Origin: a virus | Virus record (IMG/VR): IMGVR_UViG_3300046804_003780 | Length of the DNA: 64,000 bases | Direction: 5' to 3' (one strand) | Part shown: positions 1 through 64,000 of the stretch, piece after piece | Position numbering within the stretch: position 1 is the stretch's first letter | Layout: every line of letters begins with the position of its first letter | The notes under the pieces: model-generated | Databases searched by the model: none | What the model saw: only the letters and a program-made list of their open reading frames with translations | What the model was told of the DNA's origin: nothing | Made by a program: the position numbers and the translations under genes

Positions 1-187
1 ATGCAGGGCTTGCACCACTTGTTGTACGAATAACAGGCTGGCCCTGTGTATTATATTCCATCGCCTTAGCGAGATTTAATAAATTCGTTTCCTGTGGATG
101 AATGTAATTTGTAGAATTTAATCTTTTGTCTAGAACACCGTCATGGTGAGCCGGGGTGTATAGTTGACCTGTATCTTCTCCTGCCAT
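1..187 (-). CDS. Hypothetical protein, runs off the window edge (MAGEDTGQLYTPAHHDG...)
   Basis: ATG at 187 preceded by AAGGA RBS; frame stays open to position 1; not in the ORF track. Confidence 0.7.
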   Translation of the reverse strand, partial: MAGEDTGQLYTPAHHDGVLDKRLNSTNYIHPQETNLLNLAKAMEYNTQGQPVIRTTSGASPA

Positions 188-197
188 TTTTTATCCT

Positions 198-635
198 TTA
201 TGGCCCTGGTGGTGTGTCTACCCATGGTCGGCCTTCAATAAGTCCGTCTGGATTGGGATTATCAACTACTGTATTTCCGCTATAATATGTAGGTAATTCA
301 GAAATGTCATAGTATGGTCTAGTATTACCCAATTCTAATCTTTCTAAATTTGATAAATCTAATTTGGCGACTTGCCTATCTTCAAGTGTCGTAAGCCTAG
401 CTATCTTATTTGCTGTTCTCAAAACAGACCCTTCTGTTATAGAATAAAATGCTAACGTTTTTGTTACATCTAATTCTGTGCTGTTAAACACAAGGCTGAA
501 CCAGTTAACATTGCAACTTGTTGCAGTTTCTATTGTTGTTTTGAACGTACCTACCGTAGTTAAATCCGCAACAGTATATGGATCAAATTGTGCTGCGTTG
601 AGTAAACTTTGTACAGTTATATTGATTGTCGCCAT
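198..635 (-). CDS. Ubiquitin-like (beta-grasp) domain protein with a C-terminal extension
   Basis: Residues ~4-73 align to ubiquitin, gap-free from V17 to L67; core residues I3,V5,L8,V17,T22,K27,I30,L43,F45,L50,T55,L56,Y59,I61,S65,L67 identical; no di-Gly after the fold. Confidence 0.7.
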   Translation of the reverse strand: MATINITVQSLLNAAQFDPYTVADLTTVGTFKTTIETATSCNVNWFSLVFNSTELDVTKTLAFYSITEGSVLRTANKIARLTTLEDRQVAKLDLSNLERLELGNTRPYYDISELPTYYSGNTVVDNPNPDGLIEGRPWVDTPPGP

Positions 636-637
636 TA

Positions 638-925
638 TTATTCCTTAAACTGTAGTCCAGGATATAACGGAAATGTGGCTGTTTTTAAATCTGCTGGATG
701 CTTTGGTCCGTTCACTCCGCCGGCGATATCTTTAATAAGATAATCTACAGACGTAACCACTGTATCAGGACTGTTTGCTAAGTTATTTTGGCAGTTAGGG
801 CAATCACAACCATCTCCGCACCCACAGTCATCAGATTCATTTTCAAAATCTAATTGACCATCTTCTTTACCGTCTAGATTATCAATTAAATCTAACAGGT
901 CTCTAATAAATTCAGTAGCTCTCAT
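638..925 (-). CDS. Small acidic Cys-rich protein with MRAxEFI leader (possible internal head protein)
   Basis: ORF; CGCGDGCDCPNC cluster; TAAATA 5 nt before ATG. Confidence 0.7.
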   Translation of the reverse strand: MRATEFIRDLLDLIDNLDGKEDGQLDFENESDDCGCGDGCDCPNCQNNLANSPDTVVTSVDYLIKDIAGGVNGPKHPADLKTATFPLYPGLQFKE

Positions 926-937
926 GATAATATTTAT

Positions 938-1273
938 CTACCCAATTGTGCCTAAGTCGGGTTCAGTATCCCAAGGGTCTGTTTGTCCAGGAACAAATTT
1001 GGGCTTTTGTAGCTTCTCAGGGTCTAACGGCACTGCGTTCGGATCATCTTTTGATGGATCATATGACTTTGGTTTATTTGGTAGTTTACCAAATGTTTTT
1101 ATATATCTTTTATAATCATCCCATGTGTCTCCAATTTCTTCTGGATCACCTTGAAGTTCTTCTGGCGTTCTGCCGTAGAAGTTTTGTCTTTGTTGATGTT
1201 TTTCCCATGCCTTTTGTATTTGTTGAAATCTAGGATCACTTTCGCTTTCAGTTAATATTTCATGTATTCTCAT
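938..1273 (-). CDS. Hypothetical protein with MRIHEILTE leader (possible internal head protein)
   Basis: ORF coupled to the upstream gene by ATGA overlap. Confidence 0.7.
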   Translation of the reverse strand: MRIHEILTESESDPRFQQIQKAWEKHQQRQNFYGRTPEELQGDPEEIGDTWDDYKRYIKTFGKLPNKPKSYDPSKDDPNAVPLDPEKLQKPKFVPGQTDPWDTEPDLGTIG

Positions 1274-1542
1274 AATGGTTTCTCTCCTGTCATATATGGG
1301 AGACTAAACCATAATTTAAACCACTCAGGTGTTCCGGGCTGTATATTATGTTTCTTCATTAGTTCACCCTTTTCTGTTCCTGTCACACTCATATTAATAC
1401 CAGACAGTGGACTCATGTTAGGCAACCCTGCAAGTTTTTTTAGTTCTTGCAGGGTCATATCTTTAGTTTCAGGAATGTTTACTTGTTGTAACTTAGAATA
1501 ACCATTCATTAACTTTGCTTGTTTCCATACATCAAAAGTCAT
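1270..1542 (-). CDS. Hypothetical phage protein (ELKKLAGL and PGTPEWFKLWF motifs)
   Basis: ORF; TAAATA 5 nt before ATG. Confidence 0.75.
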   Translation of the reverse strand: MTFDVWKQAKLMNGYSKLQQVNIPETKDMTLQELKKLAGLPNMSPLSGINMSVTGTEKGELMKKHNIQPGTPEWFKLWFSLPYMTGEKPL

Positions 1543-1558
1543 GTATGTATTTAGCGTG

Positions 1559-2251
1559 TTACTTAACGTCTAATGGTCTACGTTTGTGTGCTAAAATAGC
1601 GTAGTATTTTTCTCTAGCTTTAATTGGCTCGCCGTCCTCGTCTGTTCCCACTGTTAAGTCAAATTCTATATTATTGAATTTTTCAATATCAAATCCAGTA
1701 CGTACTAATAACGCTGCCAGTTGGCTTGAACCTAATATACTATAGTGATTAGGATTAGTTTCATGTTTTCGATCACAGTCAGGGGCAGGCACTTCAATGT
1801 AAATGCTTGCATTTTGTTTTAGTAGACGATTATATTCCATTAAACTAAAAATAGGATATGGGCTATGCTCTAATGCATGGCGTAAAAATATAAAATCAAC
1901 ACTTTCATCAATATATCCATCTTTTTGTGGTATAAAGCTAAGATCATATCCTTTAATTGTATGTCCTTTGCTTTGACAAAGTTTAATATCTTCGGGGCTT
2001 AGTGTTACCCCAACGACATTTGTGAAACCACGTGTTTTCATTTCATCAAGAAAATATCCAGGACCACAGCCCAAATCTAAAATAACTGCATCCTTTGCTA
2101 GTTCCAATGGATCGACATATGCTTCTACTACCTGAGTGGTTAAAGATTTATGAAATCCGCTTTCACCCTCCGCATAGATATGCGAGGCATATAGCCATTC
2201 ATTATAAAATTTGAGTTTAATTAAGTCGAGGGTATTGTTAATATCAATCAT
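1559..2251 (-). CDS. Class I SAM-dependent methyltransferase
   Basis: Motif I ILDLGCGPG; DFIFLRHALEH post-motif II. Confidence 0.85.
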   Translation of the reverse strand: MIDINNTLDLIKLKFYNEWLYASHIYAEGESGFHKSLTTQVVEAYVDPLELAKDAVILDLGCGPGYFLDEMKTRGFTNVVGVTLSPEDIKLCQSKGHTIKGYDLSFIPQKDGYIDESVDFIFLRHALEHSPYPIFSLMEYNRLLKQNASIYIEVPAPDCDRKHETNPNHYSILGSSQLAALLVRTGFDIEKFNNIEFDLTVGTDEDGEPIKAREKYYAILAHKRRPLDVK

Positions 2252-2301
2252 AAAAATCCTAAAAAGTATAAACTTACTTATTCAAGATTTAGTTTGTTAC
2301 A

Positions 2302-2679
2302 TTATTTTCCGAATCCTTTAAAAGATTGGATAGGACTACTTTTATAAATATCCGGTAATTCTTGACTTCTGAGATCGCCTTTTGTTACATCATGCAACTT
2401 AGAACCTATTGCTTTTGCAGCCTGCTTCATCATATCCTGTTCTAGCTTTGTATATGGTTGAGCAGAATTATCTTTACCAATCCAACTTTCAGAATTAATA
2501 TTTATTGGAATGCCTGTGCCATCTGCACATGCTACTGCCATCATCATTCTATTTAATTCATAAGTTCTATCATAGCCCTCAGGGTCACGAAATACATCAA
2601 TCCCGACACTTGCATAGCCTTGTCTTTTCGTAATTTTACCTCGTTTTTTAGATTCAAAAATAAATTCTTTAGCTCTCAT
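2302..2679 (-). CDS. Hypothetical protein with MRAKEFIFE leader (possible internal head protein)
   Basis: ORF coupled to upstream gene by TAATG overlap. Confidence 0.7.
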   Translation of the reverse strand: MRAKEFIFESKKRGKITKRQGYASVGIDVFRDPEGYDRTYELNRMMMAVACADGTGIPININSESWIGKDNSAQPYTKLEQDMMKQAAKAIGSKLHDVTKGDLRSQELPDIYKSSPIQSFKGFGK

Positions 2680-3452
2680 TATATATCAATCTTAAAAGAA
2701 ATATTATGAGTAATTGTAGAACTTACAAAAGGAGTTACAATAACTCTTACATTACTAGCAGATACATCCATATCATATGTAGTTACTGCATTACCTGTTA
2801 TTAAGGTATTAAAAGCAGTAAAAGATACATTAGACCCATCATTGCTCAAAGAAGCTACTAACGTCACTGTTTGGCTATTATTACTATTTGCTTCTCTGCT
2901 AGTAACGTCAAATTTACCAGCACTAAATTGGCTTGTAGGGACTGCATAAATTGCTATAGGCGACGTTGTATTTGTAATAAATGTATGGGTATCTATAGTT
3001 GTATTGGGACTTGCACCATAATTAATACCACCTACAACAATATCTGCTTTAAGTGAAGGAAATACTGCGACATTAAAATTCATTATATTTGCATCTTCAG
3101 TAATATTAATATTACCTATGTTCAATGCGTTAGGACTGAGATACAAATTTCCAACTTGTCTTACTGGATCTCCAATTGTCATAGCATCATCTACAAGTGG
3201 CATAATATTAGCCCCTATGTAGAAATTACCTTCATCAGGATTAAAATTAAGATTTGTACTTGAGGAAAATGAATTTGTGATTATGTTCCCATTTACAGAA
3301 ACCAATTTAAACTGCACTGCACCGTTGGATCCTGAGGGCGTAAGATTACTAGCCTCTGCAAAATTATTGTTAATTTTAATGTATGCAACACGTAGGGGGT
3401 CGCCTGAACCGTCGTTGGGAAGAGAACCTACATTAATTACTTCATATGCCAT
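2679..3452 (-). CDS. Baseplate/tail-fibre connector-like structural protein (T4 gp9/gp10-type N-terminus)
   Basis: N-terminal INVGSLPNDGSGDPLRVAYIKINNNF motif; beta-rich body. Confidence 0.7.
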   Translation of the reverse strand: MAYEVINVGSLPNDGSGDPLRVAYIKINNNFAEASNLTPSGSNGAVQFKLVSVNGNIITNSFSSSTNLNFNPDEGNFYIGANIMPLVDDAMTIGDPVRQVGNLYLSPNALNIGNINITEDANIMNFNVAVFPSLKADIVVGGINYGASPNTTIDTHTFITNTTSPIAIYAVPTSQFSAGKFDVTSREANSNNSQTVTLVASLSNDGSNVSFTAFNTLITGNAVTTYDMDVSASNVRVIVTPFVSSTITHNISFKIDI

Positions 3453-3473
3453 TTGTTAGTCCTGTTTATATAG

Positions 3474-3494
3474 TATTTATCGCTAAGATAAATA
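3474..3494. promoter_or_regulatory. Back-to-back late promoters (TATTTATC-gctaa-GATAAATA inverted repeat)
   Basis: GATAAATA on both strands between divergent genes 3452(-) and 3502(+). Confidence 0.7.
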
Positions 3495-3501
3495 TTAAAC
3501 T

Positions 3502-3939
3502 ATGAAAAAATTACTAACTATTTTACTTTTAGCTTATTCTGTTAATTTATCAGCAGCTAAAGCTCCTCAAGGTGTCACATATGATGCTCAAATACTACGT
3601 ATCAGTGACGGAGATACTATCGTTATTTCTGCCCCTTTCCTTCCTGCACCCTTAAAACCAGAGTTAGCGGTCAGAATTTATGGAGTTGATACTCCTGAAA
3701 AAGGTTTCCGTGCGAAATGCCCGCAGGAGGATGAGCGAGGAAAGCTTGCTACGAAATTTACAACAAATGCAGTTGCCAAATCATCTAAACGTCAGGTGGT
3801 TCTATATGACTGGGACAAGTTCGGTGGTCGTGTACTGGGAGATATCGTTTTAGATGGACAAAGCCTACGTGCTATGTTGATTCAGAACGGATTTGCACGT
3901 GAATATTACGGAGAAGCAAAACAATCTTGGTGTGATTAA
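3502..3939 (+). CDS. Thermonuclease (SNase-like) with signal peptide
   Basis: ISDGDT, VRIYGVDTPE, DKFGGRVLG and LIQNGFAREY motifs; hydrophobic N-terminus. Confidence 0.9.
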   Translation: MKKLLTILLLAYSVNLSAAKAPQGVTYDAQILRISDGDTIVISAPFLPAPLKPELAVRIYGVDTPEKGFRAKCPQEDERGKLATKFTTNAVAKSSKRQVVLYDWDKFGGRVLGDIVLDGQSLRAMLIQNGFAREYYGEAKQSWCD

Positions 3940-4206
3940 CTACTTACCATTCTTTTCGTAAATGTGCTTTTGAATTTGATACCAGTCTTTCCAACTATCA
4001 ACTAAAACTGCACATTCATAATAGGATGTGTAGTTGTCACTTATTGTTGTAGCAATTTCACTTAATTTTGCATCATCCTTAACCTGTTTAAGAGGTGCGC
4101 ATTTGCCCATCAACATTTCGGGAGCGTCTGGAAATTTAGCTTTTACGGGCACTACAGTAGAACAACCTGTCAATAACAAAATAGCTATAATACTTAATTT
4201 CTTCAT
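3940..4206 (-). CDS. Outer-membrane spanin (Rz1-like lipoprotein)
   Basis: Lipobox LLLTGC; Pro-rich segment, further Cys residues; follows the i-spanin. Confidence 0.75.
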   Translation of the reverse strand: MKKLSIIAILLLTGCSTVVPVKAKFPDAPEMLMGKCAPLKQVKDDAKLSEIATTISDNYTSYYECAVLVDSWKDWYQIQKHIYEKNGK

Positions 4207-4652
4207 TTTTTAGGTTCCTCTGCAGCACTATTGATTGCTTTTATGAATTCTTTTGGAATTTCACATTGTCCCCCCGGAGCAAATTTAGTATCGTATTTTA
4301 CGATTTCACGGTCAATGTATTTTACTACATCACGACCACGTGTCTTAATATATTCACGTTTGGTGACAGTTTTTTCTACAATCTTAACATTTTCTTTTTG
4401 AGATTTGGCTTCAGCTTCGGCAAGCTGCTTTTCAACTTCTGCTACCTTTAATTTCCAACTTTGTTCGTTAAGAATAGCACCTTCCATAAATATCCCAAAT
4501 GTCAATAAGACAATTGAAATTATCTGTATGACAAGCTTGTATCTGCTAATTAAAGGAATGAAGGCGAATAGAAATCCAGCTATAATTCCTACTATTCCTG
4601 CCAATGAAATTGCATGAAAAACCCAATCGGGTGTAAATGATAGTATCCACAT
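4203..4652 (-). CDS. Inner-membrane spanin (Rz-like); probable start MWILSF at 4652
   Basis: Two N-terminal TM segments, coiled coil, C-terminal Cys; TATAAATA 5 nt before this ATG. Confidence 0.7.
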   Translation of the reverse strand: MWILSFTPDWVFHAISLAGIVGIIAGFLFAFIPLISRYKLVIQIISIVLLTFGIFMEGAILNEQSWKLKVAEVEKQLAEAEAKSQKENVKIVEKTVTKREYIKTRGRDVVKYIDREIVKYDTKFAPGGQCEIPKEFIKAINSAAEEPKK

Positions 4653-4666
4653 GCATTTATTTATAC

Positions 4667-4903
4667 CTATAAACCCGAAAGATATAAGACGCACATAATT
4701 ATGTTCAGGATCCACATGCTTGGTTGTTTCCAAAGAAAACCCAACCAACCCCATAGAACAGCAGTTATTAAACCAAAATATTTGTTAATTGGCACAAAAT
4801 CATGGCTTGTCAAATAAACAGTTATCAAAGCCAAAAACGTAGCAGACCATTTTACATAAAAATCTAATGGTTTATTAAAAAGTATTGGTTTACCATTATA
4901 CAT
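4667..4903 (-). CDS. Small three-TM membrane protein
   Basis: Hydrophobic helices; overlaps the epimerase stop. Confidence 0.7.
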   Translation of the reverse strand: MYNGKPILFNKPLDFYVKWSATFLALITVYLTSHDFVPINKYFGLITAVLWGWLGFLWKQPSMWILNIIMCVLYLSGL

Positions 4904-5858
4904 TAAAAATAGTGGAATTGTTTAACCAATTGTAATATTTTAAAAAACCATCCTCTACATTTACTTTTGGTTCGTATCCAAAGTCTCTGACTGCTTTTTC
5001 AATACTTAATCTACCACGTTTTGGAAAGCTTAAATCTCTAGGCCCTACAATTAATTCACCCTTGCCTGCAATTTTTATTGCTAACTCTGCTGCTTGTTTT
5101 AATGTCCACAACTGATCTGCACTACGGGTGATATTATAAATTTCATTTATTGTATTAGGACTTAAACTCGCTTGTACGATACCTTCTGCTGCATCGTCTA
5201 CATATGTAAAATCTAGAATCTCGTCAGGTCCGTTTACTTTTAGTGTTTGTCCACGTATAGCTCCTAAAACAAATTTGCTAACCACCCTATCTTCCACATC
5301 AAGTTCACCGTATACAGCACTAGGGCGAATAATGACATGTTCAATACTAGTCCTGCGAGTATAATCTTGTACAAGTTTTTCTCCCATAAGTTTAAAGATA
5401 CCATACTGACCTATAGGATTGCATGTACTATCTTCTGTTACATCATGTTCAAAGTCTCCATAAACCATACTCGAACTGATATACACAAATCGTTTTACAT
5501 TATTCTTTATTGAGGCTTCTAATAGATTAGTAAGTCCTTCACACATTACTTTTGCACCCATTGCAGGGTCAGCTTCAACTGCTTTTTGTCGAGGATAACT
5601 AGCACAGTGAATAACTAAATCAGGTTTAATATTTTTAAAAATTATTTGTAAATTATGAAAATCAACTATGTCGATAATATAATTTTTGTAGTTGTTAATT
5701 TTTTTTCTGCGTTGATTGATTAAGGAATCAATTTGCTGCTGAGGTATAAAACCATAATTAGTATGATTATCAACAATAACAATTTCGTGATCATGTTCTA
5801 GTTTACTTACAATGTTATGTCCTATTAGACCCATCCCACCTGTGACTAATATTTTCAT
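4896..5858 (-). CDS. NAD-dependent NDP-sugar epimerase/dehydratase (extended SDR)
   Basis: VTGGMGLIG, ISSSMVYG, YGIFK (YxxxK), DFTYVDD. Confidence 0.92.
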   Translation of the reverse strand: MKILVTGGMGLIGHNIVSKLEHDHEIVIVDNHTNYGFIPQQQIDSLINQRRKKINNYKNYIIDIVDFHNLQIIFKNIKPDLVIHCASYPRQKAVEADPAMGAKVMCEGLTNLLEASIKNNVKRFVYISSSMVYGDFEHDVTEDSTCNPIGQYGIFKLMGEKLVQDYTRRTSIEHVIIRPSAVYGELDVEDRVVSKFVLGAIRGQTLKVNGPDEILDFTYVDDAAEGIVQASLSPNTINEIYNITRSADQLWTLKQAAELAIKIAGKGELIVGPRDLSFPKRGRLSIEKAVRDFGYEPKVNVEDGFLKYYNWLNNSTIFNV

Positions 5859-6118
5859 TCGTATTTTAGATTATAATAGATAAGTTGTTGTTCGGTCATT
5901 TTGGTTGTAATAGTATATTGCCAACCATATTCATAAAAATTTCTATTCCATGTAGGTTCTATGGTATTATTCATTACCCATTGACCCTTTTCAGTTCGTT
6001 CAAATTCTACTAAACTTTGTGCAGCCCATAAATCAGGATCTTCAACATCACTCATATTAAATTTATGAACAACTACAGTTTTCATACTGCCATTGGGGCT
6101 TTCAATGGTCCGTGACAT
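5855..6118 (-). CDS. Hypothetical phage protein
   Basis: ORF; DVEDPDLWAA motif; a downstream ATG (MKTVV) may be the real start. Confidence 0.7.
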   Translation of the reverse strand: MSRTIESPNGSMKTVVVHKFNMSDVEDPDLWAAQSLVEFERTEKGQWVMNNTIEPTWNRNFYEYGWQYTITTKMTEQQLIYYNLKYE

Positions 6119-6939
6119 TGATAATCTTCAAGATGAATATCTTCCATGGTAAATTTATCAATATCTTTAATATCAAAATTTAAGAACAATCTAGGTAGTG
6201 GAAATTCTTCTCTACTTAATTGTTCTTTGACTTGTTCTACATGGTCTTTGTAAATGTGTGTGTCTCCCATGCTGATAACAAGTTCACCTACTTTATTCCC
6301 AGTAACCTGTGCAATCATATGTGTTAGCAATGCATAACTTGCTATATTAAAAGGTAATCCTAAAAATACATCAACACTACGTTGATACATGTGGCATGAC
6401 AATTCTTTATTTTTGTTTACATAAAATTGACACATAATATGGCAAGGTGGCAATGCCATATCTTCTAATTCAGCAGGATTCCATGCAGTTAAAATATGAC
6501 GCCTGCTGTGTGGATCGTTTTTAATTTGTGTGATCAATGTTTGTAATTGATCAATAGAAACTCTAACAGGAGGTTTGTCTGTTTTTACCCAATCACGCCA
6601 TTGTACTCCGTATATCCTACCTAAGTCACCTTCAAACTTTGCTTTGTGTTTCCAATAAGGAGCTAATGCATTTGGTGTCCATATAGTAGTAACACCTTCA
6701 CGTGTGCCATGTGTTAATTCTGCAAGCCTACGTTCATCACTTGATCCTTCTATGAACCAAAGAAGTTCTGCTACGCAACTTTTCCAAGCCAGCTTTTTAG
6801 TTGTGATGGCTGGAAAGCCCCTACGCAAATCAAAGCGAATATTACGTCCAAACACACTATAAGTGCCAACGCCAGTTCTATCATCTATAATTTCTCCGTT
6901 GCTAAGAATATCTTCTAAAAGATCATGATATTGTTTCAT
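6082..6939 (-). CDS. thyA: Thymidylate synthase
   Basis: DRTGVGT, ELLWF, YGVQWR, SRRHI, MALPPCH, YQRSVDVFLGLPFNIASY, GDTHIY. Confidence 0.98.
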   Translation of the reverse strand: MKQYHDLLEDILSNGEIIDDRTGVGTYSVFGRNIRFDLRRGFPAITTKKLAWKSCVAELLWFIEGSSDERRLAELTHGTREGVTTIWTPNALAPYWKHKAKFEGDLGRIYGVQWRDWVKTDKPPVRVSIDQLQTLITQIKNDPHSRRHILTAWNPAELEDMALPPCHIMCQFYVNKNKELSCHMYQRSVDVFLGLPFNIASYALLTHMIAQVTGNKVGELVISMGDTHIYKDHVEQVKEQLSREEFPLPRLFLNFDIKDIDKFTMEDIHLEDYQCHGPLKAPMAV

Positions 6940-7232
6940 AGTTTGCTTAAAAGTTTATCAGTAAATGGTTGTACCGTGTCTGCAATATTTTCTACGTTAA
7001 GTATAAATTCAAGGTTGTTAATTTCTTCATCCAGCTCGTACAATTTTTTATTTACAATTTCTTCAATTTGATCGGAATCCAATCCTTGCTTCATCAAAGT
7101 TGATATGTTAATTGTATGCTGACGTTTACCTTTTAATTTTATAACTATTTTTTTTAAAAATTCTATTGGAATTTTACTTTTCTCAACATCTTCGAGTATA
7201 TGTTCCCATTTATCAAAAAAGTTAGGCGACAT
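6936..7232 (-). CDS. Hypothetical phage protein
   Basis: ORF in a coupled operon. Confidence 0.75.
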   Translation of the reverse strand: MSPNFFDKWEHILEDVEKSKIPIEFLKKIVIKLKGKRQHTINISTLMKQGLDSDQIEEIVNKKLYELDEEINNLEFILNVENIADTVQPFTDKLLSKL

Positions 7233-7863
7233 TCTTCTCTTTTTTATTTTTAACAGGTTTAGATTTTACTGCAGGAGTAAGTGATGCTGCTTCATCTTTA
7301 AGCCTTTTGGCTTCTGCTAATAAGCCTTTAGCTTCACGTTCCATTTTTTCAGCTTGTTCTAATCGTTGTTGAGCGAGGGTAGAATCATCCAATGCCCCTT
7401 GTGTTGCAGCGTTTGTTGTGTTATTTTTGCGCATTCTTCTGGCAACGTCTGCTGGATCTTGTAGTCCAGAACTAGCATCTAGTTCTGCAAGGCGTTTTAC
7501 TGCTGCCTCTCCCATAGCCATTTCATCAAGAATTTTGTTTAATTCTTCAAGTTTGATTTTTGTATTTGGCTGAGGTGTCATTACAACTTGGGAAGTTTGC
7601 ATTTTTTTAAGCAAGCCTTCACTATGTAATACTTGAAGAATTACCTTACCATCGACAGTGTAACTTCTGTTAAGCGCATCTGCTAAATTTTCACTATTTT
7701 GTCCAATATCACTTTCTACGCAACGCATCAATGAATCATGTAAATGTGCATTTAATATTTCAGTGTAAACTAACAAACACATATGAGGTTCACCTGGAAC
7801 CTCTCTAAAAATTACTGCGACTTTTCTATCCCCAACTTTCCCAACGTGTCTCATGAAACTCAT
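7222..7863 (-). CDS. Hypothetical phage protein with C-terminal coiled coil
   Basis: ORF; AGGAG RBS; TAAATA at 7895-7900. Confidence 0.8.
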   Translation of the reverse strand: MSFMRHVGKVGDRKVAVIFREVPGEPHMCLLVYTEILNAHLHDSLMRCVESDIGQNSENLADALNRSYTVDGKVILQVLHSEGLLKKMQTSQVVMTPQPNTKIKLEELNKILDEMAMGEAAVKRLAELDASSGLQDPADVARRMRKNNTTNAATQGALDDSTLAQQRLEQAEKMEREAKGLLAEAKRLKDEAASLTPAVKSKPVKNKKEKNVA

Positions 7864-7926
7864 AATTTTTCTCCTGTAGGCTTATAAGCACAATTATTTA
7901 ATTGTAAATGTCTACTCAGAGATTTT

Positions 7927-8172
7927 TTAATTGGGTGCGCTTGCCCAAATTAATTCATAAAGCATGGCATCTTTTTCATCTTCAAAAAAAACTGCCATGT
8001 CACTAGATGTAGATAATTTATCATCTGCAGGAGCAAAAGCAAAACGTCCAGTTATTTTATTTTGAATCCATGTTCTAGCTGCCCAACTACAAGTAGTTGG
8101 ACACTTGATGAAATGGCGCGGAATGAATTTTAATTCTCGCTCCGCGTACCAAATTAAGGGATTTATATTCAT
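7927..8172 (-). CDS. Hypothetical phage protein (FEDEKDAMLYELIW C-terminal motif)
   Basis: ORF coupled by ATGA overlap. Confidence 0.7.
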   Translation of the reverse strand: MNINPLIWYAERELKFIPRHFIKCPTTCSWAARTWIQNKITGRFAFAPADDKLSTSSDMAVFFEDEKDAMLYELIWASAPN

Positions 8173-8507
8173 ACTATAACACGTTTATCTTCTGTAGCAC
8201 GGTCACTGTAAATTACATGTCCGTTTTTTCGCACAAAATCTACCATGGCCTGAGGAGTAGTTTTAAAACCTTCACGTATCATATCTTCACTTAAGTCAGC
8301 CTCACAATCAAAAAGATATATTTCATAATTTCTTTGTGAATTGTTTCTTGCTCTTAACAATAAATGATTTAATGGAATACTTTCTGGTAAAGGCAATTCC
8401 ATTAACGTATTATAAGTACATTCACGCATGTACTTTGTTACATCAAATAGGCTTTCTAAACCATAACAATCCCATACAGCCAAATATTGATTAGTCTTGT
8501 TCATCAT
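8169..8507 (-). CDS. Hypothetical phage protein
   Basis: ORF; WDCYGLE and RNYEIY motifs. Confidence 0.75.
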   Translation of the reverse strand: MMNKTNQYLAVWDCYGLESLFDVTKYMRECTYNTLMELPLPESIPLNHLLLRARNNSQRNYEIYLFDCEADLSEDMIREGFKTTPQAMVDFVRKNGHVIYSDRATEDKRVIV

Positions 8508-8598
8508 CGTTGCCTACTTTACTAATAAAGTAGGAAATTCCATAAATAAAAATACCAATCATACTAAGTGTTACGATTATAGATATAATTTGTTCCAT
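8491..8598 (-). CDS. 35-aa single-TM protein (MEQIISIIVTLSMIGIFIYGISYFISKVGNDDEQD)
   Basis: Read by hand; AGGAG RBS; fills the gap between neighbouring genes. Confidence 0.65.
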   Translation of the reverse strand: MEQIISIIVTLSMIGIFIYGISYFISKVGNDDEQD

Positions 8599-8611
8599 AT
8601 AAGTCTCCTAA

Positions 8612-9895
8612 TTATTTTTCATCATAAATTGCATATGTACCAAACGGGGGATTAGGATCCTTATCACCATGAATGATCCATGTAGTGTCACAATAGTCAG
8701 GATCACCCCAAGTACCGCAAGGGTAACCATCTGTGAACACAATCAATCGTTTTGGCACATTGCCGATTTCTTTGAGATAATCAAAGATTACACCAAAGTC
8801 AGTACCACCGCCACCAGCTGGTTCATACTCATCAATAGTGTCTAAATTTTCACTAGTAAAATCTTTTGGGTTATAAGTTTCAGTGTCAAAACAGAATACA
8901 TGAACCTTATACCCATCAAATGCATCCATCATGCCTGCAATCTCAGCAAGAAATTCTTTAGCCTGACGGTCGCTAATTGATCCACTCATATCAAGTGCTA
9001 CGACAACATCAATTTCTTCACCAGGAGTCATACCAGGCATAACTGCATCCATATGCCAACCACGGCGACTAGGGCGCATCCAACTATAGTCAGTACGAAT
9101 TGCACTAGTCAAGTTTGTTTGAATTAATTCACGCCAAGGCATGACAGGGCTAGTAACATCTTTAATAAGACGTTCAACACCTTTAGGTAGTGTGCCTGCC
9201 TCAGCACTTTGTGCTGCCTGCAGAATTGCTTGTTTCATTTCTTGACGGGCTTGTTCACGTTCCTCATCGGACATTTTCGGACGCTTAGATTTGCCTTCGC
9301 CATCCTCACCCTCTCCGTCGCTGTTACAATCACCATCGCTATCCATATGATCATCAAGCATTTTATCCAGTAGGTCATCAATGCTAATCTTTTGAATATT
9401 TTTCATTAGATCATCATAGATAGCCTCAGCATTCATGCCATCATACTTGCTTTCATACAAGCAAGGAACAGTAGTAATGAATTCACCAACTTTGTGACGT
9501 TTTAGATCGGCGTTCACTGCATAGTCATCAGCAATGTTCCAAATCTGTGGATCACGTGTGCCTCTACGACCCATATGATCGTACACTACGTGCAATACTT
9601 CATGACCAACTAAGAATTCTACTTCCTTAGTTTTAAGCATGTTGATGAAACGGGAATTGTAATAAAATCGTTTGCCGTCAGTCGCAGCAGTGCTGCACCA
9701 TTCATCGGCATTAATCAATTGCAAACGTGTTGCAAGATTACCAAAGAAACTGTGACGCAATAGCAAACCTACACGTGCAGTAACAAGGCGCTCACGTGCA
9801 ATAGCATCAATTTTAGGGTCAGTGGGACCTACAAGATTTTCAAAATCTTTACTGCGTTTTTTCTTCTTTTTAGTTGGGGCAATAACATCACTCAT
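8612..9895 (-). CDS. Metallopeptidase-like plus vWA domain protein (DUF2201 type)
   Basis: TAATDG, HEVLH (HExxH), acidic linker, MIDAS DMSGS, GGGGTDF, FTDG. Confidence 0.9.
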   Translation of the reverse strand: MSDVIAPTKKKKKRSKDFENLVGPTDPKIDAIARERLVTARVGLLLRHSFFGNLATRLQLINADEWCSTAATDGKRFYYNSRFINMLKTKEVEFLVGHEVLHVVYDHMGRRGTRDPQIWNIADDYAVNADLKRHKVGEFITTVPCLYESKYDGMNAEAIYDDLMKNIQKISIDDLLDKMLDDHMDSDGDCNSDGEGEDGEGKSKRPKMSDEEREQARQEMKQAILQAAQSAEAGTLPKGVERLIKDVTSPVMPWRELIQTNLTSAIRTDYSWMRPSRRGWHMDAVMPGMTPGEEIDVVVALDMSGSISDRQAKEFLAEIAGMMDAFDGYKVHVFCFDTETYNPKDFTSENLDTIDEYEPAGGGGTDFGVIFDYLKEIGNVPKRLIVFTDGYPCGTWGDPDYCDTTWIIHGDKDPNPPFGTYAIYDEK

Positions 9896-9923
9896 AACAC
9901 GCTCCTATCATTTCAGTTTTATT

Positions 9924-9952
9924 ATTATAGTACACAATAGATTTATTGTCAA
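9924..9952 (-). promoter_or_regulatory. Early sigma70 promoter
   Basis: TTGACA-17 nt-TATAAT; spacer begins ATAAATC. Confidence 0.9.
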
Positions 9953-9964
9953 ATCAAGACCTTT

Positions 9965-9999
9965 AAAAAAAGGGTGAGAATAGTTCGCTACTCTCACCC
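9965..9999 (-). terminator. Intrinsic terminator after the AAA+ gene
   Basis: GGGTGAGAGTAG-CGAA-CTATTCTCACCC followed by T7. Confidence 0.9.
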
Positions 10000-10030
10000 A
10001 AATGGTATATTTTCATATACCGGGAGCTAC

Positions 10031-11128
10031 TTAAGATCCTGCTTCAACAATGTACTTACCATATTTCTTGTGGAAGTCATCAAAGTTTTTCAATTGACTA
10101 GGTTCAATCGGAAGCTTATATGTTTTAAGTGCAATTTTAGCACTTACAACTACAAGTTCAGTTTCAAAATTATTCATTGCATATGCAAAGAAATTATCAG
10201 CCATTTCATGAAACTTTTTCATGTCCACTTTTTTATTATCAACGGCATCTTTTAATTCATAGCACATTGAAATTGCAAGTGAATACATTGCCGAAACTTC
10301 TTTTACTGCTAGGTCTTTTACCTTACCATTTAGAATATCGCTAGGCTCGGGCATCTTGCCTGCAAGCTTACGGTGTGCTGCAAATTTAACTGCAAGACCT
10401 TCACCAATAGCACCACTGACCAAATTAAACTGTGTGTCAGTGTCCATTGTTTCATCTTGCAATAGATCACTTACAAAGCACCAGCTACGTGGAGTAGCGA
10501 ATGCACGACTACTACCTTTGCTATCAAAATCGTATAGATCCTGTTTTGCAAAACTCAAATAACCAACAACATCCTTATGAATTTTCTTGTCAACAGCCCA
10601 CAACTGCCATGCATTGAAGTCGGCTCGCATTTCAAGGTGAATAAAACGATTCGCAAGCGGCATCGGCATACGATAAGTAACACCTTTGTCACTATCACGA
10701 TTACCTGCTGCTACTATAACAACATTGTCAGGCAGTTTGTATTTACCTACTTGACGATTAAGTACCAGCTGATAGCCTGCTGCTTGCACTGCGGGAGGGG
10801 CACTATTCATTTCATCTAAGAATAGCACAATGAGTGGATATTTACTTGCAAATTCTTCATCAGGCAAATCGACTGGGGGTGCCCAATCCATTTTGCCTAG
10901 TTCTTTGTTGAAATATGGGATACCACGAATGTCAGTAGGTTCCATTTGTGCCATACGCAAATCAATCATAAAGCCGCCAAGTTCTTGTGCGACCTCAGCG
11001 ACAACCTCAGATTTACCAATACCGGGCGGCCCCCACAAGAAGATAGGTCGTTTTGCCTTAAATGCACTTAGCATTGCCTTACGGGTTTGAATACTAGTAA
11101 TAGTATGATTATCAGATACTTTTGCCAT
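10031..11128 (-). CDS. MoxR/dynein-related AAA+ ATPase
   Basis: Walker A GPPGIGKS, Walker B LFLDE, AAGN sensor, ANRF Arg finger, TPRSW. Confidence 0.92.
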   Translation of the reverse strand: MAKVSDNHTITSIQTRKAMLSAFKAKRPIFLWGPPGIGKSEVVAEVAQELGGFMIDLRMAQMEPTDIRGIPYFNKELGKMDWAPPVDLPDEEFASKYPLIVLFLDEMNSAPPAVQAAGYQLVLNRQVGKYKLPDNVVIVAAGNRDSDKGVTYRMPMPLANRFIHLEMRADFNAWQLWAVDKKIHKDVVGYLSFAKQDLYDFDSKGSSRAFATPRSWCFVSDLLQDETMDTDTQFNLVSGAIGEGLAVKFAAHRKLAGKMPEPSDILNGKVKDLAVKEVSAMYSLAISMCYELKDAVDNKKVDMKKFHEMADNFFAYAMNNFETELVVVSAKIALKTYKLPIEPSQLKNFDDFHKKYGKYIVEAGS

Positions 11129-11166
11129 TTATATTAGCTCCTAAAAATTATTTACATAGAACCTGT

Positions 11167-11195
11167 ATTATAAGACAAACATGATTTACTGTCAA
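11167..11195 (-). promoter_or_regulatory. Early sigma70 promoter
   Basis: TTGACA-17 nt-TATAAT; spacer begins GTAAATC. Confidence 0.9.
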
Positions 11196-11211
11196 AAACA
11201 TGTTTGCCCAA

Positions 11212-11364
11212 TTATTGTGTTGCTTCCAACTCTTGAATTTGTTTGTAAAGCGCCCAACGCTGGAGATCAATTGCTAGATTGGTTTCTTCATCAAAACAAC
11301 CAGACTGCTCATCTAAATGAACAAGTTCATTATACAATACATCAAGTAGATTTTGGTCACCCAT
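11212..11364 (-). CDS. 50-aa acidic hypothetical protein (MGDQNLLDVLYNELVHLDE...)
   Basis: Read by hand; GAGGAG RBS; fills an intergenic gap. Confidence 0.7.
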   Translation of the reverse strand: MGDQNLLDVLYNELVHLDEQSGCFDEETNLAIDLQRWALYKQIQELEATQ

Positions 11365-11369
11365 AATTT

Positions 11370-11594
11370 TTACTCCTCAAACATTTTAGCAGATTGTGCT
11401 GCCAATTTTTTAATTGCACGACCAGCTGCTTCACGGCTGTTAGTAAATGCATAATCATCACTGAGACTATTAAAACCGTGATACAATTCCCACTTACCGT
11501 CAACTAACCATTCAACCTTAACATCATATGCAGTATCGAAAGGTGAACCGTCATGTACGATACGAACCTTACCAAAATCATGTGCTATATACAT
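11370..11594 (-). CDS. Hypothetical early protein (start MYIAHDF)
   Basis: TAAGGAG RBS before ATG at 11594. Confidence 0.75.
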   Translation of the reverse strand: MYIAHDFGKVRIVHDGSPFDTAYDVKVEWLVDGKWELYHGFNSLSDDYAFTNSREAAGRAIKKLAAQSAKMFEE

Positions 11595-11605
11595 TTTATT
11601 TCTCC

Positions 11606-11923
11606 TTATGCCCAAACAATTTCTTTTACAGGAAATTCAATCTTACCTTCAAACTCAAGTTGGTCACGCTCAAACTGTGTGAGGAAATCGTCACTAACCA
11701 ACTGGTAATCAATAATAGTTTCTACTATGTAATCATTTGCCTTTTCAATTTCATTACGCAAAGCCATCACAATTTTAGTTGCCTCTGGTGCATTTTTAAT
11801 ATTACGCACAACATACTCATCACCACCCTTGGCTTTCCAATATGCATCTTCACCTTTGCCGATGGAACCATCTTCTTTCCATGCATAGTTTTCAAAAACT
11901 TGGGTAGTGATTAGCAGTTTCAT
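11606..11923 (-). CDS. Hypothetical early protein (TQxxENY...YWKAKGG motif)
   Basis: AGGAG RBS; first gene after an early promoter. Confidence 0.8.
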   Translation of the reverse strand: MKLLITTQVFENYAWKEDGSIGKGEDAYWKAKGGDEYVVRNIKNAPEATKIVMALRNEIEKANDYIVETIIDYQLVSDDFLTQFERDQLEFEGKIEFPVKEIVWA

Positions 11924-11952
11924 ATTAGCTCCTGTTGTTTGACTATACCGTT

Positions 11953-11981
11953 ATTATATAACCTTTTGGATTTATTGTCAA
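11953..11981 (-). promoter_or_regulatory. Early sigma70 promoter
   Basis: TTGACA-17 nt-TATAAT; spacer begins ATAAATC. Confidence 0.9.
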
Positions 11982-11994
11982 CCAAAAAGTGTTA

Positions 11995-12225
11995 TCAATC
12001 TAGCAATGTCATGTAAGCTTCGGCGTTGTTGTCGATGAACCAGTTAATGCCCTTGCGAACACCATTGTAGTCACCCATCAACTCACAACCCTTCAAGTAG
12101 TCATAAACAGCAACTTCCTCAGGGGTAAGCATACAAGTTTCACCTGAGAACGGGTTACGAACTTCAACAGGCTCAGAGTCCATAATTTGAATACCGGGGA
12201 AAATCTGAAAAATTGTCTTTGACAT
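11995..12225 (-). CDS. Hypothetical early protein (C-terminal EAYMTLLD)
   Basis: TAAGGAG RBS; has its own promoter. Confidence 0.8.
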   Translation of the reverse strand: MSKTIFQIFPGIQIMDSEPVEVRNPFSGETCMLTPEEVAVYDYLKGCELMGDYNGVRKGINWFIDNNAEAYMTLLD

Positions 12226-12255
12226 TTACTTCTCCTTATTAATCACTGTAAAGAC

Positions 12256-12284
12256 ATTATATACCCAAACGGATTTATCGTCAA
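12256..12284 (-). promoter_or_regulatory. Early sigma70 promoter
   Basis: TTGACG-17 nt-TATAAT; spacer begins ATAAATC. Confidence 0.88.
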
Positions 12285-12286
12285 CC

Positions 12287-12314
12287 AAAAAAAATGTTGC
12301 TAAAAAGCAACATT
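12287..12314 (-). terminator. Inverted repeat AATGTTGC-N6-GCAACATT plus T run: terminator of the aminotransferase gene, or an operator
   Basis: 8-bp stem followed by a T tract on the minus strand, directly upstream of the -35 element. Confidence 0.5.
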
Positions 12315-12340
12315 GTTAATTTGTAAACATTTCTATTTTA

Positions 12341-13507
12341 TTAATTGTTTCGCCAGTATTCACTTGCTGCTGCGACTCCACTGCCTGGAGTTATTTGTAT
12401 GCCACAATCTAGCATTGCCATTTCTGCACCAGCTATAGCAGCCATTAAGTGTACTTCATTCATATCACCTAAGTGACCTATACGGAATAGTTTCCCAGAC
12501 ATTTTACTTAATCCCGCACCCAATGATAGGTTATATCGTTTGTACGCTCTACTAATAACATCTGCACCATTGAAGCCTTCTGGTACCATAATTGCTGATA
12601 CTGTGTCACTATACCATTTGCTATCTTTCGCACACAATTGTAAGCCCCAACCATCTATCACAGCACGGCGTACACCCTCAGCAAGATAGTGATGGCGTTT
12701 AACAATGTTATCTAAACCTTCTTCTTCTATCATGTTAAGTGCTTCGGCAAGCCCATATAGTAATGAAAGTGCAGGCGTGTATGGGAAATATCCTGTACTG
12801 TTAGAGTTCAACATGTCATCTAAATCAAAATAACTGCGTGACAATTTTGCAGTTTTTGTTTTATCTAATGCTTTTTTACTTGCACATAATATGCCTAACC
12901 CTGCAGGTAACATGAATCCTTTTTGTGATCCTGTTACAGCCATATCAACACCCCATTCATCAAATCTAAAGTCTAATGATCCTAATGAACTTACACAGTC
13001 AACAAATAACAATGCAGGGTGATCAACTTCTTTGAGTGCCCAACGGACTTCACTGATACTTGATGTAACTCCTGTAGCAGTTTCATTGTGACAGGCTAAA
13101 ACTGCTTTGATTTCTTGATTTTTGTCTGCTGCAAGAATTTCAGCAAACTTAGCTACAGGTATTCCTGTACCCCAGTCACAATCAACTATAATTACTTCTA
13201 GTTTATGTTTAAGACACATCTCTATCCAAAGATGACTAAACTGACCAAATCTAGCAGTCAATACTTTATCACCTGGACTTAATGTATTTGTTATTGCGGC
13301 TTCCCAACATCCTGTGCCAGATGAGGGAAATATAAAAGGCGTACCTGTATGGGTACGGAATACCTTCTTAAGCTTCGGGAACAATTGATTATACAGTTCA
13401 GGAAACTTAGGTGAGCGATGGTCTTCCATAGATACCATCATTGCTCTTAAAATACGATCAGGAATGTTTGTAGGCCCAGGTACAAACAAAAAATTGCGTC
13501 CAGCCAT
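12341..13507 (-). CDS. sgaA: Serine-glyoxylate aminotransferase-like class V PLP aminotransferase (start MAGRNF)
   Basis: GRNFLFVPGPTNIPDRI N-terminus, SSGTGCWE, HNETATGV, DCVSS, PLP Lys in TGSQKG, FRIGHLG; GGAGA RBS. Confidence 0.85.
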   Translation of the reverse strand: MAGRNFLFVPGPTNIPDRILRAMMVSMEDHRSPKFPELYNQLFPKLKKVFRTHTGTPFIFPSSGTGCWEAAITNTLSPGDKVLTARFGQFSHLWIEMCLKHKLEVIIVDCDWGTGIPVAKFAEILAADKNQEIKAVLACHNETATGVTSSISEVRWALKEVDHPALLFVDCVSSLGSLDFRFDEWGVDMAVTGSQKGFMLPAGLGILCASKKALDKTKTAKLSRSYFDLDDMLNSNSTGYFPYTPALSLLYGLAEALNMIEEEGLDNIVKRHHYLAEGVRRAVIDGWGLQLCAKDSKWYSDTVSAIMVPEGFNGADVISRAYKRYNLSLGAGLSKMSGKLFRIGHLGDMNEVHLMAAIAGAEMAMLDCGIQITPGSGVAAASEYWRNN

Positions 13508-13630
13508 TGTTTTCTCCAACGCTCATTTACTAGCAGCAAAGTATTACTTAGCTTATTTCGTAGGGTATAGTCAAATAAGTTGGGTGATCCAAATCTAGTT
13601 TACACTAAATACTTAAATGAGGACTAATAA

Positions 13631-16510
13631 ATGAGTTGGCCAGTATCCCCTACCAATGGGCAGCAAGTAGAAATCAATGGTATTCTATATGAGTATAGTT
13701 CAACTGACGGTGTTTGGAACCGCATAGGATTTGTTCCTACTGGAATATCTTTACCGTTTTTACAAACTCCAAATTTAACCGTAACCAACCTTGCTGATTT
13801 AGGTAACGTAGGTAACGTTAGAATTACCGGGGGAACAGCAAATTACATCTTAAGAACTGACGGAGCAGGTAATTTAACCTGGATACCTCAGGCTGCACAA
13901 TCTGCTGCAGGTAATGCAACTGAAATACAATTTAATACAGGTGGAGTTTTTACTGCCGATCAAAATCTAAGATTTTTTACTGGTAACAGCACATTAAGCA
14001 CAACAAACGTTGCTGCTGTAATTACTACTGCAAGCCAGCCCTATATAACAAGCTTAGGTACACTTAATGGCGTTACAGTATCAGGTAACACAAATACCGG
14101 TAATATTAGTGTATCAGGAAATATTACGTCTGCTAATGCTAATTTAGGTAATGCAGCAGTCGCTAATTTCTTTACAGGAACATTAACTACTGCAGCACAA
14201 CCAAATATTACCAGCTTAGGTATTCTGAATGGGCTATCAATATTAGGAAATATTAATGGTAATATTTTACCGAATGCGAATAACACGTTCACTTTAGGTT
14301 CTAGCACTCAAAGATACAACTATGTGTATACCTCAGCAAATGGTTTGTTAATTGATAATGTATCATTGTTTTCAAATAGTGGAAATTTAACAAGTAATGG
14401 AAACATTTTTACAACTGGAAGATTTATATCTAATTTGGTAACAGGTAATGCACCATTGATCGTAAGCAGTAACACAATGGTTGCTAATTTAAATGCTAAT
14501 CTGTTGCAAGGTTTTTCAGTAAGTTCTGCAAATGTAGCCAACACGATTGTGGCGCGTGATGCCAATAATAATTTTTCAGCAAATATAATTACTGCCAATA
14601 TTACAGGTAATTCAACCACAGCAGGTACAGTAGTAACTAATGCACAGCCTAATATAACAAGTGTAGGTGTATTAACAACTCTTAGCATATCAGGAAATGT
14701 GGTATCGAGTAACGCTAATTTAGGAAATACTGTTACTGCTAACTTTTTTGTTGGAAGCGGTAACAGACTTAGTAATATTGTAGCAGGCAACATTAATGGG
14801 ATAGTAGCTAATGCATTTTATTCAGACAACGCAGGTAATGCACAAACTGCAACAGCAGCCACTCATGCTGCAACATCCAACACTGTTGTTGATGCTAATC
14901 AATCCAATATAACAAGTGTTGGTACATTAACCAGCTTAAGTGTAGCAGGAAATATAAATTCAGGTAATGCTACATTAGGAAATACTGTAACTGCAAATTA
15001 TTTTGTAGGTAATATAACAGGAAACGTTACAGGTAATATAAATTTGCCAGGTAGCAATACACATATACTTTTTAATAATGATGGTGTGTTAGGTGCAACA
15101 AATGGTTTCACATTTAGTTCAGTAAGCAATGCAGTAACTATTGCAGGAAACGTAACCGCAGGTAATGCAAGCTTAGGAAATTTAGTTGTTGCTAACTTCT
15201 TTCAAGGAAGCGGTAACAGATTATCAAACATCAATGGTGCAAATGTAAGTCAAGTTGCCAATGCGAATTTTGCATCATTTGCGAATATTGTTAATTTAGC
15301 TAACACAGCTAATATTTCAAACTTTGCTGGTCGAGTAACGATAAATGCGCAACCAAATATAACTAGTGTAGGCAATTTAAGCAATTTAATAGTAAGTACA
15401 GGTGCTTTAAATTCTTCAAGTCCAGTTCAATTTAATCAAATTTGGAATAATGTAAATCAGTTATTTACAGGTATCAGGCAAAATATTACTGATAATAATA
15501 GTAATATTGACAGTTTACTAGTGGACTTACGTGTAGGTAATACTACAATGTTTAGTGTTACAAAAAATGGTACAGCAAATGCATCAAATATAAACACAAC
15601 GTTCATAGCAGGAACACTTACAACTACAAGTCAACCTAATATAACTAGCGTTGGTAATTTACTATCGCTGACGGTGAACGGTAATATAAATGCTCCTAAT
15701 GTGTATGCGAATTTCTTTGGTGCTTTAAATGGGAATATAGGAGCAAACGTTCCGAACAGTGCAATTTTTACAAATGTAACAGTTACGTCAACTGCTAATG
15801 TTACCGGCAATATTAGAGTTGGAAATGCTAACTTAGGTAATTTAGCTGTAGCTAACTTCTTTAGCGGCGACGGTGGATTTTTAAGTAATGTAAGTGTACC
15901 GGCTAATACACAAATTATAAACGGTAATAGTAATGTAATAGTACAAGCCAATGCGAACGTGCGCATATCTGCAAATGGTATAACTCAACTTATAGTTACA
16001 TCAACAGGTGGGAATGTTACCGGTACACTTAGCGTTGGTGGCAATTTAACCGCTGCTAATGTTTCAACTGGGAATATAACTACAACAAGTGCATTATCTG
16101 TAGTAGGAACAACCAATTTAAATGTAACAAATTTTTCAAATATTGCAACTTTTCAACAAACAACAGATGTATTAAATCAAAAAGTAAATGCTTCAGGTAC
16201 TGTAACTCATAATTTTCAAACTGGTGCAATATTTTATCATGCAAACGTTGCAAATAATTTTACTGTCAACTTAACAAACGTACCAACTACAGCAAATAGG
16301 ACAATTGTTGTGCCAATAATTATTCAACAAGGCGTGAGTGCTTATATTGCAAATCAATTTCAAATTGATGGATTGTTTCAATCTATCAATTGGTTAGGCA
16401 ATGTAATACCTGTAGGGACGGCTAATGCAGTTGATGTTGTTGGTTTTACTTTAATACGAACAACATCTAATTGGACAGTGTTAGGACAATTAACAACTTA
16501 CGGCGGTTAA
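13631..16510 (+). CDS. Asn/Thr-rich tail fibre or adhesin with repeated xQPNITSVGxL units
   Basis: WPVSPTNGQ N-terminal anchor; about six QPxITS(L/V)G repeats; GAGGA RBS; TAAATA at 13606-13611. Confidence 0.8.
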   Translation: MSWPVSPTNGQQVEINGILYEYSSTDGVWNRIGFVPTGISLPFLQTPNLTVTNLADLGNVGNVRITGGTANYILRTDGAGNLTWIPQAAQSAAGNATEIQFNTGGVFTADQNLRFFTGNSTLSTTNVAAVITTASQPYITSLGTLNGVTVSGNTNTGNISVSGNITSANANLGNAAVANFFTGTLTTAAQPNITSLGILNGLSILGNINGNILPNANNTFTLGSSTQRYNYVYTSANGLLIDNVSLFSNSGNLTSNGNIFTTGRFISNLVTGNAPLIVSSNTMVANLNANLLQGFSVSSANVANTIVARDANNNFSANIITANITGNSTTAGTVVTNAQPNITSVGVLTTLSISGNVVSSNANLGNTVTANFFVGSGNRLSNIVAGNINGIVANAFYSDNAGNAQTATAATHAATSNTVVDANQSNITSVGTLTSLSVAGNINSGNATLGNTVTANYFVGNITGNVTGNINLPGSNTHILFNNDGVLGATNGFTFSSVSNAVTIAGNVTAGNASLGNLVVANFFQGSGNRLSNINGANVSQVANANFASFANIVNLANTANISNFAGRVTINAQPNITSVGNLSNLIVSTGALNSSSPVQFNQIWNNVNQLFTGIRQNITDNNSNIDSLLVDLRVGNTTMFSVTKNGTANASNINTTFIAGTLTTTSQPNITSVGNLLSLTVNGNINAPNVYANFFGALNGNIGANVPNSAIFTNVTVTSTANVTGNIRVGNANLGNLAVANFFSGDGGFLSNVSVPANTQIINGNSNVIVQANANVRISANGITQLIVTSTGGNVTGTLSVGGNLTAANVSTGNITTTSALSVVGTTNLNVTNFSNIATFQQTTDVLNQKVNASGTVTHNFQTGAIFYHANVANNFTVNLTNVPTTANRTIVVPIIIQQGVSAYIANQFQIDGLFQSINWLGNVIPVGTANAVDVVGFTLIRTTSNWTVLGQLTTYGG

Positions 16511-16512
16511 AT

Positions 16513-17661
16513 ATGCCAAGAATGTCGACGGCTTCACCATTCACAACATTTGCTTTTCAGCCCCCTAGTCCTGTACCTCCACCTGATATTCCAGTTGGTG
16601 CTTTAGTATTTTATAATCAAGCTTTTACAGGAATACCAGGATGGCAAAGATATAACATTGCAGATGGATTATTTTTACGTGGTACTGCAACTCAAGGGCA
16701 AATCGCAACAACTACATCTCCCAGTATGTCAGGGACACTAAATGTTACTTTAGGCACAAGTGGCTCTCACTTTCCGACCCAAGTGTCATTTGGACCTGCT
16801 TTTAATCCTTCTGGCACTGCTTTTCCAGGCGGTTGGTTTAATTTAGGCACTGCAGGATCACACATTCATACAGTTACAAGTTTAAATTTATCGACAATAG
16901 AGGTTCCTACTCCTGCTGCATATTCTACATACATCATTATTGAATGCCTAGCACCTACTAAAAGATTGCCCCCTAATAGTATTGTTTTTTCACAGAATTC
17001 TCCGGGAAGTTTATTTTCTTTATTAGGAGCAGAAAATCAACCTATCAGAGGTGGTGTGAGTAATAATACAACTGGCACAGGGACTACAATAACTAATATC
17101 CGTACTACAGCAGTAAGTGGTACACATAGTCACATCGATACAAATTTTCCATTTAATCCTGCTACAGTAGTAGGTACTAATTTTCCTTATGTTACTTCAC
17201 TTACGCACAATCACAATATAACATTAAACATTGTAGCAAACTCAATTTTAACTAAATTGCTAAGTGCTTGGGGTAATAGTTTTGAATCTTACTTAGGCTT
17301 AGATTCTATTTTAATGTACAATGGTTCTCTAGCAAGTTTACCGGCTGGTTGGTATGTGTGTGATGGTAGCAACGGAACAATAAATATGGTAGATTTTTTT
17401 GTGGGATTTGGCAGTCAAGCAGCTTGGAATACATCTACCGGTACTAATAATGACATTGGGGTTAATGGAAGCACAACAACAAATATATGGAATCACAGCC
17501 ATATAGGTTCTGGCATCATAGGGGCAACTCCAGCTACCTTAGCCAGTGTCCCTCACGGCACAAATACAGTTAGCCATAGTCATACAGTTACTCCAAATTT
17601 ATCGAGTGTGAATTATGACCCTGGCACTATAAAAATTGCATTTATACAATACAAAGGATAA
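16513..17661 (+). CDS. Tail fibre tip / collar-domain protein with HxH motifs
   Basis: IPVGALVF, LPAGWYVCDGSNGT collar motif; GSHIH, GTHSH, THNH, NHSH, SHSH. Confidence 0.75.
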   Translation: MPRMSTASPFTTFAFQPPSPVPPPDIPVGALVFYNQAFTGIPGWQRYNIADGLFLRGTATQGQIATTTSPSMSGTLNVTLGTSGSHFPTQVSFGPAFNPSGTAFPGGWFNLGTAGSHIHTVTSLNLSTIEVPTPAAYSTYIIIECLAPTKRLPPNSIVFSQNSPGSLFSLLGAENQPIRGGVSNNTTGTGTTITNIRTTAVSGTHSHIDTNFPFNPATVVGTNFPYVTSLTHNHNITLNIVANSILTKLLSAWGNSFESYLGLDSILMYNGSLASLPAGWYVCDGSNGTINMVDFFVGFGSQAAWNTSTGTNNDIGVNGSTTTNIWNHSHIGSGIIGATPATLASVPHGTNTVSHSHTVTPNLSSVNYDPGTIKIAFIQYKG

Positions 17662-17665
17662 AAAA

Positions 17666-18172
17666 ATGGCACATGATTTTATATCATTAGATTATGATAA
17701 TCAAAGTTTTTCTGCAAGAATTGAAGATGTTGAACATGCGTTTTCATCGGTTGAGGCTTTTTTTAATTTAACAAAATTTCCCTATAAAACAGGAATATCT
17801 GCAATAAGTTTAGAGCCAAGCAGAAATATTTACACAGTAGTTTATACAGACGGGAAACAAACTCATACAGAACACAGTGATGAGATACAATGGCTTCTAA
17901 ATAATTGGAGTAAAGTAAAAGATGCCATCAATGAAGATGCAGCTAACACAGTTTATGATGTGTGGACATTGACAGATGAACGTAATATGCGTTTGAATTC
18001 TACTGATTGGTTAGTATCAAGACATACCGAAGAAAAATTATTAGGCATGAGTCCTACTTTAAGTGAAAGCCAATTCACAAATTTATTAACTTATAGACAA
18101 CAACTAAGAGATATTACTAACCAATATACAACATTAGATAATGTAATTTGGCCTGTTAATCCATTACCTTAG
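17666..18172 (+). CDS. Tail fibre assembly chaperone
   Basis: ERNMRLNSTDW...YRQQLRDIT...VIWPVNP signature. Confidence 0.85.
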   Translation: MAHDFISLDYDNQSFSARIEDVEHAFSSVEAFFNLTKFPYKTGISAISLEPSRNIYTVVYTDGKQTHTEHSDEIQWLLNNWSKVKDAINEDAANTVYDVWTLTDERNMRLNSTDWLVSRHTEEKLLGMSPTLSESQFTNLLTYRQQLRDITNQYTTLDNVIWPVNPLP

Positions 18173-18410
18173 CTATAAGAATTAATTTTTCTAAATGGTT
18201 AATTGCTTTATTAATCTTTTCAATCTGGCTTGTTAAATGATAAGTGCGTTTAGTTTGCCTGGCTACAACTTCGCTTTTGCTTAATTCAGTGACCATACTC
18301 TCAATGTTGTTAAGCATTTGTTTGAGATCAGGGTTATAATTCATGCTTGCAAGTTGTTTCCGTAGGCTAGCACTTATGGTTTGCCAGTCCAATGCTACTT
18401 TAAGTTCCAT
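18156..18410 (-). CDS. Hypothetical helical protein
   Basis: ORF convergent with the chaperone gene. Confidence 0.7.
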   Translation of the reverse strand: MELKVALDWQTISASLRKQLASMNYNPDLKQMLNNIESMVTELSKSEVVARQTKRTYHLTSQIEKINKAINHLEKLILIAKVMD

Positions 18411-18436
18411 AAAATATTTTTTGTAAAATTGCGGTT

Positions 18437-18475
18437 TTGTAACAGAATTGTCATACTACGGCCATTAAATATTTA
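18437..18475 (+). promoter_or_regulatory. Pho box followed by a TAAATA late-type element, upstream of pstS
   Basis: TTGTAAC-agaa-TTGTCAT (11-bp period, resembling PhoB consensus CTGTCAT-N4-CTGTCAY), then 11 nt, then TAAATATT. Confidence 0.75.
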
Positions 18476-18514
18476 TTGCAAAATATAAATTTTCTTAAAA
18501 AGGAGACACACACT

Positions 18515-19540
18515 ATGAAAAAACTATTTGCAGTTTTATCTTTTGCAGTAGCAGGTATAGCAACAGCAGCAGAATTTACTGGCGCTGGAGCTACATTCCC
18601 ATTTCCAATCTACGCTAAATGGGCGGAAGCCTATAAAGCACAAACTGGAATCGGCTTAAACTATCAAAGTATCGGTAGTGGCGGCGGCATTCGTCAAATC
18701 AAAGCAAAGACAGTTGACTTTGGTGCAAGCGACATGCCATTAAAGAAAGAAGAATTAGATAAAGAAGGTCTTGTTCAATTTCCAGCAATTATTGGCGGTG
18801 TAGTACCAGTTGTTAATTTAGATGGCATACAACCTGGTCAATTAAAGTTGACACCAGAAATAATTGCAAATATACATTTAGGTAAAATTACTAAATGGAA
18901 TGATAAAGCTATTGCCGAAATTAATTCAGGTGTAAATTTACCTGCATTAAATATCACAGTTATTCATCGTGCAGATGGTTCAGGCACTACATTCATTTGG
19001 ACAAACTTTCTAAGCAAAGCTAATGCAGACTTTCAAAAGATAGTAGGCGAAGGTACTGCTGTTAAATGGCCAGTTGGTGTAGGTGGTAAAGGTAATGAAG
19101 GTGTTGCAGCACAAGTACAACGCATTAAGGGTAGTTTTGGTTATGTAGAATATGCATTTGCTAAAAGAAATAAAATTGCACATACACAATTAAAGAATCG
19201 TGACGGTAATTTTGTACAACCAGATGATAGTACATTTAAGGCAGCAACAGCAAATGCAGATTGGGTTAATGCTCCAGGAATGTATTTGTTACTAACATGG
19301 CAAAATGGAAAAGATACTTGGCCAGCAACAGGTGCTAGTTTCATCTTAATGCATAAGCAACAAGCAGATGCATTAACAGGTCGTGCAGTTCTCAAATTCT
19401 TTGATTGGAGTTACAAGAACGGCAGTCAAATGGCATCTGAATTAGAATATGTACATATGCCACAAGATGTAATTAAGCTTGTTCAGGAAAATTGGAAGAA
19501 AGACTTCCGTGGTCCCGATGGTAACGCAATTTGGAAATAA
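18515..19540 (+). CDS. pstS: Periplasmic phosphate-binding protein PstS
   Basis: Signal peptide; GAGATFP, YQSIGSGGG, DFGASD, HRADGSGTT, GKGNEGV, GYVEY; AAGGAG RBS. Confidence 0.97.
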   Translation: MKKLFAVLSFAVAGIATAAEFTGAGATFPFPIYAKWAEAYKAQTGIGLNYQSIGSGGGIRQIKAKTVDFGASDMPLKKEELDKEGLVQFPAIIGGVVPVVNLDGIQPGQLKLTPEIIANIHLGKITKWNDKAIAEINSGVNLPALNITVIHRADGSGTTFIWTNFLSKANADFQKIVGEGTAVKWPVGVGGKGNEGVAAQVQRIKGSFGYVEYAFAKRNKIAHTQLKNRDGNFVQPDDSTFKAATANADWVNAPGMYLLLTWQNGKDTWPATGASFILMHKQQADALTGRAVLKFFDWSYKNGSQMASELEYVHMPQDVIKLVQENWKKDFRGPDGNAIWK

Positions 19541-19550
19541 GGAAAATTAA

Positions 19551-20957
19551 ATGAAAACTTTTACAAAAATAGCATTAAGCCTTGCATTAGCTTTTAGTAT
19601 TCCCGCATATGCTGATGAATATCTAGACACTTTAAAAATTTTAAAGGATAAAGGCATTTTGACACAGACAGAGTATGATGTTAAAGTCAAAGAATATGAA
19701 GATAAAGCAGAAAACAAAAAATTTTCTGATCAAAGGATAGATAAAGATGTCAGCGACAACAACAAATACAGAATCGCAAGAATCAACGACGGATCTGTAT
19801 CAGAAAACGGAATCGGACTTAAATCTAAGGATGGGAACAACACTCTCAACCTTACGGGTAGACTACATATGGACTATCGTCAGTACGACCCCACTTATGG
19901 TGCAGGTCAAACCACAGATTCGTATCAAAATGTAGCTGAAGTTCGTCGTGCTAGATTTGGTGTTCGTGGTCAGTTTGCTAAAGACTTCAAGTATCAATTA
20001 CTCGCCAACTTTGGTAATGATGCTGGTTCTAGTGCAACTACGACAACTGCTGATGAAATGTGGGTAAACTATGCTGCCAATCCTGAAATGCAATTTCAGT
20101 TTGGGTTATTTAAAATGCCATTTAGTTTAGAACAGTTAACAAGTTCAAATAATATAGATTTTATGGAGCGTAGTCTTATTGGACAAACCGAAGGAGAATT
20201 TATTCCTGCAAAAGAAACAGGCTTTATGATTCATGGAATACCTAAGCCTGGTTTACTCTATCAAGTAGCAATAAGTCGTGGTCGTGGTAACAAAGATGCA
20301 GCTAACGACGGCTTTGACTATATCGGTCGTGTTGTAACTAACATTGCTGAATTACAAGGTAGTAAAGCTTATGTGTTACACTTAGGTGCAGCATATAGTA
20401 CAGGTGAGATTAAAGGCGGTGTTACACCAGCAAGTGGTAGAACAGAATCACGCAGTCAATCAGCCTGGTTCACAGGTCCAGCGTTAAGTGGTGCTACTAC
20501 AAGAACACGCCAAGGTCTTGAAGCGGCTTTTGCATATAATGGATTGAAGTTACAGGGTGAACAGTTCCAATTTAATTATGATCCTACTACAGGTAAAGAT
20601 CAGAAAATAAATGGATACTATGTACAAGCTTTGTATAACTTGACAGGTGAAAGTCACAACTATAAAGACGGTATCTTCAATTGGATCAAACCTAATAATC
20701 CAACTGATAAGGGTGGCCGCGGTGCATGGCAAGTTGGTGTCCGTATGAGTGAGTTTGATGCTAGTGATATTGCTGTAGTTGCTGGCAAATCTAATCGTGC
20801 CACTGCTATGACCTATGGAGTCACTTGGTTCTGTACAGACAATTTACGCTTCATGTTAAACTATGTAGACACAAAGTTTGACAGTTTAGTAGGAAGTTCC
20901 GGAAGTCGTGTGACTGGCGATAAAGCAGTTATGTTTAGAAGTCAATTAAGTTTTTAA
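19551..20957 (+). CDS. Phosphate-selective porin (OprO/OprP family)
   Basis: Signal peptide; GRLHMD, RRARFG, GLFKMPFSLEQLTSS, FMERS; C-terminal Phe; co-operonic with pstS. Confidence 0.88.
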   Translation: MKTFTKIALSLALAFSIPAYADEYLDTLKILKDKGILTQTEYDVKVKEYEDKAENKKFSDQRIDKDVSDNNKYRIARINDGSVSENGIGLKSKDGNNTLNLTGRLHMDYRQYDPTYGAGQTTDSYQNVAEVRRARFGVRGQFAKDFKYQLLANFGNDAGSSATTTTADEMWVNYAANPEMQFQFGLFKMPFSLEQLTSSNNIDFMERSLIGQTEGEFIPAKETGFMIHGIPKPGLLYQVAISRGRGNKDAANDGFDYIGRVVTNIAELQGSKAYVLHLGAAYSTGEIKGGVTPASGRTESRSQSAWFTGPALSGATTRTRQGLEAAFAYNGLKLQGEQFQFNYDPTTGKDQKINGYYVQALYNLTGESHNYKDGIFNWIKPNNPTDKGGRGAWQVGVRMSEFDASDIAVVAGKSNRATAMTYGVTWFCTDNLRFMLNYVDTKFDSLVGSSGSRVTGDKAVMFRSQLSF

Positions 20958-20971
20958 ATAAAAAACTTTCA

Positions 20972-20999
20972 AAAAAAAGGCACTTAAGTGCCTTTTTTT
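20972..20999. terminator. Bidirectional intrinsic terminator
   Basis: Perfect palindrome A7-GGCACTTAAGTGCC-T7. Confidence 0.88.
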
Positions 21000-21004
21000 G
21001 TGGT

Positions 21005-21041
21005 TTGTAATGGTATTGTCATACAATATATTCTAAATATT
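21005..21041 (+). promoter_or_regulatory. Second Pho box followed by a TAAATA element, upstream of the plcP-like gene
   Basis: TTGTAAT-ggta-TTGTCAT, then 11 nt, then TAAATATT; same geometry as at pstS. Confidence 0.75.
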
Positions 21042-21044
21042 AAT

Positions 21045-21854
21045 ATGAAAACACATTATCGCACTATTTTTATATCTGATGTACATTTAGGAACTAAAGA
21101 TTGTAAGGCTGAAGCTCTAAACAATTTTTTAAAAAATCAAACATGTGACACTTTATATCTTGTAGGCGACATAATTGATGCGTGGAAAATAAAACAAAAT
21201 AAATGGCGTTGGAAACAAAGTCACACAAATGTGGTACGCAGAATTTTAGGTCATGCTAAAAGAAACACAAGAGTAGTTTATGTAATAGGCAATCATGATG
21301 AGTTTTTAAGACCTTTTCTACAATACAATTTAAATTTTGGTATGGTAGAAATGCATAATCAAATTGAACATATAGGTATTGATGGTAAGCATTATCTAGT
21401 TGTTCATGGAGATTTATTCGATGGTATAACAAGACTAGCACCTTGGCTAGCAATTTTGGGAGACAAAGCATATGACGCCGTTTTATCTTGCAATACTAGA
21501 ATCAATAGCATCTTACATAGAATGGGCTTTGGTTATTTTAGTCTCAGTCACTATCTTAAACGCCGGGTAAAAAAAGCAGTGGATTTTATATTTCAATTTG
21601 AAAAGAATCTTGCTGCCTATTGTAAGAAAAAAGGTTATGATGGTGTGATATGTGGGCATATTCATCATGCTGAAATAAAAAATGTAGATGGAATAATTTA
21701 CATGAATGACGGCGACTGGGTAGAAAGTAATACTGCTTTAGTAGAACACACGAACGGTCGTTGGGAAATAATTACATGGAGACAAGAATCTGATAATGTA
21801 TTTGATGATATTGATAGCAGTACATCTGAGCGATCCAAAAGACATACCAGGTAG
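21045..21854 (+). CDS. plcP: PlcP-like (LpxH2-type) metallophosphoesterase, putative phospholipase C
   Basis: YRTIFISDVHLG, LVGDIID, GNHD (His, whereas LpxH has GNRD), HGDLFD, CGHIH, NDGDWVES; start MKTHY. Confidence 0.75.
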   Translation: MKTHYRTIFISDVHLGTKDCKAEALNNFLKNQTCDTLYLVGDIIDAWKIKQNKWRWKQSHTNVVRRILGHAKRNTRVVYVIGNHDEFLRPFLQYNLNFGMVEMHNQIEHIGIDGKHYLVVHGDLFDGITRLAPWLAILGDKAYDAVLSCNTRINSILHRMGFGYFSLSHYLKRRVKKAVDFIFQFEKNLAAYCKKKGYDGVICGHIHHAEIKNVDGIIYMNDGDWVESNTALVEHTNGRWEIITWRQESDNVFDDIDSSTSERSKRHTR

Positions 21855-21969
21855 AATAACTCTTGAATTTACTGATCAAATAACTTGTGAACAAAGTTTG
21901 CAAAGTATGACATATTGGTTAAAATTTAATAATTTTAAAATTGAAGGAAAGTGTGTTAAAAAAATATGA
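21796..21969 (+). CDS. 57-aa protein with hydrophobic N-terminus and two Cys (MYLMILIAVHLSDPKDIPG...GKCVKKI)
   Basis: Read by hand; its stop overlaps the GT2 start (ATGA); resembles 23406..23591. Confidence 0.7.
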   Translation: MYLMILIAVHLSDPKDIPGRITLEFTDQITCEQSLQSMTYWLKFNNFKIEGKCVKKI

Positions 21970-22676
21970 AATTAAGCGAAAAACTTACTATAATAATTCC
22001 ATGTAAGAATGAAGAAAATTATATAAGTAATTTACTTCATTCCTTAAGATTACAAAAAATAGGCGACACTAAAGTTATTATTGCAGACTGTTCAACAGAT
22101 AATACTAGAGAAGTAATAAAAAATAATCGTGCTTTTTTGAATATCGAAATTATTGAAGGCGGTCCTGTTGCGATTGCGAGAAATAATGGAGCAAAATTAG
22201 CTACAACACCTTACCTGCTTTTTTTAGATGCAGATGTTATATTCTTTGATAACTACGTTATTCGTGACTCAATTTTTATTATGGAGTTAGAAAAGCTTGA
22301 TTTACTTGGTGCGAAAATAAGATGCTATGAAGATAATTGGAAAGCAGAATTAAGCTTTATGATTTTTAATTGTATCAATGACATGCTAAAATATTTTTCT
22401 CCATTTGCTGTAGGTGCTTTCTTTTTAACTCGTAAAGACAAATTTGACGAATACGGTGGATTTGATGCGCGGTATACGACCTCAGAGGATTTCTTTTTAT
22501 CAAGAAAATATGAACCTGAAAAATTTGAAATCATAAATCATTATTTTGGCCAAGACTCACGCAGATTTAAAAAGATGGGATATTTTGGTATGGGTTGGTA
22601 TCTTATTAGAAATTTTATGAATCGAAACAACAAAAAATATTGGGATAAACTTGATCATACAAAATATTGGAGTTAA
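21966..22676 (+). CDS. Family 2 glycosyltransferase
   Basis: IIIPCKNEE, ADCSTD, ARNNGA, FLDAD (DxD), GGFD, SED. Confidence 0.9.
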   Translation: MKLSEKLTIIIPCKNEENYISNLLHSLRLQKIGDTKVIIADCSTDNTREVIKNNRAFLNIEIIEGGPVAIARNNGAKLATTPYLLFLDADVIFFDNYVIRDSIFIMELEKLDLLGAKIRCYEDNWKAELSFMIFNCINDMLKYFSPFAVGAFFLTRKDKFDEYGGFDARYTTSEDFFLSRKYEPEKFEIINHYFGQDSRRFKKMGYFGMGWYLIRNFMNRNNKKYWDKLDHTKYWS

Positions 22677-22680
22677 AATC

Positions 22681-22738
22681 GGACACAAACATAGAGTGTC
22701 TCTGGAACTCGTAACCAGATGCCCAATTGGGCTTTTTT
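22681..22738 (+). terminator. Two hairpins followed by an intrinsic terminator
   Basis: GACAC/GTGTC, TCTGG/CCAGA, then GCCC-AATT-GGGC-T6. Confidence 0.6.
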
Positions 22739-22759
22739 CATGGCTATAAATACTCTATC

Positions 22760-23404
22760 ATGTCCCCAACAATAGCATTATTTCTACATCAACCAAAATG
22801 TTCGGTCCAAAGCGGGAACGGAATTATTAAAGCCCTAAGCCCATACTACCGTTTCAAAATATTTACCAAACATGAGCTTGAGGATGATTTTTTTGATGAT
22901 GTGGATATAGTAGCAATTCCGGGAGGTATAGGGGATAGCGATACATTTAGATACTTAATGCGAACTAACGGACAAAGAATTCGTAACTTTGTAGCATCAG
23001 GTGGTAAGTATTTGGGAATATGCATGGGTGCATATTGGGCAGATACGGATTATTTAGGTTTACTTAATAGCGTAAGAGTAGTACAATATATAAAACGGCC
23101 AAATACAGACACTAAACGACCACATGCTAAGAACATCTATGTAAACTGGTTAGGTCAAGAAATGGGTATGTATTTTTATGATGGTTGTTCTTACGAAGGT
23201 GATAGTAGCAAATTTGAAACTATTGCCGTATATAAAAACAACGACCCAATGGCGATTATACAGGATAATGTAGGATTAATTGGTTGTCATCCAGAAAGTG
23301 AGAAGCACTGGTATGATAGTTACACTTGGATGCGCAAACATTATCATGGTGATACACATGGGCAACTATTGTTAAATTTTGTAAACTACTTATATAGGAA
23401 ATAA
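22760..23404 (+). CDS. Class I glutamine amidotransferase-like protein (BPL_N type)
   Basis: IPGG, GGKYLGICMGAY nucleophile elbow, HPE; TATAAATA 7 nt before ATG. Confidence 0.8.
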   Translation: MSPTIALFLHQPKCSVQSGNGIIKALSPYYRFKIFTKHELEDDFFDDVDIVAIPGGIGDSDTFRYLMRTNGQRIRNFVASGGKYLGICMGAYWADTDYLGLLNSVRVVQYIKRPNTDTKRPHAKNIYVNWLGQEMGMYFYDGCSYEGDSSKFETIAVYKNNDPMAIIQDNVGLIGCHPESEKHWYDSYTWMRKHYHGDTHGQLLLNFVNYLYRK

Positions 23405-23405
23405 T

Positions 23406-23591
23406 ATGTGGGCATTATTAGTTGTAAGCATTTTTGTAAACAGTCCAATAGATACAAAAACTACAGGATCAATGGAATTAAGATTTCAAACAAGAGAAGA
23501 ATGCATGGAGGCTAAGGGCAGATTTGATAATTTGCAAAGTTTTAAAAACAATAGAATTAAGACCTCATGCAGTTACAGATCATACTTATAG
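23406..23591 (+). CDS. 61-aa protein with hydrophobic N-terminus and two Cys
   Basis: ORF; putative paralogue of 21796..21969. Confidence 0.7.
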   Translation: MWALLVVSIFVNSPIDTKTTGSMELRFQTREECMEAKGRFDNLQSFKNNRIKTSCSYRSYL

Positions 23592-23600
23592 GATATCAAA

Positions 23601-23852
23601 ATGGAAGATATTATCATTGATATGAACTCAACTTTAGATTATAAAACTGTAAAAACTATAATAACGAAATATATTGAAGAACAAACTGGTAAAACTATTT
23701 GTGAAATTGTTCCGATAATAGACAAAGAAAATTTATCAGGATTTAAAATAATTTATCAAAGCGAACATTCTAGTTATTATGTCGGTAGTAATGACAAAGT
23801 TAACAGACCTCATTTAGTAGATAAAACTTTTAAACCAATGGCTTTTTATTAG
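23601..23852 (+). CDS. Hypothetical protein
   Basis: ORF with AGGA RBS. Confidence 0.7.
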   Translation: MEDIIIDMNSTLDYKTVKTIITKYIEEQTGKTICEIVPIIDKENLSGFKIIYQSEHSSYYVGSNDKVNRPHLVDKTFKPMAFY

Positions 23853-23861
23853 GAGATAATT

Positions 23862-24080
23862 ATGAAAGACATAGCTTTCCGTGTTTTTACTTATAGTTTG
23901 TTTTTTGGTTATTTACTGTTACTTGGTACAGTACTGTCTGGATGTAGTAACCAATATGATAATTGCATTGAAAAAGAAAAAGAAGCCTATAGGCAAAAAA
24001 ATCCAAAAGCAAGCTATGGACAGGTCGCTGCTAAACAACAAGAATTTGAAATGATGTGTTCAAGCTTTAAAGGGAAATAA
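23862..24080 (+). CDS. Small putative lipoprotein
   Basis: AGGAG RBS; hydrophobic leader ending in lipobox LSGC. Confidence 0.7.
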   Translation: MKDIAFRVFTYSLFFGYLLLLGTVLSGCSNQYDNCIEKEKEAYRQKNPKASYGQVAAKQQEFEMMCSSFKGK

Positions 24081-24081
24081 T

Positions 24082-24939
24082 TTAACCTAACAAATTTTCT
24101 AGCAATTGTTTGTTATTTTGTAATTCAATGGCAAGGTTAATAAAACCACTTTTAATTTTCACATTTGCGAATTGATTGTCTCCCATATATCCAAGTAAAT
24201 AAGTTGGATATATGTGATCAGATAGTGCAGCCAAAAATAAATCCATCAAAACTTGTATATTAATTTCGTGCTGTGAAACCTTAGGATCCGTTCTTGGCAT
24301 ATACATTATTGGTAAATTAAAGTCATAAAACTTATTTAAGGATTCATTAGTAATCAAGTGTTTAAAATTAAGTGTTTTTGCATATTCTTGCACTACGTGA
24401 TTATCTGTAAATAAAAATAAAGGTATAGATAAATTTAAAGAAGCAACATCATTCAATGCTTTTTTATAATCTGTGTTGTAATCTCTATGCCTTATCATAA
24501 TTGCATGATAGTTTCCCAATTGTTGTTTTTTAAATTTTATTTTTTCTGAAATTTCTTTATTCAAAACAAAATAGTGTAAAGCGTGTAAAGAGCAATAGCC
24601 TCCACCAAAAGACCTGTGTAGTAAAAACTTATGCGGTACATTTGATTGAAATGGAGCACAAACAGGATCTAAACAATCATTTGAACGTAACAGAAAATCC
24701 TGTGGAAATTCAGGATCAGAATAAAATTGTTCAATTTGTTGATTTGTTAAATCTAATTTAATATTTTTATACAAATTATTCACAGTAAAATACTTGGATA
24801 AATCTGTGTGTAAGTCGGAAAGTGTAGAATCGATTATTAAAGTTCTATCATATTTTTCAGCATAAAATATACATTTGCCTATTTGACAAAACATATCATT
24901 AATGCCGCCTTTTGGTTGACAAATTAAAAATTTTTCCAT
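24082..24939 (-). CDS. GT-B fucosyltransferase-like (NodZ/GT23-like) glycosyltransferase
   Basis: GGIND N-terminal loop, AIMIRHRD, LFLFTDN, DLFLAALSD. Confidence 0.6.
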   Translation of the reverse strand: MEKFLICQPKGGINDMFCQIGKCIFYAEKYDRTLIIDSTLSDLHTDLSKYFTVNNLYKNIKLDLTNQQIEQFYSDPEFPQDFLLRSNDCLDPVCAPFQSNVPHKFLLHRSFGGGYCSLHALHYFVLNKEISEKIKFKKQQLGNYHAIMIRHRDYNTDYKKALNDVASLNLSIPLFLFTDNHVVQEYAKTLNFKHLITNESLNKFYDFNLPIMYMPRTDPKVSQHEINIQVLMDLFLAALSDHIYPTYLLGYMGDNQFANVKIKSGFINLAIELQNNKQLLENLLG

Positions 24940-25000
24940 TAATTTAAATTTTCATATTTTTTAATTTGATTAAACAAATACATTACTGATAAATGTAAAT

Positions 25001-25022
25001 TAAAAGTGGCCCTAAGGCCACT
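25001..25022 (-). terminator. Terminator ending the tmRNA coding piece
   Basis: AGTGGCC-TTAG-GGCCACT followed by TTT on the minus strand. Confidence 0.75.
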
Positions 25023-25023
25023 A

Positions 25024-25342
25024 AACTATTTTTGGTTACAAGGCATAGTTGCCCCGAAGATCATGCTGCTAGAGCAAAAACCTCATCGTTAGCTGCGTTT
25101 GCAGTTATAGTTTTGCTTGATTGACAGTCATCGCCTACTGTGTTGTCCATATCCTTACTAATTGCCCTGTCGAAACCAAATTCAGGCCCATCATAAGAGG
25201 ATTATAGCAAATGCAATCACTATGGCTGCTAAACTATAAACAATTGTTTCGCCTACTTGATACATTCTAATCTCCTTATGGTGGACCTGCCCGGGGTCGA
25301 ACCGGGGTCCAGAACACCTTTCATTCAACTTCATACAACAAT
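25024..25342 (-). ncRNA. ssrA: Circularly permuted (two-piece) tmRNA: acceptor piece ~25342-25279, intervening segment 25278-25190, coding piece 25189-~25024; tag ANAANDEVFALAA at 25102-25061
   Basis: T-arm CCCGG-TTCGACC-CCGGG and CAGGTCC-A-CCA lie upstream of GGGCCTG (7-bp acceptor stem with G3:U70); GGTTTCGAC D-loop analogue; pk1; ATAACT-GCA resume context; tag ends in LAA-stop; downstream pseudoknot. Confidence 0.95.
25191..25265 (-). CDS. 24-aa hydrophobic peptide MYQVGETIVYSLAAIVIAFAIILL inside the tmRNA intervening segment
   Basis: TAAGGAGA RBS 5 nt before ATG; RBS plus ORF fill the segment from CCA to G1. Confidence 0.55.
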   Translation of the reverse strand: MYQVGETIVYSLAAIVIAFAIILL

Positions 25343-25470
25343 TCTTTAAGCTGTTGACAATATACTTGACATTGCCCACACCTATGATCCAGCTCAAAAA
25401 TACGCTGAATTAATTCCTCTTTTGTCTTAAAATCTGATTCTTTAATATTTCTACAAACACAAATAATCAT
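25321..25470 (-). CDS. 49-aa Bfd-like [2Fe-2S] ferredoxin (MIICVCRNIK...CGQC)
   Basis: Read by hand; N-terminal CxC and later CxxC as in bacterioferritin-associated ferredoxin; 3' end overlaps the tmRNA. Confidence 0.6.
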   Translation of the reverse strand: MIICVCRNIKESDFKTKEELIQRIFELDHRCGQCQVYCQQLKELLYEVE

Positions 25471-25471
25471 A

Positions 25472-25609
25472 TTAGTCAAAAAGATTTTCATTAGTATCTT
25501 TAGGCTTTATCCACTCATGATACACAAGTAGCATTGCTATTGAGATGCAACCCATAAGCATAACGCCCAAAAGAAACCCGATGATAAAATATAATTGCTC
25601 AGTTCCCAT
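25472..25609 (-). CDS. 45-aa single-TM protein (MGTEQLYFIIGFLLGV...)
   Basis: Read by hand; TAAATA at 25631-25636 upstream. Confidence 0.6.
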   Translation of the reverse strand: MGTEQLYFIIGFLLGVMLMGCISIAMLLVYHEWIKPKDTNENLFD

Positions 25610-25651
25610 TTTTTTATTATTCTAATCTAATATTTAGACTAAAACAATCAT

Positions 25652-27850
25652 TTAGGGTCTTATACTATTAAATTTTGTCTGTAACCATTCCCAATCATAA
25701 GTAAATTTAAGTTTATCAAAGTCACCATTTACAGATTCATAATATTCGACTGCATGTTTGGCTCCTTTAATAGCATACTCTGCAAAGTCACCATAAGCAG
25801 TATTTAGCCAAATAGTTAATCTATCTTTGCTTATTTTGTCGTTTAGTGTTTCCACATTGTATTTTAACTTAATAACTTCTCTAAAAGCAGTTCTCCAAGT
25901 ATCCCACTCACTAGTATTAAATACCCCAATACCTGAATTTATGTCGATCACAGCATGGGGACTATCTAATGTAAAGTCCAGTCCTTTACCTGTAGTGTTT
26001 AAAGTTAATCTTTTATTATTTGCAACTATTGCCATATGTCCGTATTCCAATCCATTTACAGGATTAGTGGCCCGAAATATGTAATGTCGTGCTGTACACA
26101 TACGATCAGGTTGCCAGCTAAAATCAAAATTAGGATTTACTCTGCATTTTCCGTTTATTAGAAAATACCACGGTGTTGATGCCATTTTTGCTGCTTCATG
26201 TTGACTAGCAACACGACCTTTAATATCTTTAAGTCCAATTATATTATTAGGTAAACCTTTAGCTAATGTTAAGAGATGTTCATAATTTTCTTCTGCCCCC
26301 TTTTCACCGTTACTCAAAAAAATTATGTCTAGCGGTTTGTTTTTATATCCTGCTGTGTGATATTTTATGTAAGGATAATCTTGTAATTTGTCATAAAGAT
26401 AAGGTATAGCTTCTTTGGGCACAATTGCATGAGTATTATCAATAATATGAATATTCGAATTAGAGTCTAGCTTAGGCATAAATTCTACATGATTTAATTC
26501 TCCTAATCCTAATTGAATGTAATCTGTTTCTGTTTTTGAATTTACAAGGGCATCAAATAAGCTATCCTCAACAGGAACTTCATCAAGCATCAATTTAACA
26601 ATATCTACATCCATAAATTTATAATTGGTTGCACCTTTTACTTTATAGTGTACTGTAGGCATATCTTTGCTAGAAGACCATTGATTTCCAAATACGTAAA
26701 TGTATGGTGGGTCGAAAGGATTAGGAACCCAACTATAATCAATAATTAATTTTGGTTTTAAAAGTCGCCATGCTCTGTTTTCTTTATCAGGTAATAATTT
26801 TGCCTTAATGTTATTAATATATTTTTTTTCTGTTGCTCCTTTTACTTTGTAAATTAGAGTGGGCATTACCTCAGCATCATACCACTGATTACCAAATACA
26901 TAGATATAGGGAGGTTCTGTTTCATCAGGATGCCAGCTATAGTCAAACTCAATATTATTTTTTAAAGGTCTAAAACATCTATTTTGCGGGTCCTGTAGTC
27001 TAGTAACTTTTTGAAAATTAACAAACTTTGTTCCTAACGGATTACCTTTTACAAACTTCGGTCCTCCTGTCTTTTGCCATTGAGTACCAAATTCATACTC
27101 CATTGGTGGTTCATGTGGATTAGGGCACCAACTATAATCAAAATTACTATCATCAATATTTTTTGGAATAATCCAGTTTTCTTTGGATGGTAGTAATGTT
27201 GCTTTTATAATATTCACATATTTTTTTTCTGTTGCCCCTTTTACTCTATATTGAAATGTAGGCATTACCTCAGCATCATACCACTGATTACCAAACACGT
27301 GAATATACGGAGGGTCATATGGATTAGGTCTCCAACTTTTATCAATATTATCAATAGAAGCATTGAATATTAATTGTTTCCAACATTTATCATCTAGATT
27401 AGGTAACAGTGTTGCTTTATAATTATTTACATATTTTTTTTCTGTGGCTCCTTTGACCCTATATTGAAATGTAGGCATTTCTTCAGCACCATACCATTGA
27501 TTACCAAATATGTAAATGTAGGGAGGTTCTGTTTCATCCGGATGCCAACTGAAATCTATAGATGCGTCGGGCACTAAAGGTCTCCAACCTCTATCATTTT
27601 CATTTGATAATTTTATTGCGTTTTGAAAACTATGATATTTTATTCCTTCATTTTCAGGTACTATAAAACGAGGTCCTCCCGTTTTTTGCCATTGTGTACC
27701 AAACTGATGAATATATGGTCTTTCGTAAACGAATGGACGCCACGTAAAATCGAACGTACTTGTATCTAAATTATCAGGTATTTCCCAATAACCTAATTCA
27801 TTAAGCTGTTTTCTTCTTTCTAAATCATTTAAGTCAGTAATTTGTAACAT
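25652..27850 (-). CDS. Six-repeat protein with a C-terminal glycosyltransferase-like domain
   Basis: Six ~68-aa W-x-P...FG(T/N)QW repeats; C-terminal DIIFLSNGE, NPVNGLEYG and WRTAFRE shared with 29268..30209. Confidence 0.8.
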   Translation of the reverse strand: MLQITDLNDLERRKQLNELGYWEIPDNLDTSTFDFTWRPFVYERPYIHQFGTQWQKTGGPRFIVPENEGIKYHSFQNAIKLSNENDRGWRPLVPDASIDFSWHPDETEPPYIYIFGNQWYGAEEMPTFQYRVKGATEKKYVNNYKATLLPNLDDKCWKQLIFNASIDNIDKSWRPNPYDPPYIHVFGNQWYDAEVMPTFQYRVKGATEKKYVNIIKATLLPSKENWIIPKNIDDSNFDYSWCPNPHEPPMEYEFGTQWQKTGGPKFVKGNPLGTKFVNFQKVTRLQDPQNRCFRPLKNNIEFDYSWHPDETEPPYIYVFGNQWYDAEVMPTLIYKVKGATEKKYINNIKAKLLPDKENRAWRLLKPKLIIDYSWVPNPFDPPYIYVFGNQWSSSKDMPTVHYKVKGATNYKFMDVDIVKLMLDEVPVEDSLFDALVNSKTETDYIQLGLGELNHVEFMPKLDSNSNIHIIDNTHAIVPKEAIPYLYDKLQDYPYIKYHTAGYKNKPLDIIFLSNGEKGAEENYEHLLTLAKGLPNNIIGLKDIKGRVASQHEAAKMASTPWYFLINGKCRVNPNFDFSWQPDRMCTARHYIFRATNPVNGLEYGHMAIVANNKRLTLNTTGKGLDFTLDSPHAVIDINSGIGVFNTSEWDTWRTAFREVIKLKYNVETLNDKISKDRLTIWLNTAYGDFAEYAIKGAKHAVEYYESVNGDFDKLKFTYDWEWLQTKFNSIRP
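26862..27295. repeat. Exact 35-bp direct repeat (26862-26896 and 27261-27295) within the protein repeats
   Basis: ggcattacctcagcatcataccactgattaccaaa occurs twice, 399 bp apart. Confidence 0.9.
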
Positions 27851-29266
27851 TTACTTTATATTTTTCCAGTCATTATATAATTCAATAAATTCGGGAAATA
27901 TTTGTAAAAAATTAGTTCCGCGTCTTTTATCATGCTCATCTACAAACTTTATAAAGTCCTGTCTATTGATGCTTAAATTAGGATTTGGATTGTCAAGCTC
28001 GTGATTTACGATTGTTAAGACTCTTTTTAATTTATCAATTTCATGGTCATAGAATCCCATATAGGCCTGAGAAGGAATTCGTAAACCTATCTCTTTGTGG
28101 TCTTCCATAAACTTTACCTGTTCTTCAATAAAATGTACATAATTTTTTGGTATTATAAATGCTGGTTGATGAGCAGGGAATCTTAAATAGGGTATATCAA
28201 TAGAAAGTACCATTTTACGATTAGCAACTGATATTTCTCTATACTTTTGTCTTATATCTAACACATCTTGTAAAAATGTTTTGAATGATGGTACACTTAA
28301 AATATTGTAGGTGCTAGTTACTGATAAAACTACATTGGGTACTTCAGTAATAAGCCTTTCAATATTTTTAATCCAATCATTGTAATTTAAACCAAAGCGT
28401 GTATATTCTGCTTGTTTACCATGTGCCTCTGCACTTGTAAAAATACGCAGTTTCGATACACATTTATTTTCATCTATTATCTTTAATTTTTCAATAAGTT
28501 TATCAAACAATTCTTTTGGAGGATTTAAATTAGAGTTAATACTGAAACATAATTTAGGATTAGGATTTTCAATGATATAATCTAAAACTTTAAATGTATC
28601 TTTACTTAATATAGGTTCTCCGCCTGTTATTCTAAACTCTAAAAGTTCTTTATACATCTTAGGCCACCAGTCCCAAAACGCATCCATGTATGGATTATGC
28701 TGATTGTTTGGTATTGGTATTTGATTCTTTGTTTTAATCCATTCTAAACTGTTAAAATTTGAAGTAGTTGGATAAGGACCATGTCTTTCAATTTCTTCCA
28801 TCCATTGACTACTTATGTGAGGCATACAATAACTACACTTAAAATTACATACACTACTAAAACTCACCTCAACATAACTTGGATTAACATCATCGTCCCA
28901 AGGTTTGTCACTAATATCTTTAATAAAAGGATAACCCCACATAGGATCTGCGCTTTTATAAATTCTGTCACTATATTGGTTTCCTGCATCCTCTGCTCTC
29001 CAACAATAATCACATTCAGTTGGTCTTATTCCAACTAACATTTGTTTTCTTAATTCTTTTTTGAATTTAGTATTGTGTAGGGCTGAAGGATTTACTGCAA
29101 TTTCTTCTAATGGAACTAGGTGAGTTCCTGGGTGATGACAACTATGAGTGTGTCCATTATGTAAATGCATCGTAACTTGTTTCCACTTAGCAACACAAAA
29201 ACTAGGACTCACTGCGTTAATTTCCTCAGCAGCCTTTGCTAAATGTTTTTGATAATTATCATTCAT
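27851..29266 (-). CDS. Radical SAM protein with N-terminal twitch/SPASM-like domain
   Basis: CNFKCSYC (CxxxCxxC), TGGEP; N-terminal CVAKW...SCHH...CDYCW. Confidence 0.9.
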   Translation of the reverse strand: MNDNYQKHLAKAAEEINAVSPSFCVAKWKQVTMHLHNGHTHSCHHPGTHLVPLEEIAVNPSALHNTKFKKELRKQMLVGIRPTECDYCWRAEDAGNQYSDRIYKSADPMWGYPFIKDISDKPWDDDVNPSYVEVSFSSVCNFKCSYCMPHISSQWMEEIERHGPYPTTSNFNSLEWIKTKNQIPIPNNQHNPYMDAFWDWWPKMYKELLEFRITGGEPILSKDTFKVLDYIIENPNPKLCFSINSNLNPPKELFDKLIEKLKIIDENKCVSKLRIFTSAEAHGKQAEYTRFGLNYNDWIKNIERLITEVPNVVLSVTSTYNILSVPSFKTFLQDVLDIRQKYREISVANRKMVLSIDIPYLRFPAHQPAFIIPKNYVHFIEEQVKFMEDHKEIGLRIPSQAYMGFYDHEIDKLKRVLTIVNHELDNPNPNLSINRQDFIKFVDEHDKRRGTNFLQIFPEFIELYNDWKNIK

Positions 29267-29267
29267 T

Positions 29268-30209
29268 CTACCAACCTTCTAATTTTCTTATTACGTCCAT
29301 TTCTTTAACCAATGGCCCTAAATTATGTCTACTTGTGTTGTAGTGTCGTTTAAAAAATTTACTTTGTTCAGGTATGAACACAGATATTGGCAAACCAAGT
29401 TTACGTGTTAAACTTTCTGACATTTCATTTAAGAATTTATCATTATATTTGTTGGCCATAAAATCCTCGTATATTTCAGGATAATTGTCAAACCAATGCA
29501 CATTATTATGATCCCAATTAGTGAGCATAGTCATGTAAGTGCCATACCGCGACCCGTATATAGCATATTCACCATTTTCAACATCTGTGCCTATATTATG
29601 CCATATTGTAAGATTGTCTAAATTTCTTGTGGCTACACTTTGTTTAAATTTGTCTATACTAGGTTTAATCCCGTTTACCAAACACATTTTTACACCTTCT
29701 CGAAATCCAGCACGCCAAGCTTGAAAAGGTGTATAGTTAGGATATGTTGTACTATAACAGTCATGCATACTCCAATAAGAGCCATTTAAATAATCTAAGC
29801 AAAAATCTACTGTTGATATTGCATTTCCATCACTTGCTTCATGAGTACGCATGTTAAAAACATAATCTTTTGTCCAACAACTTATACCACCATTACCGTA
29901 TGTTAATCCATTGATTATATTTTTTGCTTTCCATCTATATTGTGCTTTTTGGTAACTCTCATCTTTATCAGTAAAATTAAGTGTAAGATTAAAAAAATTA
30001 AAGTCAGGTAGATTGTCACCATCTATCAATATAAAACGTTCAGTAAAACTTTCTTCTGCTGCAGCTTTATGAGCAGCATCACTTCCTTTAACTCCGTCAA
30101 CTCTACGTGCCCAAGGCACCATATTTTTAATTTTAACCCAAAATTCTTCTTTTTGCGGTTCATCATAACTAAGATAAATGCAGTCTAAATCTGCAATTTC
30201 AACGTTCAT
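29268..30209 (-). CDS. Glycosyltransferase-like protein (GT-A)
   Basis: YLSYDEP, GVKGSDAAH, IDGD (DxD), NGLTYGNGG, AWRAGFREG. Confidence 0.7.
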   Translation of the reverse strand: MNVEIADLDCIYLSYDEPQKEEFWVKIKNMVPWARRVDGVKGSDAAHKAAAEESFTERFILIDGDNLPDFNFFNLTLNFTDKDESYQKAQYRWKAKNIINGLTYGNGGISCWTKDYVFNMRTHEASDGNAISTVDFCLDYLNGSYWSMHDCYSTTYPNYTPFQAWRAGFREGVKMCLVNGIKPSIDKFKQSVATRNLDNLTIWHNIGTDVENGEYAIYGSRYGTYMTMLTNWDHNNVHWFDNYPEIYEDFMANKYNDKFLNEMSESLTRKLGLPISVFIPEQSKFFKRHYNTSRHNLGPLVKEMDVIRKLEGW

Positions 30210-30486
30210 GTATTTTTAAACTCCATTTTTTTGATTTGCTTCCATCATATACTATACTAATATCACTATTATAGCAACTAATTCCTGTAACAGAAGGCAT
30301 TAACTTTGCAATTAATTTTTTGTCATATAAGGGTACTATTTTTTTATCTACAATTTTAATGTCAAATCTTGATTCAAAATAAGTTTGTGAATCAATGACA
30401 ATAAAATTACCCTCAGGTTTATCGCAGGTATAAAATAATACGCTACCAGTTTCACTATAATAAAGTCTAAATTCAGGTAAGTTCAT
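30199..30486 (-). CDS. Hypothetical protein
   Basis: ORF in a coupled operon. Confidence 0.7.
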   Translation of the reverse strand: MNLPEFRLYYSETGSVLFYTCDKPEGNFIVIDSQTYFESRFDIKIVDKKIVPLYDKKLIAKLMPSVTGISCYNSDISIVYDGSKSKKWSLKIHER

Positions 30487-31273
30487 TCGATATTTTACAC
30501 GAAAAGTTTTTAATATGATAATGAAATGGATATAATTGTGGGTATGTGTTTACTCGTAAACACTTTGGATTTATTTCATAAATTAATTCATTTGTCCAAT
30601 CGTCGGACATTAACTCGTTTATATATTGTTTCATATGAATCATACTAAAGGATCTAAAGTTTGGTAATGTCGTGTTTTCTATCCCGTGAATTAAACATGC
30701 TATTGCATAAACCCAATCCGTAGTTGCTTCTTGATTTGGATCGCACTTTAACAAAGGTTTATAAAGTTCCCAATTTTCAAAGCAATGCCTAACCGTTTTA
30801 AAAAACTTTTCAGAAAAATTTGATTTGTTAAAATATGTTATTGCATTGTAGACATTAGGCAAATTATTATTGACTATAAAATTTCTATAAAATAAATTTT
30901 CTGATACATTATTTCTAAAATCTCTTATAGTTGAACAAACAACCACATCTTTTTGTGTTAGTATTTCCCACCAAAACTCAATATTAGTAGGCATGTACAT
31001 ATCTGCCTCTAGTTTAATAGTGTGATCATATGGGCTTGCTTCATATACTTGCCAGTCGTTTATTAGCTTCCAATCTGATTCTTTTGCTAAATCACCGTGT
31101 GGCAAAGCAACCGTATAATCAAAATATTTGCTGTTGTCTACGTCATCAGTAACTAAAGTTACACTAGCATTAGGCATTACATTTTTAATGCTATTAGCTA
31201 AGATTTCTGCACAATATATATAATCAACATTTTTAGTATTCTGTGCTATTACTACAAAACCTTTATTCATCAA
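30473..31273 (-). CDS. GT8-like nucleotide-diphospho-sugar transferase
   Basis: SPYDHTIKLEADM, HMK and HYH motifs. Confidence 0.65.
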   Translation of the reverse strand: MMNKGFVVIAQNTKNVDYIYCAEILANSIKNVMPNASVTLVTDDVDNSKYFDYTVALPHGDLAKESDWKLINDWQVYEASPYDHTIKLEADMYMPTNIEFWWEILTQKDVVVCSTIRDFRNNVSENLFYRNFIVNNNLPNVYNAITYFNKSNFSEKFFKTVRHCFENWELYKPLLKCDPNQEATTDWVYAIACLIHGIENTTLPNFRSFSMIHMKQYINELMSDDWTNELIYEINPKCLRVNTYPQLYPFHYHIKNFSCKISNELT

Positions 31274-32024
31274 AAATCTCTAAAAAATTGTCTTTATTAA
31301 GCATGTGAAAATCTGTATCTTTTACAATAATATATTTGGACTTTTCTTGTTTTAAAACTATTTTATATTCAGTGTTAGAAATTTTTTGAACATAAGTATT
31401 CTCACCAATATGTAATAAATTCCAAGGTATAAAATTATTTTTATTTTCTAAATGTCCGTTTAGTATACGATTAGCAATAGCAAACGCATGATCATTTCTA
31501 AATGTTTCAGACCACATGCCATGTAAATCAATATAATGTTGATAATTATCTTGAACCATTTTTACACAATCAAATAACAATTTGATTCTGTCACTTTTTT
31601 TAAAAAATAGAACCGTTGCCCATAATGTATTAAAACTAGCCTGACCTAATTTTTCCTGTGAGACATCAGGATACATTAGGTACTTACAGGAGTTATGTAT
31701 ACAGTAATCTTCATAAAAATCAAAAACTTTTAATAATTTGTTAGAATTAATTACATAGTCAACATCTAAGATTATGGTTTCATCATACGGAGTGAGCGAA
31801 TAAGCATTATACCTACCTTTGTTGTACCATACCTTTTCTTTTTTTGTATTTGATTTGTCACGCTCCAAATAAATTATATTATCAAAATTATAATTTGTTT
31901 GAGAATCAGTTATTAGTGTACAAGGCAAGTTTAAAAAGTGATTCACTTTTTTAGCCGTAAAATGAGCCATTTTAATATAATCGACTTCATCAGTATTAAA
32001 CGCAAATAAAAGAACGCCCTTCAT
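31263..32024 (-). CDS. GT8-like nucleotide-diphospho-sugar transferase
   Basis: TPYDETIILDVDY (DxD), FRND, HMLNK; resembles the neighbouring gene. Confidence 0.7.
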   Translation of the reverse strand: MKGVLLFAFNTDEVDYIKMAHFTAKKVNHFLNLPCTLITDSQTNYNFDNIIYLERDKSNTKKEKVWYNKGRYNAYSLTPYDETIILDVDYVINSNKLLKVFDFYEDYCIHNSCKYLMYPDVSQEKLGQASFNTLWATVLFFKKSDRIKLLFDCVKMVQDNYQHYIDLHGMWSETFRNDHAFAIANRILNGHLENKNNFIPWNLLHIGENTYVQKISNTEYKIVLKQEKSKYIIVKDTDFHMLNKDNFLEIFDE

Positions 32025-32326
32025 CTTTTATTTTGTAGAGAGGACCATTCTTCATACCATTCTATCATAACAGAATGATAAATTTGATACGCTGTTAAAC
32101 TGAGTTGATCTTTGCTAACCTTAATTGGATTATCATACAAATCTAAAATAACAGTTTCATTTAAGATGGATGTTGAAAGAAAACTTAAAAATTCAGGTGT
32201 GGCTTGCCATAATCCACCTTGATCTGCAAAAATAAGTTTTGCTGTATATTTTTCTTTTAAATAATGTTTAGCCAAATTGTGATCAAATTTGGCTTTAGAT
32301 TCGGTTATCAAATTGTCTATATTCAT
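32021..32326 (-). CDS. Hypothetical protein
   Basis: ORF; TAAATA 5 nt before ATG. Confidence 0.75.
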   Translation of the reverse strand: MNIDNLITESKAKFDHNLAKHYLKEKYTAKLIFADQGGLWQATPEFLSFLSTSILNETVILDLYDNPIKVSKDQLSLTAYQIYHSVMIEWYEEWSSLQNKR

Positions 32327-32363
32327 TAAATTATTTAGAATATAGACAACTTAACCAAAAAAT

Positions 32364-33362
32364 TTAACTTCCCTGAACTGTGCTTGTTATGTTAACTGTA
32401 CCCCAAGTAGGAGTTAAATATGATGAGCTTGGATTCCTTACAACACAAGTGGTTGTAGAGTTTGGACCTGTTCTGCCTAAGTTAGTATTGCCCCCGTTTG
32501 GTACTGAATCCCAAGTTGTTGTGATAGTAATTATACTACCCACATCCCCATTTGTTCCTTGTGTACCATTAGTTCTTACTGCAACATTTATAAAACTAGA
32601 AAGATATCCACTTGGTCCTACTGTAGCAGCCATTCTAAAAATAGTTGCGTCAGTACTTGTAAATGAATAGTAACCATTATTGGAAGCTATTGTAGTTGGG
32701 GTACCGCTTCCACCGGTTCTTGTTACACCGTTAAATACTGTACCAGCAATTGTTTGAGTCCCGCTGTTAACTGCACTAATTGTGATTGTCCCACATGCAG
32801 CAGCTAATGTGTTCCATAAATTATTCATATTCGTGCCAGCAGGATGTGAGAAACTTAATGCAATTTGTCCTCCTGCATTAAAAAAATATCTTGCACTATC
32901 TCCTGATGAAAAAGTAATAGCATGAGTAAACGTTAGTGCATTATTCCAATCTGTTGGATATGATCGACTATCTGTTGAGCTAGAACCTTGTGCTGCTGCG
33001 TTATTACGATTTGTAAAAATTGTATTTAAATTATTAGCAAAAATAGAGGTCGCTGGCAAACTTGCAGTCATGTAGGCACTAATAAGTTGACCATCAGATG
33101 TTGTAGAAATAGGTGTTATAGTACTACCTTGATGTGATGCTGCATTTTGAATATTATTAATTAATAGATTCCATTGTTCATTCGTAATTTGAAACAGTGC
33201 ATTATTAGCCTGAACTTGTGGTACTTGAGTTTGACCTAATCCTGATCTTCCATTTCCTGTTCCAATAACAGCATTTAACGTATTTGCAACCGTACTAGGA
33301 CTGGCACCTACGTAAGAATTATAATCTGCGGCATCAATTTTACCATATTGTTGATATGTCAT
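32364..33362 (-). CDS. Virion structural protein (tail-associated)
   Basis: Thr/Gly/Asn-rich; RYFFNAGG motif; lies in the tail module. Confidence 0.7.
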   Translation of the reverse strand: MTYQQYGKIDAADYNSYVGASPSTVANTLNAVIGTGNGRSGLGQTQVPQVQANNALFQITNEQWNLLINNIQNAASHQGSTITPISTTSDGQLISAYMTASLPATSIFANNLNTIFTNRNNAAAQGSSSTDSRSYPTDWNNALTFTHAITFSSGDSARYFFNAGGQIALSFSHPAGTNMNNLWNTLAAACGTITISAVNSGTQTIAGTVFNGVTRTGGSGTPTTIASNNGYYSFTSTDATIFRMAATVGPSGYLSSFINVAVRTNGTQGTNGDVGSIITITTTWDSVPNGGNTNLGRTGPNSTTTCVVRNPSSSYLTPTWGTVNITSTVQGS

Positions 33363-33371
33363 ATATAATCC

Positions 33372-34565
33372 TTATTTTATTACTACGATTGCTGTTACTT
33401 CTCCTACGCCTTCAGTTGTTTTCGTTGTTAAACTTCTACCAATTACATTGAATGATCCGGCTTCTCCTTCTTTTGCTGCTCTTGCAAAACCTTTACCTGC
33501 GCTTACAAGACGATCACCTTTTTTCACTTTACCTCTCACCTTAACTGGCACACGACCACTGATAGCAACTGCAGGGTGTGTATTATCATCGCCTGCGGCA
33601 CTATTCATCATATACGCTGCACTAGTACTAATAACACCAAACACATTATTGCTTAATTCGTCTACAACTGCTGTAATTTCGGCAACGCCACCTAATTCAA
33701 CCACTGTACCTGCATCATAAGGTTGATCAGATTCGAATCTTTCTGCTAAGTCAGCATATGTAGCTTGTAATCTTGCGCTAGGACTTAATTGCCAAATACC
33801 AGTTATGTTTCCGCCGCCGGCTAATTCTGTAGTTGTAACTTTGTTAGGAGCTATATTACCAGTAAACTGAGTAACTGCATTTGCTCCTGTCAAATAATCA
33901 AATACATTACCATTATTGTAAGTACCAGCTGGGTTAAATGTTGCTCCATTCGCATACATATACCTGTCACACTTTATACCAAATGCATTAGAAGTCCATG
34001 CAATATTACCATTTTGCATGGTCCAATTACCTTGTGCCGACCATGCACCAACAATTGTACCAACTGTTGTGCCACTACCTGTAGTAATTGATGTTGTATT
34101 TGCTGATCCTATTAGTGCCGCAGTTAAGTTAGCGTTTGTTGCTGTTATATTACCTGTTATATTTGCTGTAACTACTGAAACTGAATTACCTATAAATGCA
34201 CCATTAGATGAAAAATTATTTGCAATTATATTTCCTGTCGCATTTACGTTTGACAGAGTAGCATTTCCTGCAGCAGTAGTTGAAGTTAATGTGATCCAGT
34301 TACTAGCAACTAAAGTTCCGTCAGCTGGGCATACACATAAGACATTTGTATTAGTGTTAAACCATAATTGACCTCGTAAAGGATTCGGAGGAGGTGAACT
34401 TGCGGCATAACTTTCTAATTGTCTGACAAAATTTGTGTCTAAAACTTGACCATAATTAGATTTGTTCCTTCCTGGAAGTCCTAATGAGGTGCTTTGTGTG
34501 TTGATAGTACCGTCTTGTATAGTTGTTAAAACAGTACCGTCGCTTCGTATAATTGTATATGCCAT
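33372..34565 (-). CDS. Tail fibre/baseplate protein with C-terminal peptidase G2-like chaperone domain
   Basis: YGQVLDTNF..LE and PPNPLRGQLWF N-terminus; YADLAE...GRVPVKV...KGDRLVS C-terminus. Confidence 0.75.
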   Translation of the reverse strand: MAYTIIRSDGTVLTTIQDGTINTQSTSLGLPGRNKSNYGQVLDTNFVRQLESYAASSPPPNPLRGQLWFNTNTNVLCVCPADGTLVASNWITLTSTTAAGNATLSNVNATGNIIANNFSSNGAFIGNSVSVVTANITGNITATNANLTAALIGSANTTSITTGSGTTVGTIVGAWSAQGNWTMQNGNIAWTSNAFGIKCDRYMYANGATFNPAGTYNNGNVFDYLTGANAVTQFTGNIAPNKVTTTELAGGGNITGIWQLSPSARLQATYADLAERFESDQPYDAGTVVELGGVAEITAVVDELSNNVFGVISTSAAYMMNSAAGDDNTHPAVAISGRVPVKVRGKVKKGDRLVSAGKGFARAAKEGEAGSFNVIGRSLTTKTTEGVGEVTAIVVIK

Positions 34566-34602
34566 GTGTTTTTACTCCAATTTTTTAACTTTAGTATTTA
34601 TC

Positions 34603-35223
34603 TTAGATGGAAACAAGGTTTGTTAAACTTTGTATTCGCACCGTATAGTCTATTTGAATCTGTCTATTAAGACTTTTTTGTACCGGGTGAAATATCACAT
34701 GGGTCAAAAGTCTCGTTGTTTCATTTCCAGCAGGGTCTGTACCATAATCTGCTAAAAGTCCAATTTCGTCAAACGTGTATGTTGATTCTAATTGTGTGCT
34801 ATTGTCAAACGCTGACTGACCAGAAGGCTCACCGTAGTCAAGTAAGCATTGAACTACTATATCGCTATACACTTTTCCAATTATATGAGAAACAACCATT
34901 TTATTTCTAGCTGGGTCTGTATTTAATACACTTGTGTCATCAACGATTTTCTCATAGGTTTGGTTATATAATGCTGCGTTTTGTCCTGTAGTATTTGGGG
35001 GTAGATATGTAATAATCCCTGTACTATCAATACTTGCCCCTCCGTTACCAAAAGCCATTTTAAATATGCCACCGTACCCTCTGCTACTAAGTGTATCCGC
35101 AATAGATTCTGACATATTCTCATAATGGATTGCATTCTTTTTGTCTACTAAAATTTCTCCTGTGTTAGGGTCAGAAATTTTGACAAATCCCTCTATTTTT
35201 AATTGATAATTTATTGTAGACAT
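34603..35223 (-). CDS. Baseplate-associated structural protein
   Basis: KNAIHYEN, LDYGEP, FDEIGL, THVIFHPVQKSLNR; TGATG coupling. Confidence 0.7.
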   Translation of the reverse strand: MSTINYQLKIEGFVKISDPNTGEILVDKKNAIHYENMSESIADTLSSRGYGGIFKMAFGNGGASIDSTGIITYLPPNTTGQNAALYNQTYEKIVDDTSVLNTDPARNKMVVSHIIGKVYSDIVVQCLLDYGEPSGQSAFDNSTQLESTYTFDEIGLLADYGTDPAGNETTRLLTHVIFHPVQKSLNRQIQIDYTVRIQSLTNLVSI

Positions 35224-35369
35224 CAATCATCACCTCTTTTTTGAACAAGTATTTCTGACGTTTTTGGATCAAAAATCTTTATTGCCGAGCTTAAAATAAA
35301 TCCAGCGTTCTCGTCAGGGTTTGGTTCTGATTTCTCTTTGGTTGTTTCTATTTGATCTTTTTCAGTCAT
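35223..35369 (-). CDS. 48-aa protein (MTEKDQ...IKIFDPKTSEILVQKRGDD)
   Basis: Read by hand; TAAATA 6 nt before ATG; stop overlaps the next ATG. Confidence 0.75.
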   Translation of the reverse strand: MTEKDQIETTKEKSEPNPDENAGFILSSAIKIFDPKTSEILVQKRGDD

Positions 35370-35391
35370 AATTTGTATTTATCTTCCAATT

Positions 35392-38300
35392 TTAGTCACT
35401 TTTTAAGAAATTTGCTGGTATAGTGTTGCTAATTTGCAGTGGATCACCATTAGCAGAATAATCATCACTATTCCAAATTTTGTTATAATAAAACGGATCT
35501 AGAATATCTTTTGTTGAAAAACTCAAAACATATGAATATTTGTCCTGTGTTGGGAGAATCGCAGTTCCTTCTGCTCCCCTGACAAAATTAGTTATAGTGT
35601 TATCTTCAATATTAATATTTTTAAATCTAATTTTTTCGCCGTTTATTATTATTGTATTACCAAATCGCAATACAAATTCTAAAGCATCTCCGTCTGTTAC
35701 ACCTGAGGTGAAAATTACCTGAGTTGTAGAATTTACTGTATTAAGATAATATGAGGTTTTAGCTAACTCAAGTCCTGTTACTAAATTATTTACAGTTAAC
35801 AAAACTATATCTACTATGTTGTAGTTTAAGTAGGAGTAAATCTTTTGCGTTGTTATGTCATAAGATGCATAAGAAACCGTTGATGTTATATCGACCAATT
35901 TAGTTACATCATCAACGTAGATTTTAGTATCAGTAGGATAAATTGGTCTAACTAACCAAGTGCGATTTTCAATATTGCTGTTAGCAATCACCATTTCGTT
36001 ATTTTTGTTTACTGTTAAAGTATACCAAAGTTCATTTGGAGTAGGAGAGGGCATATAACTAGTAACAATAATTGTATTGCCAAGTGCAATAGGAGACATT
36101 ATACTTAATCTATTATTTGGCTGATTTATACGCAAATTATTAGGTGTAACTCTAGTACCATTTATATGTACAAACAATCTATTTGTATCTATAATATCAA
36201 GTGTAGGTTGATTAATTGAAATTGTGTTTGTATATTTCCAAATAAAGCCGCCAGAACCTACTCCGTTAGAATAGAATGTTCCGTAAGTGTTACCTATTAC
36301 AGGTACTGAAAGATTAAAATCACTATAAAGCTCATATCTATAATATGTAACTGCATTCTCAACATATGTTGGCAAAACTCTTACATAAAAAATATTATTA
36401 TTAATTTCAGTAATATTTTGAACTCCATCTATTAATACTTGATCTTGATTTACGAAAAAAGCATTTGTAGCTGTTGTAACTACAACAGGTGTAGCAGGAG
36501 TATTTATATAATAAATTGGAGTTACTCTTATAGATGTTGACGTTTGCGTTACGAAAAATTGATTTTGAGTATCGTTAAATGAAGTTACACTAACTATTGT
36601 ATTAGCAGCAATTGATGGTATAACAGTTAATGTAGTTCCAACAATTGTGTAGTCAATAGTATTTCTTGCACGTATTCCATCAATTTCAACTACCGCATTG
36701 TTAGGATTGTTTCCTCCCATATTGTTAGTTAATGTAAAAGTTTTTGGTCCACTTACGTACTGAAAAACTTGAGTTTCAGGCATACAATATTGATATATTG
36801 TGTTTGCAGGGCCGTAAATTGCAAAACTAACATACTGAGTAGCTAAATTAATAATAGATGTAAAAACAATGGTAATTGCATTTGATTTATTTGGTTCTAT
36901 TTTATAATCAACATTGTTTATTTTTTTAACCCCATTAATATACACTACTGGAAATAAATATACTCCATCTTTATATGGATAATTTGTGTCTATGTAACTT
37001 ACATTTTTCTTTGCATCAAACTTAACAGGAACATTATCAGATGTACCTTTAACTTCTTGATTTCCGCCTCCTAAACTATAGACTTCAAAATAAATTTTTT
37101 CTGTAGGACTTAATGGTGAAGTTAATGTTACAACCTTAAAAACCCAATCTATTGATTGTATTTTAACTAAACTTGTAGGGGTAGGCACTTGATTAACAGT
37201 GTAAATGCGTGTTGCTCTATTATTAGTATTCGAAATTATATAAACTGCAATTTGTGTTGCGTATGGTGATAAATTAGCAAAACTAAATGCAGTAGAGTTA
37301 CCTAAATCAAATATTCCGCTATTTACATAAAATCCAAAATTTTCGTATACAGTAGGATCCCAAAGTGATCCAGGTGTAGTCTTTACTGTAAGCTGAAGAT
37401 TATCTGTTATCAATGCTGGTACCATTTCTTCTGGTCCATATCCTGATAAGAATGTTTCTCCTTTTATGTTATATTCAGGTTCATTAGCAGTTAGGAAAGA
37501 AATATTTTCCCAATCTATTACATTGCTACTACGTAAAATTGTTGAGTTTTCACCTACTGCAATTAAATAATTGCCATCAAATTCAATTTCATTTAAATTA
37601 TTTGAACTTATTTGTGAGGTTTGACTCCATGTTTCTCCGTCTGAGCTATAAAGTATGTAACCATTATTACAAATTACTATATAGGTGTTTAGAGCATAAA
37701 TGCCGTGATTTATTTGTTGATTAAACGATGGTCCTAATATGGTAGCTACATTCCAGTTGCTTGCGTTGGTTGACCAGTAAATTTTACCAAAATCACCTGC
37801 AGCTATAATTTTTGTATTTGAACCAAATACTGTGTTAAAATTTACATCAAATGTTTGATTAGTATTGGTCCAAGTTATGCCATCGTAACTTATTACGACT
37901 CTAGCTTGGTCAGCAAATACTGGTGAAGGAGTGTCTGGACCTTCTATAATAGATGTTCCATTTCCAACTGCGATAAATCCTTCGAAACTGGTTGCGTCAG
38001 CTCCTGGTATATATGCAACTGATTTTAAAACGTTTGGTAATCTACTGCCAAAACTATACCCTGTTCCCCAGCTTGTTGCATTAATACTACTCAAAACATT
38101 ATTACCAACAGCTACGTAATTATTATTGTAGTACACAACATCGTATAGTTCATCATTAGGAGTTTCTACAGATAGGGTATCAAACCCTGCAACATCAAAC
38201 GGAGCATCATCATAAACTGTGTATGAACCTACACTTACCCAGTTAAATCCATCATAGCTTATGAGCAGAGGAGCACTAGCATTCAATGCACTAATTACGT

Positions 38301-41300
38301 AAAAAGAACCTGAGTAAATTATTCTAGTCACATTAATAGGTGTATCACTTATTTTTTTAAATGTCCAGTTTCTACCATCAATACTATATAAAACAGTTGC
38401 ATTCGTAGCTGCATTACCAATTGCTACATATTTGGCCCCGTCATATACTATACTTTTTATATCAATTTCTTTTGGATAAAACGGCTGTCCTTGTAAAATT
38501 ACATCTAATTCAAAATCATCATTAAATTTATTACCTAAATTAGTACCATTAGGATATTCTAATCCTGTCATTAATAATGGTAAATGTTTACCAGGCATAT
38601 TGATAGTTGGTTGGTAATAAGCAATAATTCTGTCTAACGCATTTATAAATGGGTAATCACTTTGTAATAACTCCCATTTAGTAAAATCAAAAGTTGCGTC
38701 ACTATTTGCCACAATGCACTTATACAATTTATTATTATAAGTGACCAATGATGCTGCAGGAATAGTGAATGGTTCAGGATAAAAACCAATATCTCCTGCG
38801 GTAAATATGAATGGAGTAGCCCCTGTATTTTTTACAGGATTAATTAACGTTGCATCGTAAAATAATCGGCATTTTGTTGCACTTATTGGTATCGTATAAT
38901 ATTCATCAAATGCATTGGAACATATACCACTTAAACTATAAAAAACTATGGCTCCGGATAAAGCAAAAGTAACAGTAATTATTAAATCATTTGCCGGTGA
39001 AGAGCCTCCCAAAAGTGCTCCTGATATTGTTATAACGTCTCCGGTAGTGTAAATATTTCCAAAATCTTTTATGTCAATATCATACTCATTTGACACAGTT
39101 GTGCCATAGATTCTTGGGCTAGTAACCCAAATAATGGCACCACCAGAACCTGAATTATCATAGATATATGGAGTTGTAAGTCTGGCTACTTTATAGAAAT
39201 AAAGTTTGGTCTTATTAAGATATCCAGCTGCTAGACTAGTATTTGTGTAATTAAATGTTACAATGACATTATTTGTACCAGATTCTGTTGTTACTGCTGA
39301 TATTGGAACAGTGGCCCCTTGTAGGCTTGACAAGAATACAGGTTTAGCAACACCTTCAACAATAAATTGTGTTATTGATCCGGCTAAGGTTACGCTTACA
39401 ACAGTTATTGTACAACTATTTGTAGGAGCAGTTCCTCCCAATAAATTACCTGGTATCGTAATTACATTTCCTGCTTGATAATTTAATCCTCCACTATTTA
39501 AAATTGCTGTGTACACACCAACGTTATTGGCAGTTGAATAAAAATCAGGTGGCTCGTCTTGGTTACCATAAATCCAAGCATATACATCAAATAAAGCTCC
39601 TGATCCTCCCGCAGGACTTACGTTTCCTGAAACAGATGGGAAAGGTATTGCAGTAGCAAGCTTACTTGCATAGCTTGCATCATTTCCTATGCTATTATAA
39701 GTTGAGATGTAAAATTGATTTGGCTCCCAAACAGTAACCTCAGGTCTATAACTAGTTCTGTCAAATTTTAATACAGGAGTAATTTGTCTTGTAGGAGCAT
39801 TACTTGATATTGGAGCCAATCTAGCACCTAATGTTAACACATGATTATTACTTGGAGTTCTTCCTTGGACTAAAATTAATCTATGTGTATCAGTTAAAGC
39901 ATTAATTTTTGAAATGTAAAATGCAATAGCAGTAGGTCTATTTTGATTTGCAATAGTAACTGCAGGTTTTTTAGTTCCATATTCAATTAATCTTATATAA
40001 TAATATTGATTATCTATTAATCCCAAAATAGTTGATAAATTGCTACCTTTACTGTATTTTAATAAATCTCCTGTTTCAAACAATTTAAATGGAACGTTTA
40101 TAGTATAATTTGTATAGTTTATATCAGAGGTATTAAATTTATGTTCAATTGACGGTTCAATAATTAACTCAGGTAATACCTTATATCCTTCACCTGAATT
40201 TAAAACAGTAACAGCAACAACTTCTCCTGCTGACATTTGGGCCTTAAGGGACGCTTGTACTTTAGGAGCAGGAAAAACTTCTGTATTTACGTAACTTACA
40301 ATATTTGGTGGTTCTGTGTATCCTCTACCACCATATATAACACTTACGGCAGGCAAATCTATAAAGATTTTTGTTCCTGGAAAATGATCTACAACTTCAG
40401 TATCTAATGCACCTCTTGTTAATCCAGATAATATTCCCAAATCTCTGTCAACTGTGTTATAACCTATATATTCATTATCAATTTTAATCACGCCTACTGT
40501 TGGATATCCAAATGCATTATCAACAACAATTATTTTTGTTGCGACTGGGACATATTCACGCAGTAAACCAATAAAATAATTTTCTTTTCCTTGCAGTTTT
40601 ACTCCGTAGTTATTAAACCATTGATTATACTGTGGTTCTTGCCATATTTTATCAGAAGAATTATATTGAGATTCTAGCAACGTGTCACTAAAAACTAGTT
40701 CAGGAGTAATAAAAGAATCAAGTGTTGCATTCCATTGAGCAGGTAAATCAAAATCAGAAATATCTCCGTCATATAGATTTGTCTTTGTATATTTTAAACT
40801 AAATTCTTTAAGTTTTACTCTATATGGTTTAACCTCATTGATATATCCATAAAGAAAATCTTCATTGTCACGTTGGAAATTTTTAGTTTGCTCTAATTCT
40901 CTTAAAGTGTGTTCTACATCTAAAAATGAGGTTTTGTTTAACCAAGGTAAATAGTTACCAAATTCTTCTGTTTCGGTTATAATATATTGAAATAGTAAAA
41001 TTAGTCCTTGATTTCTATAAATTAATAGGTCATCAGTGAAAACTTCTTCATTTAATCCACGTATGATATTGTAGGTTTCTACTGACGGGAAACTGTCATA
41101 AGGTGTGCTATCGTAAAAACTGTCCCCAAATCCTATTCCGTTAATGCTATAATCATAGAGAGATTTTTTGATTGCAATTGTCCCTAGCTCTAGTCCGATT
41201 CGGTTCCAATTATTATTTTGATATAAATAAACTTCACGCTTACCGTTACTGTTAGCATTTACTCCAACTATCATATTCTCAAAAGCATTTAACTTTTCTA

Positions 41301-44300
41301 AATCGTAATATTTTGGAACGTCAATATCAGTTCTTGTTGAATCTGAATAACCTTCTGCCCACCAGTTTACATATTCCCAATAATTGTTTGTGTCAAAATC
41401 ATCTCCGGAAAGTGTGAAAAACGCAGGAGCATTTAACCCTGTTGTAGCCACTCCTCCCAATGTAAGGAAGCTAGGATTTTTCAACTCAGTTATAGGAAAC
41501 TTAATCATTACATTATTTGCAAACTGCACATAATTTTCCAAAGCCCGTAATCTGTTATAGAAAAAACTTTGGCTTGGTCGCAAATTAGTGCCAGTTTGTA
41601 ATAATCTAGGTAAAAATGGGTTAGGAACAGATTGTCCTAACAAATCAACTCCTGAAAAACTATCTAATAATTTTTGATATAAACCATTAGGAGTGACTAG
41701 GTTATTATACAATGTGGGGAGTCCAGGTAGAAAATCTTCTGCATACCCATCACGTATCAATTTAAATTCTGTGTGAGCAACATCATTCCCACTATCTGTT
41801 TTATATCCTAAATGCAAACTTGTAAAAGTAGCACTAATATATTCAAACACATTATACAAAGCATACACATTTTGTTTTAATGGTGCTAAAAAAGCTATAC
41901 CAGAAGTAATAGGATTAGAAATGTAGGATGAAACTATATTATCCGCAAGTGTTTTTGCATTTGATAAAACGGTCCCAATATTTTTAACCCAATAATAATA
42001 TCTTGTTACTATAGTACCACTTTCAACAATTTCGTTTAATGTTGTGTAGGCATCAATATCGTAAACAGTACCAACACCAGTATAATCTATAGGTAAAACG
42101 TCACTTTCTATCCACGTGTAGACTGATACTGTGCTGCCTGGAAACACTGTTCCCCAGTATCTACTATTATATAAAATGTTATTTTGATGATAATCAATAA
42201 ATTTGGTTTCAGATGTGTCGAACCATAATTTTCCAACGTATTCTTGTCCCCAAACAGATTTCCTTACATTGTTATTATTATATCCTGCAGGGTCTACGCT
42301 TGATATGTAATCTAAGTTTTGTGCGACAACACCTAATAATTTTCCTTGTAAAGGATCAATATAATCTAAACTTACAATGTTTAAATTATTTAAATTGTTA
42401 TATATTGAAACTCCATGTAGTTTGTTTATGTCTACAGTATTGGTGGGGTTTCTATAAATATACCAATTAGGTTTTCCAGAAGTATTTCTAAAAATATTAA
42501 CTCTACCATTTTGACTACCACTTAGATATGTGGGAGATCCAATTATAATGTTGTAATTATTAAACGAAATATTAGTTCCATAATACGGGGCACTGCCTAA
42601 AGTTGTGGTTGTATCGTTGACTAATTGACCAAGAACAAATTTTCCAATATTGTCTATACTTTCGTTGTACGCACCTAAATAGTCATATACATATGCTGAT
42701 CCTGCATCTGCAACAACATCAGTAAACACTGTAAAGTTATTATCAAAAATAGTGTCATTGCTATAATCTTCGTCATCAGTAAAATCAAATGTCGTTTGAG
42801 TATATCTATTACTTGTAGGAGCAGACACAACAAAGGAATTTAATTCATTAAATTTTATTGATGTTCCGTATTGAGTATTATTTTGTATGTTAGGATCGTG
42901 TAAAGTTTGTGTTTTTTTATAGAAAGTTATACCTAAACTTGCAAAATTTGCTTCTGCGAATACTGTTAAATTAAGTTTATCTTCCAAAACATTTAAACTT
43001 TGATTGATTAATTGTATTACAAGTTTATTATCATTTGTTTTTGATGCTATTACATTTGGAATATTTGCCTCGTTTATTGCAATAACCGCATTATTAATTC
43101 CAGTTGCAGGTAAAGTCACCGCAAATCCATTAATTAAAATGTTAATTTGACTTGATAAATTGTAAACACTAGAACCAGTGATTATGCCAAACTTTTTACC
43201 TGCATTAGTATATCTATAGACTGTACCTTCTGTTCCTGTTGCATCTACGATATCAAATGGAGAACCTACTAATAATTCATTACCTAAGTTATTATTACTT
43301 AATCCCTTACCATAAAGTATACCTACTCTTGGATTGGTAACTTCGCTGTGTCCTATGAGTGTTTGACTTAAAATAAAATCATTACCTTCAACCAATATTA
43401 AATCACCTGCTTTCAACACAATTTGTTCTTTAATTGTTAAAATATTTGTTGATAGTGTATAATTAGAACTTGATAAAATATTACCATTTAAAAATACACT
43501 TATAGAATTTGTAGGTGTCCATGCTAAGGCAAAACTAGTAGCAATTGTTTGAATGGGGGTAAATCTTGACTCAAATATTTGTTTAACTCTATTGTAAATG
43601 TATACAACTCCTGTATCCGTAACAGCATTAAAGTCTTGATTAGGCGCACTTATGAAAAGTTGTGTTCCATTGTAATTTGTAGAAATGTTTGATCCAAAAT
43701 TTGTTGCTGACCCTGCGCCGGTAATTGTTGCAACATTTGTATAGTCATAATAGGCTCTGTAAACTGTAGTGCCTATATTAGCTCCTGCAAAGAAATAACC
43801 TTCTATGGTAAAGGTTGTTAAATTACTACCTGCGTCAAATTCTCCTGTGATGATTTTGTAGGTTGTTGATCCATTTACATTAGAGAAACTAACCATTTGT
43901 CCTTCTAATAATAATGATCTTCTATCTCCTGAAACTCTAAATTGATTACCGTTAACAGATATAGCAGAGGTTAATGGATATCCAATACTTGTAAAAGTTA
44001 AATTTGAATTTTTTCTATACACAAATACTTGTCTTGTAGAACCTCTACCTACAAAAAAGTAATTACAATCGTCACTCATCACTACTTTATCTGCAGCGCC
44101 ACTTCCGCTTATATTAAATGAATTTTGTAGGGCAACAGCTTCAATTTTTTCAGTCGAAACTAGTTCATAAATGTAAACTATGCTGGTTGTTGCAGATTTT
44201 AATATGGCTAAAAAGTTTTGTTTTTTATCCATACTTGAACCAAACCCAGTTGGGCTTGATGGTATTGTAATTGTTTCGTCTAAATTCCAAAAGTTAATGT

Positions 44301-47300
44301 TTGATTCATATTTGTATCTATAAACATTTCCAGTGCCTGAATCTCCTAAGAAATAACCTAATTTAGCATCAAAAGCAACACTACTTCCAAAAGATGAAGT
44401 TGGCACTGGCTTGTTAAAACTTGATGATAATTGATAGTTGATACCTTTTCTATAAACTGCCCATGTGCCATTAATGTTTTCATCCACCCATACTGTGCTT
44501 AGGACAAATTCAGTATCAATGAGATTTAAATTACTAATATCTTTTGGTGATGAAACTCTTTGATTTTGTAGTTTTGCAACTATTCCAGTTGACTCAATGT
44601 TTGATATAGATAATGGCAAACTTAAATCTATAACAACTGAGTTTGCATCACTAATTCTTACTATAATATAGAAACCATCTACAAAGCTTGAATAATTCAA
44701 AATCATTATCACAGTATTGACTGCTAAATTATGCGGTTTATCAAAAAATACTGTGCAAGTATCATTTAAATTATTAACTACATTTATTATAGCAACTGGA
44801 ATGTTTGCGTTAAGAGATGTTGTGGCGTAAATTCTCCAATCACCTTTGAAATCTGCTATCCAAATATATTCGTTTTTATAAATGTCGTAAATTGAAACTT
44901 CATTTTGATTTAAATTTGCAACTTTAAATGAATATGTTTTAATATCTTCAAAATTCACATATCCAGCCGATGGTAATTGATTAAATGTACCAGAAGGTAA
45001 AAGTGGAAGTATATTGATATTATTTGGAACACGTCCGTAATTACTTAAAGCATAAATTGGTATTTCTTGCATTGAACCTGGTTCATTAACATCTTTTATG
45101 ATACTAACAATAGCAGGATTTCCATTTAATTTTTGTTGATCCAGTTTAAATTCAATAAAATTTTGATCTAATACACCACCATAATTTCCTATATTGATTG
45201 CCCAATTTTCATAAGTTGTATAATTTATACCACCAGTTTGTAACGTAATGTTTTGAATTGCAGAAGTAGCTTGTTTACTTCCTTTTTCGACAATCATTGT
45301 CTTATAAAGATTTACTTGTGATATGTCATCCAAATTTGCAGCAGCTAAATAATCTCTTGGTCTATATCCAATTAAAGAAAAAGATAATAAATCAGCGTCA
45401 TTTTCTAAGTTTGCTTGGTACGAATTATAATATAAAGTACTCTCATATGCCCTGCTACTTGCATTAGGTAATAATCCTTTTTGTATTAAATCATAGTCTA
45501 CTTTTGTCCAAAGATTTTGTTGAAAGGAGGCTGCTGGCTGAATAATTTCATTTGAAGCATAATAATTATTTTTATATTTTACTATTACGCCTTTTGTATA
45601 TTTGGTATTTGCCTGCCAATCTATAACATTATCCTGATTTAAAATAAATCCTTTTGTATCTACCGTGCCGTCCCAAGTTGCAGTTTTTGCTCCTTTTAAC
45701 AACATACGATATTGTCTTAAGCCAGTATTTGGATCATAAATTAAATCATTAAACAATGTTACATTGTCAAAAACAATTGCGTGTTCGATATTACTTAAAT
45801 TAGCATTAAAGTATGCAATAGTATCATCAACCTTTATAGGAATCGCAGAAAATTCAACTCCATTTCTAATAATTGACATATCCTTAATTTGTATTGGAAT
45901 TAAATTTTGATTTAATACATAATTTTGAGCTTGTAGTGTTAGAGGTTGAACAATAGCATTTTCTTTATTAATTACAATTTTTTTAGCCAAAGGATTTATA
46001 TTTAATATTGAACCTGTTTCCCAACCTGCTTGAATCCAAGCTAAAACCTCTTGAATCATTTGATTCCAATTAAGAATGAGGTTATTTTCAACCTGATTAA
46101 ATTCGAGGCCTTGTGAACTTAAGTAATTACCATAAGAATTAATAAATTCAGCAAGTGCCTGAGGTGTAGAAAACTCGGTGCTATATGGAACTATAACAAC
46201 TTTACCGCTTGAATTTTTTGAAATTCTAACTGACAATGAGCCAGATGTTATGGTTTCATACTTTCCATTTACCAATGGAGCAAATGTTTTAAAATAAATT
46301 TTATTTTGACTATTACCATATACTTGATAACCAGTATCAGTTTTTTGAATTATAATTGAACTATAAACAATCGTGTCAAAAGGTTGATTTTCATGTAGTA
46401 GGACTTGATAACTTTCGTCTGGAATTAATAAACTATTATTTCTGCTCGTTGGGGAACCTTTATCAACATAAAATTTTAACAACTCTTTGTCGCTAAATCC
46501 TGCCAATCGATAAACCAATCTTACATCTAAATTGTTAAGATATTCTGTTAAAATATCATATCCTGAATTTCCTGTACTCTGAACATAGTCCACTATCCAA
46601 TTAATGTAACTATGCTGTGCTGTTCCGCTCCCGTATAATACAGATCCTGTAGTTTGAAATCTAAACTTGTTATTGACTAGATACTGATCAAATTCATCAT
46701 TAAATTTATAGGTGTCTAAATTTTCTCCCAACGCATAAAATTTTGCAGGTTTACATAACGCTAAAATTTTTACCAAGTCGTAAGGCCAAGAACTGCTCTT
46801 TAAATAACTAAATTCAGCAGGACCCCAATCACCAACTTTCCATTGTGTTTGGAACGTCAAGTTGTCATAGTTACCTATAACAGAATTTAATGGATCAACT
46901 AAATTCCCCAAATCGTCCACTGGTAAAACTTTTAAGAGTCCTGGTCTTTTTCTTGATTCAATTATAATTGGATTTCCGTCATTATAATCATAACCATTTT
47001 CCATATCAGTCCATAATACTAAGTTATTTTTAGTATACGGCGGTAATCCATAATAACTATCCCACCATTTAGGCTTATTGGTGTACCCAATCATTTCCCA
47101 AGGAGTTAAGTTTGGAGTTACTGTGTCAAAAAACCAGTTATATAATCCTTTCCAATTGCCCCTTTTTACTAAAGTATTATCTAATCTATTTGTTGCTTGG
47201 TAATAGTTATATGTGTATGCATCTGTTGCACTGTAATATTGTGATTTATAATCAATTCTATTTTGACCTACCCAATTTAAAAAGGACATTGAGTACAATT

Positions 47301-50300
47301 GTAAAATTTCATCATAGTTATAGTCAGTATTTCTAAATTGTCCAGGTAGAACCTCATCACTTGAAATTGGAATTTTAGAACTTACTTTTAAATTGTTATA
47401 AATTCGGCACTCAAATTCAAATATTACTTGGTCACGATAATCTGTTAGATATCCATTTTTATATTCACCGTATAATGTTGTTAACGAACCATCGTGACCT
47501 TTTATAAACCAAGTAGGATTTACATAAGAAGTATCATAAACAACTTCAGGTATTGTTGCTGGATAAAATCCTAATTTTGTAGGAGTATTTGGTACATAAC
47601 TACCATATGTTTGATTGTATTCATTAACAACAATTACGTCTCCAATTACCAAATCAGTATACACGTTGACTAAGGGTTGATCCGAACTAACTATATAATC
47701 TACGTCCCTAATTAATTGTCGCTGAACTAACACTCCATTTACATTTCTTAAAAGATAAAGTAATACAGAGTTATAATTTGCTGAAGTAAAATCATATATT
47801 TTGCTTAAAGAAAATTGCGATTGATTTACATCGGCATTGAAAGAATACCTATTGGTTATATATGCTCCTTTACTAGGTAACATATCTGACCAAAAGAATG
47901 AATTGCTTTGTGTTTTGTATGAAGTTATTTCATTGATAGCGTTATCTAATATAGTTGACGCTATTTGATAGCTTTCATATGGTGTTTTAGATACCACATC
48001 TATGAGTAGACTTTTATATTTAATATATTCAACTGAATTAAAGTTAAGAGAATCAATTAAATTAAAGTTTGCATTTTTTAAGAATGCCCCAGTTAATGAT
48101 AAAGGAGCACTATTTTGAATTATTTTTGTTCCATATCTTACTAGGTTTGGTAAATCTCTGTAATTATTTGCACCAAATATTTGACCAACAATACGTTTAC
48201 TGTTTGTACAAATACTCAAATAATGATTTTTTATGTCTCCTAAATTAGGACTCACTATTTGCGCATTAAAGATATTGTTTTCTAAGTTTGTTGGTATCGT
48301 AAAATACCCCGTAGTGCTTACCTTATCACTATAAATTAATATTTGTATAGGCGTTTCTAATATTGGAGTAGAATTTAAAGTTATTGTCGTTGTATTTCCT
48401 TGCACTGCAAAAGTAAATTCAGTATCAAATAAAATATTATCTCTAACATAAACTTGCACTACCGGCCATGCAGTAGAATCTGTGGATTTAGCTGGTACAT
48501 CGCAAATAAAAATTGGACTGCCCTTTGCTGGGTCATAATTAAAATTAAATGCTTGATATTGAATACTATTTGAAATTGCAGTTTGCCAGCCTAGTTCTCT
48601 CACATAATCGGTTTTAGACTGATAATTATATATGTATCCTGTATTAACATCCTGTGTTGTTTGAATTCCATTTAACACATAATTAAATTTATCTGTGTTA
48701 TATGAAACATTAAATTGAATATCACCTATGTTGTTTACTGAACTATATTTTAAAGGAAATCCTAATATAGGATCATTGTTCCCAGTACCTGTCGCATATT
48801 GAAATAGTGAAGTTCCAATAAAACTACTACTGTTGTAATAATCTGTGTCCCCAAAGCTTAATCCATTTGAATCAAAAATATCAAACAGCGGTGGTTGATT
48901 TACTGTTGTTTTTAACTGCCCTTGTATCCAAGTTGATCCATTAAACCAATATGTATATCCTTTTCTATCTTCACCTAACAATACTACGGTTTGATCAAAA
49001 CTTTCAACATCTCCGTTAGCTATTTTTGTAAGTGTTATTACAGGTGGTGATTGAGTTATTACTACATTGCCGGTTGCATTATCTAATTGAATAAAATTAG
49101 ACAAATTTGGATCTGTGCTTAAGCGCAGTGATGTAGAATTTGGTATATCATATACATAGTATTTTGTAAATGCTGTCAAATTGCCTATGTTTTGATTTAA
49201 AGAAACTAAACTTCCTACAACAAAACTTGTAGAATCTGTTACAGTAAGTCTGTCTGTAGAGGCGCTAGTAGAACTTATTACTGTCGATGTCTGTGTAGCA
49301 ACCGACGTGGAAATATAATTTACTCTATAAATTTTGTTTCTAACATTTACATCTGTGTCTGCACTGAATATAACCTTACAACCATCAAACAATCCAAAAC
49401 TTAAGCCGTCTGGATAATACTGTAATTGACTGGCTACTTGTGTAAATGCGTCGGTCGCAGTTATATCAAAATAATCAACCGGAGGTTTTGCTTGAATGCC
49501 TAAATTGAATAATTTTAAGTTAGGGTAAAATTCAATAATTGGTCTTTTAGCTCTAGCCTCATTACTATTAATAACATTAAGTAAATTTTTACTGTTAGTA
49601 TGTTTAATAGTTTCTTGTATGACCTGTGAGTGGAACCATCTATTACCTCTAGTCCACGCATTTAAATTTTGGGCTGCTCTGTTAATAGTGATATAATCTT
49701 GTGTTATAGGTGATTCAACTATATCAGAATATGGTGCAATATCATATGGTGCAGCATCATATGGATTGTAAACACTTTGTGAATACGATTCTGGTGTTAC
49801 TAACGTAGAGGCTGAAATTAATTTAATACCTGTTCCAACTCCTTCTACATAATATTGATCCGTTTTATATTTCTCAGGTACAACGTCACCAGAAAAACTT
49901 ATTTTTAATCCATTAGTAAATTTAACGTTGTTTGGTGAGATGTAAGTTAGTTTGTTTAAAATATCAGTTTCAACATTTATATAATTGGCTTCATTACTAT
50001 CTACTATTTTAATAACGCCAATCTTTTTAAGATTTTCACTGTCCTGATAATACAATGTATCTAAGGGTGCAGTGACTTCAGGTATTATTTGTATTTCTCC
50101 TGTTTGTAATCTTACAAATTTTTTAAAAATATATTGATTTCCAATTAATACCGTAATATTTGTATTTGTTGGTATTACATTTAATGGGGTTAAATTAATT
50201 ATTGGATCACCTGGCTCATCTGTTTCTTCATAGGTTATTTTGAAGAAATACTGACTTACATTTACAAAAGAAGCTGAATCGAACCCTACAGGGTTAGTGC

Positions 50301-51246
50301 TAACTGCGTCAAAACCTCCGTTGTCATAAAAGGTATCAACTGCTGTAATTTGTAATGGCGGAGCACCATAAAACATTAATGTCTTGTCTAATAAATTTGT
50401 AGCACCATCAATATTTCCAATTTGGCTAAGTCTTTGTCCGTGTATATTATAAAAAAATTGAGTTGTAACTAAATCGACATTAACATTTCCTGTATAGTTT
50501 TGAGATTGCTGGGCGTCTGCATATGGTACATTAAAAATCATCACCCCTTCTGAGGTGCCATTATTTTCTAATCCAAAAATGTCTCTTGTACTTACATTAG
50601 GCCTATTTGGAAGCACGCCAGAAAGACCTGGAGCGGTCTGTATCCAAAATTTAGAATTTTGATCTACATTAAAATAATATGTTCCACCACGTAATAATGT
50701 TATTGTTGGGTTAAATTCTTCAATAGAAAAATTGTCTTGTATAAACAAAAACTCGTTAGTTTGACTTTTAACATCAAAAAAGGAAGTTAGATTGATAGGC
50801 AATGGTTCAATATTAATTACATCTGGTCCAAAAGGTAACCAATAATATTGACTATAGTTAGACAATTTATCCAAATCTGCAAAACTATCCCAACTGTAAA
50901 ATTGATTATTAAATAACAAAGAATTATTTGTGACTGGCGCCCCTTGTAGTTTAAGGGCATCAATCATTTCAGGATAGGTAATAAAATCTAATGCTCTGTT
51001 TGTTTCATTTTTTTTAAAAATAACTGCAGGTTCTAATTGATAATCAGTTCTTGTTTTATTAATTTCAGGTATGTAATAAGAGTTTGGAGTCAACCCGTAT
51101 TCAAATCTTCTGCCAATATAACCTTGAAGCTTTTCTAAATCTTGTTGTTGAACAAGTTGATCCAATGTGGCGGATAAAAAGTTTTCATTAGGAGTCGTTT
51201 TAAAAATTTCTGGAAGAAAATCAATTGTTCTAACTTGCGCTACCAT
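35392..51246 (-). CDS. Giant 5284-aa baseplate wedge / virion structural protein (gp7-like position)
   Basis: Uninterrupted ORF directly after gp6; N-terminal FLPEIF; FG-GAP-like and SxDGxxW propeller repeats; YINEVKPY. Confidence 0.8.
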   Translation of the reverse strand: MVAQVRTIDFLPEIFKTTPNENFLSATLDQLVQQQDLEKLQGYIGRRFEYGLTPNSYYIPEINKTRTDYQLEPAVIFKKNETNRALDFITYPEMIDALKLQGAPVTNNSLLFNNQFYSWDSFADLDKLSNYSQYYWLPFGPDVINIEPLPINLTSFFDVKSQTNEFLFIQDNFSIEEFNPTITLLRGGTYYFNVDQNSKFWIQTAPGLSGVLPNRPNVSTRDIFGLENNGTSEGVMIFNVPYADAQQSQNYTGNVNVDLVTTQFFYNIHGQRLSQIGNIDGATNLLDKTLMFYGAPPLQITAVDTFYDNGGFDAVSTNPVGFDSASFVNVSQYFFKITYEETDEPGDPIINLTPLNVIPTNTNITVLIGNQYIFKKFVRLQTGEIQIIPEVTAPLDTLYYQDSENLKKIGVIKIVDSNEANYINVETDILNKLTYISPNNVKFTNGLKISFSGDVVPEKYKTDQYYVEGVGTGIKLISASTLVTPESYSQSVYNPYDAAPYDIAPYSDIVESPITQDYITINRAAQNLNAWTRGNRWFHSQVIQETIKHTNSKNLLNVINSNEARAKRPIIEFYPNLKLFNLGIQAKPPVDYFDITATDAFTQVASQLQYYPDGLSFGLFDGCKVIFSADTDVNVRNKIYRVNYISTSVATQTSTVISSTSASTDRLTVTDSTSFVVGSLVSLNQNIGNLTAFTKYYVYDIPNSTSLRLSTDPNLSNFIQLDNATGNVVITQSPPVITLTKIANGDVESFDQTVVLLGEDRKGYTYWFNGSTWIQGQLKTTVNQPPLFDIFDSNGLSFGDTDYYNSSSFIGTSLFQYATGTGNNDPILGFPLKYSSVNNIGDIQFNVSYNTDKFNYVLNGIQTTQDVNTGYIYNYQSKTDYVRELGWQTAISNSIQYQAFNFNYDPAKGSPIFICDVPAKSTDSTAWPVVQVYVRDNILFDTEFTFAVQGNTTTITLNSTPILETPIQILIYSDKVSTTGYFTIPTNLENNIFNAQIVSPNLGDIKNHYLSICTNSKRIVGQIFGANNYRDLPNLVRYGTKIIQNSAPLSLTGAFLKNANFNLIDSLNFNSVEYIKYKSLLIDVVSKTPYESYQIASTILDNAINEITSYKTQSNSFFWSDMLPSKGAYITNRYSFNADVNQSQFSLSKIYDFTSANYNSVLLYLLRNVNGVLVQRQLIRDVDYIVSSDQPLVNVYTDLVIGDVIVVNEYNQTYGSYVPNTPTKLGFYPATIPEVVYDTSYVNPTWFIKGHDGSLTTLYGEYKNGYLTDYRDQVIFEFECRIYNNLKVSSKIPISSDEVLPGQFRNTDYNYDEILQLYSMSFLNWVGQNRIDYKSQYYSATDAYTYNYYQATNRLDNTLVKRGNWKGLYNWFFDTVTPNLTPWEMIGYTNKPKWWDSYYGLPPYTKNNLVLWTDMENGYDYNDGNPIIIESRKRPGLLKVLPVDDLGNLVDPLNSVIGNYDNLTFQTQWKVGDWGPAEFSYLKSSSWPYDLVKILALCKPAKFYALGENLDTYKFNDEFDQYLVNNKFRFQTTGSVLYGSGTAQHSYINWIVDYVQSTGNSGYDILTEYLNNLDVRLVYRLAGFSDKELLKFYVDKGSPTSRNNSLLIPDESYQVLLHENQPFDTIVYSSIIIQKTDTGYQVYGNSQNKIYFKTFAPLVNGKYETITSGSLSVRISKNSSGKVVIVPYSTEFSTPQALAEFINSYGNYLSSQGLEFNQVENNLILNWNQMIQEVLAWIQAGWETGSILNINPLAKKIVINKENAIVQPLTLQAQNYVLNQNLIPIQIKDMSIIRNGVEFSAIPIKVDDTIAYFNANLSNIEHAIVFDNVTLFNDLIYDPNTGLRQYRMLLKGAKTATWDGTVDTKGFILNQDNVIDWQANTKYTKGVIVKYKNNYYASNEIIQPAASFQQNLWTKVDYDLIQKGLLPNASSRAYESTLYYNSYQANLENDADLLSFSLIGYRPRDYLAAANLDDISQVNLYKTMIVEKGSKQATSAIQNITLQTGGINYTTYENWAINIGNYGGVLDQNFIEFKLDQQKLNGNPAIVSIIKDVNEPGSMQEIPIYALSNYGRVPNNINILPLLPSGTFNQLPSAGYVNFEDIKTYSFKVANLNQNEVSIYDIYKNEYIWIADFKGDWRIYATTSLNANIPVAIINVVNNLNDTCTVFFDKPHNLAVNTVIMILNYSSFVDGFYIIVRISDANSVVIDLSLPLSISNIESTGIVAKLQNQRVSSPKDISNLNLIDTEFVLSTVWVDENINGTWAVYRKGINYQLSSSFNKPVPTSSFGSSVAFDAKLGYFLGDSGTGNVYRYKYESNINFWNLDETITIPSSPTGFGSSMDKKQNFLAILKSATTSIVYIYELVSTEKIEAVALQNSFNISGSGAADKVVMSDDCNYFFVGRGSTRQVFVYRKNSNLTFTSIGYPLTSAISVNGNQFRVSGDRRSLLLEGQMVSFSNVNGSTTYKIITGEFDAGSNLTTFTIEGYFFAGANIGTTVYRAYYDYTNVATITGAGSATNFGSNISTNYNGTQLFISAPNQDFNAVTDTGVVYIYNRVKQIFESRFTPIQTIATSFALAWTPTNSISVFLNGNILSSSNYTLSTNILTIKEQIVLKAGDLILVEGNDFILSQTLIGHSEVTNPRVGILYGKGLSNNNLGNELLVGSPFDIVDATGTEGTVYRYTNAGKKFGIITGSSVYNLSSQINILINGFAVTLPATGINNAVIAINEANIPNVIASKTNDNKLVIQLINQSLNVLEDKLNLTVFAEANFASLGITFYKKTQTLHDPNIQNNTQYGTSIKFNELNSFVVSAPTSNRYTQTTFDFTDDEDYSNDTIFDNNFTVFTDVVADAGSAYVYDYLGAYNESIDNIGKFVLGQLVNDTTTTLGSAPYYGTNISFNNYNIIIGSPTYLSGSQNGRVNIFRNTSGKPNWYIYRNPTNTVDINKLHGVSIYNNLNNLNIVSLDYIDPLQGKLLGVVAQNLDYISSVDPAGYNNNNVRKSVWGQEYVGKLWFDTSETKFIDYHQNNILYNSRYWGTVFPGSTVSVYTWIESDVLPIDYTGVGTVYDIDAYTTLNEIVESGTIVTRYYYWVKNIGTVLSNAKTLADNIVSSYISNPITSGIAFLAPLKQNVYALYNVFEYISATFTSLHLGYKTDSGNDVAHTEFKLIRDGYAEDFLPGLPTLYNNLVTPNGLYQKLLDSFSGVDLLGQSVPNPFLPRLLQTGTNLRPSQSFFYNRLRALENYVQFANNVMIKFPITELKNPSFLTLGGVATTGLNAPAFFTLSGDDFDTNNYWEYVNWWAEGYSDSTRTDIDVPKYYDLEKLNAFENMIVGVNANSNGKREVYLYQNNNWNRIGLELGTIAIKKSLYDYSINGIGFGDSFYDSTPYDSFPSVETYNIIRGLNEEVFTDDLLIYRNQGLILLFQYIITETEEFGNYLPWLNKTSFLDVEHTLRELEQTKNFQRDNEDFLYGYINEVKPYRVKLKEFSLKYTKTNLYDGDISDFDLPAQWNATLDSFITPELVFSDTLLESQYNSSDKIWQEPQYNQWFNNYGVKLQGKENYFIGLLREYVPVATKIIVVDNAFGYPTVGVIKIDNEYIGYNTVDRDLGILSGLTRGALDTEVVDHFPGTKIFIDLPAVSVIYGGRGYTEPPNIVSYVNTEVFPAPKVQASLKAQMSAGEVVAVTVLNSGEGYKVLPELIIEPSIEHKFNTSDINYTNYTINVPFKLFETGDLLKYSKGSNLSTILGLIDNQYYYIRLIEYGTKKPAVTIANQNRPTAIAFYISKINALTDTHRLILVQGRTPSNNHVLTLGARLAPISSNAPTRQITPVLKFDRTSYRPEVTVWEPNQFYISTYNSIGNDASYASKLATAIPFPSVSGNVSPAGGSGALFDVYAWIYGNQDEPPDFYSTANNVGVYTAILNSGGLNYQAGNVITIPGNLLGGTAPTNSCTITVVSVTLAGSITQFIVEGVAKPVFLSSLQGATVPISAVTTESGTNNVIVTFNYTNTSLAAGYLNKTKLYFYKVARLTTPYIYDNSGSGGAIIWVTSPRIYGTTVSNEYDIDIKDFGNIYTTGDVITISGALLGGSSPANDLIITVTFALSGAIVFYSLSGICSNAFDEYYTIPISATKCRLFYDATLINPVKNTGATPFIFTAGDIGFYPEPFTIPAASLVTYNNKLYKCIVANSDATFDFTKWELLQSDYPFINALDRIIAYYQPTINMPGKHLPLLMTGLEYPNGTNLGNKFNDDFELDVILQGQPFYPKEIDIKSIVYDGAKYVAIGNAATNATVLYSIDGRNWTFKKISDTPINVTRIIYSGSFYVISALNASAPLLISYDGFNWVSVGSYTVYDDAPFDVAGFDTLSVETPNDELYDVVYYNNNYVAVGNNVLSSINATSWGTGYSFGSRLPNVLKSVAYIPGADATSFEGFIAVGNGTSIIEGPDTPSPVFADQARVVISYDGITWTNTNQTFDVNFNTVFGSNTKIIAAGDFGKIYWSTNASNWNVATILGPSFNQQINHGIYALNTYIVICNNGYILYSSDGETWSQTSQISSNNLNEIEFDGNYLIAVGENSTILRSSNVIDWENISFLTANEPEYNIKGETFLSGYGPEEMVPALITDNLQLTVKTTPGSLWDPTVYENFGFYVNSGIFDLGNSTAFSFANLSPYATQIAVYIISNTNNRATRIYTVNQVPTPTSLVKIQSIDWVFKVVTLTSPLSPTEKIYFEVYSLGGGNQEVKGTSDNVPVKFDAKKNVSYIDTNYPYKDGVYLFPVVYINGVKKINNVDYKIEPNKSNAITIVFTSIINLATQYVSFAIYGPANTIYQYCMPETQVFQYVSGPKTFTLTNNMGGNNPNNAVVEIDGIRARNTIDYTIVGTTLTVIPSIAANTIVSVTSFNDTQNQFFVTQTSTSIRVTPIYYINTPATPVVVTTATNAFFVNQDQVLIDGVQNITEINNNIFYVRVLPTYVENAVTYYRYELYSDFNLSVPVIGNTYGTFYSNGVGSGGFIWKYTNTISINQPTLDIIDTNRLFVHINGTRVTPNNLRINQPNNRLSIMSPIALGNTIIVTSYMPSPTPNELWYTLTVNKNNEMVIANSNIENRTWLVRPIYPTDTKIYVDDVTKLVDITSTVSYASYDITTQKIYSYLNYNIVDIVLLTVNNLVTGLELAKTSYYLNTVNSTTQVIFTSGVTDGDALEFVLRFGNTIIINGEKIRFKNINIEDNTITNFVRGAEGTAILPTQDKYSYVLSFSTKDILDPFYYNKIWNSDDYSANGDPLQISNTIPANFLKSD

Positions 51247-51258
51247 ATTTTTCTCATC

Positions 51259-54200
51259 TTAAGGTTGTAATTGTTCTGGTGTAATTGCTGCTATGATTAC
51301 TATGTCATTTGACTGTGCGCCATTTACAAATATTTCATATGGGGCACATCTTACTTCATACAAATCACCAAATGTAAGTGAAGGGTCTTTTGGTACAATA
51401 ATAGCTGAACTTATAAGTCCATTTAAATTTGTATGTAAATATGCACTCAATTCACTAAAAAAGAATGTGTCTCCAAAATCCCAATTATCTATACTAAAAT
51501 AATTATTCATCGCAGTTAACACAGCAGCACGTATTTCGCTGTCACTTGCTGTTGTTAAACTTGATTTAATAACCTTTATTGTTGCCTGTAGTTGCGGTGC
51601 TGCTTTTACACCAAACAAAGGTTTAAAAGTTACACTGTTAAAAACAACCGTGTCGCTCATCATTTTATAGTCATTTACTTTACTATATTCTTGAGTTAAT
51701 TGCTCTACTGTAGGTTTGGCTGGTTCTGAAACTGTACCAGTTGTATCTTTTAACCAGTTAGTGTAAGTGGTATAATAAGCTAACGTAACTATGTATAAAT
51801 CAATTATATTAGTTGTTCCAGGATCAATTCTCGTAGTATTATTACTTAAATGATTATATTGAAAAAATATACTTTGTCTTCCTGTTAGTGCTGTATAATT
51901 TGTTACTGCTACTAAATTTACAATGTTTTCTGCAGTTGAATCTGCAACACTTTGATAAAATTTGTTTTCACTATAGGCGTAAAAAATCTGTCCAATTGGA
52001 TATTCATATTTTACTACTTCAACATCATTTTTGTTAGGATAATTGTAATTAATTAATATTGGTTCTGTAATGCCGTTCTTAGTTAAATAATTTATATCTG
52101 TAAAAGTTTCTATAAAAACAAAATATGATGTGTTTGTAGATCCAAAAGTGTATCCTGTAATTGTAGTAAAAAAATCTGGGTTATCAATCAAAGAAGAATT
52201 TTTTGCATCTAAACTACTAACCTCTATTGAATAATCATCTGGATATCCATCTGCTTCAACAGTTTGACCAACTACATTTAAGTTAAAGTTTTCACCTAAT
52301 ATAGATAAAGAATTAGGTGTGGTATTAGTTTTTAAAACATTGATCTTGTCATATGCTAATGTTCCTGATAACGGATCAAATATTATTTTTTCTGAATCAA
52401 AAGTAAATCTAGTATTTTTTACGCTACCAAAATAATATGTAATTGCTTTACTTGTAATTCTGTACGCCCCGCTACCTAAACTTTCAAATTTAATTAATGC
52501 GTCTGGTCTATTGTAATTACCTACAAACCATCTATCGACATTTACTGGTAAATTGTTGACATAGTAAAGTGAAAAGCTTTGTAAATTTTCAAAGTAATCA
52601 AGTACCAACTGTAAAATGGGAGTTGGCAAAATATTATCAAAAACTGGAATTATAGTATCTAATATAGCTCCTGTAGATACAAACTTACTAAGGCTAACTG
52701 GACCTAATCCATTATATAAATTTCCTTCACCGCCGTTAAATCCGTCTGCAACTACATTTAATACATTTACCCACATAAATGTATTGTTAATTGATGGTGG
52801 GGCTCCTGCTACTAGTCTTTCATTTTGAAAATAATAACCAGAAGGGGCAACAAACTTGATTAAGGCACCCGGAGTACAATACTTCAAATTATATGCGTTG
52901 AATACACCTGCTGCTACTGGTCCTCCGGCGTTTTTAAAATATCCAGTAACTACTGTCCCATCGTAGCTAGTTTGATTCCAAGTAGTTACGCCGTCACCAG
53001 ATGCTAAATTTATTGGATAACGATTTGCATTAACAACATAATATTGATATAAATTTCTATTTGATATGATTTCTAAAATTTGATTACTGAATAATCTATT
53101 TGCTGAACCTGACGCCTCGCTCGTATTAAAATCATAAAATTTATCGTTTGTATTTAAATATAAAGCGCCATCATCACCAAAACTAGTGGTGCTAGAATAT
53201 TTTCCTGTAGGGTCTAATAAATCAAAATTTCTTGAAATACCAATTGATGTTCTATTTAAAGCTTTTGTTTTAATAATTGAACTGTATAGAGTGTATGGGA
53301 AATTATTGTAATCTTCACCATTCACCATTCTATTTTGAGAGTAAAAATAAACTGGTGCTCTAGCTTTTATGTCGGCAATAGATTCTCTAGTTTGTGCATT
53401 GTTAATTGGTTGTGTAAGTTCAACGGTCAATGTCAAAGTTTCAATTCGATTAAATTTACTGACATAACTAAAAGTTAAAGTTGTATTAGTAAGTTCAACT
53501 GGATCAATAACGTATTGTAATCCATTACTTGATCTTACATACGCTCTAAACGAACCTACAGGAATTTCACTAAAAACTCCGTCACCAAATATATAATTTA
53601 CCTGATCGTTAAATCTTGATGTTACTGAAAATACAGCTTTGCGTGAATTTTGTTCACGCAGATATGTATTTGCATACAAATTTTCAACCTGGACCCAATT
53701 TAAAAGTTGGTTAGTTGTTGGGTCAATTTTATATAACCACGTGTCAGTATTGTTTACCCCTTGAATTTCTCCAATAGGTACAACTTGATTTGAAATTTGT
53801 TGGTTTAAGGTAAAATCATAATTTACTAATGATCCTTGTTTAAAATACAAAAAGAATCCTGAATTTGTACTACCGTATCCTAGTTTATCGTTACGATAGA
53901 GTATATTAAACGTTCCCTTTGGGTTAGGGGGAATTTCATAGACATATGTTTCATCAATTGACGTTGCGCTTACACATTCAAAATTCATGGTAACTCCGCC
54001 AACTGTAGCGTTGAAAGGAATAACAGGGAGTACGCTGGAAGGTATTTTCAGTGTATATTCTTCCGTTTTAATATTAGCTATCTCTTGTGTGTTCGCTGGT
54101 CTACCTATTCGCTGAGCATCTACTAATGCAGCGTTTATAACAGAGTTAAACTGTTCTAACCAATTTGGGTTTGCTGGATCATTCCAAAAAATAGGGATTC

Positions 54201-54615
54201 CAGCTAATCCCAACCCATTAATGTCTATTACATTTTCAGACGTTGTAATGCTTGTTATCTTTAAAAAACCTTGGGCAGTATTGTTTCTTTTTGGATTGTA
54301 ATTTACTAGATTGGCTAACTTAATAACACTATCTCTGCGTTCTGCTGTATCGATAAAATTTTCACGTGTGTTTAAATCATCACGGAAAGATACAGCTTGA
54401 CCCATAAAAGCTATTACATCAAGCAAGGCTATAAATTCACTGCTTTCAACGTAATCGTTGAAAGTTTCAGGATAATATAAACGAAGGTAATCTATAAAAC
54501 TTTTACGTAAAGTTTCATAATCATAGCTTTGAAAATTAGCTTGACTATATGTTTTATAGACTGTTTTCCAGTCGTTTACACCAAAAATTGTAGCTTGTCT
54601 TGAACTTGTAGCCAT
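51259..54615 (-). CDS. gp6: Baseplate wedge protein, T4 gp6-like
   Basis: YDYETLR, FNDY..SS, ENFIDTAERRDSV, FGDGVF, ESIADIKARAP..SQNRMVNGEDY. Confidence 0.88.
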   Translation of the reverse strand: MATSSRQATIFGVNDWKTVYKTYSQANFQSYDYETLRKSFIDYLRLYYPETFNDYVESSEFIALLDVIAFMGQAVSFRDDLNTRENFIDTAERRDSVIKLANLVNYNPKRNNTAQGFLKITSITTSENVIDINGLGLAGIPIFWNDPANPNWLEQFNSVINAALVDAQRIGRPANTQEIANIKTEEYTLKIPSSVLPVIPFNATVGGVTMNFECVSATSIDETYVYEIPPNPKGTFNILYRNDKLGYGSTNSGFFLYFKQGSLVNYDFTLNQQISNQVVPIGEIQGVNNTDTWLYKIDPTTNQLLNWVQVENLYANTYLREQNSRKAVFSVTSRFNDQVNYIFGDGVFSEIPVGSFRAYVRSSNGLQYVIDPVELTNTTLTFSYVSKFNRIETLTLTVELTQPINNAQTRESIADIKARAPVYFYSQNRMVNGEDYNNFPYTLYSSIIKTKALNRTSIGISRNFDLLDPTGKYSSTTSFGDDGALYLNTNDKFYDFNTSEASGSANRLFSNQILEIISNRNLYQYYVVNANRYPINLASGDGVTTWNQTSYDGTVVTGYFKNAGGPVAAGVFNAYNLKYCTPGALIKFVAPSGYYFQNERLVAGAPPSINNTFMWVNVLNVVADGFNGGEGNLYNGLGPVSLSKFVSTGAILDTIIPVFDNILPTPILQLVLDYFENLQSFSLYYVNNLPVNVDRWFVGNYNRPDALIKFESLGSGAYRITSKAITYYFGSVKNTRFTFDSEKIIFDPLSGTLAYDKINVLKTNTTPNSLSILGENFNLNVVGQTVEADGYPDDYSIEVSSLDAKNSSLIDNPDFFTTITGYTFGSTNTSYFVFIETFTDINYLTKNGITEPILINYNYPNKNDVEVVKYEYPIGQIFYAYSENKFYQSVADSTAENIVNLVAVTNYTALTGRQSIFFQYNHLSNNTTRIDPGTTNIIDLYIVTLAYYTTYTNWLKDTTGTVSEPAKPTVEQLTQEYSKVNDYKMMSDTVVFNSVTFKPLFGVKAAPQLQATIKVIKSSLTTASDSEIRAAVLTAMNNYFSIDNWDFGDTFFFSELSAYLHTNLNGLISSAIIVPKDPSLTFGDLYEVRCAPYEIFVNGAQSNDIVIIAAITPEQLQP

Positions 54616-54662
54616 ACTTTTATCTCTTTTTAATATTTATCAATTCTAAAATTCCACTATTT

Positions 54663-55118
54663 TCAACGGTTATTTAACGACACAAGACCGCTTCCTCTGT
54701 CAAAATTAAGTTGTAACAATTGGACTTGATTTGTTGCAGATACAGCCATTTCAACTTCCGTTAGAAAACCATTCTCATACGGATAAGTTGTAATTGTTCC
54801 TAACACAATCCTAGGATCAAGTGCAGCTATTCTACGTATTTCGTTATCTATTTGTATTTGCACTTCAGGGATATTTGGTTCAAATATATATGTCCAAATA
54901 GATGTGCCATAAGAAGGTTTGCCAACTTTTTGTCCTTGCGGAGTGTTCAATGCATTTAAAAAATCTACAATTACTAATTGATCGTCGTAAAGACTAAATT
55001 TTTTACTAGGAAACACTGGTGCAACGACTGAACCTGGTCCTCCGCTTATACCAGGAGGTATAATAGAAGGTTTTTGAGCATTTGTAAAAAGTGTACTAAA
55101 GCCTTTATAAATTACCAT
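54663..55118 (-). CDS. gp25: Baseplate wedge / sheath initiator, gp25-like
   Basis: LNTPQGQKVGKPSYGTSIWTYIFEP...DPRI signature. Confidence 0.88.
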   Translation of the reverse strand: MVIYKGFSTLFTNAQKPSIIPPGISGGPGSVVAPVFPSKKFSLYDDQLVIVDFLNALNTPQGQKVGKPSYGTSIWTYIFEPNIPEVQIQIDNEIRRIAALDPRIVLGTITTYPYENGFLTEVEMAVSATNQVQLLQLNFDRGSGLVSLNNR

Positions 55119-55129
55119 AATTTTAATCC

Positions 55130-58015
55130 TTAACCATATAATTCTTTGTATGCTGATTCTACTGCTGTTTCTAAATTGTCAACCTCACGAATTGAATCTT
55201 TATAATCACGTAACGCATTGGTTGCCTGCAATGAATTACCTCCGTGTGTAGTTACTGCTTCTTTCCATTTTATTTTATTTTCTCGTCTTTGGTTTACTGC
55301 AACATCTAATTGCGCCCTTAAATCGTTATATTGTTCAAGAACTTCGGCTTTTGGTGGTTTACTTTCTTCGCTGTCTGAGTAAGGTAAAGCAATTCTGCTG
55401 TCGTTGTATATTGCTGTGGTGCCTGATTTAATTGAACTTCTATCAACTGTTTTTGTTGCCGCTGTGGGCATTTTAATTGGGCTTGCTCCATTTGATGCTA
55501 TAGCCTTACTAGCACTTTCTATTGTTGATGAAGTGTCAGCAGGCGCAGATTCTAATGCTGCATTTACTAGTCCCGCTGATGCGACTTGAGAATTATTTAG
55601 AGTAGGAAATTGCTGTCCGGTATAAGATGAACTAACATTATTACTAATAGCGTTGTCACCACCTTTTAATCCTCCAATTGCACCGCCTGAATTCTGAGTA
55701 TTTTTACCATTTAAGGCAGCTAAATTTTGTGGTTTGCCTGCAGACAGTTTGGTATAACTATTTTTAATTGCATTAAAAACAGTAGCGGCACCGCCTAAAA
55801 TTGCAGCACCAATAGCAGCACCTGAATTAATTACCGATCCTACCATCGACCCCACTGGACTTACATTTTTTTCTGCCATGTTCGCAGCATAATTTCCAGA
55901 AGATATTGATGCAGCAATTGCTCCGTTATTACTCTGAGTTAGTGGAGTAATATTTGAACCTGAAACCCCGTTTACATATGAGGTAACTGGACCTATTCCA
56001 TATGTAGCTGTACTGTTTACTAATCCTGCAATTTGTGTAGGACTCTCATTACCTCTAATAACTCCTGATCCTTGTAATTGATTATAGCTACTATTCATTA
56101 AATTTACTTGAGTAGCTGTCTGCGCTTTACTACTTTTGTTGTAGTCATTAACATTTGTAATACCCTCTTTGCCTGTAAACAGATTAGGAGGCATTGCCTG
56201 ATCTAAAGATTTATTATTTTGTATTAAATTATTTGCAACTACACTTGAGCCAGGCTTAAGAACACCGGCATCTTCAAGTTGTTTTGGAGAATGACCTAAC
56301 TTACCTAATACCGCCGACTTACTTCCATTATTTGAGACAATACCTCCACCTGCTAATGATGCAGAACCTTTAATTGGATCTGTTCCTGCATTTACCGCTG
56401 CTTGTGACACAACCGCTGACGTAGTTGTTTTGTTAAAATTACCTTTTGCAGAAGTTGCGTTAGGAACTGTTGATGATATAGAAGGTGTTGTTGTTTTAAC
56501 TGGAACACTTGATGTTGTTGTATTTGTTGTTTGTACTGATGCAGGTGGAGTAGATGGTAAATTACTTGACGCTGACTCATCTATTTTTACATCAACACCT
56601 TTATTAGCATCTGTCCATGGTGTGTGGGCAGGTACACGTGAATTAATGCTAGGCAACTTAGAGGGCGCAGGTACCCAACCTTGTGTAGAATCAAATAATG
56701 TATCGGTATGCTGTACAATTGGCAAAGGTTTTACATCTGCAGGAGTAGTTGGGGAACTTCCTGTATTCAAATTAATTTTACTTCCATTTATATATGTAAC
56801 CGCGTCGCTTTTAAACGATGAATTACTTTTAGACAAAAAACTCATTGATTGATCAACTTTTACTGTGTGATTTTTCACTGTTTGTTGGCTAAAATTTTCA
56901 CCAACTCTAACATTGGTATTTTTATCACTGTTAACATTTATTTCTTCAGCATAAATGTTTAATTGTTTTTTTGCATTTATGTTGATATTGTTATCTGCAT
57001 GTAAATTAAGATCACCTTTCGTTCTTAAATTAAAACTATTGGTTGCGTAAATATCTATGGTACCCTCTTTACCAAACTCAATATAACTTTGTCCGTTACT
57101 GTGTATAATGAAAAGTGTTTGCCCATCATCACTCATCGTAATTTGATGACCACCTGCACTACGTATTCTTACTAAATTATTCTGGCCAAACAAATCCCCA
57201 TCGTCAAAAACTAATGTGTGTCCACCTTTACGTCCTACTAGTTTGGCTTGTTCAGTTGAAGATGAATCAACATTTTTAGCTAACTCAGTTTCACTACCAC
57301 CTGACACTCCCTTGTATATTGGTCTACCAGGTGTTGATATTCCAAAAACTTGTGATGGACTTTCTCTAGTTGAACTGCTTGTAATTGTGCCTCGTATAGG
57401 ATCTCGTATCAATCCCTGTTGCCAAAGTTGTGCTCCAACTATTTTATGAACAGGTTTAGCCTGATCGTAAAAGGTAGGAGTATTATATAGTTGGTTATTC
57501 TGAATATTCATTTCTACAGTTGGCAAGCTTGTGGCTCCACCAAACTTAGATGCTTCAGCCTCTTCCATTATGACATCATTGGTTGATCCTATTGCAGGGA
57601 CCATTGTTGTCACGCCAGGTTGTGGTATACAGCCAATGTAATATCCAAAATCTTTTTTTCCGTATAAAAATAAACAAACCACCTCTGAACCAATATCAGG
57701 TGATGTGGCCCAAAAACCATATGAATGTGGATTTTCTAAAAAAGTACCGTATGAAGAATTATTTGTATTATTTGGAGAATAATCTCCTGGTAAAAAACCA
57801 TAAAAAGGAGAGAGATAACTGACTGTCACCCATGAACTTGAATCATTAGGATCAGTTGCTCCAAAATCTGCTATATAAACCTTAATTCTTCCTGTACGAA
57901 TTGTGTCAACGTTTTGTTTTACTACCCCCTTAACAGCGAAGGGATAGGAGATCGATCCGCCTGCATTAGGTTTATATTGTTCAGTAGTACCAGACGTTTT
58001 AATTATATTATCCAT
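55130..58015 (-). CDS. Baseplate hub / spike protein, gp5/VgrG-like
   Basis: OB-fold GRIKVYI...PDIGSEV; GHTLVFDD, RIRSAGGHQITMSD and beta-helix repeats. Confidence 0.82.
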   Translation of the reverse strand: MDNIIKTSGTTEQYKPNAGGSISYPFAVKGVVKQNVDTIRTGRIKVYIADFGATDPNDSSSWVTVSYLSPFYGFLPGDYSPNNTNNSSYGTFLENPHSYGFWATSPDIGSEVVCLFLYGKKDFGYYIGCIPQPGVTTMVPAIGSTNDVIMEEAEASKFGGATSLPTVEMNIQNNQLYNTPTFYDQAKPVHKIVGAQLWQQGLIRDPIRGTITSSSTRESPSQVFGISTPGRPIYKGVSGGSETELAKNVDSSSTEQAKLVGRKGGHTLVFDDGDLFGQNNLVRIRSAGGHQITMSDDGQTLFIIHSNGQSYIEFGKEGTIDIYATNSFNLRTKGDLNLHADNNININAKKQLNIYAEEINVNSDKNTNVRVGENFSQQTVKNHTVKVDQSMSFLSKSNSSFKSDAVTYINGSKINLNTGSSPTTPADVKPLPIVQHTDTLFDSTQGWVPAPSKLPSINSRVPAHTPWTDANKGVDVKIDESASSNLPSTPPASVQTTNTTTSSVPVKTTTPSISSTVPNATSAKGNFNKTTTSAVVSQAAVNAGTDPIKGSASLAGGGIVSNNGSKSAVLGKLGHSPKQLEDAGVLKPGSSVVANNLIQNNKSLDQAMPPNLFTGKEGITNVNDYNKSSKAQTATQVNLMNSSYNQLQGSGVIRGNESPTQIAGLVNSTATYGIGPVTSYVNGVSGSNITPLTQSNNGAIAASISSGNYAANMAEKNVSPVGSMVGSVINSGAAIGAAILGGAATVFNAIKNSYTKLSAGKPQNLAALNGKNTQNSGGAIGGLKGGDNAISNNVSSSYTGQQFPTLNNSQVASAGLVNAALESAPADTSSTIESASKAIASNGASPIKMPTAATKTVDRSSIKSGTTAIYNDSRIALPYSDSEESKPPKAEVLEQYNDLRAQLDVAVNQRRENKIKWKEAVTTHGGNSLQATNALRDYKDSIREVDNLETAVESAYKELYG

Positions 58016-58024
58016 TTTATACCT

Positions 58025-60388
58025 TTAAACTGCACGGCCCTCTTGATTTACTCGTATAAAGTCTCTTACTAACGTGTCAGATTGTATTGAATCATCATCT
58101 ACTACACTACTATTATAGGCGGATAGATTATCTAGTGCAACATTGTCTCCTACTGTTGAGGTAGCTGGGCTAGCACTTTCATTTGTTAACCTAGTACCAA
58201 CTGACCGTTGAGTAGGTTGCCAGTATGTCGCAGGTGTTGACTGCTCTGATTGCAATGATTCATTAATCGGGAATGATTGATTACCAAAGCCAGATATGTT
58301 TGTACCTAAGCTTTCCGCTTGATTTTCGCTAGTTTCTCTTCCCTCACTATTTGTTGAAGATTTTGGTTTAATATTAGGATCGCTCCATAAAACTAAATCT
58401 AAGTCTTGTGTAAATCTACCTTTACTGAATGAACTAACCACGCTTAATACCATATATACAAGACCTGTAACATTTTCTTTTTTTCTGTATGAATTTTGAG
58501 GTATTGAATCAGTATCATAAAAAGTAATATTTTTATTAATTGTCATCAAACCAGTATTAATATTGTAATCAACTCCTTCATAAAAATTGATTTCAATGAA
58601 AATTTGTCCGCCCATTGGGTTAATGGCTAAGTTATCACCATATGCTGCTTCACGCGGAGTACTTGCATTTTTAGCAGTACCGATTGATGTCATCAAATAA
58701 TCAGGATCTCCCATTATTTGCAACTTAGCTTTTATTTGATCACCTGGACTGTATAAATTTGTTTTGATTGAACCAACAGGTATTCCTCCCTTTGATGCTT
58801 GTGTTTCCATAGAAACATTTTTAATTCCAGGAACAATTGGAGTATTACTCATCCCGTCGTTTTCTTGTTCCTTTTGATCATCAGAACCACCTGGTAAAAA
58901 ATACAGAGAATTATAGCTTGTTTCAAAATTTAAGACCTCTGTGTTCAATCCTGTAAAATAATAATTATAAATTTTATATGGCCCATAATAATCAGATTTA
59001 TTTTGAGGATTTACAAAAACTGATTTTACGTAGGGTATTCTATATGGAGCTACATAATAGGTTATATCAAACACATAATCATTTCTTTTTTTATCATATC
59101 CTTTAGGTTTTACTACTGGATTAATTGAATACCAATCAAGTATTTTAGAACCTTGATTTCCTTCCTGAGGTTTATCTTCTAAAATTTCATCTTCAGTGTA
59201 AATTGTATCCAATGCTTTAACTACATACTCACTCTGTAATATTACATTATCAATAAATTTTGTTAATGTCATTCCACCTGCTACTGCTAAAGTTCTAGTG
59301 TTAGGATTATATGTTAAATTTTTTCTACTATCCTTTCCACTAATTTGACTACTAGTAGTAGGTGTTCCCATTACGGCTTTTTCTTTATCATATCTTTCTG
59401 AAGAAGTTAGCTTTGCAAATTTGATTCTATCATCTATGACAATATTATATGTGTTAGTGTAATTAGCTTTTCCATTATTAAATAATTGTTGTTCACGCTC
59501 ATTTAAAACCTGCACAATACCTTTAGCGTTTGGATTATCTGCTTCATCTTCATTACCAACTAAAACTTCGCCAACAGTTGTACCTGAAACTTCTCTATCT
59601 TCAGGAATCATATTTCTTTTTACACCAATAGCTTCTTGTACTGATGTGACTGAAGCTTTAATAGTGTATGTTGTACTTTTACCGTCTAAGCGAAATGAAA
59701 AATCTGTAATGGTTAAAGGAAAGAAACTTGCATTACTACCTATCTTATTTGAAATAGCTCCTTGACCTGTACTTGAGTAGAGTCCAGTTTCACGTCCTGG
59801 TATAATTTCTTGTAATGGATTGCCTGCATCATCATATCCTAAAAAACTAATAGAGAGAACAAAAAATTGTCTTACACTATCTTTATTATCCTGTATGCCA
59901 GGCAAGCTACTTTGTTGTCCTATTTCCAAAGCTCGTTGTTTTAATACGCTAGTAAAGCTGAAGCCTAAAGGCTCATATATCTTAAATTCAAAATTAATTG
60001 AATTTACTGGTGCTTCCATTGCTTTAGGATTACAAAATGTCTTAAAAGTTAAATCGTCTATAAAATATTCTGCATTTTCATTTATCCTTGGAGCTTCACT
60101 CTGAGATGGGGTTCCACCTGATTCAGCAACAGTGTAAAAACCTTCATTGTTTCCTATATTAGTCATACCAGATTCTATGAATCTTGTATAAGCTTCGGAC
60201 GTTACCATATATAATGTTAACTTGTACGTGAAGCTAGCAAATTCAGTTAGTGGATTTTTAGGTCTGCCATCATAAAGTGCTAGTAGATAATCATTATCTG
60301 CCTGACCAGTGACTACAATAGGATTTTGTCCAACTGGTTCATCAGCTGGTGCATATCCATCATCCGATACTTGATTTTCATCTGCCAT
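58025..60388 (-). CDS. Baseplate hub protein (gp27/VgrG-N-like position)
   Basis: FKIYEPLG, IMGDP, GLVYMV..V.S.FSKGRFTQ.L; lies between gp53-like and gp5-like genes. Confidence 0.6.
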   Translation of the reverse strand: MADENQVSDDGYAPADEPVGQNPIVVTGQADNDYLLALYDGRPKNPLTEFASFTYKLTLYMVTSEAYTRFIESGMTNIGNNEGFYTVAESGGTPSQSEAPRINENAEYFIDDLTFKTFCNPKAMEAPVNSINFEFKIYEPLGFSFTSVLKQRALEIGQQSSLPGIQDNKDSVRQFFVLSISFLGYDDAGNPLQEIIPGRETGLYSSTGQGAISNKIGSNASFFPLTITDFSFRLDGKSTTYTIKASVTSVQEAIGVKRNMIPEDREVSGTTVGEVLVGNEDEADNPNAKGIVQVLNEREQQLFNNGKANYTNTYNIVIDDRIKFAKLTSSERYDKEKAVMGTPTTSSQISGKDSRKNLTYNPNTRTLAVAGGMTLTKFIDNVILQSEYVVKALDTIYTEDEILEDKPQEGNQGSKILDWYSINPVVKPKGYDKKRNDYVFDITYYVAPYRIPYVKSVFVNPQNKSDYYGPYKIYNYYFTGLNTEVLNFETSYNSLYFLPGGSDDQKEQENDGMSNTPIVPGIKNVSMETQASKGGIPVGSIKTNLYSPGDQIKAKLQIMGDPDYLMTSIGTAKNASTPREAAYGDNLAINPMGGQIFIEINFYEGVDYNINTGLMTINKNITFYDTDSIPQNSYRKKENVTGLVYMVLSVVSSFSKGRFTQDLDLVLWSDPNIKPKSSTNSEGRETSENQAESLGTNISGFGNQSFPINESLQSEQSTPATYWQPTQRSVGTRLTNESASPATSTVGDNVALDNLSAYNSSVVDDDSIQSDTLVRDFIRVNQEGRAV

Positions 60389-60389
60389 T

Positions 60390-60689
60390 TTATATACCGT
60401 AAACTGCTGTTAGTGTTTCTTGTTGTGGCAAATAAATTTTAACTCCAGTTACAAAATCAAAAAGTGGATCCTGTAATCTGTTTGGATTTCTTTGAGCAAA
60501 CACCCACCACAATGATGGATTACCATACAGATCATATGCTAATAAATCTGGACGTAGATTATAAGTAGGTGTAATTTCCCAAAATAGGTCGTCAGCTTTT
60601 TTAGGCAAAGGTCTATCTACCATTATATCTAAAAATTGATTATTGACAATATCTGTTAAGTGATAAGGACTTGATGAAGGATAAAGCAT
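60390..60689 (-). CDS. LysM-like baseplate wedge protein, gp53-like
   Basis: RPDLLAYDLYGNPSLWWVF..RN motif; TAATG coupling. Confidence 0.82.
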   Translation of the reverse strand: MLYPSSSPYHLTDIVNNQFLDIMVDRPLPKKADDLFWEITPTYNLRPDLLAYDLYGNPSLWWVFAQRNPNRLQDPLFDFVTGVKIYLPQQETLTAVYGI

Positions 60690-62056
60690 TACCAAATACC
60701 TCCTATATCTGATTTGTTGGAACCAACACTCAATCTACCGGATGCATATTGTTTTAAGCTAAATGCATTTGCCATCGCAAATCTTGATATGATTGGTATA
60801 CAACCTATTTGAATTTGTATTTTTGTAGGTACATAGGTTGGATTAGAGACCTCTCCCCTTTGGAACACTGGTCTAGACGATCTTGCACCTGGTGTTAAAC
60901 CTGCATTTTTTAGTCTAAAAAATGAAGATAGCAAAGTTCCAATTGATGAGCCTCCTAAAATATTTTTTGGCGTATTAGTTTGAGTTTCAATATTAGTGCC
61001 TCCCATATTTGCTATAACACCAGCCTTTATATAATCAACATCACTAGGTAAACTGTAAGAAAAGGATGTTATTGCTACCGGATGATAGTTAAATTGATAT
61101 TGACCAAAACCAGACAAATAGCATAATGGCGGTGGTGTTCCACGTATTGGGTTTTCATCACCTCCGTAAAACATTTTTGTAACAGACTTAAAAAAATGTA
61201 TAACTGCTAAAAGATAATTTGCCTCAAAAGTGTCTTGAGCAGTAAATTCTCCAGATATACTAATTTCGCCTACATTACTATTTTTATACTGATAAATTCT
61301 GTAATTGGTATGGGCTACATCAGTTGGTTCATAGTTGGCATTATATGAAACTGAAACTTGTGGGACATAAGGAAATATAACTCCTTGTGTCGTATTTAAA
61401 GGATTTAAAATATGTGATGCACTACGTGCTTCAGGGTCATTGTATAGGTATGTAGAACCTGGTGCTAAACTTATCCTAAATCTCCAATCCTGTTGAGCTA
61501 AAAATTGAGCCTGTTCTCGTTGAACTGATTGCTCTTGTGTAGAAATTAATCCACCTAAATTAACTCCCGACGCCGGATCCTCAAGGTTGGCTTGTTTAAA
61601 ATTAGTTTGTCGGTAGTAATCACTAGTAATTGTTGTGCCCTGTGGTTCCACTGAAGGATTTACAGGATTGGCAAAAACATTAAGTTTTTGATCTTCCACC
61701 GTAGTAAGTCCTGCTGTTCTTCTAGTTGGATCGTATACTCCTTCAGGAATCCTAAATCCATTATCTGCTGCTGGTACATAAGGTTGTGTATTGGTTGGAC
61801 TAGATAAAGTCTGCGGAATTTGAAAATTAGCTGCAGTTACAAGTGTTCCAGAGGGAGCAAAAATTGTCGTGTTTACATTAGTTGGAGTAGGATTTTCAAC
61901 CAAATACCCGATAGGTGAGGATCTATAATATCCTGCTTCAGTGCTTGAAATACCAGCCTGATTTAATAATTCAGTATTATTTAAATTGGGACTAGATTGA
62001 CGTAATTCGTTGTACGCCTGTGCTTTATCTGGATCATACCCATTGACAAATGCCAT
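60689..62056 (-). CDS. Tail tube initiator / baseplate-tube junction protein (gp48/gp54-like)
   Basis: FPYVPQV, GTPPPLCYL, P.AITSFSYSLP, VPT motifs. Confidence 0.65.
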   Translation of the reverse strand: MAFVNGYDPDKAQAYNELRQSSPNLNNTELLNQAGISSTEAGYYRSSPIGYLVENPTPTNVNTTIFAPSGTLVTAANFQIPQTLSSPTNTQPYVPAADNGFRIPEGVYDPTRRTAGLTTVEDQKLNVFANPVNPSVEPQGTTITSDYYRQTNFKQANLEDPASGVNLGGLISTQEQSVQREQAQFLAQQDWRFRISLAPGSTYLYNDPEARSASHILNPLNTTQGVIFPYVPQVSVSYNANYEPTDVAHTNYRIYQYKNSNVGEISISGEFTAQDTFEANYLLAVIHFFKSVTKMFYGGDENPIRGTPPPLCYLSGFGQYQFNYHPVAITSFSYSLPSDVDYIKAGVIANMGGTNIETQTNTPKNILGGSSIGTLLSSFFRLKNAGLTPGARSSRPVFQRGEVSNPTYVPTKIQIQIGCIPIISRFAMANAFSLKQYASGRLSVGSNKSDIGGIW

Positions 62057-62127
62057 ATATTTTTCCTCTTATTTTAATATTTATCGCTAAATAATATGAC
62101 GTTTTTTACCTTTTCTCGTAAAAAGCC

Positions 62128-62157
62128 TTGCAAAATCATCAACTTCTCTGTTAAAAT
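62128..62157 (+). promoter_or_regulatory. Sigma70-type promoter of the late sigma gene
   Basis: TTGCAA-18 nt-TAAAAT with TGn extension. Confidence 0.55.
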
Positions 62158-62181
62158 AATAACAACTAACTCATAAAAGAC

Positions 62182-63078
62182 ATGACCATTACACCCAAAA
62201 AACCTATAAATTACTTAAACAACAAAGATATTTTAAAAGAAATACACGCCAGCAAAAACTCATATTGTACATATTTGGATAAACTAAATGATCACAAATA
62301 CGACTTTATTGTGGATATGCCGCATGCTAGTATTGAAGAAAGTCTAAAATATGCGGCGAAGCCTAAAATAATAAAAGAAGCAAAAGAAAATAGAGCAGCT
62401 AGACTAAGCATAGAAACAGGAACTACAGTTAATCCTAAGAAAATTTCGAATTCTGATTTGGTGTTTAGAGTCATGACCTGGGATCATATTCCTGTTGCAC
62501 CTAAGCAACCAAGAAAGGTTGAAAAGAAAAAATCAGCAAAAGATATATTTGAATTTGAAGATACTACTGAAGATATATTTGTTGATTTGGACGACCCTAC
62601 TACCAAAGATGAAGTTGATGACATGGTTCATGTACGTGTCAACTTCCCACCATTTCAACATTTTCGTATGGACGAAAATAAAACCTTTCACTGTATAGGC
62701 AAAAGTCATTGGTCGGGTGATATAAAAAATGGAGTTTTTAATAAAGATCACGGAAACATCACAGACAAATTAGCAAGAATGTATATCATGTTATGCGAAA
62801 AATACGCTATGAAATTCAACTGGCGTGGGTATACGTACAACGATGAAATGCGTAACAGTGCTATCCTACAACTTACGTATGTTGGATTGAGATTTAACGA
62901 AGCAAAATCTCAAAACCCATTTGCATACTACACAGCCGCTATCACAAATAGTTTTTGTAGGGTATTAAATTCTGAAAAACGAAATCAAAATATACGTGAT
63001 GATATACTTGAAATAAACGGATTGAACCCAAGTTGGAGTCGCCAAAGCAGCGAGGGCTTTTCTACTTATGAGGAATAG
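62182..63078 (+). CDS. gp55: T4 gp55-like late-transcription sigma factor with a large internal insertion
   Basis: NYLNNKDIL; FNWRGYTYNDEM; FNEAKSQNPFAYYT...NSF...EKR; adjacent to gp47 as in T4-like genomes. Confidence 0.88.
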   Translation: MTITPKKPINYLNNKDILKEIHASKNSYCTYLDKLNDHKYDFIVDMPHASIEESLKYAAKPKIIKEAKENRAARLSIETGTTVNPKKISNSDLVFRVMTWDHIPVAPKQPRKVEKKKSAKDIFEFEDTTEDIFVDLDDPTTKDEVDDMVHVRVNFPPFQHFRMDENKTFHCIGKSHWSGDIKNGVFNKDHGNITDKLARMYIMLCEKYAMKFNWRGYTYNDEMRNSAILQLTYVGLRFNEAKSQNPFAYYTAAITNSFCRVLNSEKRNQNIRDDILEINGLNPSWSRQSSEGFSTYEE

Positions 63079-63087
63079 CCAATCAGT

Positions 63088-63116
63088 TTGCTTTACTGTT
63101 TTAAAATTGTTATCAT
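63088..63116 (+). promoter_or_regulatory. Sigma70-type promoter of gp47, probably giving a leaderless mRNA
   Basis: TTGCTT-17 nt-TATCAT, ATG 6 nt later, no RBS. Confidence 0.55.
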
Positions 63117-63122
63117 ACCCGT

Positions 63123-64000
63123 ATGGCAAATTTATTTAATAAAGCAGCAGTATTCACTGATATACATTTTGGATTAAAATCTAACAGTTTACAACACAAT
63201 CAAGATTGCGAAAAATTTGTAGATTGGTTTGTATCTGAAGCAAAAAGTAAAGGGTGCGAGACTTGTTTCTTTTTAGGAGACTACAATCACCATCGTGCTA
63301 GCATCAACATTCATACTATGCAGTTTGGATTGAGGGCTTTGGAGAAATTAAATGATAATTTTGATCAAGTATATTTTATACCAGGCAATCACGATCTTTA
63401 TTATCGTGACCGTCGGGACATTCATAGTATTGAGTGGGCTAGACATTTACCGAAAGTTAAAATAATAAATGATTGGTATATAACACAAGACGTAGTAATT
63501 GCTCCATGGCTCGTACAAGAAGATTGGAAAAAGTTACAAAAACTAAGTGGAAAATATCTATTTGGTCATTTTGAATTACCAAACTATTTTATGAATGCTA
63601 TGGTAGAAATGCCTGATCATGGTGAGTTAAACGATGCTCACATGGTAGGATTTGAAAAAGTTTTTACAGGACATTTTCATAAACGTCAATCAAGACGTAA
63701 TGTTTGGTATATAGGTAACGCATTTCCACACAATTATGCAGATGCAGGAGACGATGCCCGTGGCATGATGATTCTTGAATATGGCGGCGAACCTGAATTT
63801 CATAGCTGGCCAAATCAACCTAAATATCGTGTTTATAAACTAAGTGAAATATTAGAAAACCCCGAAGGACTGTTACTGAAAGATAGTCATGTAAGAGTTC
63901 ATTTAGACATAGATATAAGTTATGAAGAAGCAAATTTTATTCGTGAAACATTAATACCACAACATAATTTACGTGAAATGGCATTGATACCAATGAAACT
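63123..64000 (+). CDS. gp47: Recombination endonuclease subunit (gp47/Mre11/SbcD-like), runs off the window edge
   Basis: TDIHFG, FLGD, GNHD, GHFE, TGHFH, YIGN; open frame from ATG 63123. Confidence 0.92.
   Translation, partial: MANLFNKAAVFTDIHFGLKSNSLQHNQDCEKFVDWFVSEAKSKGCETCFFLGDYNHHRASINIHTMQFGLRALEKLNDNFDQVYFIPGNHDLYYRDRRDIHSIEWARHLPKVKIINDWYITQDVVIAPWLVQEDWKKLQKLSGKYLFGHFELPNYFMNAMVEMPDHGELNDAHMVGFEKVFTGHFHKRQSRRNVWYIGNAFPHNYADAGDDARGMMILEYGGEPEFHSWPNQPKYRVYKLSEILENPEGLLLKDSHVRVHLDIDISYEEANFIRETLIPQHNLREMALIPMK

Follow-up and report, generated by a model that had tools for sequence, protein, structure and literature searches.

An integral ubiquitin-like domain joined to a new small module in a jumbo phage protein outside the known tagging systems

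We found an integral ubiquitin-like (Ubl) domain in a jumbo phage protein, where it is joined to a new small module (hereafter the anchor) and where the fold is used differently from the way the known tagging kits use it. To our knowledge, PF00240-type ubiquitin-family domains are regarded as essentially eukaryotic, and recent work on ubiquitin-fold proteins of bacteria and phages has dealt with conjugation tags that come with their own enzymes. In contrast, the protein described here belongs to a large family from viruses and metagenomes, in which the ubiquitin-family domain is fixed in a morphogenesis-region protein and conjugation machinery is lacking; a literature search found no description of this Ubl-anchor family. 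We tentatively propose, with somewhat less than even confidence, that the anchor is a docking module that places the integral, non-conjugated Ubl on a virion component, which would make this a type-2 Ubl-domain protein. The family offers a tractable system for studying the role of a non-conjugated ubiquitin fold outside eukaryotes and the attachment of accessory adhesins by jumbo phages. The gene and its immediate neighbors in the window, the 64,000-nucleotide stretch of viral DNA that was analyzed (IMG/VR record IMGVR_UViG_3300046804_003780), are as follows:

2..187, minus strand: first 62 codons of the next gene, encoding a phrog_1645 'virion structural protein' (phrog_1645 E 3.8e-117), truncated at the window edge
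198..635, minus strand: whole Ubl-anchor gene (P0001), with an ATG start, 145 aa and a stop, encoding the Ubl and then the anchor module (ORF list and translation)
201..416, minus strand: anchor module, residues 74-145; the same segment lies at residues 2-70 of about 80 Ubl-less proteins
222..233, minus strand: GRPW, residues 135-138, the invariant C-terminal anchor motif (alignments A1 and A3)
417..635, minus strand: integral ubiquitin-family beta-grasp, residues 1-73, without a C-terminal Gly-Gly (PF00240, PDB profile, AlphaFold2/Foldseek/VIA)
597..614, minus strand: VQSLLN, residues 8-13, the end of beta1 and the beta1-beta2 loop, the most conserved Ubl patch (alignment A1)
638..925, minus strand: upstream neighbor of 95 aa (ORF list), separated by 2 nt from the Ubl start codon

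The window phage is a T4-like myovirus. The window encodes gp6-type and gp5-type baseplate proteins, a gp55-type late sigma factor, spanins, a fiber-like gene, a thymidylate synthase and a PstS-like protein, and comparison of baseplate wedge proteins shows about 32% identity with the 350-kb Rak2/GAP32-type jumbo phages. The IMG/VR contigs with relatives of the Ubl-anchor gene measure up to 359,563 bp, and CheckV rates the largest (IMGVR_UViG_3300042549_004104) as 100% complete; since, in addition, partial relative contigs of 100-220 kb are estimated to be 29-61% complete, the genomes of this clade should be about 350 kb. Among public runs, those in which over 30% of the sampled words occur come from freshwater metagenomes, and no RNA run was listed. 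The window also encodes a permuted tmRNA of the betaproteobacterial type, a hint that the host may be betaproteobacterial. With 6 matches where 15.5 would be expected, the T4 late-promoter motif TATAAATA shows no enrichment in the window.

The Ubl-anchor gene is tightly packed between its neighbors. The 95-aa ORF, given the 2 nt between its stop and the Ubl start codon, is placed in one transcription unit with the Ubl-anchor gene; it shares an MRxxEF(I/L)-type leader with two other small ORFs, and its counterpart sits upstream of the anchor gene at another locus of the family (L087). On the other side, the phrog_1645 gene starts 10 nt past the stop of the Ubl-anchor gene, with an AGGA ribosome-binding site within the gap. 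The phrog_1645 protein is 451 aa long on contig L001, the gene pair being identical on L001 and L002, and on a longer metagenome contig with an identical Ubl-anchor protein the downstream order is the 451-aa protein followed by the large terminase. A phage late region, as the preliminary description had surmised from the sequence, is thus the setting borne out by the spanin, fiber-like, baseplate and gp55-type sigma-factor genes of the window and by the structural gene and the terminase downstream.

Residues 1-73 of the protein are a true ubiquitin-family beta-grasp, which confirms the fold proposed for it from the sequence. The PF00240 match in Pfam covers residues 19-72 with 27.8 bits against a curated gathering cut-off of 25.4 (E 2.1e-6), the only other Pfam match being Rad60-SLD, and a precomputed PF00240 match is present in about three quarters of the listed homologs. 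A single-sequence phmmer search of the PDB gave no match; the family profile, built from the 101 family members in alignment A1, is required, and with it ubiquitin ranks first among solved relatives (E about 1e-9 and 41 bits for single ubiquitin chains). Profile positions 4-73 align to ubiquitin residues 1-68 with one 2-residue insertion in the beta1-beta2 loop, a detail to be added to the alignment of the preliminary description, which was given as gap-free from V17 to L67. AlphaFold2 on alignment A1 predicts a beta-beta-alpha-beta-beta arrangement in residues 3-76 (pLDDT 95.4, pTM 0.85), for which Foldseek against the PDB returns ubiquitin, NEDD8 and ISG15 at a target TM of about 0.9 (rmsd 1.1-1.4 A, about 75 residues), and an independent aligner, VIA-align, superimposes it on ubiquitin with a Z of 14.8 and an rmsd of 1.1 A over 74 residues. 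The top structural matches include the Ubl structures of Dsk2 and ubiquilin. The two-domain pTM of 0.85 further suggests that the Ubl and the anchor pack as one unit.

At the level of individual residues, the domain is identical to ubiquitin at 16 of 68 aligned positions (about 23%). The ten residues singled out earlier (K27, I30, L43, F45, L50, T55-L56, Y59, I61, S65 and L67) are all indeed identical to those of ubiquitin; the 16 identities formerly placed within V17-L67, in turn, number 13 on recount, with I3, V5 and L8 making up the remainder of the full set. The label 'eukaryote-style' is fair at the level of the PF00240 family, but the identity to ubiquitin itself is low. By weighted column conservation in A1, the most conserved patch of the Ubl is VQSLLN, in a loop two residues longer than that of ubiquitin; V8, Q9, S10, L12 and N13 form a near-invariant surface loop that is absent from ubiquitin. 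Of the equivalents of the ubiquitin I44 patch, L11 (ubiquitin L8) is conserved at 0.81, and V49, R73 and A75 are poorly conserved (0.36, 0.49 and 0.30, respectively, in A1). Since three of these four positions vary, no partner-binding surface can be named beyond the VQSLLN loop. The equivalents of the ubiquitin K48 and K63 are likewise not conserved.

The Ubl is also non-conjugatable, in line with the earlier reading of the gene. At the point where ubiquitin ends in LRLRGG, the phage chain runs on (..VLRTANKIARL..) into the second domain, and there is indeed no Gly-Gly. The junction residues 73-75 vary among 101 relatives (frequencies 0.49, 0.42 and 0.30), which means that there is no conserved processing site, and neither a Gly nor an L/I-x-E motif is found at the Ubl/anchor junction, which AlphaFold2 renders as a continuous strand with a pLDDT above 95. 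The enzyme genes were sought in relatives of the window phage: the CheckV-complete 359,563-bp relative has no ThiF-type E1, Prok-JAB or JAB/MPN, and among the large partial contigs ThiF and Prok-JAB were not found in two and JAB/MPN was not found in four. The complete relative and each of the other large contigs searched carry exactly one PF00240 domain. PADLOC defense models show no match to the Ubl-anchor protein at E up to 1, and no Bil-type Ubl figures among the best 60 rows of the family-profile PDB search, which is led by ubiquitin, NEDD8 and ISG15.

The second domain, residues 74-140, is a new small alpha+beta module that forms the constant core of the locus. The preliminary description had noted it as a tail of about 70 aa, which is accurate (72 aa), and had it ending in GLIEGRPW; that motif is at residues 131-138 and is followed by VDTPPGP. 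The anchor comprises a short N-terminal segment (N76, I78 and L81), a long helix (RQxAKLxLA..R), a beta-hairpin (LPxxYxGN) and the GRPW motif, with the consensus N-G-I-S-x-L-x-T-x-E-x-R-Q-x-A-K-L-x-L-A...R...Y-D-I-x-x-L-P-T-x-Y-x-G-N...G-L-x-x-G-R-P-W, in which Q88, R99, R136, P137 and W138 are invariant. Its mean column entropy of 1.60, against 1.94 for the Ubl, makes it the more conserved of the two domains. Folded alone (pLDDT 88), it is predicted to consist of a long helix, then a beta-hairpin and a terminal strand. Pfam and PHROG have no family for it, and PHROGs none for the whole protein either; its model has no Foldseek match in the PDB at E <= 0.001, reaches a best Z of 2.6 in a wide VIA search, and in the ESM Atlas stays below a TM of 0.5 by shape and finds nothing convincing by features. 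Sequence or fold likeness to known attachment domains is undetected, a missing match that does not exclude kinship. The anchor is present in one copy in each of five large contigs, the complete genome included. These 70 residues thus form a module whose structure is predicted with confidence and for which no structural relative could be detected, and the module stays constant beside payloads as different as the Ubl, GLEYA/PA14, LamG and ILEI domains. A small-terminase identity, considered for the anchor on account of its occasional position directly upstream of the large terminase, was rejected in view of the lectin domains of its sisters and the virion structural gene that usually intervenes.

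The preliminary description had proposed checking whether the tail occurs without the Ubl in relatives, and it does so as an independent module at the N-terminus of many Ubl-less proteins. Searches yielded 156 homologs of about 140 aa in a 90%-identity library and, by exhaustive phmmer, 290 clusters in a 50%-identity library; in about 80 clusters, query residues 74-142 align to residues 2-70 of proteins without a Ubl. The 269 proteins retrieved show the following architectures:

Ubl + anchor: 139 of 269
Anchor + C-terminal domain: 63 of 269
Ubl + anchor + C-terminal domain: 35 of 269
Anchor alone: 14 of 269

The Ubl is accordingly kept in 174 of these proteins (139 + 35), and in one protein a 310-aa N-terminal region precedes the Ubl and anchor. 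The C-terminal domains of the sister proteins are GLEYA/PA14, Laminin_G_3 (LamG, concanavalin-like) and ILEI, all of the glycan-binding type, and resemble portions of phage tail and virion proteins in PHROGs. The different forms share a genomic slot: across 85 loci, the conserved neighborhood consists of a methyltransferase, small ORFs, the Ubl/anchor gene and then structural and packaging genes. At L087, a Ubl-less anchor+GLEYA gene is flanked by the same upstream and downstream genes; at L095, on a 280-kb contig, the identical synteny holds for a Ubl-less anchor + 458-aa form; and at L097 a complete anchor-only gene of 68 aa occupies the slot; anchor-only genes of 68-70 aa are found in the family. 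Given the glycan-binding domains of the sister proteins, we infer that the locus behaves like one for an accessory or adhesin protein of the particle with a swappable payload. The Ubl is N-terminal to the anchor and the lectin payloads are C-terminal to it, and equivalent 'payload' roles may therefore not apply.

The gene that follows the Ubl/anchor gene falls into three classes:

phrog_1645 immediately downstream, with a gap of -19 to +30 nt: about 50 of the 82 loci with room for it
Large terminase directly downstream: 8 loci
Neither phrog_1645 nor terminase detected next: the remaining loci

Most of the last class that were inspected have a next gene starting with MGRPLKIAKAQAV, and on two large contigs of this class phrog_1645 is about 35 kb distant. 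The phrog_1645 proteins are homologs of cyanomyophage 'virion structural proteins' in the g16-g17 island, and the cyanophage matches cover the phrog_1645 protein only from query residues 51-69 onward. Among phages that bear the anchor, its first ~60 residues stay conserved, including in proteins with a variable middle part. As these residues co-occur with the anchor and lie beyond the cyanophage matches, the phrog_1645 protein is our candidate docking partner. The anchor itself has no match in the INPHARED phage collection, an anchor+LamG query having matched via its LamG part only. A complex prediction for the Ubl-anchor protein and the 451-aa phrog_1645 protein scored 0.00, a result that counts neither for nor against binding.

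The family is represented in 257 IMG/VR stretches and is seen only in viral contigs and metagenomes. Neither DNA nor tblastn comparison of the gene matched the cultured-phage records of INPHARED, and a scan of GTDB representative genomes with a pattern from alignment A4 found no relative, the search being limited by the pattern and no proof of absence. In BFVD, UniProt-derived entries of 'uncultured Caudovirales phage' carry the family under automatic ILEI/GLEYA names. Pairwise dN/dS values among close relatives are 0.04-0.2 for the Ubl and 0.01-0.13 for the anchor, and both domains are thus maintained under strong purifying selection. On an anchor tree, which is noisy at about 60 columns, built without the junction columns, Ubl presence requires 20 changes, compared with 48-69 under shuffled labels, so that the Ubl is fairly stably inherited, with several losses or gains; on the first such tree, with the junction columns kept, the presence of the C-terminal domain changes 44 times.

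On the docking view that we tentatively prefer, the two-domain protein would belong to the late/structural module of an uncultured T4-like freshwater jumbo phage of about 350 kb. The anchor (residues 74-140) would most likely dock non-covalently onto a virion component, with the phrog_1645 virion structural protein encoded by the next gene as the leading candidate. The Ubl (residues 1-73) would remain within the polypeptide, never activated or conjugated, and serve as a protein-protein interaction or display surface as in the eukaryotic type-2 Ubl proteins Rad23, Dsk2 and parkin, with the lengthened VQSLLN loop as the probable functional face toward a putative binding target. The glycan-binding payloads in sister phages argue that the products of this locus reach the particle surface. 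The virion-attached adaptor offered earlier as one possible role is consistent with the structural-module slot, the glycan-binding sister forms and the coupling to phrog_1645; the slot and the coupling are what the genomes display, and the virion association is the part that we infer. Several observations count against the docking view: cultured phages are not known to carry the protein; adjacency to phrog_1645 is not universal, the terminase following directly at 8 loci and another gene being next in one clade; the Ubl and the lectin payloads lie on opposite sides of the anchor; three of the four I44-patch positions are poorly conserved; and lambda gpI, the closest phage precedent in layout, is reportedly not in the mature tail (PMC1779556). 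A variant of the proposal, which we consider improbable, is that an exposed Ubl built into the particle via the docking module acts as molecular mimicry at the phage-host interface. The Ubl could then occupy or mask a site that host ubiquitin-like defense ligases would tag, or could engage a host-surface or cytoplasmic partner that recognizes beta-grasp tags; if true, this would be the first case of a bacteriophage using ubiquitin mimicry in a structural, non-enzymatic way.

The main rival of the docking view, in our judgment unlikely, is a non-virion assembly factor like lambda TAPI, which would transiently fold or mount the neighboring structural protein and then be excluded from the particle. 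The lectin-like sister domains are typical of finished virion adhesins and would be odd for a discarded chaperone; moreover, Pfam shows no TAPI family in the protein, only ubiquitin and Rad60-SLD, the beta-grasp ends in no conserved Gly and is followed by no Gly-rich linker, and no JAB peptidase was found in the complete or large relatives. These points are to be set against the layout of TAPI, which likewise has a Ub-like domain and a small C-terminal domain beside a structural gene and is absent from the mature tail (PMC1779556), against the tight translational coupling of the Ubl-anchor gene to the phrog_1645 gene, and against the 68-70 aa anchor-only genes, which imply that the module has a job of its own without a payload. 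Alternatively, the Ubl could be a passive add-on, a folding or solubility aid or a spacer with no partner of its own, all function residing in the anchor. Ubiquitin fusions do aid the folding of small partners, e.g., in the ribosomal protein fusions, and both the dispensing with the Ubl by sister phages at the same locus and the stronger conservation of the anchor would agree with such a role. We nevertheless consider it distinctly unlikely in light of the strong purifying selection on the Ubl, its near-invariant non-ubiquitin loop and its retention in 174 of 269 proteins.

Two further alternatives concern conjugation and cleavage. The preliminary description had suggested a decoy or inhibitor of E1/E2/JAB enzymes. 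On such a view the Ubl would mimic a Bil/Bub or CBASS Cap2 tag and jam these enzymes, or shield the virion protein that they would tag; a counter-measure encoded among structural genes is conceivable, given that Bil tags a phage tail-tip protein (10.1101/2023.09.04.556158). The evidence speaks otherwise and leaves this suggestion very improbable: the C-terminus that an E1 must engage is buried in the fusion, with an unconserved junction, ubiquitin I44, H68 and V70 have no conserved counterparts, none of the PADLOC defense models resembles the protein, the domain is of the PF00240 type and its profile search of the PDB puts ubiquitin, NEDD8 and ISG15 at the head of 60 best rows that include no Bil-type Ubl, and sister phages omit or replace the Ubl and add lectin domains. 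Least probable of all in our estimate is a cleavable ubiquitin-fusion precursor, from which a protease would free the Ubl and the anchor, as in eukaryotic fusions or in the proposed processing of lambda TAPI. T4-like phages do encode a prohead protease, and the free-standing anchor genes start where the cleavage would fall (M-(A/S)-x-N-G-I compared with R-T-A-N-K-I), but none of positions 73-75 is conserved, the junction has neither a Gly nor an L/I-x-E motif, the relatives searched yielded no JAB or DUB, and the predicted junction is the confidently modeled continuous strand described above.

Set beside known systems, the phage domain has the same fold as ubiquitin (rmsd 1.1 A, Z 14.8), with the identities concentrated in the core, and differs from it in its low overall identity, the lack of an LRLRGG tail, the unconserved K48 and K63 positions and the fused C-terminus. 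With baculovirus v-ubi and the giant-virus ubiquitins it shares a virus-encoded PF00240 domain and structural matches in BFVD; those proteins are near-copies of host ubiquitin with a Gly-Gly, whereas the present domain is divergent, fused and encoded by a bacteriophage with a ubiquitin-less host. Baculovirus v-ubi is reportedly virion-associated. The Bil/Bub systems (BilA) similarly place a ubiquitin-fold protein at the phage-host interface, with Bil conjugating its Ubl to a phage tail-tip protein (10.1101/2023.09.04.556158). Their Ubl, however, has a free C-terminal Gly and is encoded in an operon with an E1, an E2 and a JAB. The phage Ubl has no such terminus and no PADLOC hit, and neither an E1 nor a JAB was found in the complete relative; the neighbors of the Ubl-anchor gene are structural, packaging and small unknown genes rather than an E1/E2/JAB operon. 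TAPI of lambda and T1 is closer in layout: this protein of the morphogenesis region starts with a Ub-like beta-grasp and ends with a small globular domain, and its gene neighbors a structural/host-specificity gene. The TAPI Ubl is ThiS/MoaD-like, ends in a conserved Gly followed by a Gly-rich linker, and is accompanied by the JAB+NlpC/P60 peptidase TAPK (Iyer, Burroughs and Aravind 2006, PMC1779556), whereas the terminal Gly, the linker, a TAPI-C match and the JAB partner are all absent here.

In its combination of a constant small module with swappable glycan-binding domains at one locus, the family resembles the modular phage adhesin and decoration proteins (tail fibers and Hoc-type proteins), from which it differs in that the anchor, whose attachment is putative, is single-copy and has no detectable likeness to a known attachment domain. 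The closest parallel in the use of the fold is with Rad23, Dsk2/ubiquilin and parkin, which likewise have an N-terminal PF00240 beta-grasp without a Gly-Gly, kept in a larger polypeptide, where it is a non-covalent interaction domain. As in these type-2 proteins, the phage Ubl is embedded, shows no site for processing and has been conserved along with the domain to which it is joined (174 of 269). Unlike them, it is encoded by a bacteriophage, is partnered by a new 70-aa module instead of a UBA or RING domain, lacks a conserved I44-type patch, and has a beta1-beta2 loop that is two residues longer and near-invariant.

The position of the anchor module varies among the architectures in which it is found. 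In P0133, a metagenome protein of 452 aa, a repeat-rich N-terminal region of 310 aa, which possibly adopts a beta-helix-like structure, precedes the ubiquitin-like (Ubl) domain and the anchor, with the latter forming the extreme C-terminus; therefore, the anchor is not confined to N-termini.

The phrog_1645 virion structural protein, whose gene often lies directly downstream of the Ubl-anchor gene, ranges from 443 to 747 aa across the loci. Comparison of two versions from related contigs, P0271 (L003:10444-12666) versus P0270 (L001:5253-6608), revealed conserved ends, namely the N-terminal ~60 aa (..HP.E.NLLNL.KAM.YN..G.P.IRT..) and the C-terminal ~390 aa, separated by a variable insert, which in P0271 contains four near-identical repeats of ~23 aa each (ITGGNISVTGNIAGITSLPSIQA). 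In one sub-clade, the next gene after the Ubl-anchor gene instead encodes an unannotated family of 330-430 aa, with the N-terminus MGRPLKIAKAQAV and a weak match to a tail-fibre family as its sole PHROG hit:
L052:10509-11750, member of the unannotated family
L062:1142-2140, member of the unannotated family
L074:10525-11811, member of the unannotated family

The window additionally features structural, auxiliary and RNA genes, as well as three small ORFs a short distance upstream of the Ubl gene:
638-925, minus strand, small ORF (leader MRATEFI..)
938-1273, minus strand, small ORF (leader MRIHEIL..)
2302-2679, minus strand, small ORF (leader MRAKEFI..)
2679-3452, minus strand, 257-aa protein with a fibre-type N-terminus
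18476-19540, plus strand, auxiliary PstS-like phosphate-binding protein (phrog_5385, E 2e-61)
25001-25391, minus strand, permuted (two-piece) betaproteobacterial-type tmRNA (Rfam, ARAGORN)
27851-29266, minus strand, auxiliary radical-SAM protein
35392-51246, minus strand, single ORF of 5284 codons in the structural block, immediately 5' of the baseplate wedge gene

The N-terminus of the 257-aa protein (..GSLPNDGSGDPLRVAYIKINNNF..) is of the fibre type typical of T4-like phages, and the protein matches phrog_677, 'baseplate wedge tail fiber protein connector' (E 5e-5). The tmRNA, which scores 122.7 bits with beta_tmRNA and 129 bits with tmRNA_permuted and is read by ARAGORN as encoding the tag ANAANDEVFALAA, is of a type hinting that the phage may have a betaproteobacterial host.

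The three small ORFs share a leader type, their remainders being unrelated, and small ORFs adjoining the anchor gene in two related contigs (L083 and L088) start with similar MK..(E/D)IL.. leaders. The starts of the three window ORFs resemble the capsid-targeting leaders of T4.

Follow-up and report, generated by a model that had tools for sequence, protein, structure and literature searches.

Locus and control elements

The DNA analyzed here (the window) is a 64 kb stretch from a very large uncultured phage, the genome size of which, judged from relatives, is suggested to be ~350–520 kb. Between positions 18437 and 22676 it carries two units on the + strand, in the same orientation and separated by a strong terminator. 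The coordinates given in an initial annotation of this region hold, all the parts that it described are present, including a Pho-box-like tandem repeat before each unit and the terminator between them, and each of its sequence-level predictions was borne out. The mechanical open reading frame list behind it misplaced two starts, which are ATG 18515 (pstS) and ATG 21045 (plcP) and not the upstream TTG/GTG codons.

Unit 1 encodes PstS and a porin of the OprO/OprP family. The pstS product (18515–19540) is, on profile evidence, a bona fide periplasmic phosphate-binding protein, with 421.7 bits on NF008171 of NCBIfam, above the cut-off of 339, and with matches to Pfam PBP_like_2 and PHROG 5385 (phosphate transporter subunit); a signal peptide is present, and an AAGGAG Shine-Dalgarno sequence precedes the gene at 18500–18505. 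The outer-membrane porin (19551–20957) matches Pfam Porin_O_P (PF07396; 184.8 bits, cut-off 20.9) and presents a signal peptide and a C-terminus ending in LSF, with Phe as the last residue. No match to it was found by tblastn in 50,697 deposited phage records or in PHROGs, and the pstS-porin pair occurs in 30/80 related viral loci.

Unit 2 encodes a plcP-family Mn-type metallophosphoesterase (21045–21854), a 57-aa open reading frame (21796–21969) and a small soluble GT2 glycosyltransferase (21966–22676). The 57-aa frame, whose product begins with a hydrophobic stretch and has two conserved cysteines, is kept in 75 of 80 related loci at 48–100% identity (tblastn; 58 distinct versions aligned) and has no match in Pfam or PHROGs. 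It overlaps the 3' end of plcP at one end and, with its stop, the start of GT2 at the other, the latter overlap suggesting translational coupling of GT2 with the plcP unit. Further downstream lies a GATase1/BPL_N-like open reading frame (22727–23404; Pfam BPL_N, 44.2 bits), found at varying positions in the flanks of 40/80 related viral loci. No terminator was detected between 22676 and 24080; unit 2 may therefore extend through 22727–24080, and the BPL_N-like frame is possibly co-transcribed with it. Slot, small-frame and flank counts refer throughout to the best 80 of the 374 viral contigs that encode PlcP relatives.

Each unit is preceded by TTGTAAY-N4-TTGTCATAC, a spacer of 11 nt and a TAAATA hexamer, with no further copy within the 64 kb. 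The first site (18437–18471), 5' of pstS, comprises TTGTAAC-AGAA-TTGTCAT (18437–18454) and a -10-like TAAATA at 18466–18471; the second (21005–21039) comprises TTGTAAT-GGTA-TTGTCAT (21005–21022) and TAAATA at 21034–21039. The window has exactly two copies of TTGTAAYNNNNTTGTCATAC, both on the + strand (18437 and 21005), and allowing up to two mismatches yields three matches in the window versus 0.25 expected, a number reached in no shuffle. The plcP ATG lies only 5 nt past the second TAAATA, which makes a leaderless plcP mRNA probable. The intrinsic terminator between the units (20972–20999) consists of AAAAAAAGGCAC-TTAA-GTGCCTTTTTTT, forming a stem of 12 pairs with a T-run after it, and similar hairpins are found 5' of plcP in several sister loci.

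Family placement of the metallophosphoesterase

The 269-aa plcP product lacks a signal peptide, and all its metal-binding motifs are unchanged across the 39 diverse relatives aligned with it. The GNHD motif is found in the window protein, in 80/80 bacterial relatives and in 34/35 phage-side proteins, versus GNRD in all three LpxH sequences compared. The window protein reaches 46 bits on NF003743, a model of LpxH, far under the cut-off of 134. Pseudomonas and Limnohabitans genomes encode both a true LpxH (332, 219 and 219 bits) and a distinct, low-scoring paralogue (37–55 bits), and it is this paralogue, not LpxH, that is the relative of the phage protein. Identity to bacterial members is 47–56%, including 53–54% to the Pseudomonas homologue, the closest proxy for the four experimentally characterised PlcPs.

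A phylogeny against PlcP and LpxH had been proposed as a check; in it, the 33 phage proteins group as a single clade (SH-aLRT 99) within the bacterial PlcP-like proteins, and LpxH stands apart at the end of a very long branch. In the predicted structure (pLDDT 86), a helical lid interrupts a calcineurin-like, LpxH-like core where it does so in LpxH, which is the best and only close PDB match (top 25 all LpxH), but the lid superposes poorly (rmsd ~12.6 Å over ~265 columns). Among the 80 closest bacterial relatives, 56 have an Agt-type GT4 gene no more than 5 kb from plcP, in almost every case directly downstream; some of the remaining loci have a polyphosphate kinase or diacylglycerol kinase in that place. 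By motif, profile score and phylogeny, the enzyme is a member of the PlcP family and not LpxH, as first proposed, and a candidate phospholipase C.

Two phage homologues come from named genomes. Mosig_00120 of the isolate Pelagibacter phage Mosig EXVC030M (46% identity), annotated as a putative LpxH, adjoins the phage clade on the tree, and its gene is placed divergently from Mosig pstS; the small frame that follows it is unrelated to the 57-aa frame of the window. QPX48289 of Synechococcus phage S-SRM01 (40% identity) differs in having GNHE and sits among photosynthesis genes. Searching both genomes with the phage GT4 as query revealed no GT2/GT4 partner.

The glycosyltransferase downstream of plcP

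The GT2 (236 aa) matches Pfam PF00535 with 72.7 bits and is of GT-A fold. It has the inverting-type motifs DAD and ED (in TSED), no transmembrane segment, and a C-terminal tail of 41 residues containing 10 Lys/Arg and 10 aromatic residues. As a GT2 it should be inverting, where a GT4 should be retaining. The GT21 family includes lipid glycosyltransferases; Pfam GT21 was matched by 27/27 GT2 homologues tested. Two diacylglycerol glycosyltransferases, cyanobacterial MgdA (CAZy GT2) and the rhizobial processive Pgt (GT21), likewise fall outside GT4, and the window enzyme resembles them in its GT-A fold, inverting-type motifs and the GT21 matches of its homologues. MgdA is set apart by its description, being about twice as long and having five transmembrane helices, whereas the window GT2 is a soluble protein whose basic tail is amphipathic. 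Among 401 sampled genomes no close cellular homologue was found (best 25–37% identity).

The synteny survey of related phages suggested in the initial annotation linked this enzyme to plcP. GT2 relatives are encoded on 382 viral contigs, and plcP lies upstream of GT2 in 67/67 testable loci (those with enough upstream DNA), directly so in 66, although adjacency counts less as evidence in tightly packed phage genomes than in bacteria. The slot following plcP and the small frame is occupied by GT2 in 46/80 loci and by a canonical Agt-type GT4 in 30/80, the phage GT4 aligning with bacterial Agt at hhalign probability 100 (E 8e-67). Parsimony on the PlcP tree requires at least nine switches between GT2 and GT4, of which branches with strong support force two. 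A 163-kb phage, in which no match to the baseplate protein of the window phage was found, also has the module, at 84% identity. As to the proposal of a GT2 rather than a GT4, Agt fills the same slot in sister phages, but a 524-kb relative carries one plcP-GT4 and one plcP-GT2 pair, so GT2 is not simply used instead of GT4.

The window system shares with the bacterial PlcP-Agt pathway (S. meliloti, Phaeobacter MED193, SAR11 HTCC7211, P. aeruginosa PA3219/PA3218, Burkholderia, Methylosinus) the enzyme family, GNHD, a Pho-box-type promoter and a glycosyltransferase gene immediately 3', with canonical Agt present in sister phages. It differs in being phage-encoded, in having the GT2 in place of a GT4 Agt, in the 57-aa frame between plcP and GT2, in its apparently leaderless plcP mRNA and in being joined to a pstS-porin operon.

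The GT2 is most likely a candidate diacylglycerol glycosyltransferase. With PlcP genuine, its acceptor might instead be polyprenyl phosphate, an LPS/capsule intermediate or the freed head group, in which case operon 2 would serve both phosphorus mining and a surface modification that has nothing to do with it. Such acceptors are consistent with fold matches to generic GT-A enzymes (PcManGT, chondroitin polymerase, TarS, WrtF and SpsA tie at Z 18.7–19.6, a polyprenyl-phosphate mannosyltransferase being at the top with 19.6), with weak PHROG matches to GtrB-like O-antigen conversion proteins, with the absence of GT2 from the bacterial plcP loci examined (0/80), and with the two pairs of the 524-kb phage, because of which GT2 is not required as the only glycolipid synthase. 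The invariable linkage to plcP, the slot shared with canonical Agt through repeated swaps, the uniform GT21 matches, the lack of transmembrane helices, unlike GtrB, ArnC and DPMS-type enzymes, and the suggested translational coupling argue against them, and we regard this possibility as unlikely, if still worth weighing.

Control, benefit and proposed role

Both operons share one promoter design, an 11-bp-periodic direct repeat replacing the -35 element, as in PhoB-activated promoters. The repeat agrees at 10/14 positions with the Pho box consensus CTGTCATNNNNCTGTCAT, which may not be that of the host, and its first half-site, TTGTAAY, deviates from the enterobacterial Pho box. Among unique sister-phage regions, the composite motif precedes pstS in 11/20 and plcP in 31/63, and in 29 of these 31 the -10 hexamer lies 4–8 nt from the plcP start codon. 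From this architecture, PhoB would bind the repeats and control both units.

A phage-specific promoter or operator, read by a phage factor so that expression follows the infection programme and not phosphate status, appears rather improbable. It would fit the sister phages, where both halves are mostly TGTAAY in preference to TGTCAY and ~24/63 unique plcP upstream regions carry another conserved element in the motif's place, as well as a simple search that located an 11-bp-periodic repeat 5' of only 2/75 bacterial plcP genes. Against it stand the PhoB-dependent geometry, with fixed spacing to the -10, the restriction of the motif to two phosphorus-related units in a window with dozens of other genes, and the occurrence of 42/58 sister-locus copies at the same two promoter positions, those of plcP and pstS.

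Little credence is given to a benefit through an altered envelope, such as a superinfection block or changed grazing or antimicrobial susceptibility, and not through phosphorus. Host lipid remodelling does shift phage attachment and predator-prey outcomes, according to three papers (PMC9938194, PMC9457565, PMC9804370), but PlcP targets cytoplasmic-face phospholipids and not surface receptors, the module is paired physically and by the shared motif with pstS and the phosphate porin, and a genome of the size of its relatives' has a high phosphorus demand. That the enzyme is an LpxH isozyme of lipid A synthesis, as automatic annotation has it (JGI names of relatives and the GenBank entries of the Mosig and S-SRM01 homologues read UDP-2,3-diacylglucosamine hydrolase) and as its sole solved structural relative might suggest, is barely credible given the LpxH-model score, GNHD, the very long branch, the second paralogue kept in genomes already holding a true LpxH, agt synteny and the Pho-type promoter.

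Phage pstS is itself familiar. Its presence in pelagimyophages is described in PMC12379486. The auxiliary pstS (and phoA) genes of cyanophages and pelagiphages under host PhoB resemble the window system in phage PstS and a Pho-box-like promoter, and short stretches of the window pstS share 76–86% DNA identity with cyanophage pstS; the window adds an outer-membrane phosphate porin and a lipid-directed phosphorus-mining operon. The initial annotation was aware of no characterised phage-encoded lipid-remodelling system, and consistent with this, no phage PlcP was found in literature searches or in PHROGs.

The phosphorus-mining reading proposed at the outset gains support from the PlcP placement, agt synteny, the GT2/Agt slot and GT2-plcP linkage, and we consider it fairly probable that the cassette is a phage phosphorus-acquisition island of two operons, one for phosphate uptake and one for PlcP lipid remodelling with glycolipid synthesis by GT2. 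With PstS and the porin, the infected cell would capture more phosphate. Cytoplasmic PlcP would cut the phospho-head group from host glycerophospholipids, yielding diacylglycerol, which GT2 would glycosylate to a phosphorus-free glycolipid that keeps the membrane intact until lysis; the 57-aa product may be a small accessory protein of this operon. Phosphate released from the head groups by host phosphatases would then feed the synthesis of phage DNA. Because uptake genes, PlcP and a sugar-adding partner lie together behind phosphate-starvation-type sites, the phage probably strips phosphorus from host membrane lipids during infection.

Organization of the cassette and its promoters

Every component that the initial annotation had proposed for 18437-22676 (plus strand) was recovered: two transcription units split by a terminator, with pstS and a porin in the first and a GNHD-type metallophosphoesterase, a small ORF and a GT2 glycosyltransferase in the second. 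The pstS gene (ATG at 18515, end at 19540) has a strong Shine-Dalgarno sequence, and its product starts with a signal peptide (MKKLFAVLSFAVAG) and passes two curated equivalog models (NF008171, 421.7 bits versus a cut-off of 339; TIGR00975, 367 versus 205). The porin (19551-20957) shows the profile match (Pfam Porin_O_P, 184.8 bits, profile positions 2-345 of 370), signal peptide and C-terminal aromatic residue (...LSF) of the OprO/OprP family, phosphate or anion selectivity being putative. A 12-pair hairpin with a T-run (20972-20999) follows. The second unit, on the same plus strand, starts with the metallophosphoesterase gene (ATG at 21045, end at 21854; motifs DVHLG, GD, GNHD, HGD and GHIHH), the 3' end of which is overlapped by a 57-aa ORF (21796-21969), and the stop of this ORF overlaps in turn the start of the gene for the 236-aa GT2 (21966-22676).

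A Pho-box-like repeat had been suggested ahead of each unit, and a motif common to both promoters was indeed found. The sequence TTGTAAY-N4-TTGTCATAC has exactly two exact occurrences in the 64 kb, upstream of pstS and of the metallophosphoesterase gene (hereafter plcP), and a search allowing up to two mismatches returned 3 matches versus 0.25 expected, a count that 0 of 100 shuffles reached. With a looser Pho-box pattern, the only two zero-mismatch matches in the window were these same sites, with no further exact site. Both copies are followed by 11 nt and then TAAATA; since the plcP ATG lies 5 nt past this hexamer, the plcP transcript is probably leaderless. The composite motif, defined as the direct repeat, 9-13 nt and TAAATA, was also identified in sister phages (viral contigs encoding close PlcP relatives), before plcP in 31 of 63 unique regions and before pstS in 11 of 20, and these plcP and pstS sites account for 42 of the 58 occurrences on both strands of 1.63 Mb of loci. 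Of the 31 plcP sites, 29 have the start codon 4-8 nt past the hexamer. Compared with the published Pho box consensus CTGTCATNNNNCTGTCAT, the repeat in the window matches at 10 of 14 positions. The geometry of the repeat, this consensus match and its restriction to two phosphorus-related units suggest that it may be read by host PhoB. The phage repeat was found upstream of only 2 of 75 bacterial plcP genes, a count that is uninformative given the differences in host and the uncertainty of the gene starts.

Roughly 24 of the 63 unique regions upstream of sister plcP genes carry, in place of the Pho-box-like promoter, a different and highly conserved element, AATCGGTCAC-N8/9-GGTGACTCTGGA.CCGTAACCAG, located about 50 nt upstream of plcP (in loci L004, L006, L009, L015 and L027, among others). 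The presence of another conserved element in most of the remaining sister phages indicates that control of the module has diversified. With its two short inverted repeats, this element might function as an operator or as an RNA leader. In the phages harboring it, pstS promoters present TTGTGAC-N4-CCGTTAC. In Pelagibacter phage Mosig (L001), the region between pstS and the divergently oriented PlcP homologue (5930-5985) contains TTAACA words, two of them 11 bp apart (TTTTAACAAAAACTTAACAT), which could be a Pho-box-like repeat of the SAR11 style with both genes under its control.

The window derives from a very large myophage. The baseplate wedge protein encoded at 51259-54615 (minus strand) aligns over 92-98% of its length, with ~32% identity, to its counterparts in phages of 350-470 kb, among them GAP32, Serratia phage BF and Sinorhizobium phage Phosso. 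G+C content is ~33% across the window, cassette included, and the cassette is flanked by tail-fibre/chaperone genes on one side and a tmRNA gene on the other. The latter (25001-25391, minus strand) encodes a two-piece tmRNA of betaproteobacterial type (Rfam beta_tmRNA, 122.7 bits versus a gathering score of 84; ARAGORN tag ANAANDEVFALAA); as the only clue to the host, it hints at a betaproteobacterium. A 5,284-aa single open reading frame adjoining the baseplate genes (35392-51246, minus strand) presumably encodes a giant virion or fibre protein. A radical SAM-like ORF lies at 27851-29266 (minus strand), its counterpart on the contigs of close relatives presenting Radical_SAM and SPASM domains. 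After the GT2 gene lies a GATase1/BPL_N-like ORF (22727-23404, plus strand); in 40 of 80 sister loci, homologues of this ORF are located at most 6 kb from plcP, with no fixed side or strand.

Family assignment of the metallophosphoesterase

The protein contains the complete calcineurin-like metal-binding set (DxH, GD, GNH[D/E], H, GHxH), and an alignment with 39 diverse relatives shows no variation at residues D12, H14, D42, N83, H84, H121, H205 and H207. Two lipid enzymes had to be distinguished within this fold: LpxH, a UDP-2,3-diacylglucosamine hydrolase, and PlcP, the phospholipase C family involved in lipid remodelling. Both isolate-phage homologues (Mosig and S-SRM01) are annotated as LpxH, as are relatives in their JGI names, and LpxH provides the sole sequence relatives in the PDB (E ~6e-5, N-terminal half). 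Scores against the LpxH models are nonetheless far below their cut-offs (NF003743, 46.1 bits versus 134; TIGR01854, 34.6 versus 190), and motif III reads GNHD instead of GNRD. The GNRD version is present in all three LpxH sequences analyzed and stands opposite the query GNHD in the PDB alignment, whereas GNHD is shared by the window protein, the 80 bacterial relatives without exception and all but one of 35 phage-side proteins.

Among 1.84 billion representative proteins, 870 relatives were identified at E < 1e-30, and most of the best 150 align over their full length with 40-53% identity. The closest homologues in species-representative genomes (47-56% identity) belong to Burkholderiales (Limnohabitans, Variovorax, Acidovorax, Roseateles), Pseudomonas and many Alphaproteobacteria. 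Pseudomonas and Limnohabitans genomes encode both a true LpxH (332, 219 and 219 bits) and a separate paralogue (37-55 bits), and it is this paralogue, not LpxH, that is the relative of the phage protein; a Caulobacter and a Roseospira genome encode the paralogue alone, with no LpxH-level match. In a phylogeny including both families, the phage enzyme was placed inside the bacterial PlcP-like group, as the PlcP proposal had anticipated, with a very long branch setting LpxH apart. The 33 phage proteins sampled group in a single clade (SH-aLRT 99) within the bacterial paralogue group, and its nearest neighbours are Mosig with a Pseudomonadota MAG, followed by gammaproteobacterial sequences that include Pseudomonas.

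Of the 80 bacterial loci, 56 contain an Agt-type GT4, which lies directly downstream of plcP in nearly all of them, and a scan of 37 downstream ORFs revealed three polyphosphate kinases and two diacylglycerol kinases. These neighbours correspond to the plcP-agt(-dagK) order published for bacteria (PMC9239053, PMC13691135 and a P. aeruginosa preprint). The AlphaFold model of the phage enzyme (pLDDT 86.4) consists of a phosphoesterase core with a helical insertion at residues 122-195; its best 25 PDB matches are all LpxH, and they superpose poorly (rmsd ~12.6 Å), a result to be expected from a sister family whose lid is different. The four characterised PlcPs (SMc00171, MED193, PA3219 and HTCC7211), which share 46-47% identity among themselves according to published work, are represented by proxy only, through a Pseudomonas quasicaspiana homologue with 53-54% identity to the window enzyme. 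On the basis of the LpxH scores, paralogue test, tree, motif, bacterial synteny and structure model, the enzyme is classified as a member of the PlcP family, with Mn-dependent hydrolysis of PE, PG or PC to diacylglycerol as its putative activity.

The glycosyltransferase slot downstream of plcP

The GT2 by itself is uninformative, and comparative evidence is decisive. Its model (pLDDT 86.6) adopts a generic GT-A fold for which Foldseek and VIA-align retrieve only generic GT-A neighbours, with PcManGT, chondroitin polymerase, TarS, WrtF and SpsA tied at Z 18.7-19.6, so that no acceptor can be assigned from the fold. The best NCBIfam match, the arsenosugar-type glycosyltransferase model TIGR04283, scores far below its cut-off (67 versus 182). 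Pfam GT21, a family that includes lipid glycosyltransferases, matches 27 of 27 GT2 homologues (best E 3.5e-9), more weakly than the generic GT2 families do. An Atlas search yielded leads only: clusters of viral GT2s, one bacterial cluster bearing GT21, and clusters resembling CrtQ or mftF. There is no close cellular homologue in 401 genomes from the class of a Limnohabitans genome, the best matches (25-37% identity) occurring in 12 of them, and none of the 80 bacterial plcP loci gave a GT2 match by tblastn. The protein lacks a transmembrane segment, and its last 41 residues include 10 Lys/Arg and 10 aromatic residues, a composition that suggests interfacial membrane binding. At a distance of 13 kb from the cassette (4896-5858, minus strand), a gene for an NAD-dependent sugar-nucleotide epimerase/dehydratase could be a source of UDP-sugar donor, but nothing ties it to the module.

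The synteny of related phages is more informative, and the partnership of plcP with a GT2 or GT4 glycosyltransferase recurs. PlcP relatives are encoded by 374 viral contigs, and among the best 80 (74-93% identical) the small ORF follows plcP in 75 and GT2 comes next in 46. In loci lacking GT2 and with enough DNA, the slot is always filled by an ORF of ~300-345 aa, and 22 of the 23 scanned are GT4 enzymes. A profile of this phage GT4 aligns over its full length with the bacterial Agt downstream of bacterial plcP (hhalign probability 100, E 8e-67). By tblastn, the phage GT4 was detected in 30 of the 80 sister loci, and never alongside GT2 within the flanks of the same locus. The GT2 or GT4 state changes at least 9 times on the PlcP tree, two of the changes being forced by strongly supported branches, and a GT4 locus (L021) and a GT2 locus (L025) are sisters on it. 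Conversely, among 80 viral loci retrieved with GT2 as query, plcP lies upstream of GT2 in all 67 with enough upstream DNA (50 with small-ORF-sized spacing, 16 with plcP abutting GT2 and one with a ~1-kb gap). This linkage to plcP, rather than chemistry, is the basis for regarding the GT2 as an alternative partner of PlcP and, most likely, a diacylglycerol glycosyltransferase.

The initial annotation had proposed a GT2 used rather than a GT4. This holds within the window, where the gene downstream is a GT2 of GT-A fold, not a GT4 (GT-B), and no Agt homologue is present in the 64 kb, but not as a general rule. The 524-kb phage IMGVR_UViG_3300027749_002876 (524,565 bp, rated 100% complete) encodes two plcP copies (loci L185, 8181-9942, and L075): a plcP-GT4 Agt pair at ~82 kb, directly joined without a small ORF, and a plcP-small ORF-GT2 set at ~184 kb. 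A concatemer is ruled out by the single baseplate wedge gene of this contig, and the two pairs can therefore coexist in one genome, a situation that resembles P. aeruginosa, in which two glycosyltransferases have been reported to make two glycolipids.

The small ORF is probably an accessory component. The pattern MWLMILIAVH-ND-KD-PG...CEQ...YWLKF--FK-EGKC recurs across its 58 distinct versions and includes two conserved Cys; the ORF matches nothing in Pfam or PHROGs and is absent from some phage modules. No counterpart was seen in bacterial plcP-agt loci, where agt typically comes right after plcP, and the Mosig ORF located after plcP is not homologous to it. In 30 of the 80 sister loci the pstS-porin pair precedes or follows the plcP unit; the flanks of the other loci lack it. 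A 163-kb phage carries the whole module, with a PlcP 84% identical, and has no match to the baseplate protein of the window, indicating that the cassette crosses phage lineages.

Proposed function and significance

Under phosphate limitation, host PhoB~P would turn on both units. The porin and PstS would increase phosphate capture through the host PstCAB transporter, while PlcP, predicted to be cytoplasmic and without a signal peptide, would convert inner-membrane phospholipids into diacylglycerol and phospho-head groups, from which host phosphatases might release phosphate. GT2 would then convert diacylglycerol into a phosphorus-free glycolipid, a replacement proposed to keep the membrane functional until lysis. 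The novelty of the system lies in the transfer of the bacterial PlcP-Agt pathway into phages and its joining to pstS and a porin; the phage studied here differs further from the bacterial pathway in its non-canonical GT2 partner and extra small protein. Neither a phage-encoded PlcP nor a lipid-remodelling pathway of phages turned up in full-text searches of incomplete coverage, in keeping with the earlier expectation that none has been characterised; the literature found concerns bacterial PlcP and the effects of host lipid remodelling on phage infection. PHROGs v4 contains no family for the PlcP-type enzyme, porin or small ORF.

Viral phosphorus genes known so far act in uptake (pstS, phoA) or signalling (phoH). 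If the proposed function is correct, virus-encoded mining of host membrane phospholipids would represent a different answer to the phosphorus cost of large genomes. The gene occurs on hundreds of viral contigs; relatives and the deposited homologues bear the label lpxH, and label-based surveys of viral genes would miscount it. The GT2 partner and the small ORF provide leads to possible new glycolipid synthases, and Pelagibacter phage Mosig, together with HTCC1062 as its cultured host, offers an isolate test system for the PlcP part. A broader reading is put forward tentatively, at somewhat less than an even chance: that a mobile two-operon cassette circulating among several large uncultured phage lineages rewrites host lipids by means of a new class of small, soluble GT2 diacylglycerol glycosyltransferases with a 57-aa Cys-containing partner, yielding a glycolipid unlike Agt products. 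If so, viral infection would directly drive the conversion of phospholipids to glycolipids and the recycling of phosphorus where waters are phosphorus-limited.

Follow-up and report, generated by a model that had tools for sequence, protein, structure and literature searches.

A beta-type circularly permuted ssrA gene, with a predicted role in ribosome rescue, in a very large T4/Rak2-like myovirus

Our analysis of a 64,000-nucleotide stretch of viral DNA (IMG/VR record IMGVR_UViG_3300046804_003780, hereafter the window) identified a circularly permuted, two-piece tmRNA gene on the minus strand. We consider it very probable that this is an intact, selected ssrA gene of the beta type, belonging to a very large T4/Rak2-like myovirus, and that its RNA acts in ribosome rescue and protein tagging. 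The gene has the structure of a permuted tmRNA, is conserved among viral homologues and lies within a phage genome, and the window holds no smpB gene; processing, charging, use of SmpB, tagging and a benefit to the phage would follow the scheme set out below.

It should be noted that a two-piece tmRNA in a phage is not in itself novel, as such genes have already been published. Two-piece molecules account for 53 of 133 unique phage tmRNAs, mostly aquatic (Buchholz 2022, PMC9004378), and a phage tmRNA can differ in lineage from the tmRNA of its host (PMC9004378). Huge phages carry tmRNA genes and, in some cases, SmpB, according to Al-Shayeb 2020 (PMC7162821), and a 2025 tmRNA database, the source of the Rfam family RF04321, contains 79 phage tmRNAs and 11,946 permuted sequences.

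Identification and architecture of the gene

ARAGORN called a permuted tmRNA with the tag ANAANDEVFALAA on the minus strand of the window. Two Rfam models matched the same place over their full length: RF04321 (tmRNA_permuted; 129 bits vs a cut-off of 47, E = 6.5e-25, 25340-25061) and RF01850 (beta_tmRNA; 122.7 bits vs a cut-off of 84, E = 7.2e-37, 25391-25001). The RF01850 match was kept after clan competition and passes the gathering threshold, which makes the gene beta-type by model. The permuted order can be read directly from the minus strand, on which the CCA, ending at 25279, precedes G1 at 25189 (Table 1).

A first-pass annotation, made from the letters alone, had proposed a circularly permuted tmRNA and had named ARAGORN and permuted tmRNA models as the means of checking it; both were positive, and on re-reading the minus strand all of its element coordinates proved correct. 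These include a 7-bp acceptor stem containing the G3:U70 alanine determinant, the cross-pairing of helix-2 strands between the two halves, for which both P2 pairings were recovered with covariation behind them, and an LAA-type tag, whose frame runs from GCA through ANAANDEVFALAA to TGA. The extent of the gene needed a slight adjustment: the elements lie where they had been placed within 25001-25342, but pairing begins at 25340. Beyond this, as far as 25391, the Rfam beta model also aligned a 5' leader that is unpaired.

Table 1. Features of the permuted tmRNA gene and of the region upstream of it, in window coordinates.
Feature	Coordinates	Strand	Basis or remark
Entire permuted tmRNA gene (precursor), from acceptor piece through intervening segment and coding piece to terminator	25001..25340	-	ARAGORN, RF04321, RF01850
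Acceptor piece: P2 5' strands, T-arm, acceptor 3' strand, discriminator, CCA	25279..25340	-	Rfam, covariation
Outer P2: TGTTGT with ACAACA	25340-25335 with 25146-25141	-	read from sequence, covariation
P2: TGTTCTG with CAGGGCA	25316-25310 with 25169-25163	-	read from sequence, covariation
T-arm CCCGG-TTCGACC-CCGGG	25306-25290	-	read from sequence
Acceptor 3' strand CAGGTCC	25289-25283	-	read from sequence
Discriminator A73	25282	-	read from sequence
Encoded CCA	25281-25279	-	read from sequence
Intervening segment, 89 nt, predicted to be removed on maturation	25190..25278	-	ends form trailer:leader helix
Shine-Dalgarno (SD) sequence of spacer ORF, AAGGAG	25277-25272	-	read from sequence
Spacer ORF, 24 codons, peptide MYQVGETIVYSLAAIVIAFAIILL, one predicted membrane helix	25191..25265	-	
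Coding piece: acceptor 5' strand, TGGTTTCGAC motif, P2 3' strands, PK1, tag, 3' pseudoknot, terminator	25001..25189	-	Rfam, covariation
Acceptor 5' strand GGGCCTG	25189-25183	-	pairs with CAGGTCC
Pseudoknot 1 (PK1): stem 1 CAGT/ACTG; stem 2 loop GC..TGA with downstream TCA..GC	25115..25140	-	
Tag frame: resume codon GCA at 25102, ANAANDEVFALAA, TGA	25061..25102	-	sequence, ARAGORN
3' pseudoknot, whole element	25024..25055	-	
3' pseudoknot stem 1: GGGGC with GCCTT	25055-25051 with 25044-25040	-	read from sequence
3' pseudoknot stem 2: AACTAT with ATAGTT	25050-25045 with 25029-25024	-	
Intrinsic terminator: 7-bp GC-rich hairpin (25022-25005) and T-run	25001..25022	-	consensus scan
Upstream small operon, probable source of transcription	25321..25637	-	ORFs and candidate promoter
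Candidate promoter core CTAAATA	25637-25631	-	22 nt ahead of first ORF
45-aa membrane ORF (orf45)	25609-25472	-	conserved upstream in L121, L122, L124, L134
Cys-rich 56-aa ORF	25491-25321	-	last codons overlap tmRNA P2 strand

Architecture was judged against a beta-type reference consisting of the Rfam model and the bacterial genes analyzed. Stem 1 of PK1 is present in the Rfam alignment, the 3' pseudoknot contains the conserved loop GTAACCAAAA, and under the Rfam beta model the central part of helix P2 is poorly paired in the window phage (NC marks). The consensus scan that located the terminator found three terminator-like sites, vs 0.3 expected, and relatives have equivalent hairpins with compensatory changes. 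The description of the gene as a compact two-pseudoknot phage version had to be dropped: PK1, a tag, one 3' pseudoknot and a terminator are the ordinary layout of bacterial beta-type genes, and the window gene is aligned over all 331 positions of the RF01850 model, so there is no phage-specific compaction. The bacterial beta-type genes carry motifs equal to those of the phage gene.

Between the two pieces lies a spacer whose ends form a trailer:leader helix that prolongs the acceptor stem in the precursor. The predicted precursor hairpin has a folding energy of -36.2 kcal/mol (z = -4.0), and this processing-type helix is the part of the predicted two-piece cleavage that the data support. The spacer also holds a 24-codon ORF, predicted to be a membrane-peptide gene, whose TGA stop ends 1 nt ahead of the mature G1. 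Its SD sequence and AUG are both paired within the precursor helix, and its stop is part of a conserved T(G/A)AT leader that is also found in genes with no ORF. Spacer cassettes of equal length and with matching ends are present in L029, L041, L045 and L070, which belong to another tmRNA subclade, and similar peptides in L049 and L071; the window's nearest relatives have no cassette of this length. Longer viral spacers (150-480 nt) contain larger ORFs that start directly after CCA.

Conservation among viral homologues

Homologues were collected by a motif scan of IMG/VR, which returned at least 120 loci. We aligned 58 non-identical viral homologues and scored them against the helices as read from the window. 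Paired cells amounted to 86.6% vs 73.9% in shuffled alignments, and the covariation score was 0.262 vs 0.096, a value that none of 500 shuffles reached; sliding the helix partners lowered it to 0.04-0.07. The stem covariation in homologues on which the first-pass annotation had staked its reading is thus present. All cells of the acceptor stem are paired (100%), with 3 of its 7 pairs changed on both sides and G3:U70 kept in 58 of 58 homologues. The T-stem is likewise fully paired (100%); 4 of its 5 pairs vary on both sides, and no pair is broken. Pairing reaches 96.8% of cells in outer P2 (P2a; 5 of 6 pairs changed on both sides), 98.8% in inner P2 (P2d; 1 of 7, with four pairs invariant) and 88% in the trailer:leader helix flanking the spacer (6 of 8).

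Because MAFFT misaligned the pseudoknots, these were analyzed from sequence anchors. Compensations in PK1 stem 2, found by eye, run from UGA/UCA in the window to AGA/UCU in L338, UCG/UGA in L336 and CUG/CAG in L024. Stem 2 of the 3' pseudoknot occurs in 33 distinct sequences and forms 6-12 bp of perfect pairing in 35 of the 50 genes parsed, and at the fifth pair of its stem 1 the window has C:G, L134 has G:C and L036 has U:A. Compensatory changes across the homologues support the acceptor stem, the T-stem, both P2 helices, PK1, the 3' pseudoknot and the trailer:leader helix as predicted from sequence.

The tag shows a similar constancy. Those of L134, L022 and L036 differ from the window's only by synonymous changes, an F/Y replacement and the stop codon. 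Among viral permuted tmRNAs called by ARAGORN, 93 of 113 tags end in LAA and 106 of 113 in AA, while 45 of 50 distinct tags begin with AN or AAN. We read the tag as being under selection.

A quick maximum-likelihood tree of 104 sequences (spacers removed, 237 columns) placed 75 of the 80 viral sequences in one clade (SH-aLRT 96) and the canonical bacterial beta-type genes in a separate clade (SH-aLRT 96); since the tree is unrooted and short, the separation of viral and bacterial genes is visible in it, not the direction. The window gene falls in a five-member subclade (98) with L134, L022, L036 and L062, so that despite its beta-type architecture it stands outside the bacterial (betaproteobacterial) lineage.

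The closest relative, L121, has the same tag as the window, a neighboring gene that is 75% identical and an mRNA-like part that is 87% identical, but identity falls to 61% in its tRNA-like domain, which carries the T-arm of the alpha-type L135, a type whose T-loop is found in 18 of 30 bacterial alpha-type loci. The same tag combined with an alpha-type tRNA-like domain shows that the gene is built from exchangeable modules.

Expression, processing and function

The gene would be transcribed into a single precursor that ends at its own terminator and probably forms the 3' portion of a small phage operon. No sigma-70-like promoter was recognized directly upstream of the tmRNA, and the T4 late promoter TATAAATA is neither enriched nor present near the gene. 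The sequence CTAAATA is depleted overall, with several copies immediately ahead of ORF starts, which is only suggestive of a late-type promoter. In L054 and L092, too, the Cys-rich ORF immediately precedes the tmRNA, and it is also found ahead of the alpha-type gene in L135.

Within this precursor, pairing would run on from the acceptor stem into the trailer:leader helix. Host tRNA-processing enzymes would then excise the 89-nt spacer, with RNase P cutting at G1 and 3' trimming back to the encoded CCA, leaving an acceptor piece of ~60 nt and a coding piece of ~185 nt joined by the acceptor stem and helix P2. Like the steps that follow, this maturation route agrees with the known behavior of two-piece tmRNAs (Keiler 2000, as cited in PMC9004378). 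Host AlaRS would charge the RNA through G3:U70, and host SmpB, rather than a phage-encoded one, would deliver it to stalled ribosomes. Translation would resume at GCA and append (A)ANAANDEVFALAA, a degradation tag of the LAA type. Ribosome rescue and tagging during infection is the most likely function, and the likely benefit to the phage would be additional rescue capacity while host mRNA is being degraded and phage translation is heavy. The suggestion that the phage RNA replaces host tmRNA cut by defense nucleases found no support.

Could a working tmRNA serve some purpose beyond rescue? The RNA might recycle amino acids by tagging host or early phage proteins, or time the infection, with its tRNA-like domain swapped according to host; such uses have been raised for phage Melnitz (PMC9004378). 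The unusual ANA extension of the tag, common to the five-member subclade, would fit this idea, as would the close relatives that share a tag yet have alpha-type or beta-type tRNA-like domains, and the placement of the gene behind a candidate late-type promoter. A tmRNA, however, cannot select substrates beyond stalled ribosomes, the sequence bears no sign of selective targeting and the promoter assignment is weak, and we hold this explanation to be quite improbable.

The question of a decoy arises with SmpB, which the first-pass annotation had found missing from the window. A tblastn search with two bacterial SmpB proteins agreed (best E = 1.1; the positive control was recovered at 57% identity), and the Pfam SmpB model found none in five viral records carrying the same tmRNA type, among them records of 364 kb (100% complete) and 338 kb (97% complete). 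Neither the 64-kb window nor these five relatives thus has a self-sufficient tmRNA-SmpB pair, from which it would follow that the phage RNA must use host SmpB; this presumed dependence draws on searches that span a 64-kb window of a larger genome and five relatives. A phage with no SmpB of its own competes for that of the host, and the RNA could accordingly be imagined as a decoy or inhibitor that sequesters SmpB, AlaRS or RNase R of the host, or prevents trans-translation by the host. There is a precedent in the tag-less, tRNA-like tmRNA of mycobacteriophage DS6A, as cited in PMC11915505, and RNase R is regulated by tmRNA-SmpB (PMC11662646). For such a role the tRNA-like domain alone would suffice, whereas the window gene retains a full mRNA-like part under purifying selection, with resume codon, tag, LAA end, PK1 and 3' pseudoknot. 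A tag-less decoy is therefore rejected, and we give little credence to inhibition in general.

Under the preferred reading, rescue with host SmpB, the host need not have a tmRNA of the same type. Beta-type permuted tmRNA was present in only 3 of 151 sampled genomes of a Burkholderiales-like order, comparators that were reached through a relaxed motif, so that the host's own tmRNA may be of the standard one-piece form; compatibility of the phage RNA with its SmpB is assumed. Several other leads to bacterial comparators were discarded. Three exact 15-mer matches in 401 Pseudomonadota genomes were chance matches, and the order of one of them, considered as a source of beta-type genes, has alpha-type tmRNAs. 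Matches to a generic pattern in Acidobacteriota and other phyla were tRNA-like ends. The small-genome class around a 'Gammaproteobacteria' MAG had no beta-type tmRNA.

Genomic setting

The gene lies among phage genes, as the first-pass annotation had it. T4-type baseplate wedge (818 bits), gp25 and baseplate hub proteins, a late sigma factor and CobS/CobT-like proteins are encoded in the flanks, and the window also contains a 5,284-aa ORF. The best matches among cultured phages are jumbo phages of 350-470 kb (Phosso, Serratia BF and GAP32), at ~32% identity. The contig to which the window belongs measures 141.7 kb or more; an exact 61-nt probe for it had no match in IMG/VR. CheckV estimated the completeness of two syntenic fragments of ~55 kb at 10-16%, from which genome sizes of several hundred kb follow, roughly 350-550 kb.

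With the neighboring 732-aa gene as query we found 18 syntenic viral loci, of which 15 were scanned for tmRNA; Rfam detected one downstream of the homologue of this gene in 10 of the 15. ARAGORN found four of these ten and missed the other six, all of which the Rfam permuted model detects, a point of relevance for annotation. When the 3-kb region, or just the tmRNA, was compared with INPHARED phages by BLAST, there was no real DNA similarity, the only lead being a weak match of the acceptor piece to phages X1 and BUDD. Host-like genes for PstS and a porin lie 4-7 kb from the tmRNA, and the same pair occurs in the same order on metagenome contigs that we read as related phages. The phage pstS was also tried as a pointer to the host and rejected, as the top PstS matches (80-91% identical) are on related phage contigs, not in bacteria.

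That the gene is instead the host's own ssrA, beside an integrated or co-assembled prophage, is scarcely credible: although tmRNA genes are classic integration sites, commonly found at the boundaries of prophages and islands (PMC11915505), and the host-like pstS and porin genes lie so near, this reading is largely refuted by jumbo-phage (T4/Rak2-like) genes on both sides of the tmRNA over tens of kb, by the recurrence of the pstS-porin pair on related phage contigs, by a tmRNA at the same place in ten syntenic viral loci, by a position in the viral clade rather than with bacterial genes, and by two features that canonical bacterial genes do not share, namely the lack of a sigma-70 promoter and a fully encoded CCA.

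Comparison with known systems

As one more large phage with its own ribosome-rescue RNA, the window gene leaves the general picture unchanged. Of more value are the comparative results, in which the phage genes form a diverse lineage of their own (at least 120 viral loci, vs 3 of 151 Burkholderiales genomes) and the tRNA-like domain can be exchanged between near-identical phages, making it a possible determinant of host compatibility.

The bacterial beta-type tmRNA (RF01850; the Rhodocyclales-type lineage of Sharkady and Williams 2004, as cited in PMC9004378) has the same architecture as the window gene. Both have a PK1 loop of the form AGGCGA..AAGC, a 3' pseudoknot loop CCTTGT.ACC.AAA and a trailer:leader helix, and in both a ..GAT leader precedes G1. 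Within the bacteria, 22 of 61 genomes of one family carry the canonical lineage (214-331 bits; ~60% GC, two loci measured), and 4 of 61 small genomes of another family carry a lower-scoring gene (160-169 bits; ~40% GC, one locus measured). The phage gene scores 123 bits, below the range of the canonical family. It encodes the full CCA, in place of the ACC plus T of the canonical family, and has an 89-nt spacer with an ORF, vs spacers of 5-49 nt in bacteria. It also has no counterpart of the promoter that is part of the bacterial model, and its tag carries an ANA extension unlike those of bacterial beta-type genes.

In the three bacterial genomes tested (3/3), the beta-type gene is the sole ssrA. 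It is conceivable that beta-type two-piece tmRNAs are mainly a phage family of three exchangeable modules (tRNA-like domain, spacer cassette and mRNA-like part), in which the domain is swapped on entering a new host class so as to suit its SmpB and translation machinery, and that a few bacteria received their sole ssrA from phages, not the other way round. We regard this scenario as unlikely; were it true, it would mean a phage-to-bacteria origin at least for the small-genome, low-GC group (the 4 of 61 genomes in that family).

Among phages, the nearest published parallels are Melnitz, a phage of Methylophilales, and the pelagimyophages (PMC9004378). These aquatic T4-like myophages likewise carry a permuted ssrA with a complete tag. 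The Melnitz gene is alpha-type and has a reported glutamine riboswitch, whereas the window gene is beta-type and Rfam found no riboswitch in the window; the carrier of the latter is a much larger, Rak2/GAP32-like phage. In size and in possessing translation-related genes including tmRNA, the window phage resembles the jumbo and huge phages covered in PMC7162821. That account reports SmpB in some of them, in contrast to the window and the five related records.

Finally, two cultured Xanthomonas jumbo phages of ~200 kb, X1 (OQ427096.1) and BUDD (ON758385.1), carry a homologous permuted tmRNA that is unannotated in X1 and overlaid by a 'hypothetical protein' CDS in BUDD. Their genes (RF04321, 77 bits; tmRNA* in ARAGORN) have the same GGGCCTG/CAGGTCC acceptor stem and T-arm type as the window gene and are ~74% identical to it over 70 nt. 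They differ from it in a longer spacer of ~120 nt and in the tag VAANDADYSVARYA, which has no LAA end, unlike that of the window. As cultured phages with a homologue of the gene, X1 and BUDD provide a bench system.

Permuted tmRNAs in cultured phages and their detection

Our analysis identified a permuted tmRNA in two cultured jumbo phages of Xanthomonas, X1 and BUDD (RF04321, 77 bits), both with the tag VAANDADYSVARYA. This gene is unannotated in the X1 record, and in the BUDD record it is overlain by a CDS labeled as a hypothetical protein (USV41083.1). ARAGORN missed the permuted tmRNA in six of the 10 syntenic viral loci that were positive by Rfam RF04321 or RF01850 (L121, L122, L123, L125, L128, and L132), and the missed tmRNAs include both genes with long spacers and genes with an alpha-type tRNA-like domain.

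Mosaic and bacterial relatives

The tmRNA of L121 is a mosaic, as is that of L122. Its tag, ANAANDEVFALAA, is identical to that of the window and its mRNA-like part is 87% identical, whereas its tRNA-like domain is of the alpha type and shares only 61% identity with that of the window. This domain has a GGCGGTA T-loop, with ATAGTATCGA replacing TGGTTTCGA, and its T-arm shows no differences from that of L135, a viral locus with an alpha-type gene.

A second bacterial group, with genomes of 1.7–3.0 Mb and a GC content of ~40% at L338 (the sole locus measured), carries a beta-type permuted ssrA in 4 of the 61 genomes of its family. Since the L338 gene encodes the full CCA, has a TTTTGAT leader and scores 169 bits, it appears to resemble the phage genes more closely than it does the canonical family of bacterial beta-type tmRNAs.

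Neighboring elements

A small Cys-rich ORF (CxC...CxxC...C), whose 3' end falls within the P2 strand of the tmRNA, lies directly 5' of tmRNAs on otherwise unrelated viral contigs, one of them with an alpha-type gene; this ORF and the tmRNA seem to move together. On five viral contigs, an amber-suppressor tRNA is located 1–5 kb away from the permuted tmRNA, and these CTA-anticodon tRNAs may hint at TAG recoding in the five phages. Within the window, CTAAATA is depleted (13 copies vs. ~25 expected) and several copies on the coding strand precede the start of an ORF by 6–25 nt, making this motif a candidate core of a phage promoter.

Features identified in the window and in related loci
Feature	Locus	Position	Remarks
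SD AAGGAG and 24-codon ORF in excised tmRNA spacer	window	25191-25278 (-)	
Cys-rich ORF	window	25321-25491 (-)	
Cys-rich ORF counterparts	L054; L092; L135	3413-3559; 4716-4862; 7978-8079	
Single ORF, 5,284 aa	window	35392-51246 (-)	adjoins baseplate module
CTAAATA copies	window	13605-13611, 25631-25637, 32332-32338, others	
Amber-suppressor tRNA (CTA)	L006; L014; L037; L039; L051	5061-5137; 6981-7055; 6031-6106; 1932-2007; 1274-1348	ARAGORN label tRNA-Pyl
Long-spacer tmRNAs, syntenic relatives	L125; L128; L131; L132	7484-8040; 3609-4064; 7179-7542; 8098-8680	
Mosaic tmRNA	L121	6334-6733	L122 likewise
Permuted tmRNA, phage X1	L370	~120980-121430	OQ427096.1
Permuted tmRNA, phage BUDD	L371	reverse strand	ON758385.1
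Beta-type ssrA, second bacterial group	L338; L347; L348; L349		genomes G722; G825; G844; G826

The spacer as a slot for genes

Across relatives, the tmRNA spacer behaves as a slot for genes. In the window, the predicted product of the spacer ORF is a hydrophobic peptide of one helix; its SD and AUG are both base-paired within the precursor helix, and its stop ends 1 nt 5' of the mature G1. Homologous cassettes of equal length occur in a different tmRNA subclade (L029, L041, L045, and L070), and the closest relatives of the window (L134, L022, and L036) lack the cassette. The long spacers of four syntenic relatives all contain larger ORFs, begin with CCA-TAAGGAAG followed by a start codon, and end with a TGA directly 5' of G1. 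These spacers span 250–480 nt, in contrast to bacterial beta-type tmRNAs, where they reach only 5–49 nt.

Follow-up and report, generated by a model that had tools for sequence, protein, structure and literature searches.

Permuted tmRNA genes (Rfam families RF04321 and RF01850) occur in alphaproteobacteria, betaproteobacteria and cyanobacteria, and two-piece tmRNAs have also been published for phages, among them the pelagimyophages and Melnitz, a phage of OM43 (PMC9004378, PMC11915505). According to a 2025 tmRNA database paper, the sequence intervening between the two pieces is absent from the mature RNA, and nothing has been reported inside it other than a repeat element and a tRNA-Ala gene (PMC11915505). 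No description of a protein gene in the spacer of a permuted tmRNA was found in the literature consulted, in which subscription journals were thinly covered. Protein genes nested in removed segments of stable RNAs are known elsewhere: homing-endonuclease genes have been reported in tmRNA group I introns (PMC11915505), and the intervening sequence of the Coxiella 23S rRNA carries an S23p ORF whose product is seemingly not made in vivo (PMC4990558).

The locus described here lies in a stretch of viral DNA of 64,000 nucleotides, the whole of which is referred to below as the window. It resembles the published permuted tmRNAs in gene order, in its G3:U70 pair, in the ALAA ending of its tag and in its terminator hairpin, and differs from them in the spacer, which is treated as disposable in the published cases and which in the window appears to be a selected protein gene led by a Shine-Dalgarno (SD) sequence. 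The group I intron tmRNAs with LAGLIDADG genes (PMC11915505) likewise nest a protein gene in a removed segment; in those genes, however, what is removed is a self-splicing T-loop intron that carries its own mobility enzyme. In the permuted gene it is the processing spacer that is removed, its cargo ranges over tiny membrane peptides and diverse metabolic or host-directed genes, and the SD and the stop codon lie within the processing helix. The 23S rRNA intervening sequences with S23p (Coxiella burnetii, Leptospira; PMC4990558) likewise hold an ORF in a stem-closed, excised and apparently mobile spacer. Compared with these, the window has a strong AAGGAG 6 nt before the ATG, signs of purifying selection, a tmRNA as host RNA and varied cargo. 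Nor does its product resemble an S23p protein, being only 24 residues long and matching no PHROG family, and the spacer ORFs of its relatives, when scanned for families, gave NifU_N, PGDYG or no match and in no case S23p.

Two known kinds of arrangement meet in the window's spacer, the dual-function RNA and the gene nested in a segment removed from a stable RNA. The reading that we consider probable is that it constitutes an exchangeable cassette gene for a 24-residue, single-helix membrane peptide, which reuses the stem closing the precursor and is translated from the nascent RNA. The intervening segment of a two-piece tmRNA, treated as throw-away, would then double as a messenger.

Anatomy of the permuted tmRNA locus

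The window comes from an uncultured T4-like myovirus. Its contig has a G+C content of 32-36%, encodes baseplate wedge, baseplate hub and virion proteins (PHROG matches) and includes an ORF of 5284 aa. The window's tmRNA had no match among the INPHARED phages, and a tmRNA with a spacer of the MND type (see below) gave only short tRNA-like matches to cultured phages; neither search brought up a cultured relative.

A single tmRNA gene was called in the window, on the minus strand (Table 1). RF04321 (tmRNA_permuted) matches it with 129 bits, against a cut-off of 47, over positions 25340-25061, and RF01850 (beta_tmRNA) with 122.7 bits, against a cut-off of 84, over positions 25391-25001. The 3' tRNA-like half, with its CCA, is placed by ARAGORN upstream of the 5' half, the arrangement that defines permuted tmRNAs, and the GGGCCUG and CAGGUCC strands of the acceptor stem can be read from the sequence to pair, G3:U70 included. 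The tag frame has a resume codon and a degradation-signal end, closing with ALAA. The tmRNA transcript is delimited by the intrinsic terminator, which corresponds to the hairpin at the 3' end of the beta_tmRNA model. A consensus scan found no sigma-70-type promoter adjoining the gene.

Table 1. Features of the permuted tmRNA gene and of its spacer (positions in the window)
Feature	Position	Strand	Basis or remark
Permuted (two-piece) tmRNA gene	24970..25371	minus	ARAGORN ("Permuted"; the only one called)
Gene order: acceptor piece, spacer, coding piece		minus	
Acceptor piece (T-arm, acceptor-stem 3' strand, A73, encoded CCA)	25279..25340	minus	Rfam alignment, ARAGORN 3' tRNA domain
Acceptor 3' strand, CAGGTCC	25289-25283	minus	sequence
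A73	25282	minus	sequence
CCA	25281-25279	minus	sequence
Extended-stem 5' strand, ACCATAAGGAGATTA (ACCAUAAGGAGAUUA in RNA notation)	25268..25282	minus	fold, covariation
Intervening segment (spacer), 89 nt	25190..25278	minus	sequence; the part removed on maturation
SD region, TAAGGAGA (UAAGGAGA in RNA notation); also 5' strand of the closing stem	25271..25278	minus	sequence
SD-ATG linker TTAGA (5 nt), then ATG	25265-25263 (ATG)	minus	sequence
ORF, 24 codons and TGA, encoding MYQVGETIVYSLAAIVIAFAIILL	25191..25265	minus	ORF list
Extended-stem 3' strand, TAATCCTCTTATGAT (UAAUCCUCUUAUGAU in RNA notation)	25190..25204	minus	fold, covariation
TGA	25193-25191	minus	followed by T25190 and by G1 at 25189
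G1	25189	minus	sequence
Acceptor 5' strand, GGGCCUG	25189-25183	minus	sequence
5' tRNA-like domain, coding piece	25162..25189	minus	ARAGORN gene positions 183-210, Rfam alignment
Tag reading frame, ANAANDEVFALAA and stop	25061..25102	minus	ARAGORN
Intrinsic terminator hairpin, 7 bp (5 G-C), then U-rich tail	25005..25022	minus	terminator scan

The spacer had been described, in a sequence-only reading of the window, as running from CCA through an SD, 5 nt and an ATG to an ORF whose TGA ends 1 nt before G1; this anatomy proved exact to the base on the minus strand. AAGGAG stands 6 nt before the ATG, a working distance for ribosome binding, and SD-like motifs precede 12 of the 28 ORFs of the window's phage. 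The encoded peptide is polar at its N-terminus and uniformly hydrophobic over residues 8-24 (mean Kyte-Doolittle value about 2.95). The hydrophobic stretch, of only ~17 residues, makes a short membrane span, and the peptide contains one acidic residue, no basic residue and no charged tail. It matched no family in PHROGs, and Pfam and PHROGs returned nothing for most of the small spacer ORFs of relatives. To our knowledge, ORFs of 22-26 codons escape gene callers such as Prodigal. Spacers of this type may expose a hidden class of phage small proteins located inside an RNA gene.

Selection on the spacer ORF, its cargo and its exchange

Relatives were collected in several ways. An SD-anchored pattern scan, being biased to coding spacers, served as a source of sequences only, and frequencies were taken from spacer-blind scans. 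Two unpublished genomes (G144 and G193) were among those searched, and none of the conclusions depends on them. For the spacer-blind sample, viral contigs were scanned with a motif of the 5' tRNA-like domain, which yielded 81 permuted tmRNAs with 74 unique spacers. About 50 of this set are non-coding hairpins of 25-90 nt that start with (A/U)AAG. An ORF such as the window's might be fortuitous in this setting: the spacer would be a structured processing element, AAGGAG a part of its stem, and the peptide the chance hydrophobic reading of a U-rich loop, in a frame that ends at the structural UGA. An open frame of 24 codons is not rare in AT-rich sequence, and non-coding spacers, too, possess the stem, begin with (A/U)AAG and end in UGAU. 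Among the 52 unique spacers of at least 60 nt, an ATG-initiated ORF fills the spacer in 11, and shuffled spacers give such an ORF in about 2.8; the filling-ORF counts are low, since some further spacers use a TTG start. When an SD-like motif is required along with the ATG and the filling ORF, however, 8 of the 52 qualify against a shuffle mean of 0.18 (maximum 2 in 1000 shuffles), a 40-fold enrichment. Third-position-biased substitutions in the window's and sister cassettes, an IscU gene in the equivalent slot of another phage (locus L082) and the persistence of the intact cassette after transfer to another backbone (all described below) also speak against a chance ORF. The comparative data disfavour this explanation, and we regard it as very improbable.

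The window's own cassette family consists of four variants (the window, L023/L406, L408 and L413), drawn from the viral scans and from a metagenome scan for the tag region. A search of viral contigs with the MYQVGET degenerate pattern returned L023 as the sole true relative, the other 12 matches being unrelated. Among the variants there are six synonymous changes, all at third positions (in codons 4, 5, 10, 13, 15 and 20), and two conservative replacements (I8L and I21V); three further changes fall in the linker between SD and ATG, and none affects the SD, the ATG, the stop codon or the stem. Synonymous changes make up 6 of the 9 coding-nucleotide changes (p ~0.01 in a simple binomial if a quarter were synonymous). 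The coding signal of this four-variant family by itself is modest. Synonymous sites are conserved as well between the cassettes, and therefore their overall likeness reflects recent transfer, not selection.

Sister cassettes share the architecture of 83-89 nt. In the MND family ('MNDxL...FALVLL', 12 unique spacers), the column entropy totals 9.9, 4.1 and 20.3 for the three codon positions, and the in-frame pN/pS is 0.20 at a pS of 0.54; each of the remaining five frames does less well or is interrupted by stops. Coding on the reverse strand was considered as a source of this period-3 pattern and rejected: the best reverse frame has a pN/pS of 0.39, with neither SD nor ATG, versus 0.20 for the forward frame. 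The pN/pS is 0.18 in the MDTGY family and 0.04, at a pS of 0.97, in a family of soluble peptides, 'MPVDMYYYTESEWNRLGCGPLPPER' (MPVDMYYY). Purifying selection is apparent in the window's family and in the sister families (pN/pS 0.04-0.20). The window's peptide is identical to the MND family at 6 of 24 positions, a weak homology in which part of the identity is forced by the stem. That the spacer ORF is a selected gene is well supported by these comparisons.

Some spacers hold genes of recognizable families. The spacer of L082 encodes a complete IscU (Pfam NifU_N, E value 3.3e-55, profile positions 1-124 of 127; phrog_8429, 1.8e-40). This gene is framed by CCA running directly into UAAGGAGA on one side and by UCUUUAUGAU (AUCUCUUUAUGAU) running directly into GGG on the other, the same SD and stop geometry as in the window. 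The spacer of L189 encodes a PGDYG-family protein (27.8 bits against a cut-off of 27; phrog_419, 1e-11). Together with the coding-type substitutions, the occurrence of IscU and PGDYG in the same slot of relatives bears out the earlier suggestion that the spacer is itself a gene. IscU also exists as a regular gene on its own, in the cultured Kyanoviridae phage C48C1, and therefore the spacer slot takes normal phage genes. The tmRNA itself needs no such gene, since the phage spacers of the window's tmRNA type are mostly non-coding hairpins. In ~34 bacterial permuted tmRNAs (30 alphaproteobacterial and a handful betaproteobacterial), the spacers measure 4-55 nt and no SD-led ORF was found; among the permuted tmRNAs sampled, the gene-in-spacer form is confined to phage contigs.

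A property that the sequence-only reading had not foreseen is that the spacer, as judged from alignments, behaves as an exchangeable cassette. The spacers of the window and L023 are identical at 86 of 89 positions (96.6%), with acceptor pieces at 73% and coding pieces at 71% identity, and the similarity breaks off within ~9 bases of both spacer ends, inside GGUCCACCA and UGAUGGGC. The converse is found with L014, a syntenic locus whose acceptor piece (91%) and coding piece (89%) resemble the window's and whose spacer (41%) is unrelated. The closest syntenic relative by neighbouring genes (L001) has yet another, non-coding spacer. The window's cassette recurs, 96.6% identical, in L023/L406 and L408, and is also present in L413, on differing tmRNA backbones. 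Fifteen metagenome loci that share the 25-nt tag region of the window carry at least 10 different spacers. In two of these loci (L405 and L414) the acceptor piece shares 98.4% identity with that of the window, but the spacer is unrelated and non-coding, with lengths of 56 and 125 nt; cassettes of the window's type occur among the tag-region loci on backbones of 76-87% identity. The simplest route of exchange would be recombination within the conserved flanks. Such exchange may explain why the spacers are hypervariable, and it suggests a new kind of slot for accessory genes in phage genomes.

The closing helix as a source of the SD and stop codon

The two ends of the spacer continue the acceptor stem. 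Their strands pair at 13 of 15 positions, with one G-U pair and two mismatches (C74.A and A.C); the 3' strand covers the last four sense codons (Ile-Ile-Leu-Leu), the stop codon and U(-1). When the acceptor stem and the spacer (108 nt) were folded with RNAfold, exactly this extended helix was obtained, at -36.2 kcal/mol (z-score -4.5; none of 200 shuffles folded as well). The extended stem noticed previously, with its 13 of 15 pairs and the stop codon opposite CCA, is therefore recovered by folding, and it turns out to be general to phage precursors. Its generality is apparent from a covariation set of 69 unique phage spacers of at least 25 nt. ACCA faces UGAU in 49 of the 69 and UAAU in 9 (spacers ending in TGAT and TAAT, respectively). 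The first ten pairs beyond ACCA:UGAU, bar the first, are formed in 84-93% of spacers and occur as 3-6 pair types each. Covariation is alike in coding and non-coding spacers; of the 61 spacers that have no filling ORF, 55 retain the C74.A mismatch and 56 have U at -1. U(-1) is the leader base preferred by bacterial RNase P. The closing helix and the UGA or UAA triplet before G1 are therefore general to phage permuted tmRNA precursors of this type and not specific to this spacer.

Since the stem and the UGAU are present in non-coding spacers, the SD and the stop codon were recruited from a structure already in place. By the same comparison, the window's SD lies only a few substitutions from the ancestral stem start, with the stop codon supplied ready-made, and the last residues of the peptide are partly dictated by the stem. 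The reservation attached to the original description, that the SD could simply be stem sequence, was right to the extent that an ancestral stem supplied the SD; it does not extend to the ORF, which is nonetheless real. The continuous helix, of ~22 bp by the predicted fold, would in principle be long enough for an RNase III substrate.

Proposed translation of the precursor and possible role of the peptide

The accessibility of the SD was evaluated as its mean unpaired probability in partition-function folds of 29 coding spacers, in the contexts of the precursor, the excised spacer and the nascent RNA (the transcript without its last 18 nt). The median values are 0.21, 0.24 and 0.67, respectively; those for the window's SD are 0.22, 0.23 and 0.82. 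The idea that excision frees the SD was discarded, as the window's SD is equally paired in the excised spacer and the precursor. The possibility, raised from the sequence, that the excised spacer serves as a free mini-mRNA is therefore disfavoured, the SD being predicted to open on the nascent transcript only. Translation may be inefficient, given the predicted pairing of the SD in the folded RNA.

The likeliest course of events is as follows. Precursors of this tmRNA type close their spacer by a helix continuing the acceptor stem, in which ACCA:UGAU, with the conserved C74.A mismatch and U at -1, is followed by 10-11 further covarying pairs. In the window, the purine-rich (A/U)AAG 5' strand has turned into the SD AAGGAG, the UGA of UGAU doubles as stop codon, and the 3' strand encodes Ile-Ile-Leu-Leu. 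The ORF would be transcribed together with the tmRNA. Ribosomes would load on the nascent precursor, over an interval of ~70 nt before the 3' strand exists, and closure of the helix would then lock the SD. During termination at the UGA, the ribosome would sit over G1-G7, on the acceptor stem's 5' strand, so that tRNA-like folding and the RNase P cut at G1 would have to await its departure; translation on the one hand, and tRNA-like folding and RNase P cleavage on the other, would be mutually exclusive on any one molecule. A ribosome positioned on the last codons would also keep the SD open for the next. RNase P and 3' trimming to CCA would set free both pieces of the tmRNA together with the spent spacer, and the peptide would insert in the host inner membrane and act on a membrane target. 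We infer the timing of translation, its coupling to maturation and the membrane insertion of the peptide, the first two from geometry and thermodynamic models. Competition between translation and maturation is plausible from the geometry. An SD and a stop codon built into a processing helix would represent a compact natural design for co-transcriptional, structure-gated translation.

Dual-function or structure-gated RNAs of related behaviour include SgrS/SgrT, RNAIII/hld, the hok-type toxin mRNAs and the maturation gene of MS2, which is translated from nascent RNA only. As in these, one transcript would have coding and non-coding roles, the SD would be sequestered by long-range pairing and initiation would probably take place on unfolded or nascent RNA. 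Unlike them, the non-coding part here is a tmRNA, the coding part is discarded upon maturation and no antisense partner was found. The likeness would be one of mechanism only.

A more far-reaching scheme would make the stem-closed spacers of phage permuted tmRNA genes a dedicated, hot-swappable expression slot for a variety of small genes, with homologous exchange at the conserved acceptor-stem/CCA and UGAU/G1 flanks carrying these from phage to phage and with a ribosome-gated switch that delivers a burst of cargo from nascent precursors only. We view this scheme as possible but doubtful.

The act of translation could matter and the peptide not. The ORF would then resemble a leader peptide, acting in cis to set the timing of tmRNA folding and RNase P cleavage or the yield of tmRNA: passage of the ribosome would for a time prevent the acceptor stem and the closing helix from forming and would tie tmRNA supply to translation capacity. 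The geometry is indeed constant (SD in the 5' strand, stop in the UGAU 1 nt before G1) across cargo that spans unrelated 22-aa peptides to IscU. A class of spacers exemplified by L028, L066 and L416 has no in-frame stop before G1, and translation must therefore enter the tRNA-like domain, as might be expected of such a device. It is difficult to reconcile with purifying selection on the amino acids in every family tested (pN/pS 0.04-0.20), with IscU and PGDYG being ordinary proteins, the former with a stand-alone counterpart in C48C1, and with the sufficiency of a non-coding spacer for most relatives. A leader-like role is, on balance, unlikely.

With regard to the peptide itself, a small membrane protein acting on a membrane target is favoured. 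A more specific proposal is that it damages the membrane in the manner of a type I toxin or a holin, with sequestration of the SD restraining it until a timed release, upon which the membrane would be depolarised or permeabilised. Its 24 residues and its hydrophobicity match those of type I toxins (19-50 aa), the predicted fold supports a locked SD, and pairing of the 5' and 3' ends over the SD recalls the fold-back inhibition of hok-type mRNAs. These features, size and predicted locking of the SD, make a toxin-like role possible. Yet the peptide has neither a basic residue nor a charged tail, excision leaves the SD paired, and the slot also carries soluble, harmless cargo such as IscU. A consensus scan of both strands over positions 24900-25700, a weak test, revealed no antisense promoter or antitoxin RNA. 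Membrane damage with timed release appears improbable. More broadly, there may be a link between the control that phages exert on ribosome rescue and small membrane effectors, or metabolic cargo such as IscU.

Spacer reading frames among related loci

Counting only ATG starts underestimates the number of coding spacers, since UUG starts are in use. A common 83-nt spacer type, found in seven of the related loci (L-numbers) from viral-contig and metagenome scans (L029, L032, L036, L039, L043, L059 and L077), carries AAAGGAGAUAUGA followed by UUG and, when read from this codon, encodes (M)KPYEVIVITLLTILILVHVFF, a peptide homologous to that of L027. AUG was rejected as the start in these spacers, being out of frame. 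In the permuted phage tmRNA at L082, a complete IscU/NifU_N gene (Table) occupies the whole intervening segment, and the SD and last codons of this gene build the closing stem.

A further class of spacer ORFs, found in L028:156-338(-), L066, L031 and L416, has no in-frame stop ahead of G1. One reads MPVDMYYYTESEWNRLGCGPLPPER... and has a pN/pS of 0.04; a second, in L416, reads MFENWNWIYIWGILVIV... Here the reading frame continues as ...SLYD|GP... into the 5' tRNA-like domain, so that, judging from the sequences, either translation of the spacer ORF would have to unfold the tmRNA, or the RNase P-cleaved message, lacking a stop codon, would itself be a substrate for trans-translation.

The C74.A mismatch in the closing stem

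The comparison of the window (25190-25193) with 69 related spacers showed that the C74.A mismatch within ACCA:UGAU persists in 55 of the 61 spacers that are non-coding, and each of the 8 coding spacers has it too. On this comparison coding constraint is not its cause. Its retention suggests a processing requirement, with C74 perhaps left free for RNase P.

The tmRNA locus and its neighbors

The nearest syntenic relative of the window, L001:8400-8720, shares the window's tag, and its spacer too is closed by a stem. The tmRNA there diverges in the T-loop (no GGUUCGA) and in the 5' domain (no UGGUUUCGAC), and ARAGORN made no tmRNA call on this interval, which possibly holds a variant tmRNA or one in decay.

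The 45-aa membrane protein adjoining the window's tmRNA is conserved (57-76% identity in L001, L014, L023, L111 and L119); thus, small membrane proteins cluster at the tmRNA locus. The 56-aa ORF overlaps the tmRNA 5' leader and the beginning of the acceptor piece, and is 71% identical to its L119 counterpart. Its cysteine pattern recalls BFD-like [2Fe-2S] domains; a Pfam comparison returned no significant match. The 5284-aa ORF presumably encodes a giant fibre or structural protein.

Table. Positions of the ORFs and genes discussed
Feature	Location	Strand	Remark
56-aa ORF, CxC...CxxC pattern (MKIFLTNMIICVCRN...HRCGQCQ)	window 25321-25491	-	
45-aa single-helix membrane protein	window 25472-25609	-	immediately upstream of tmRNA
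Single 5284-aa ORF	window 35392-51246	-	adjoins baseplate genes
IscU/NifU_N gene, complete, 128 aa	L082:1363-1790		Pfam E 3.3e-55
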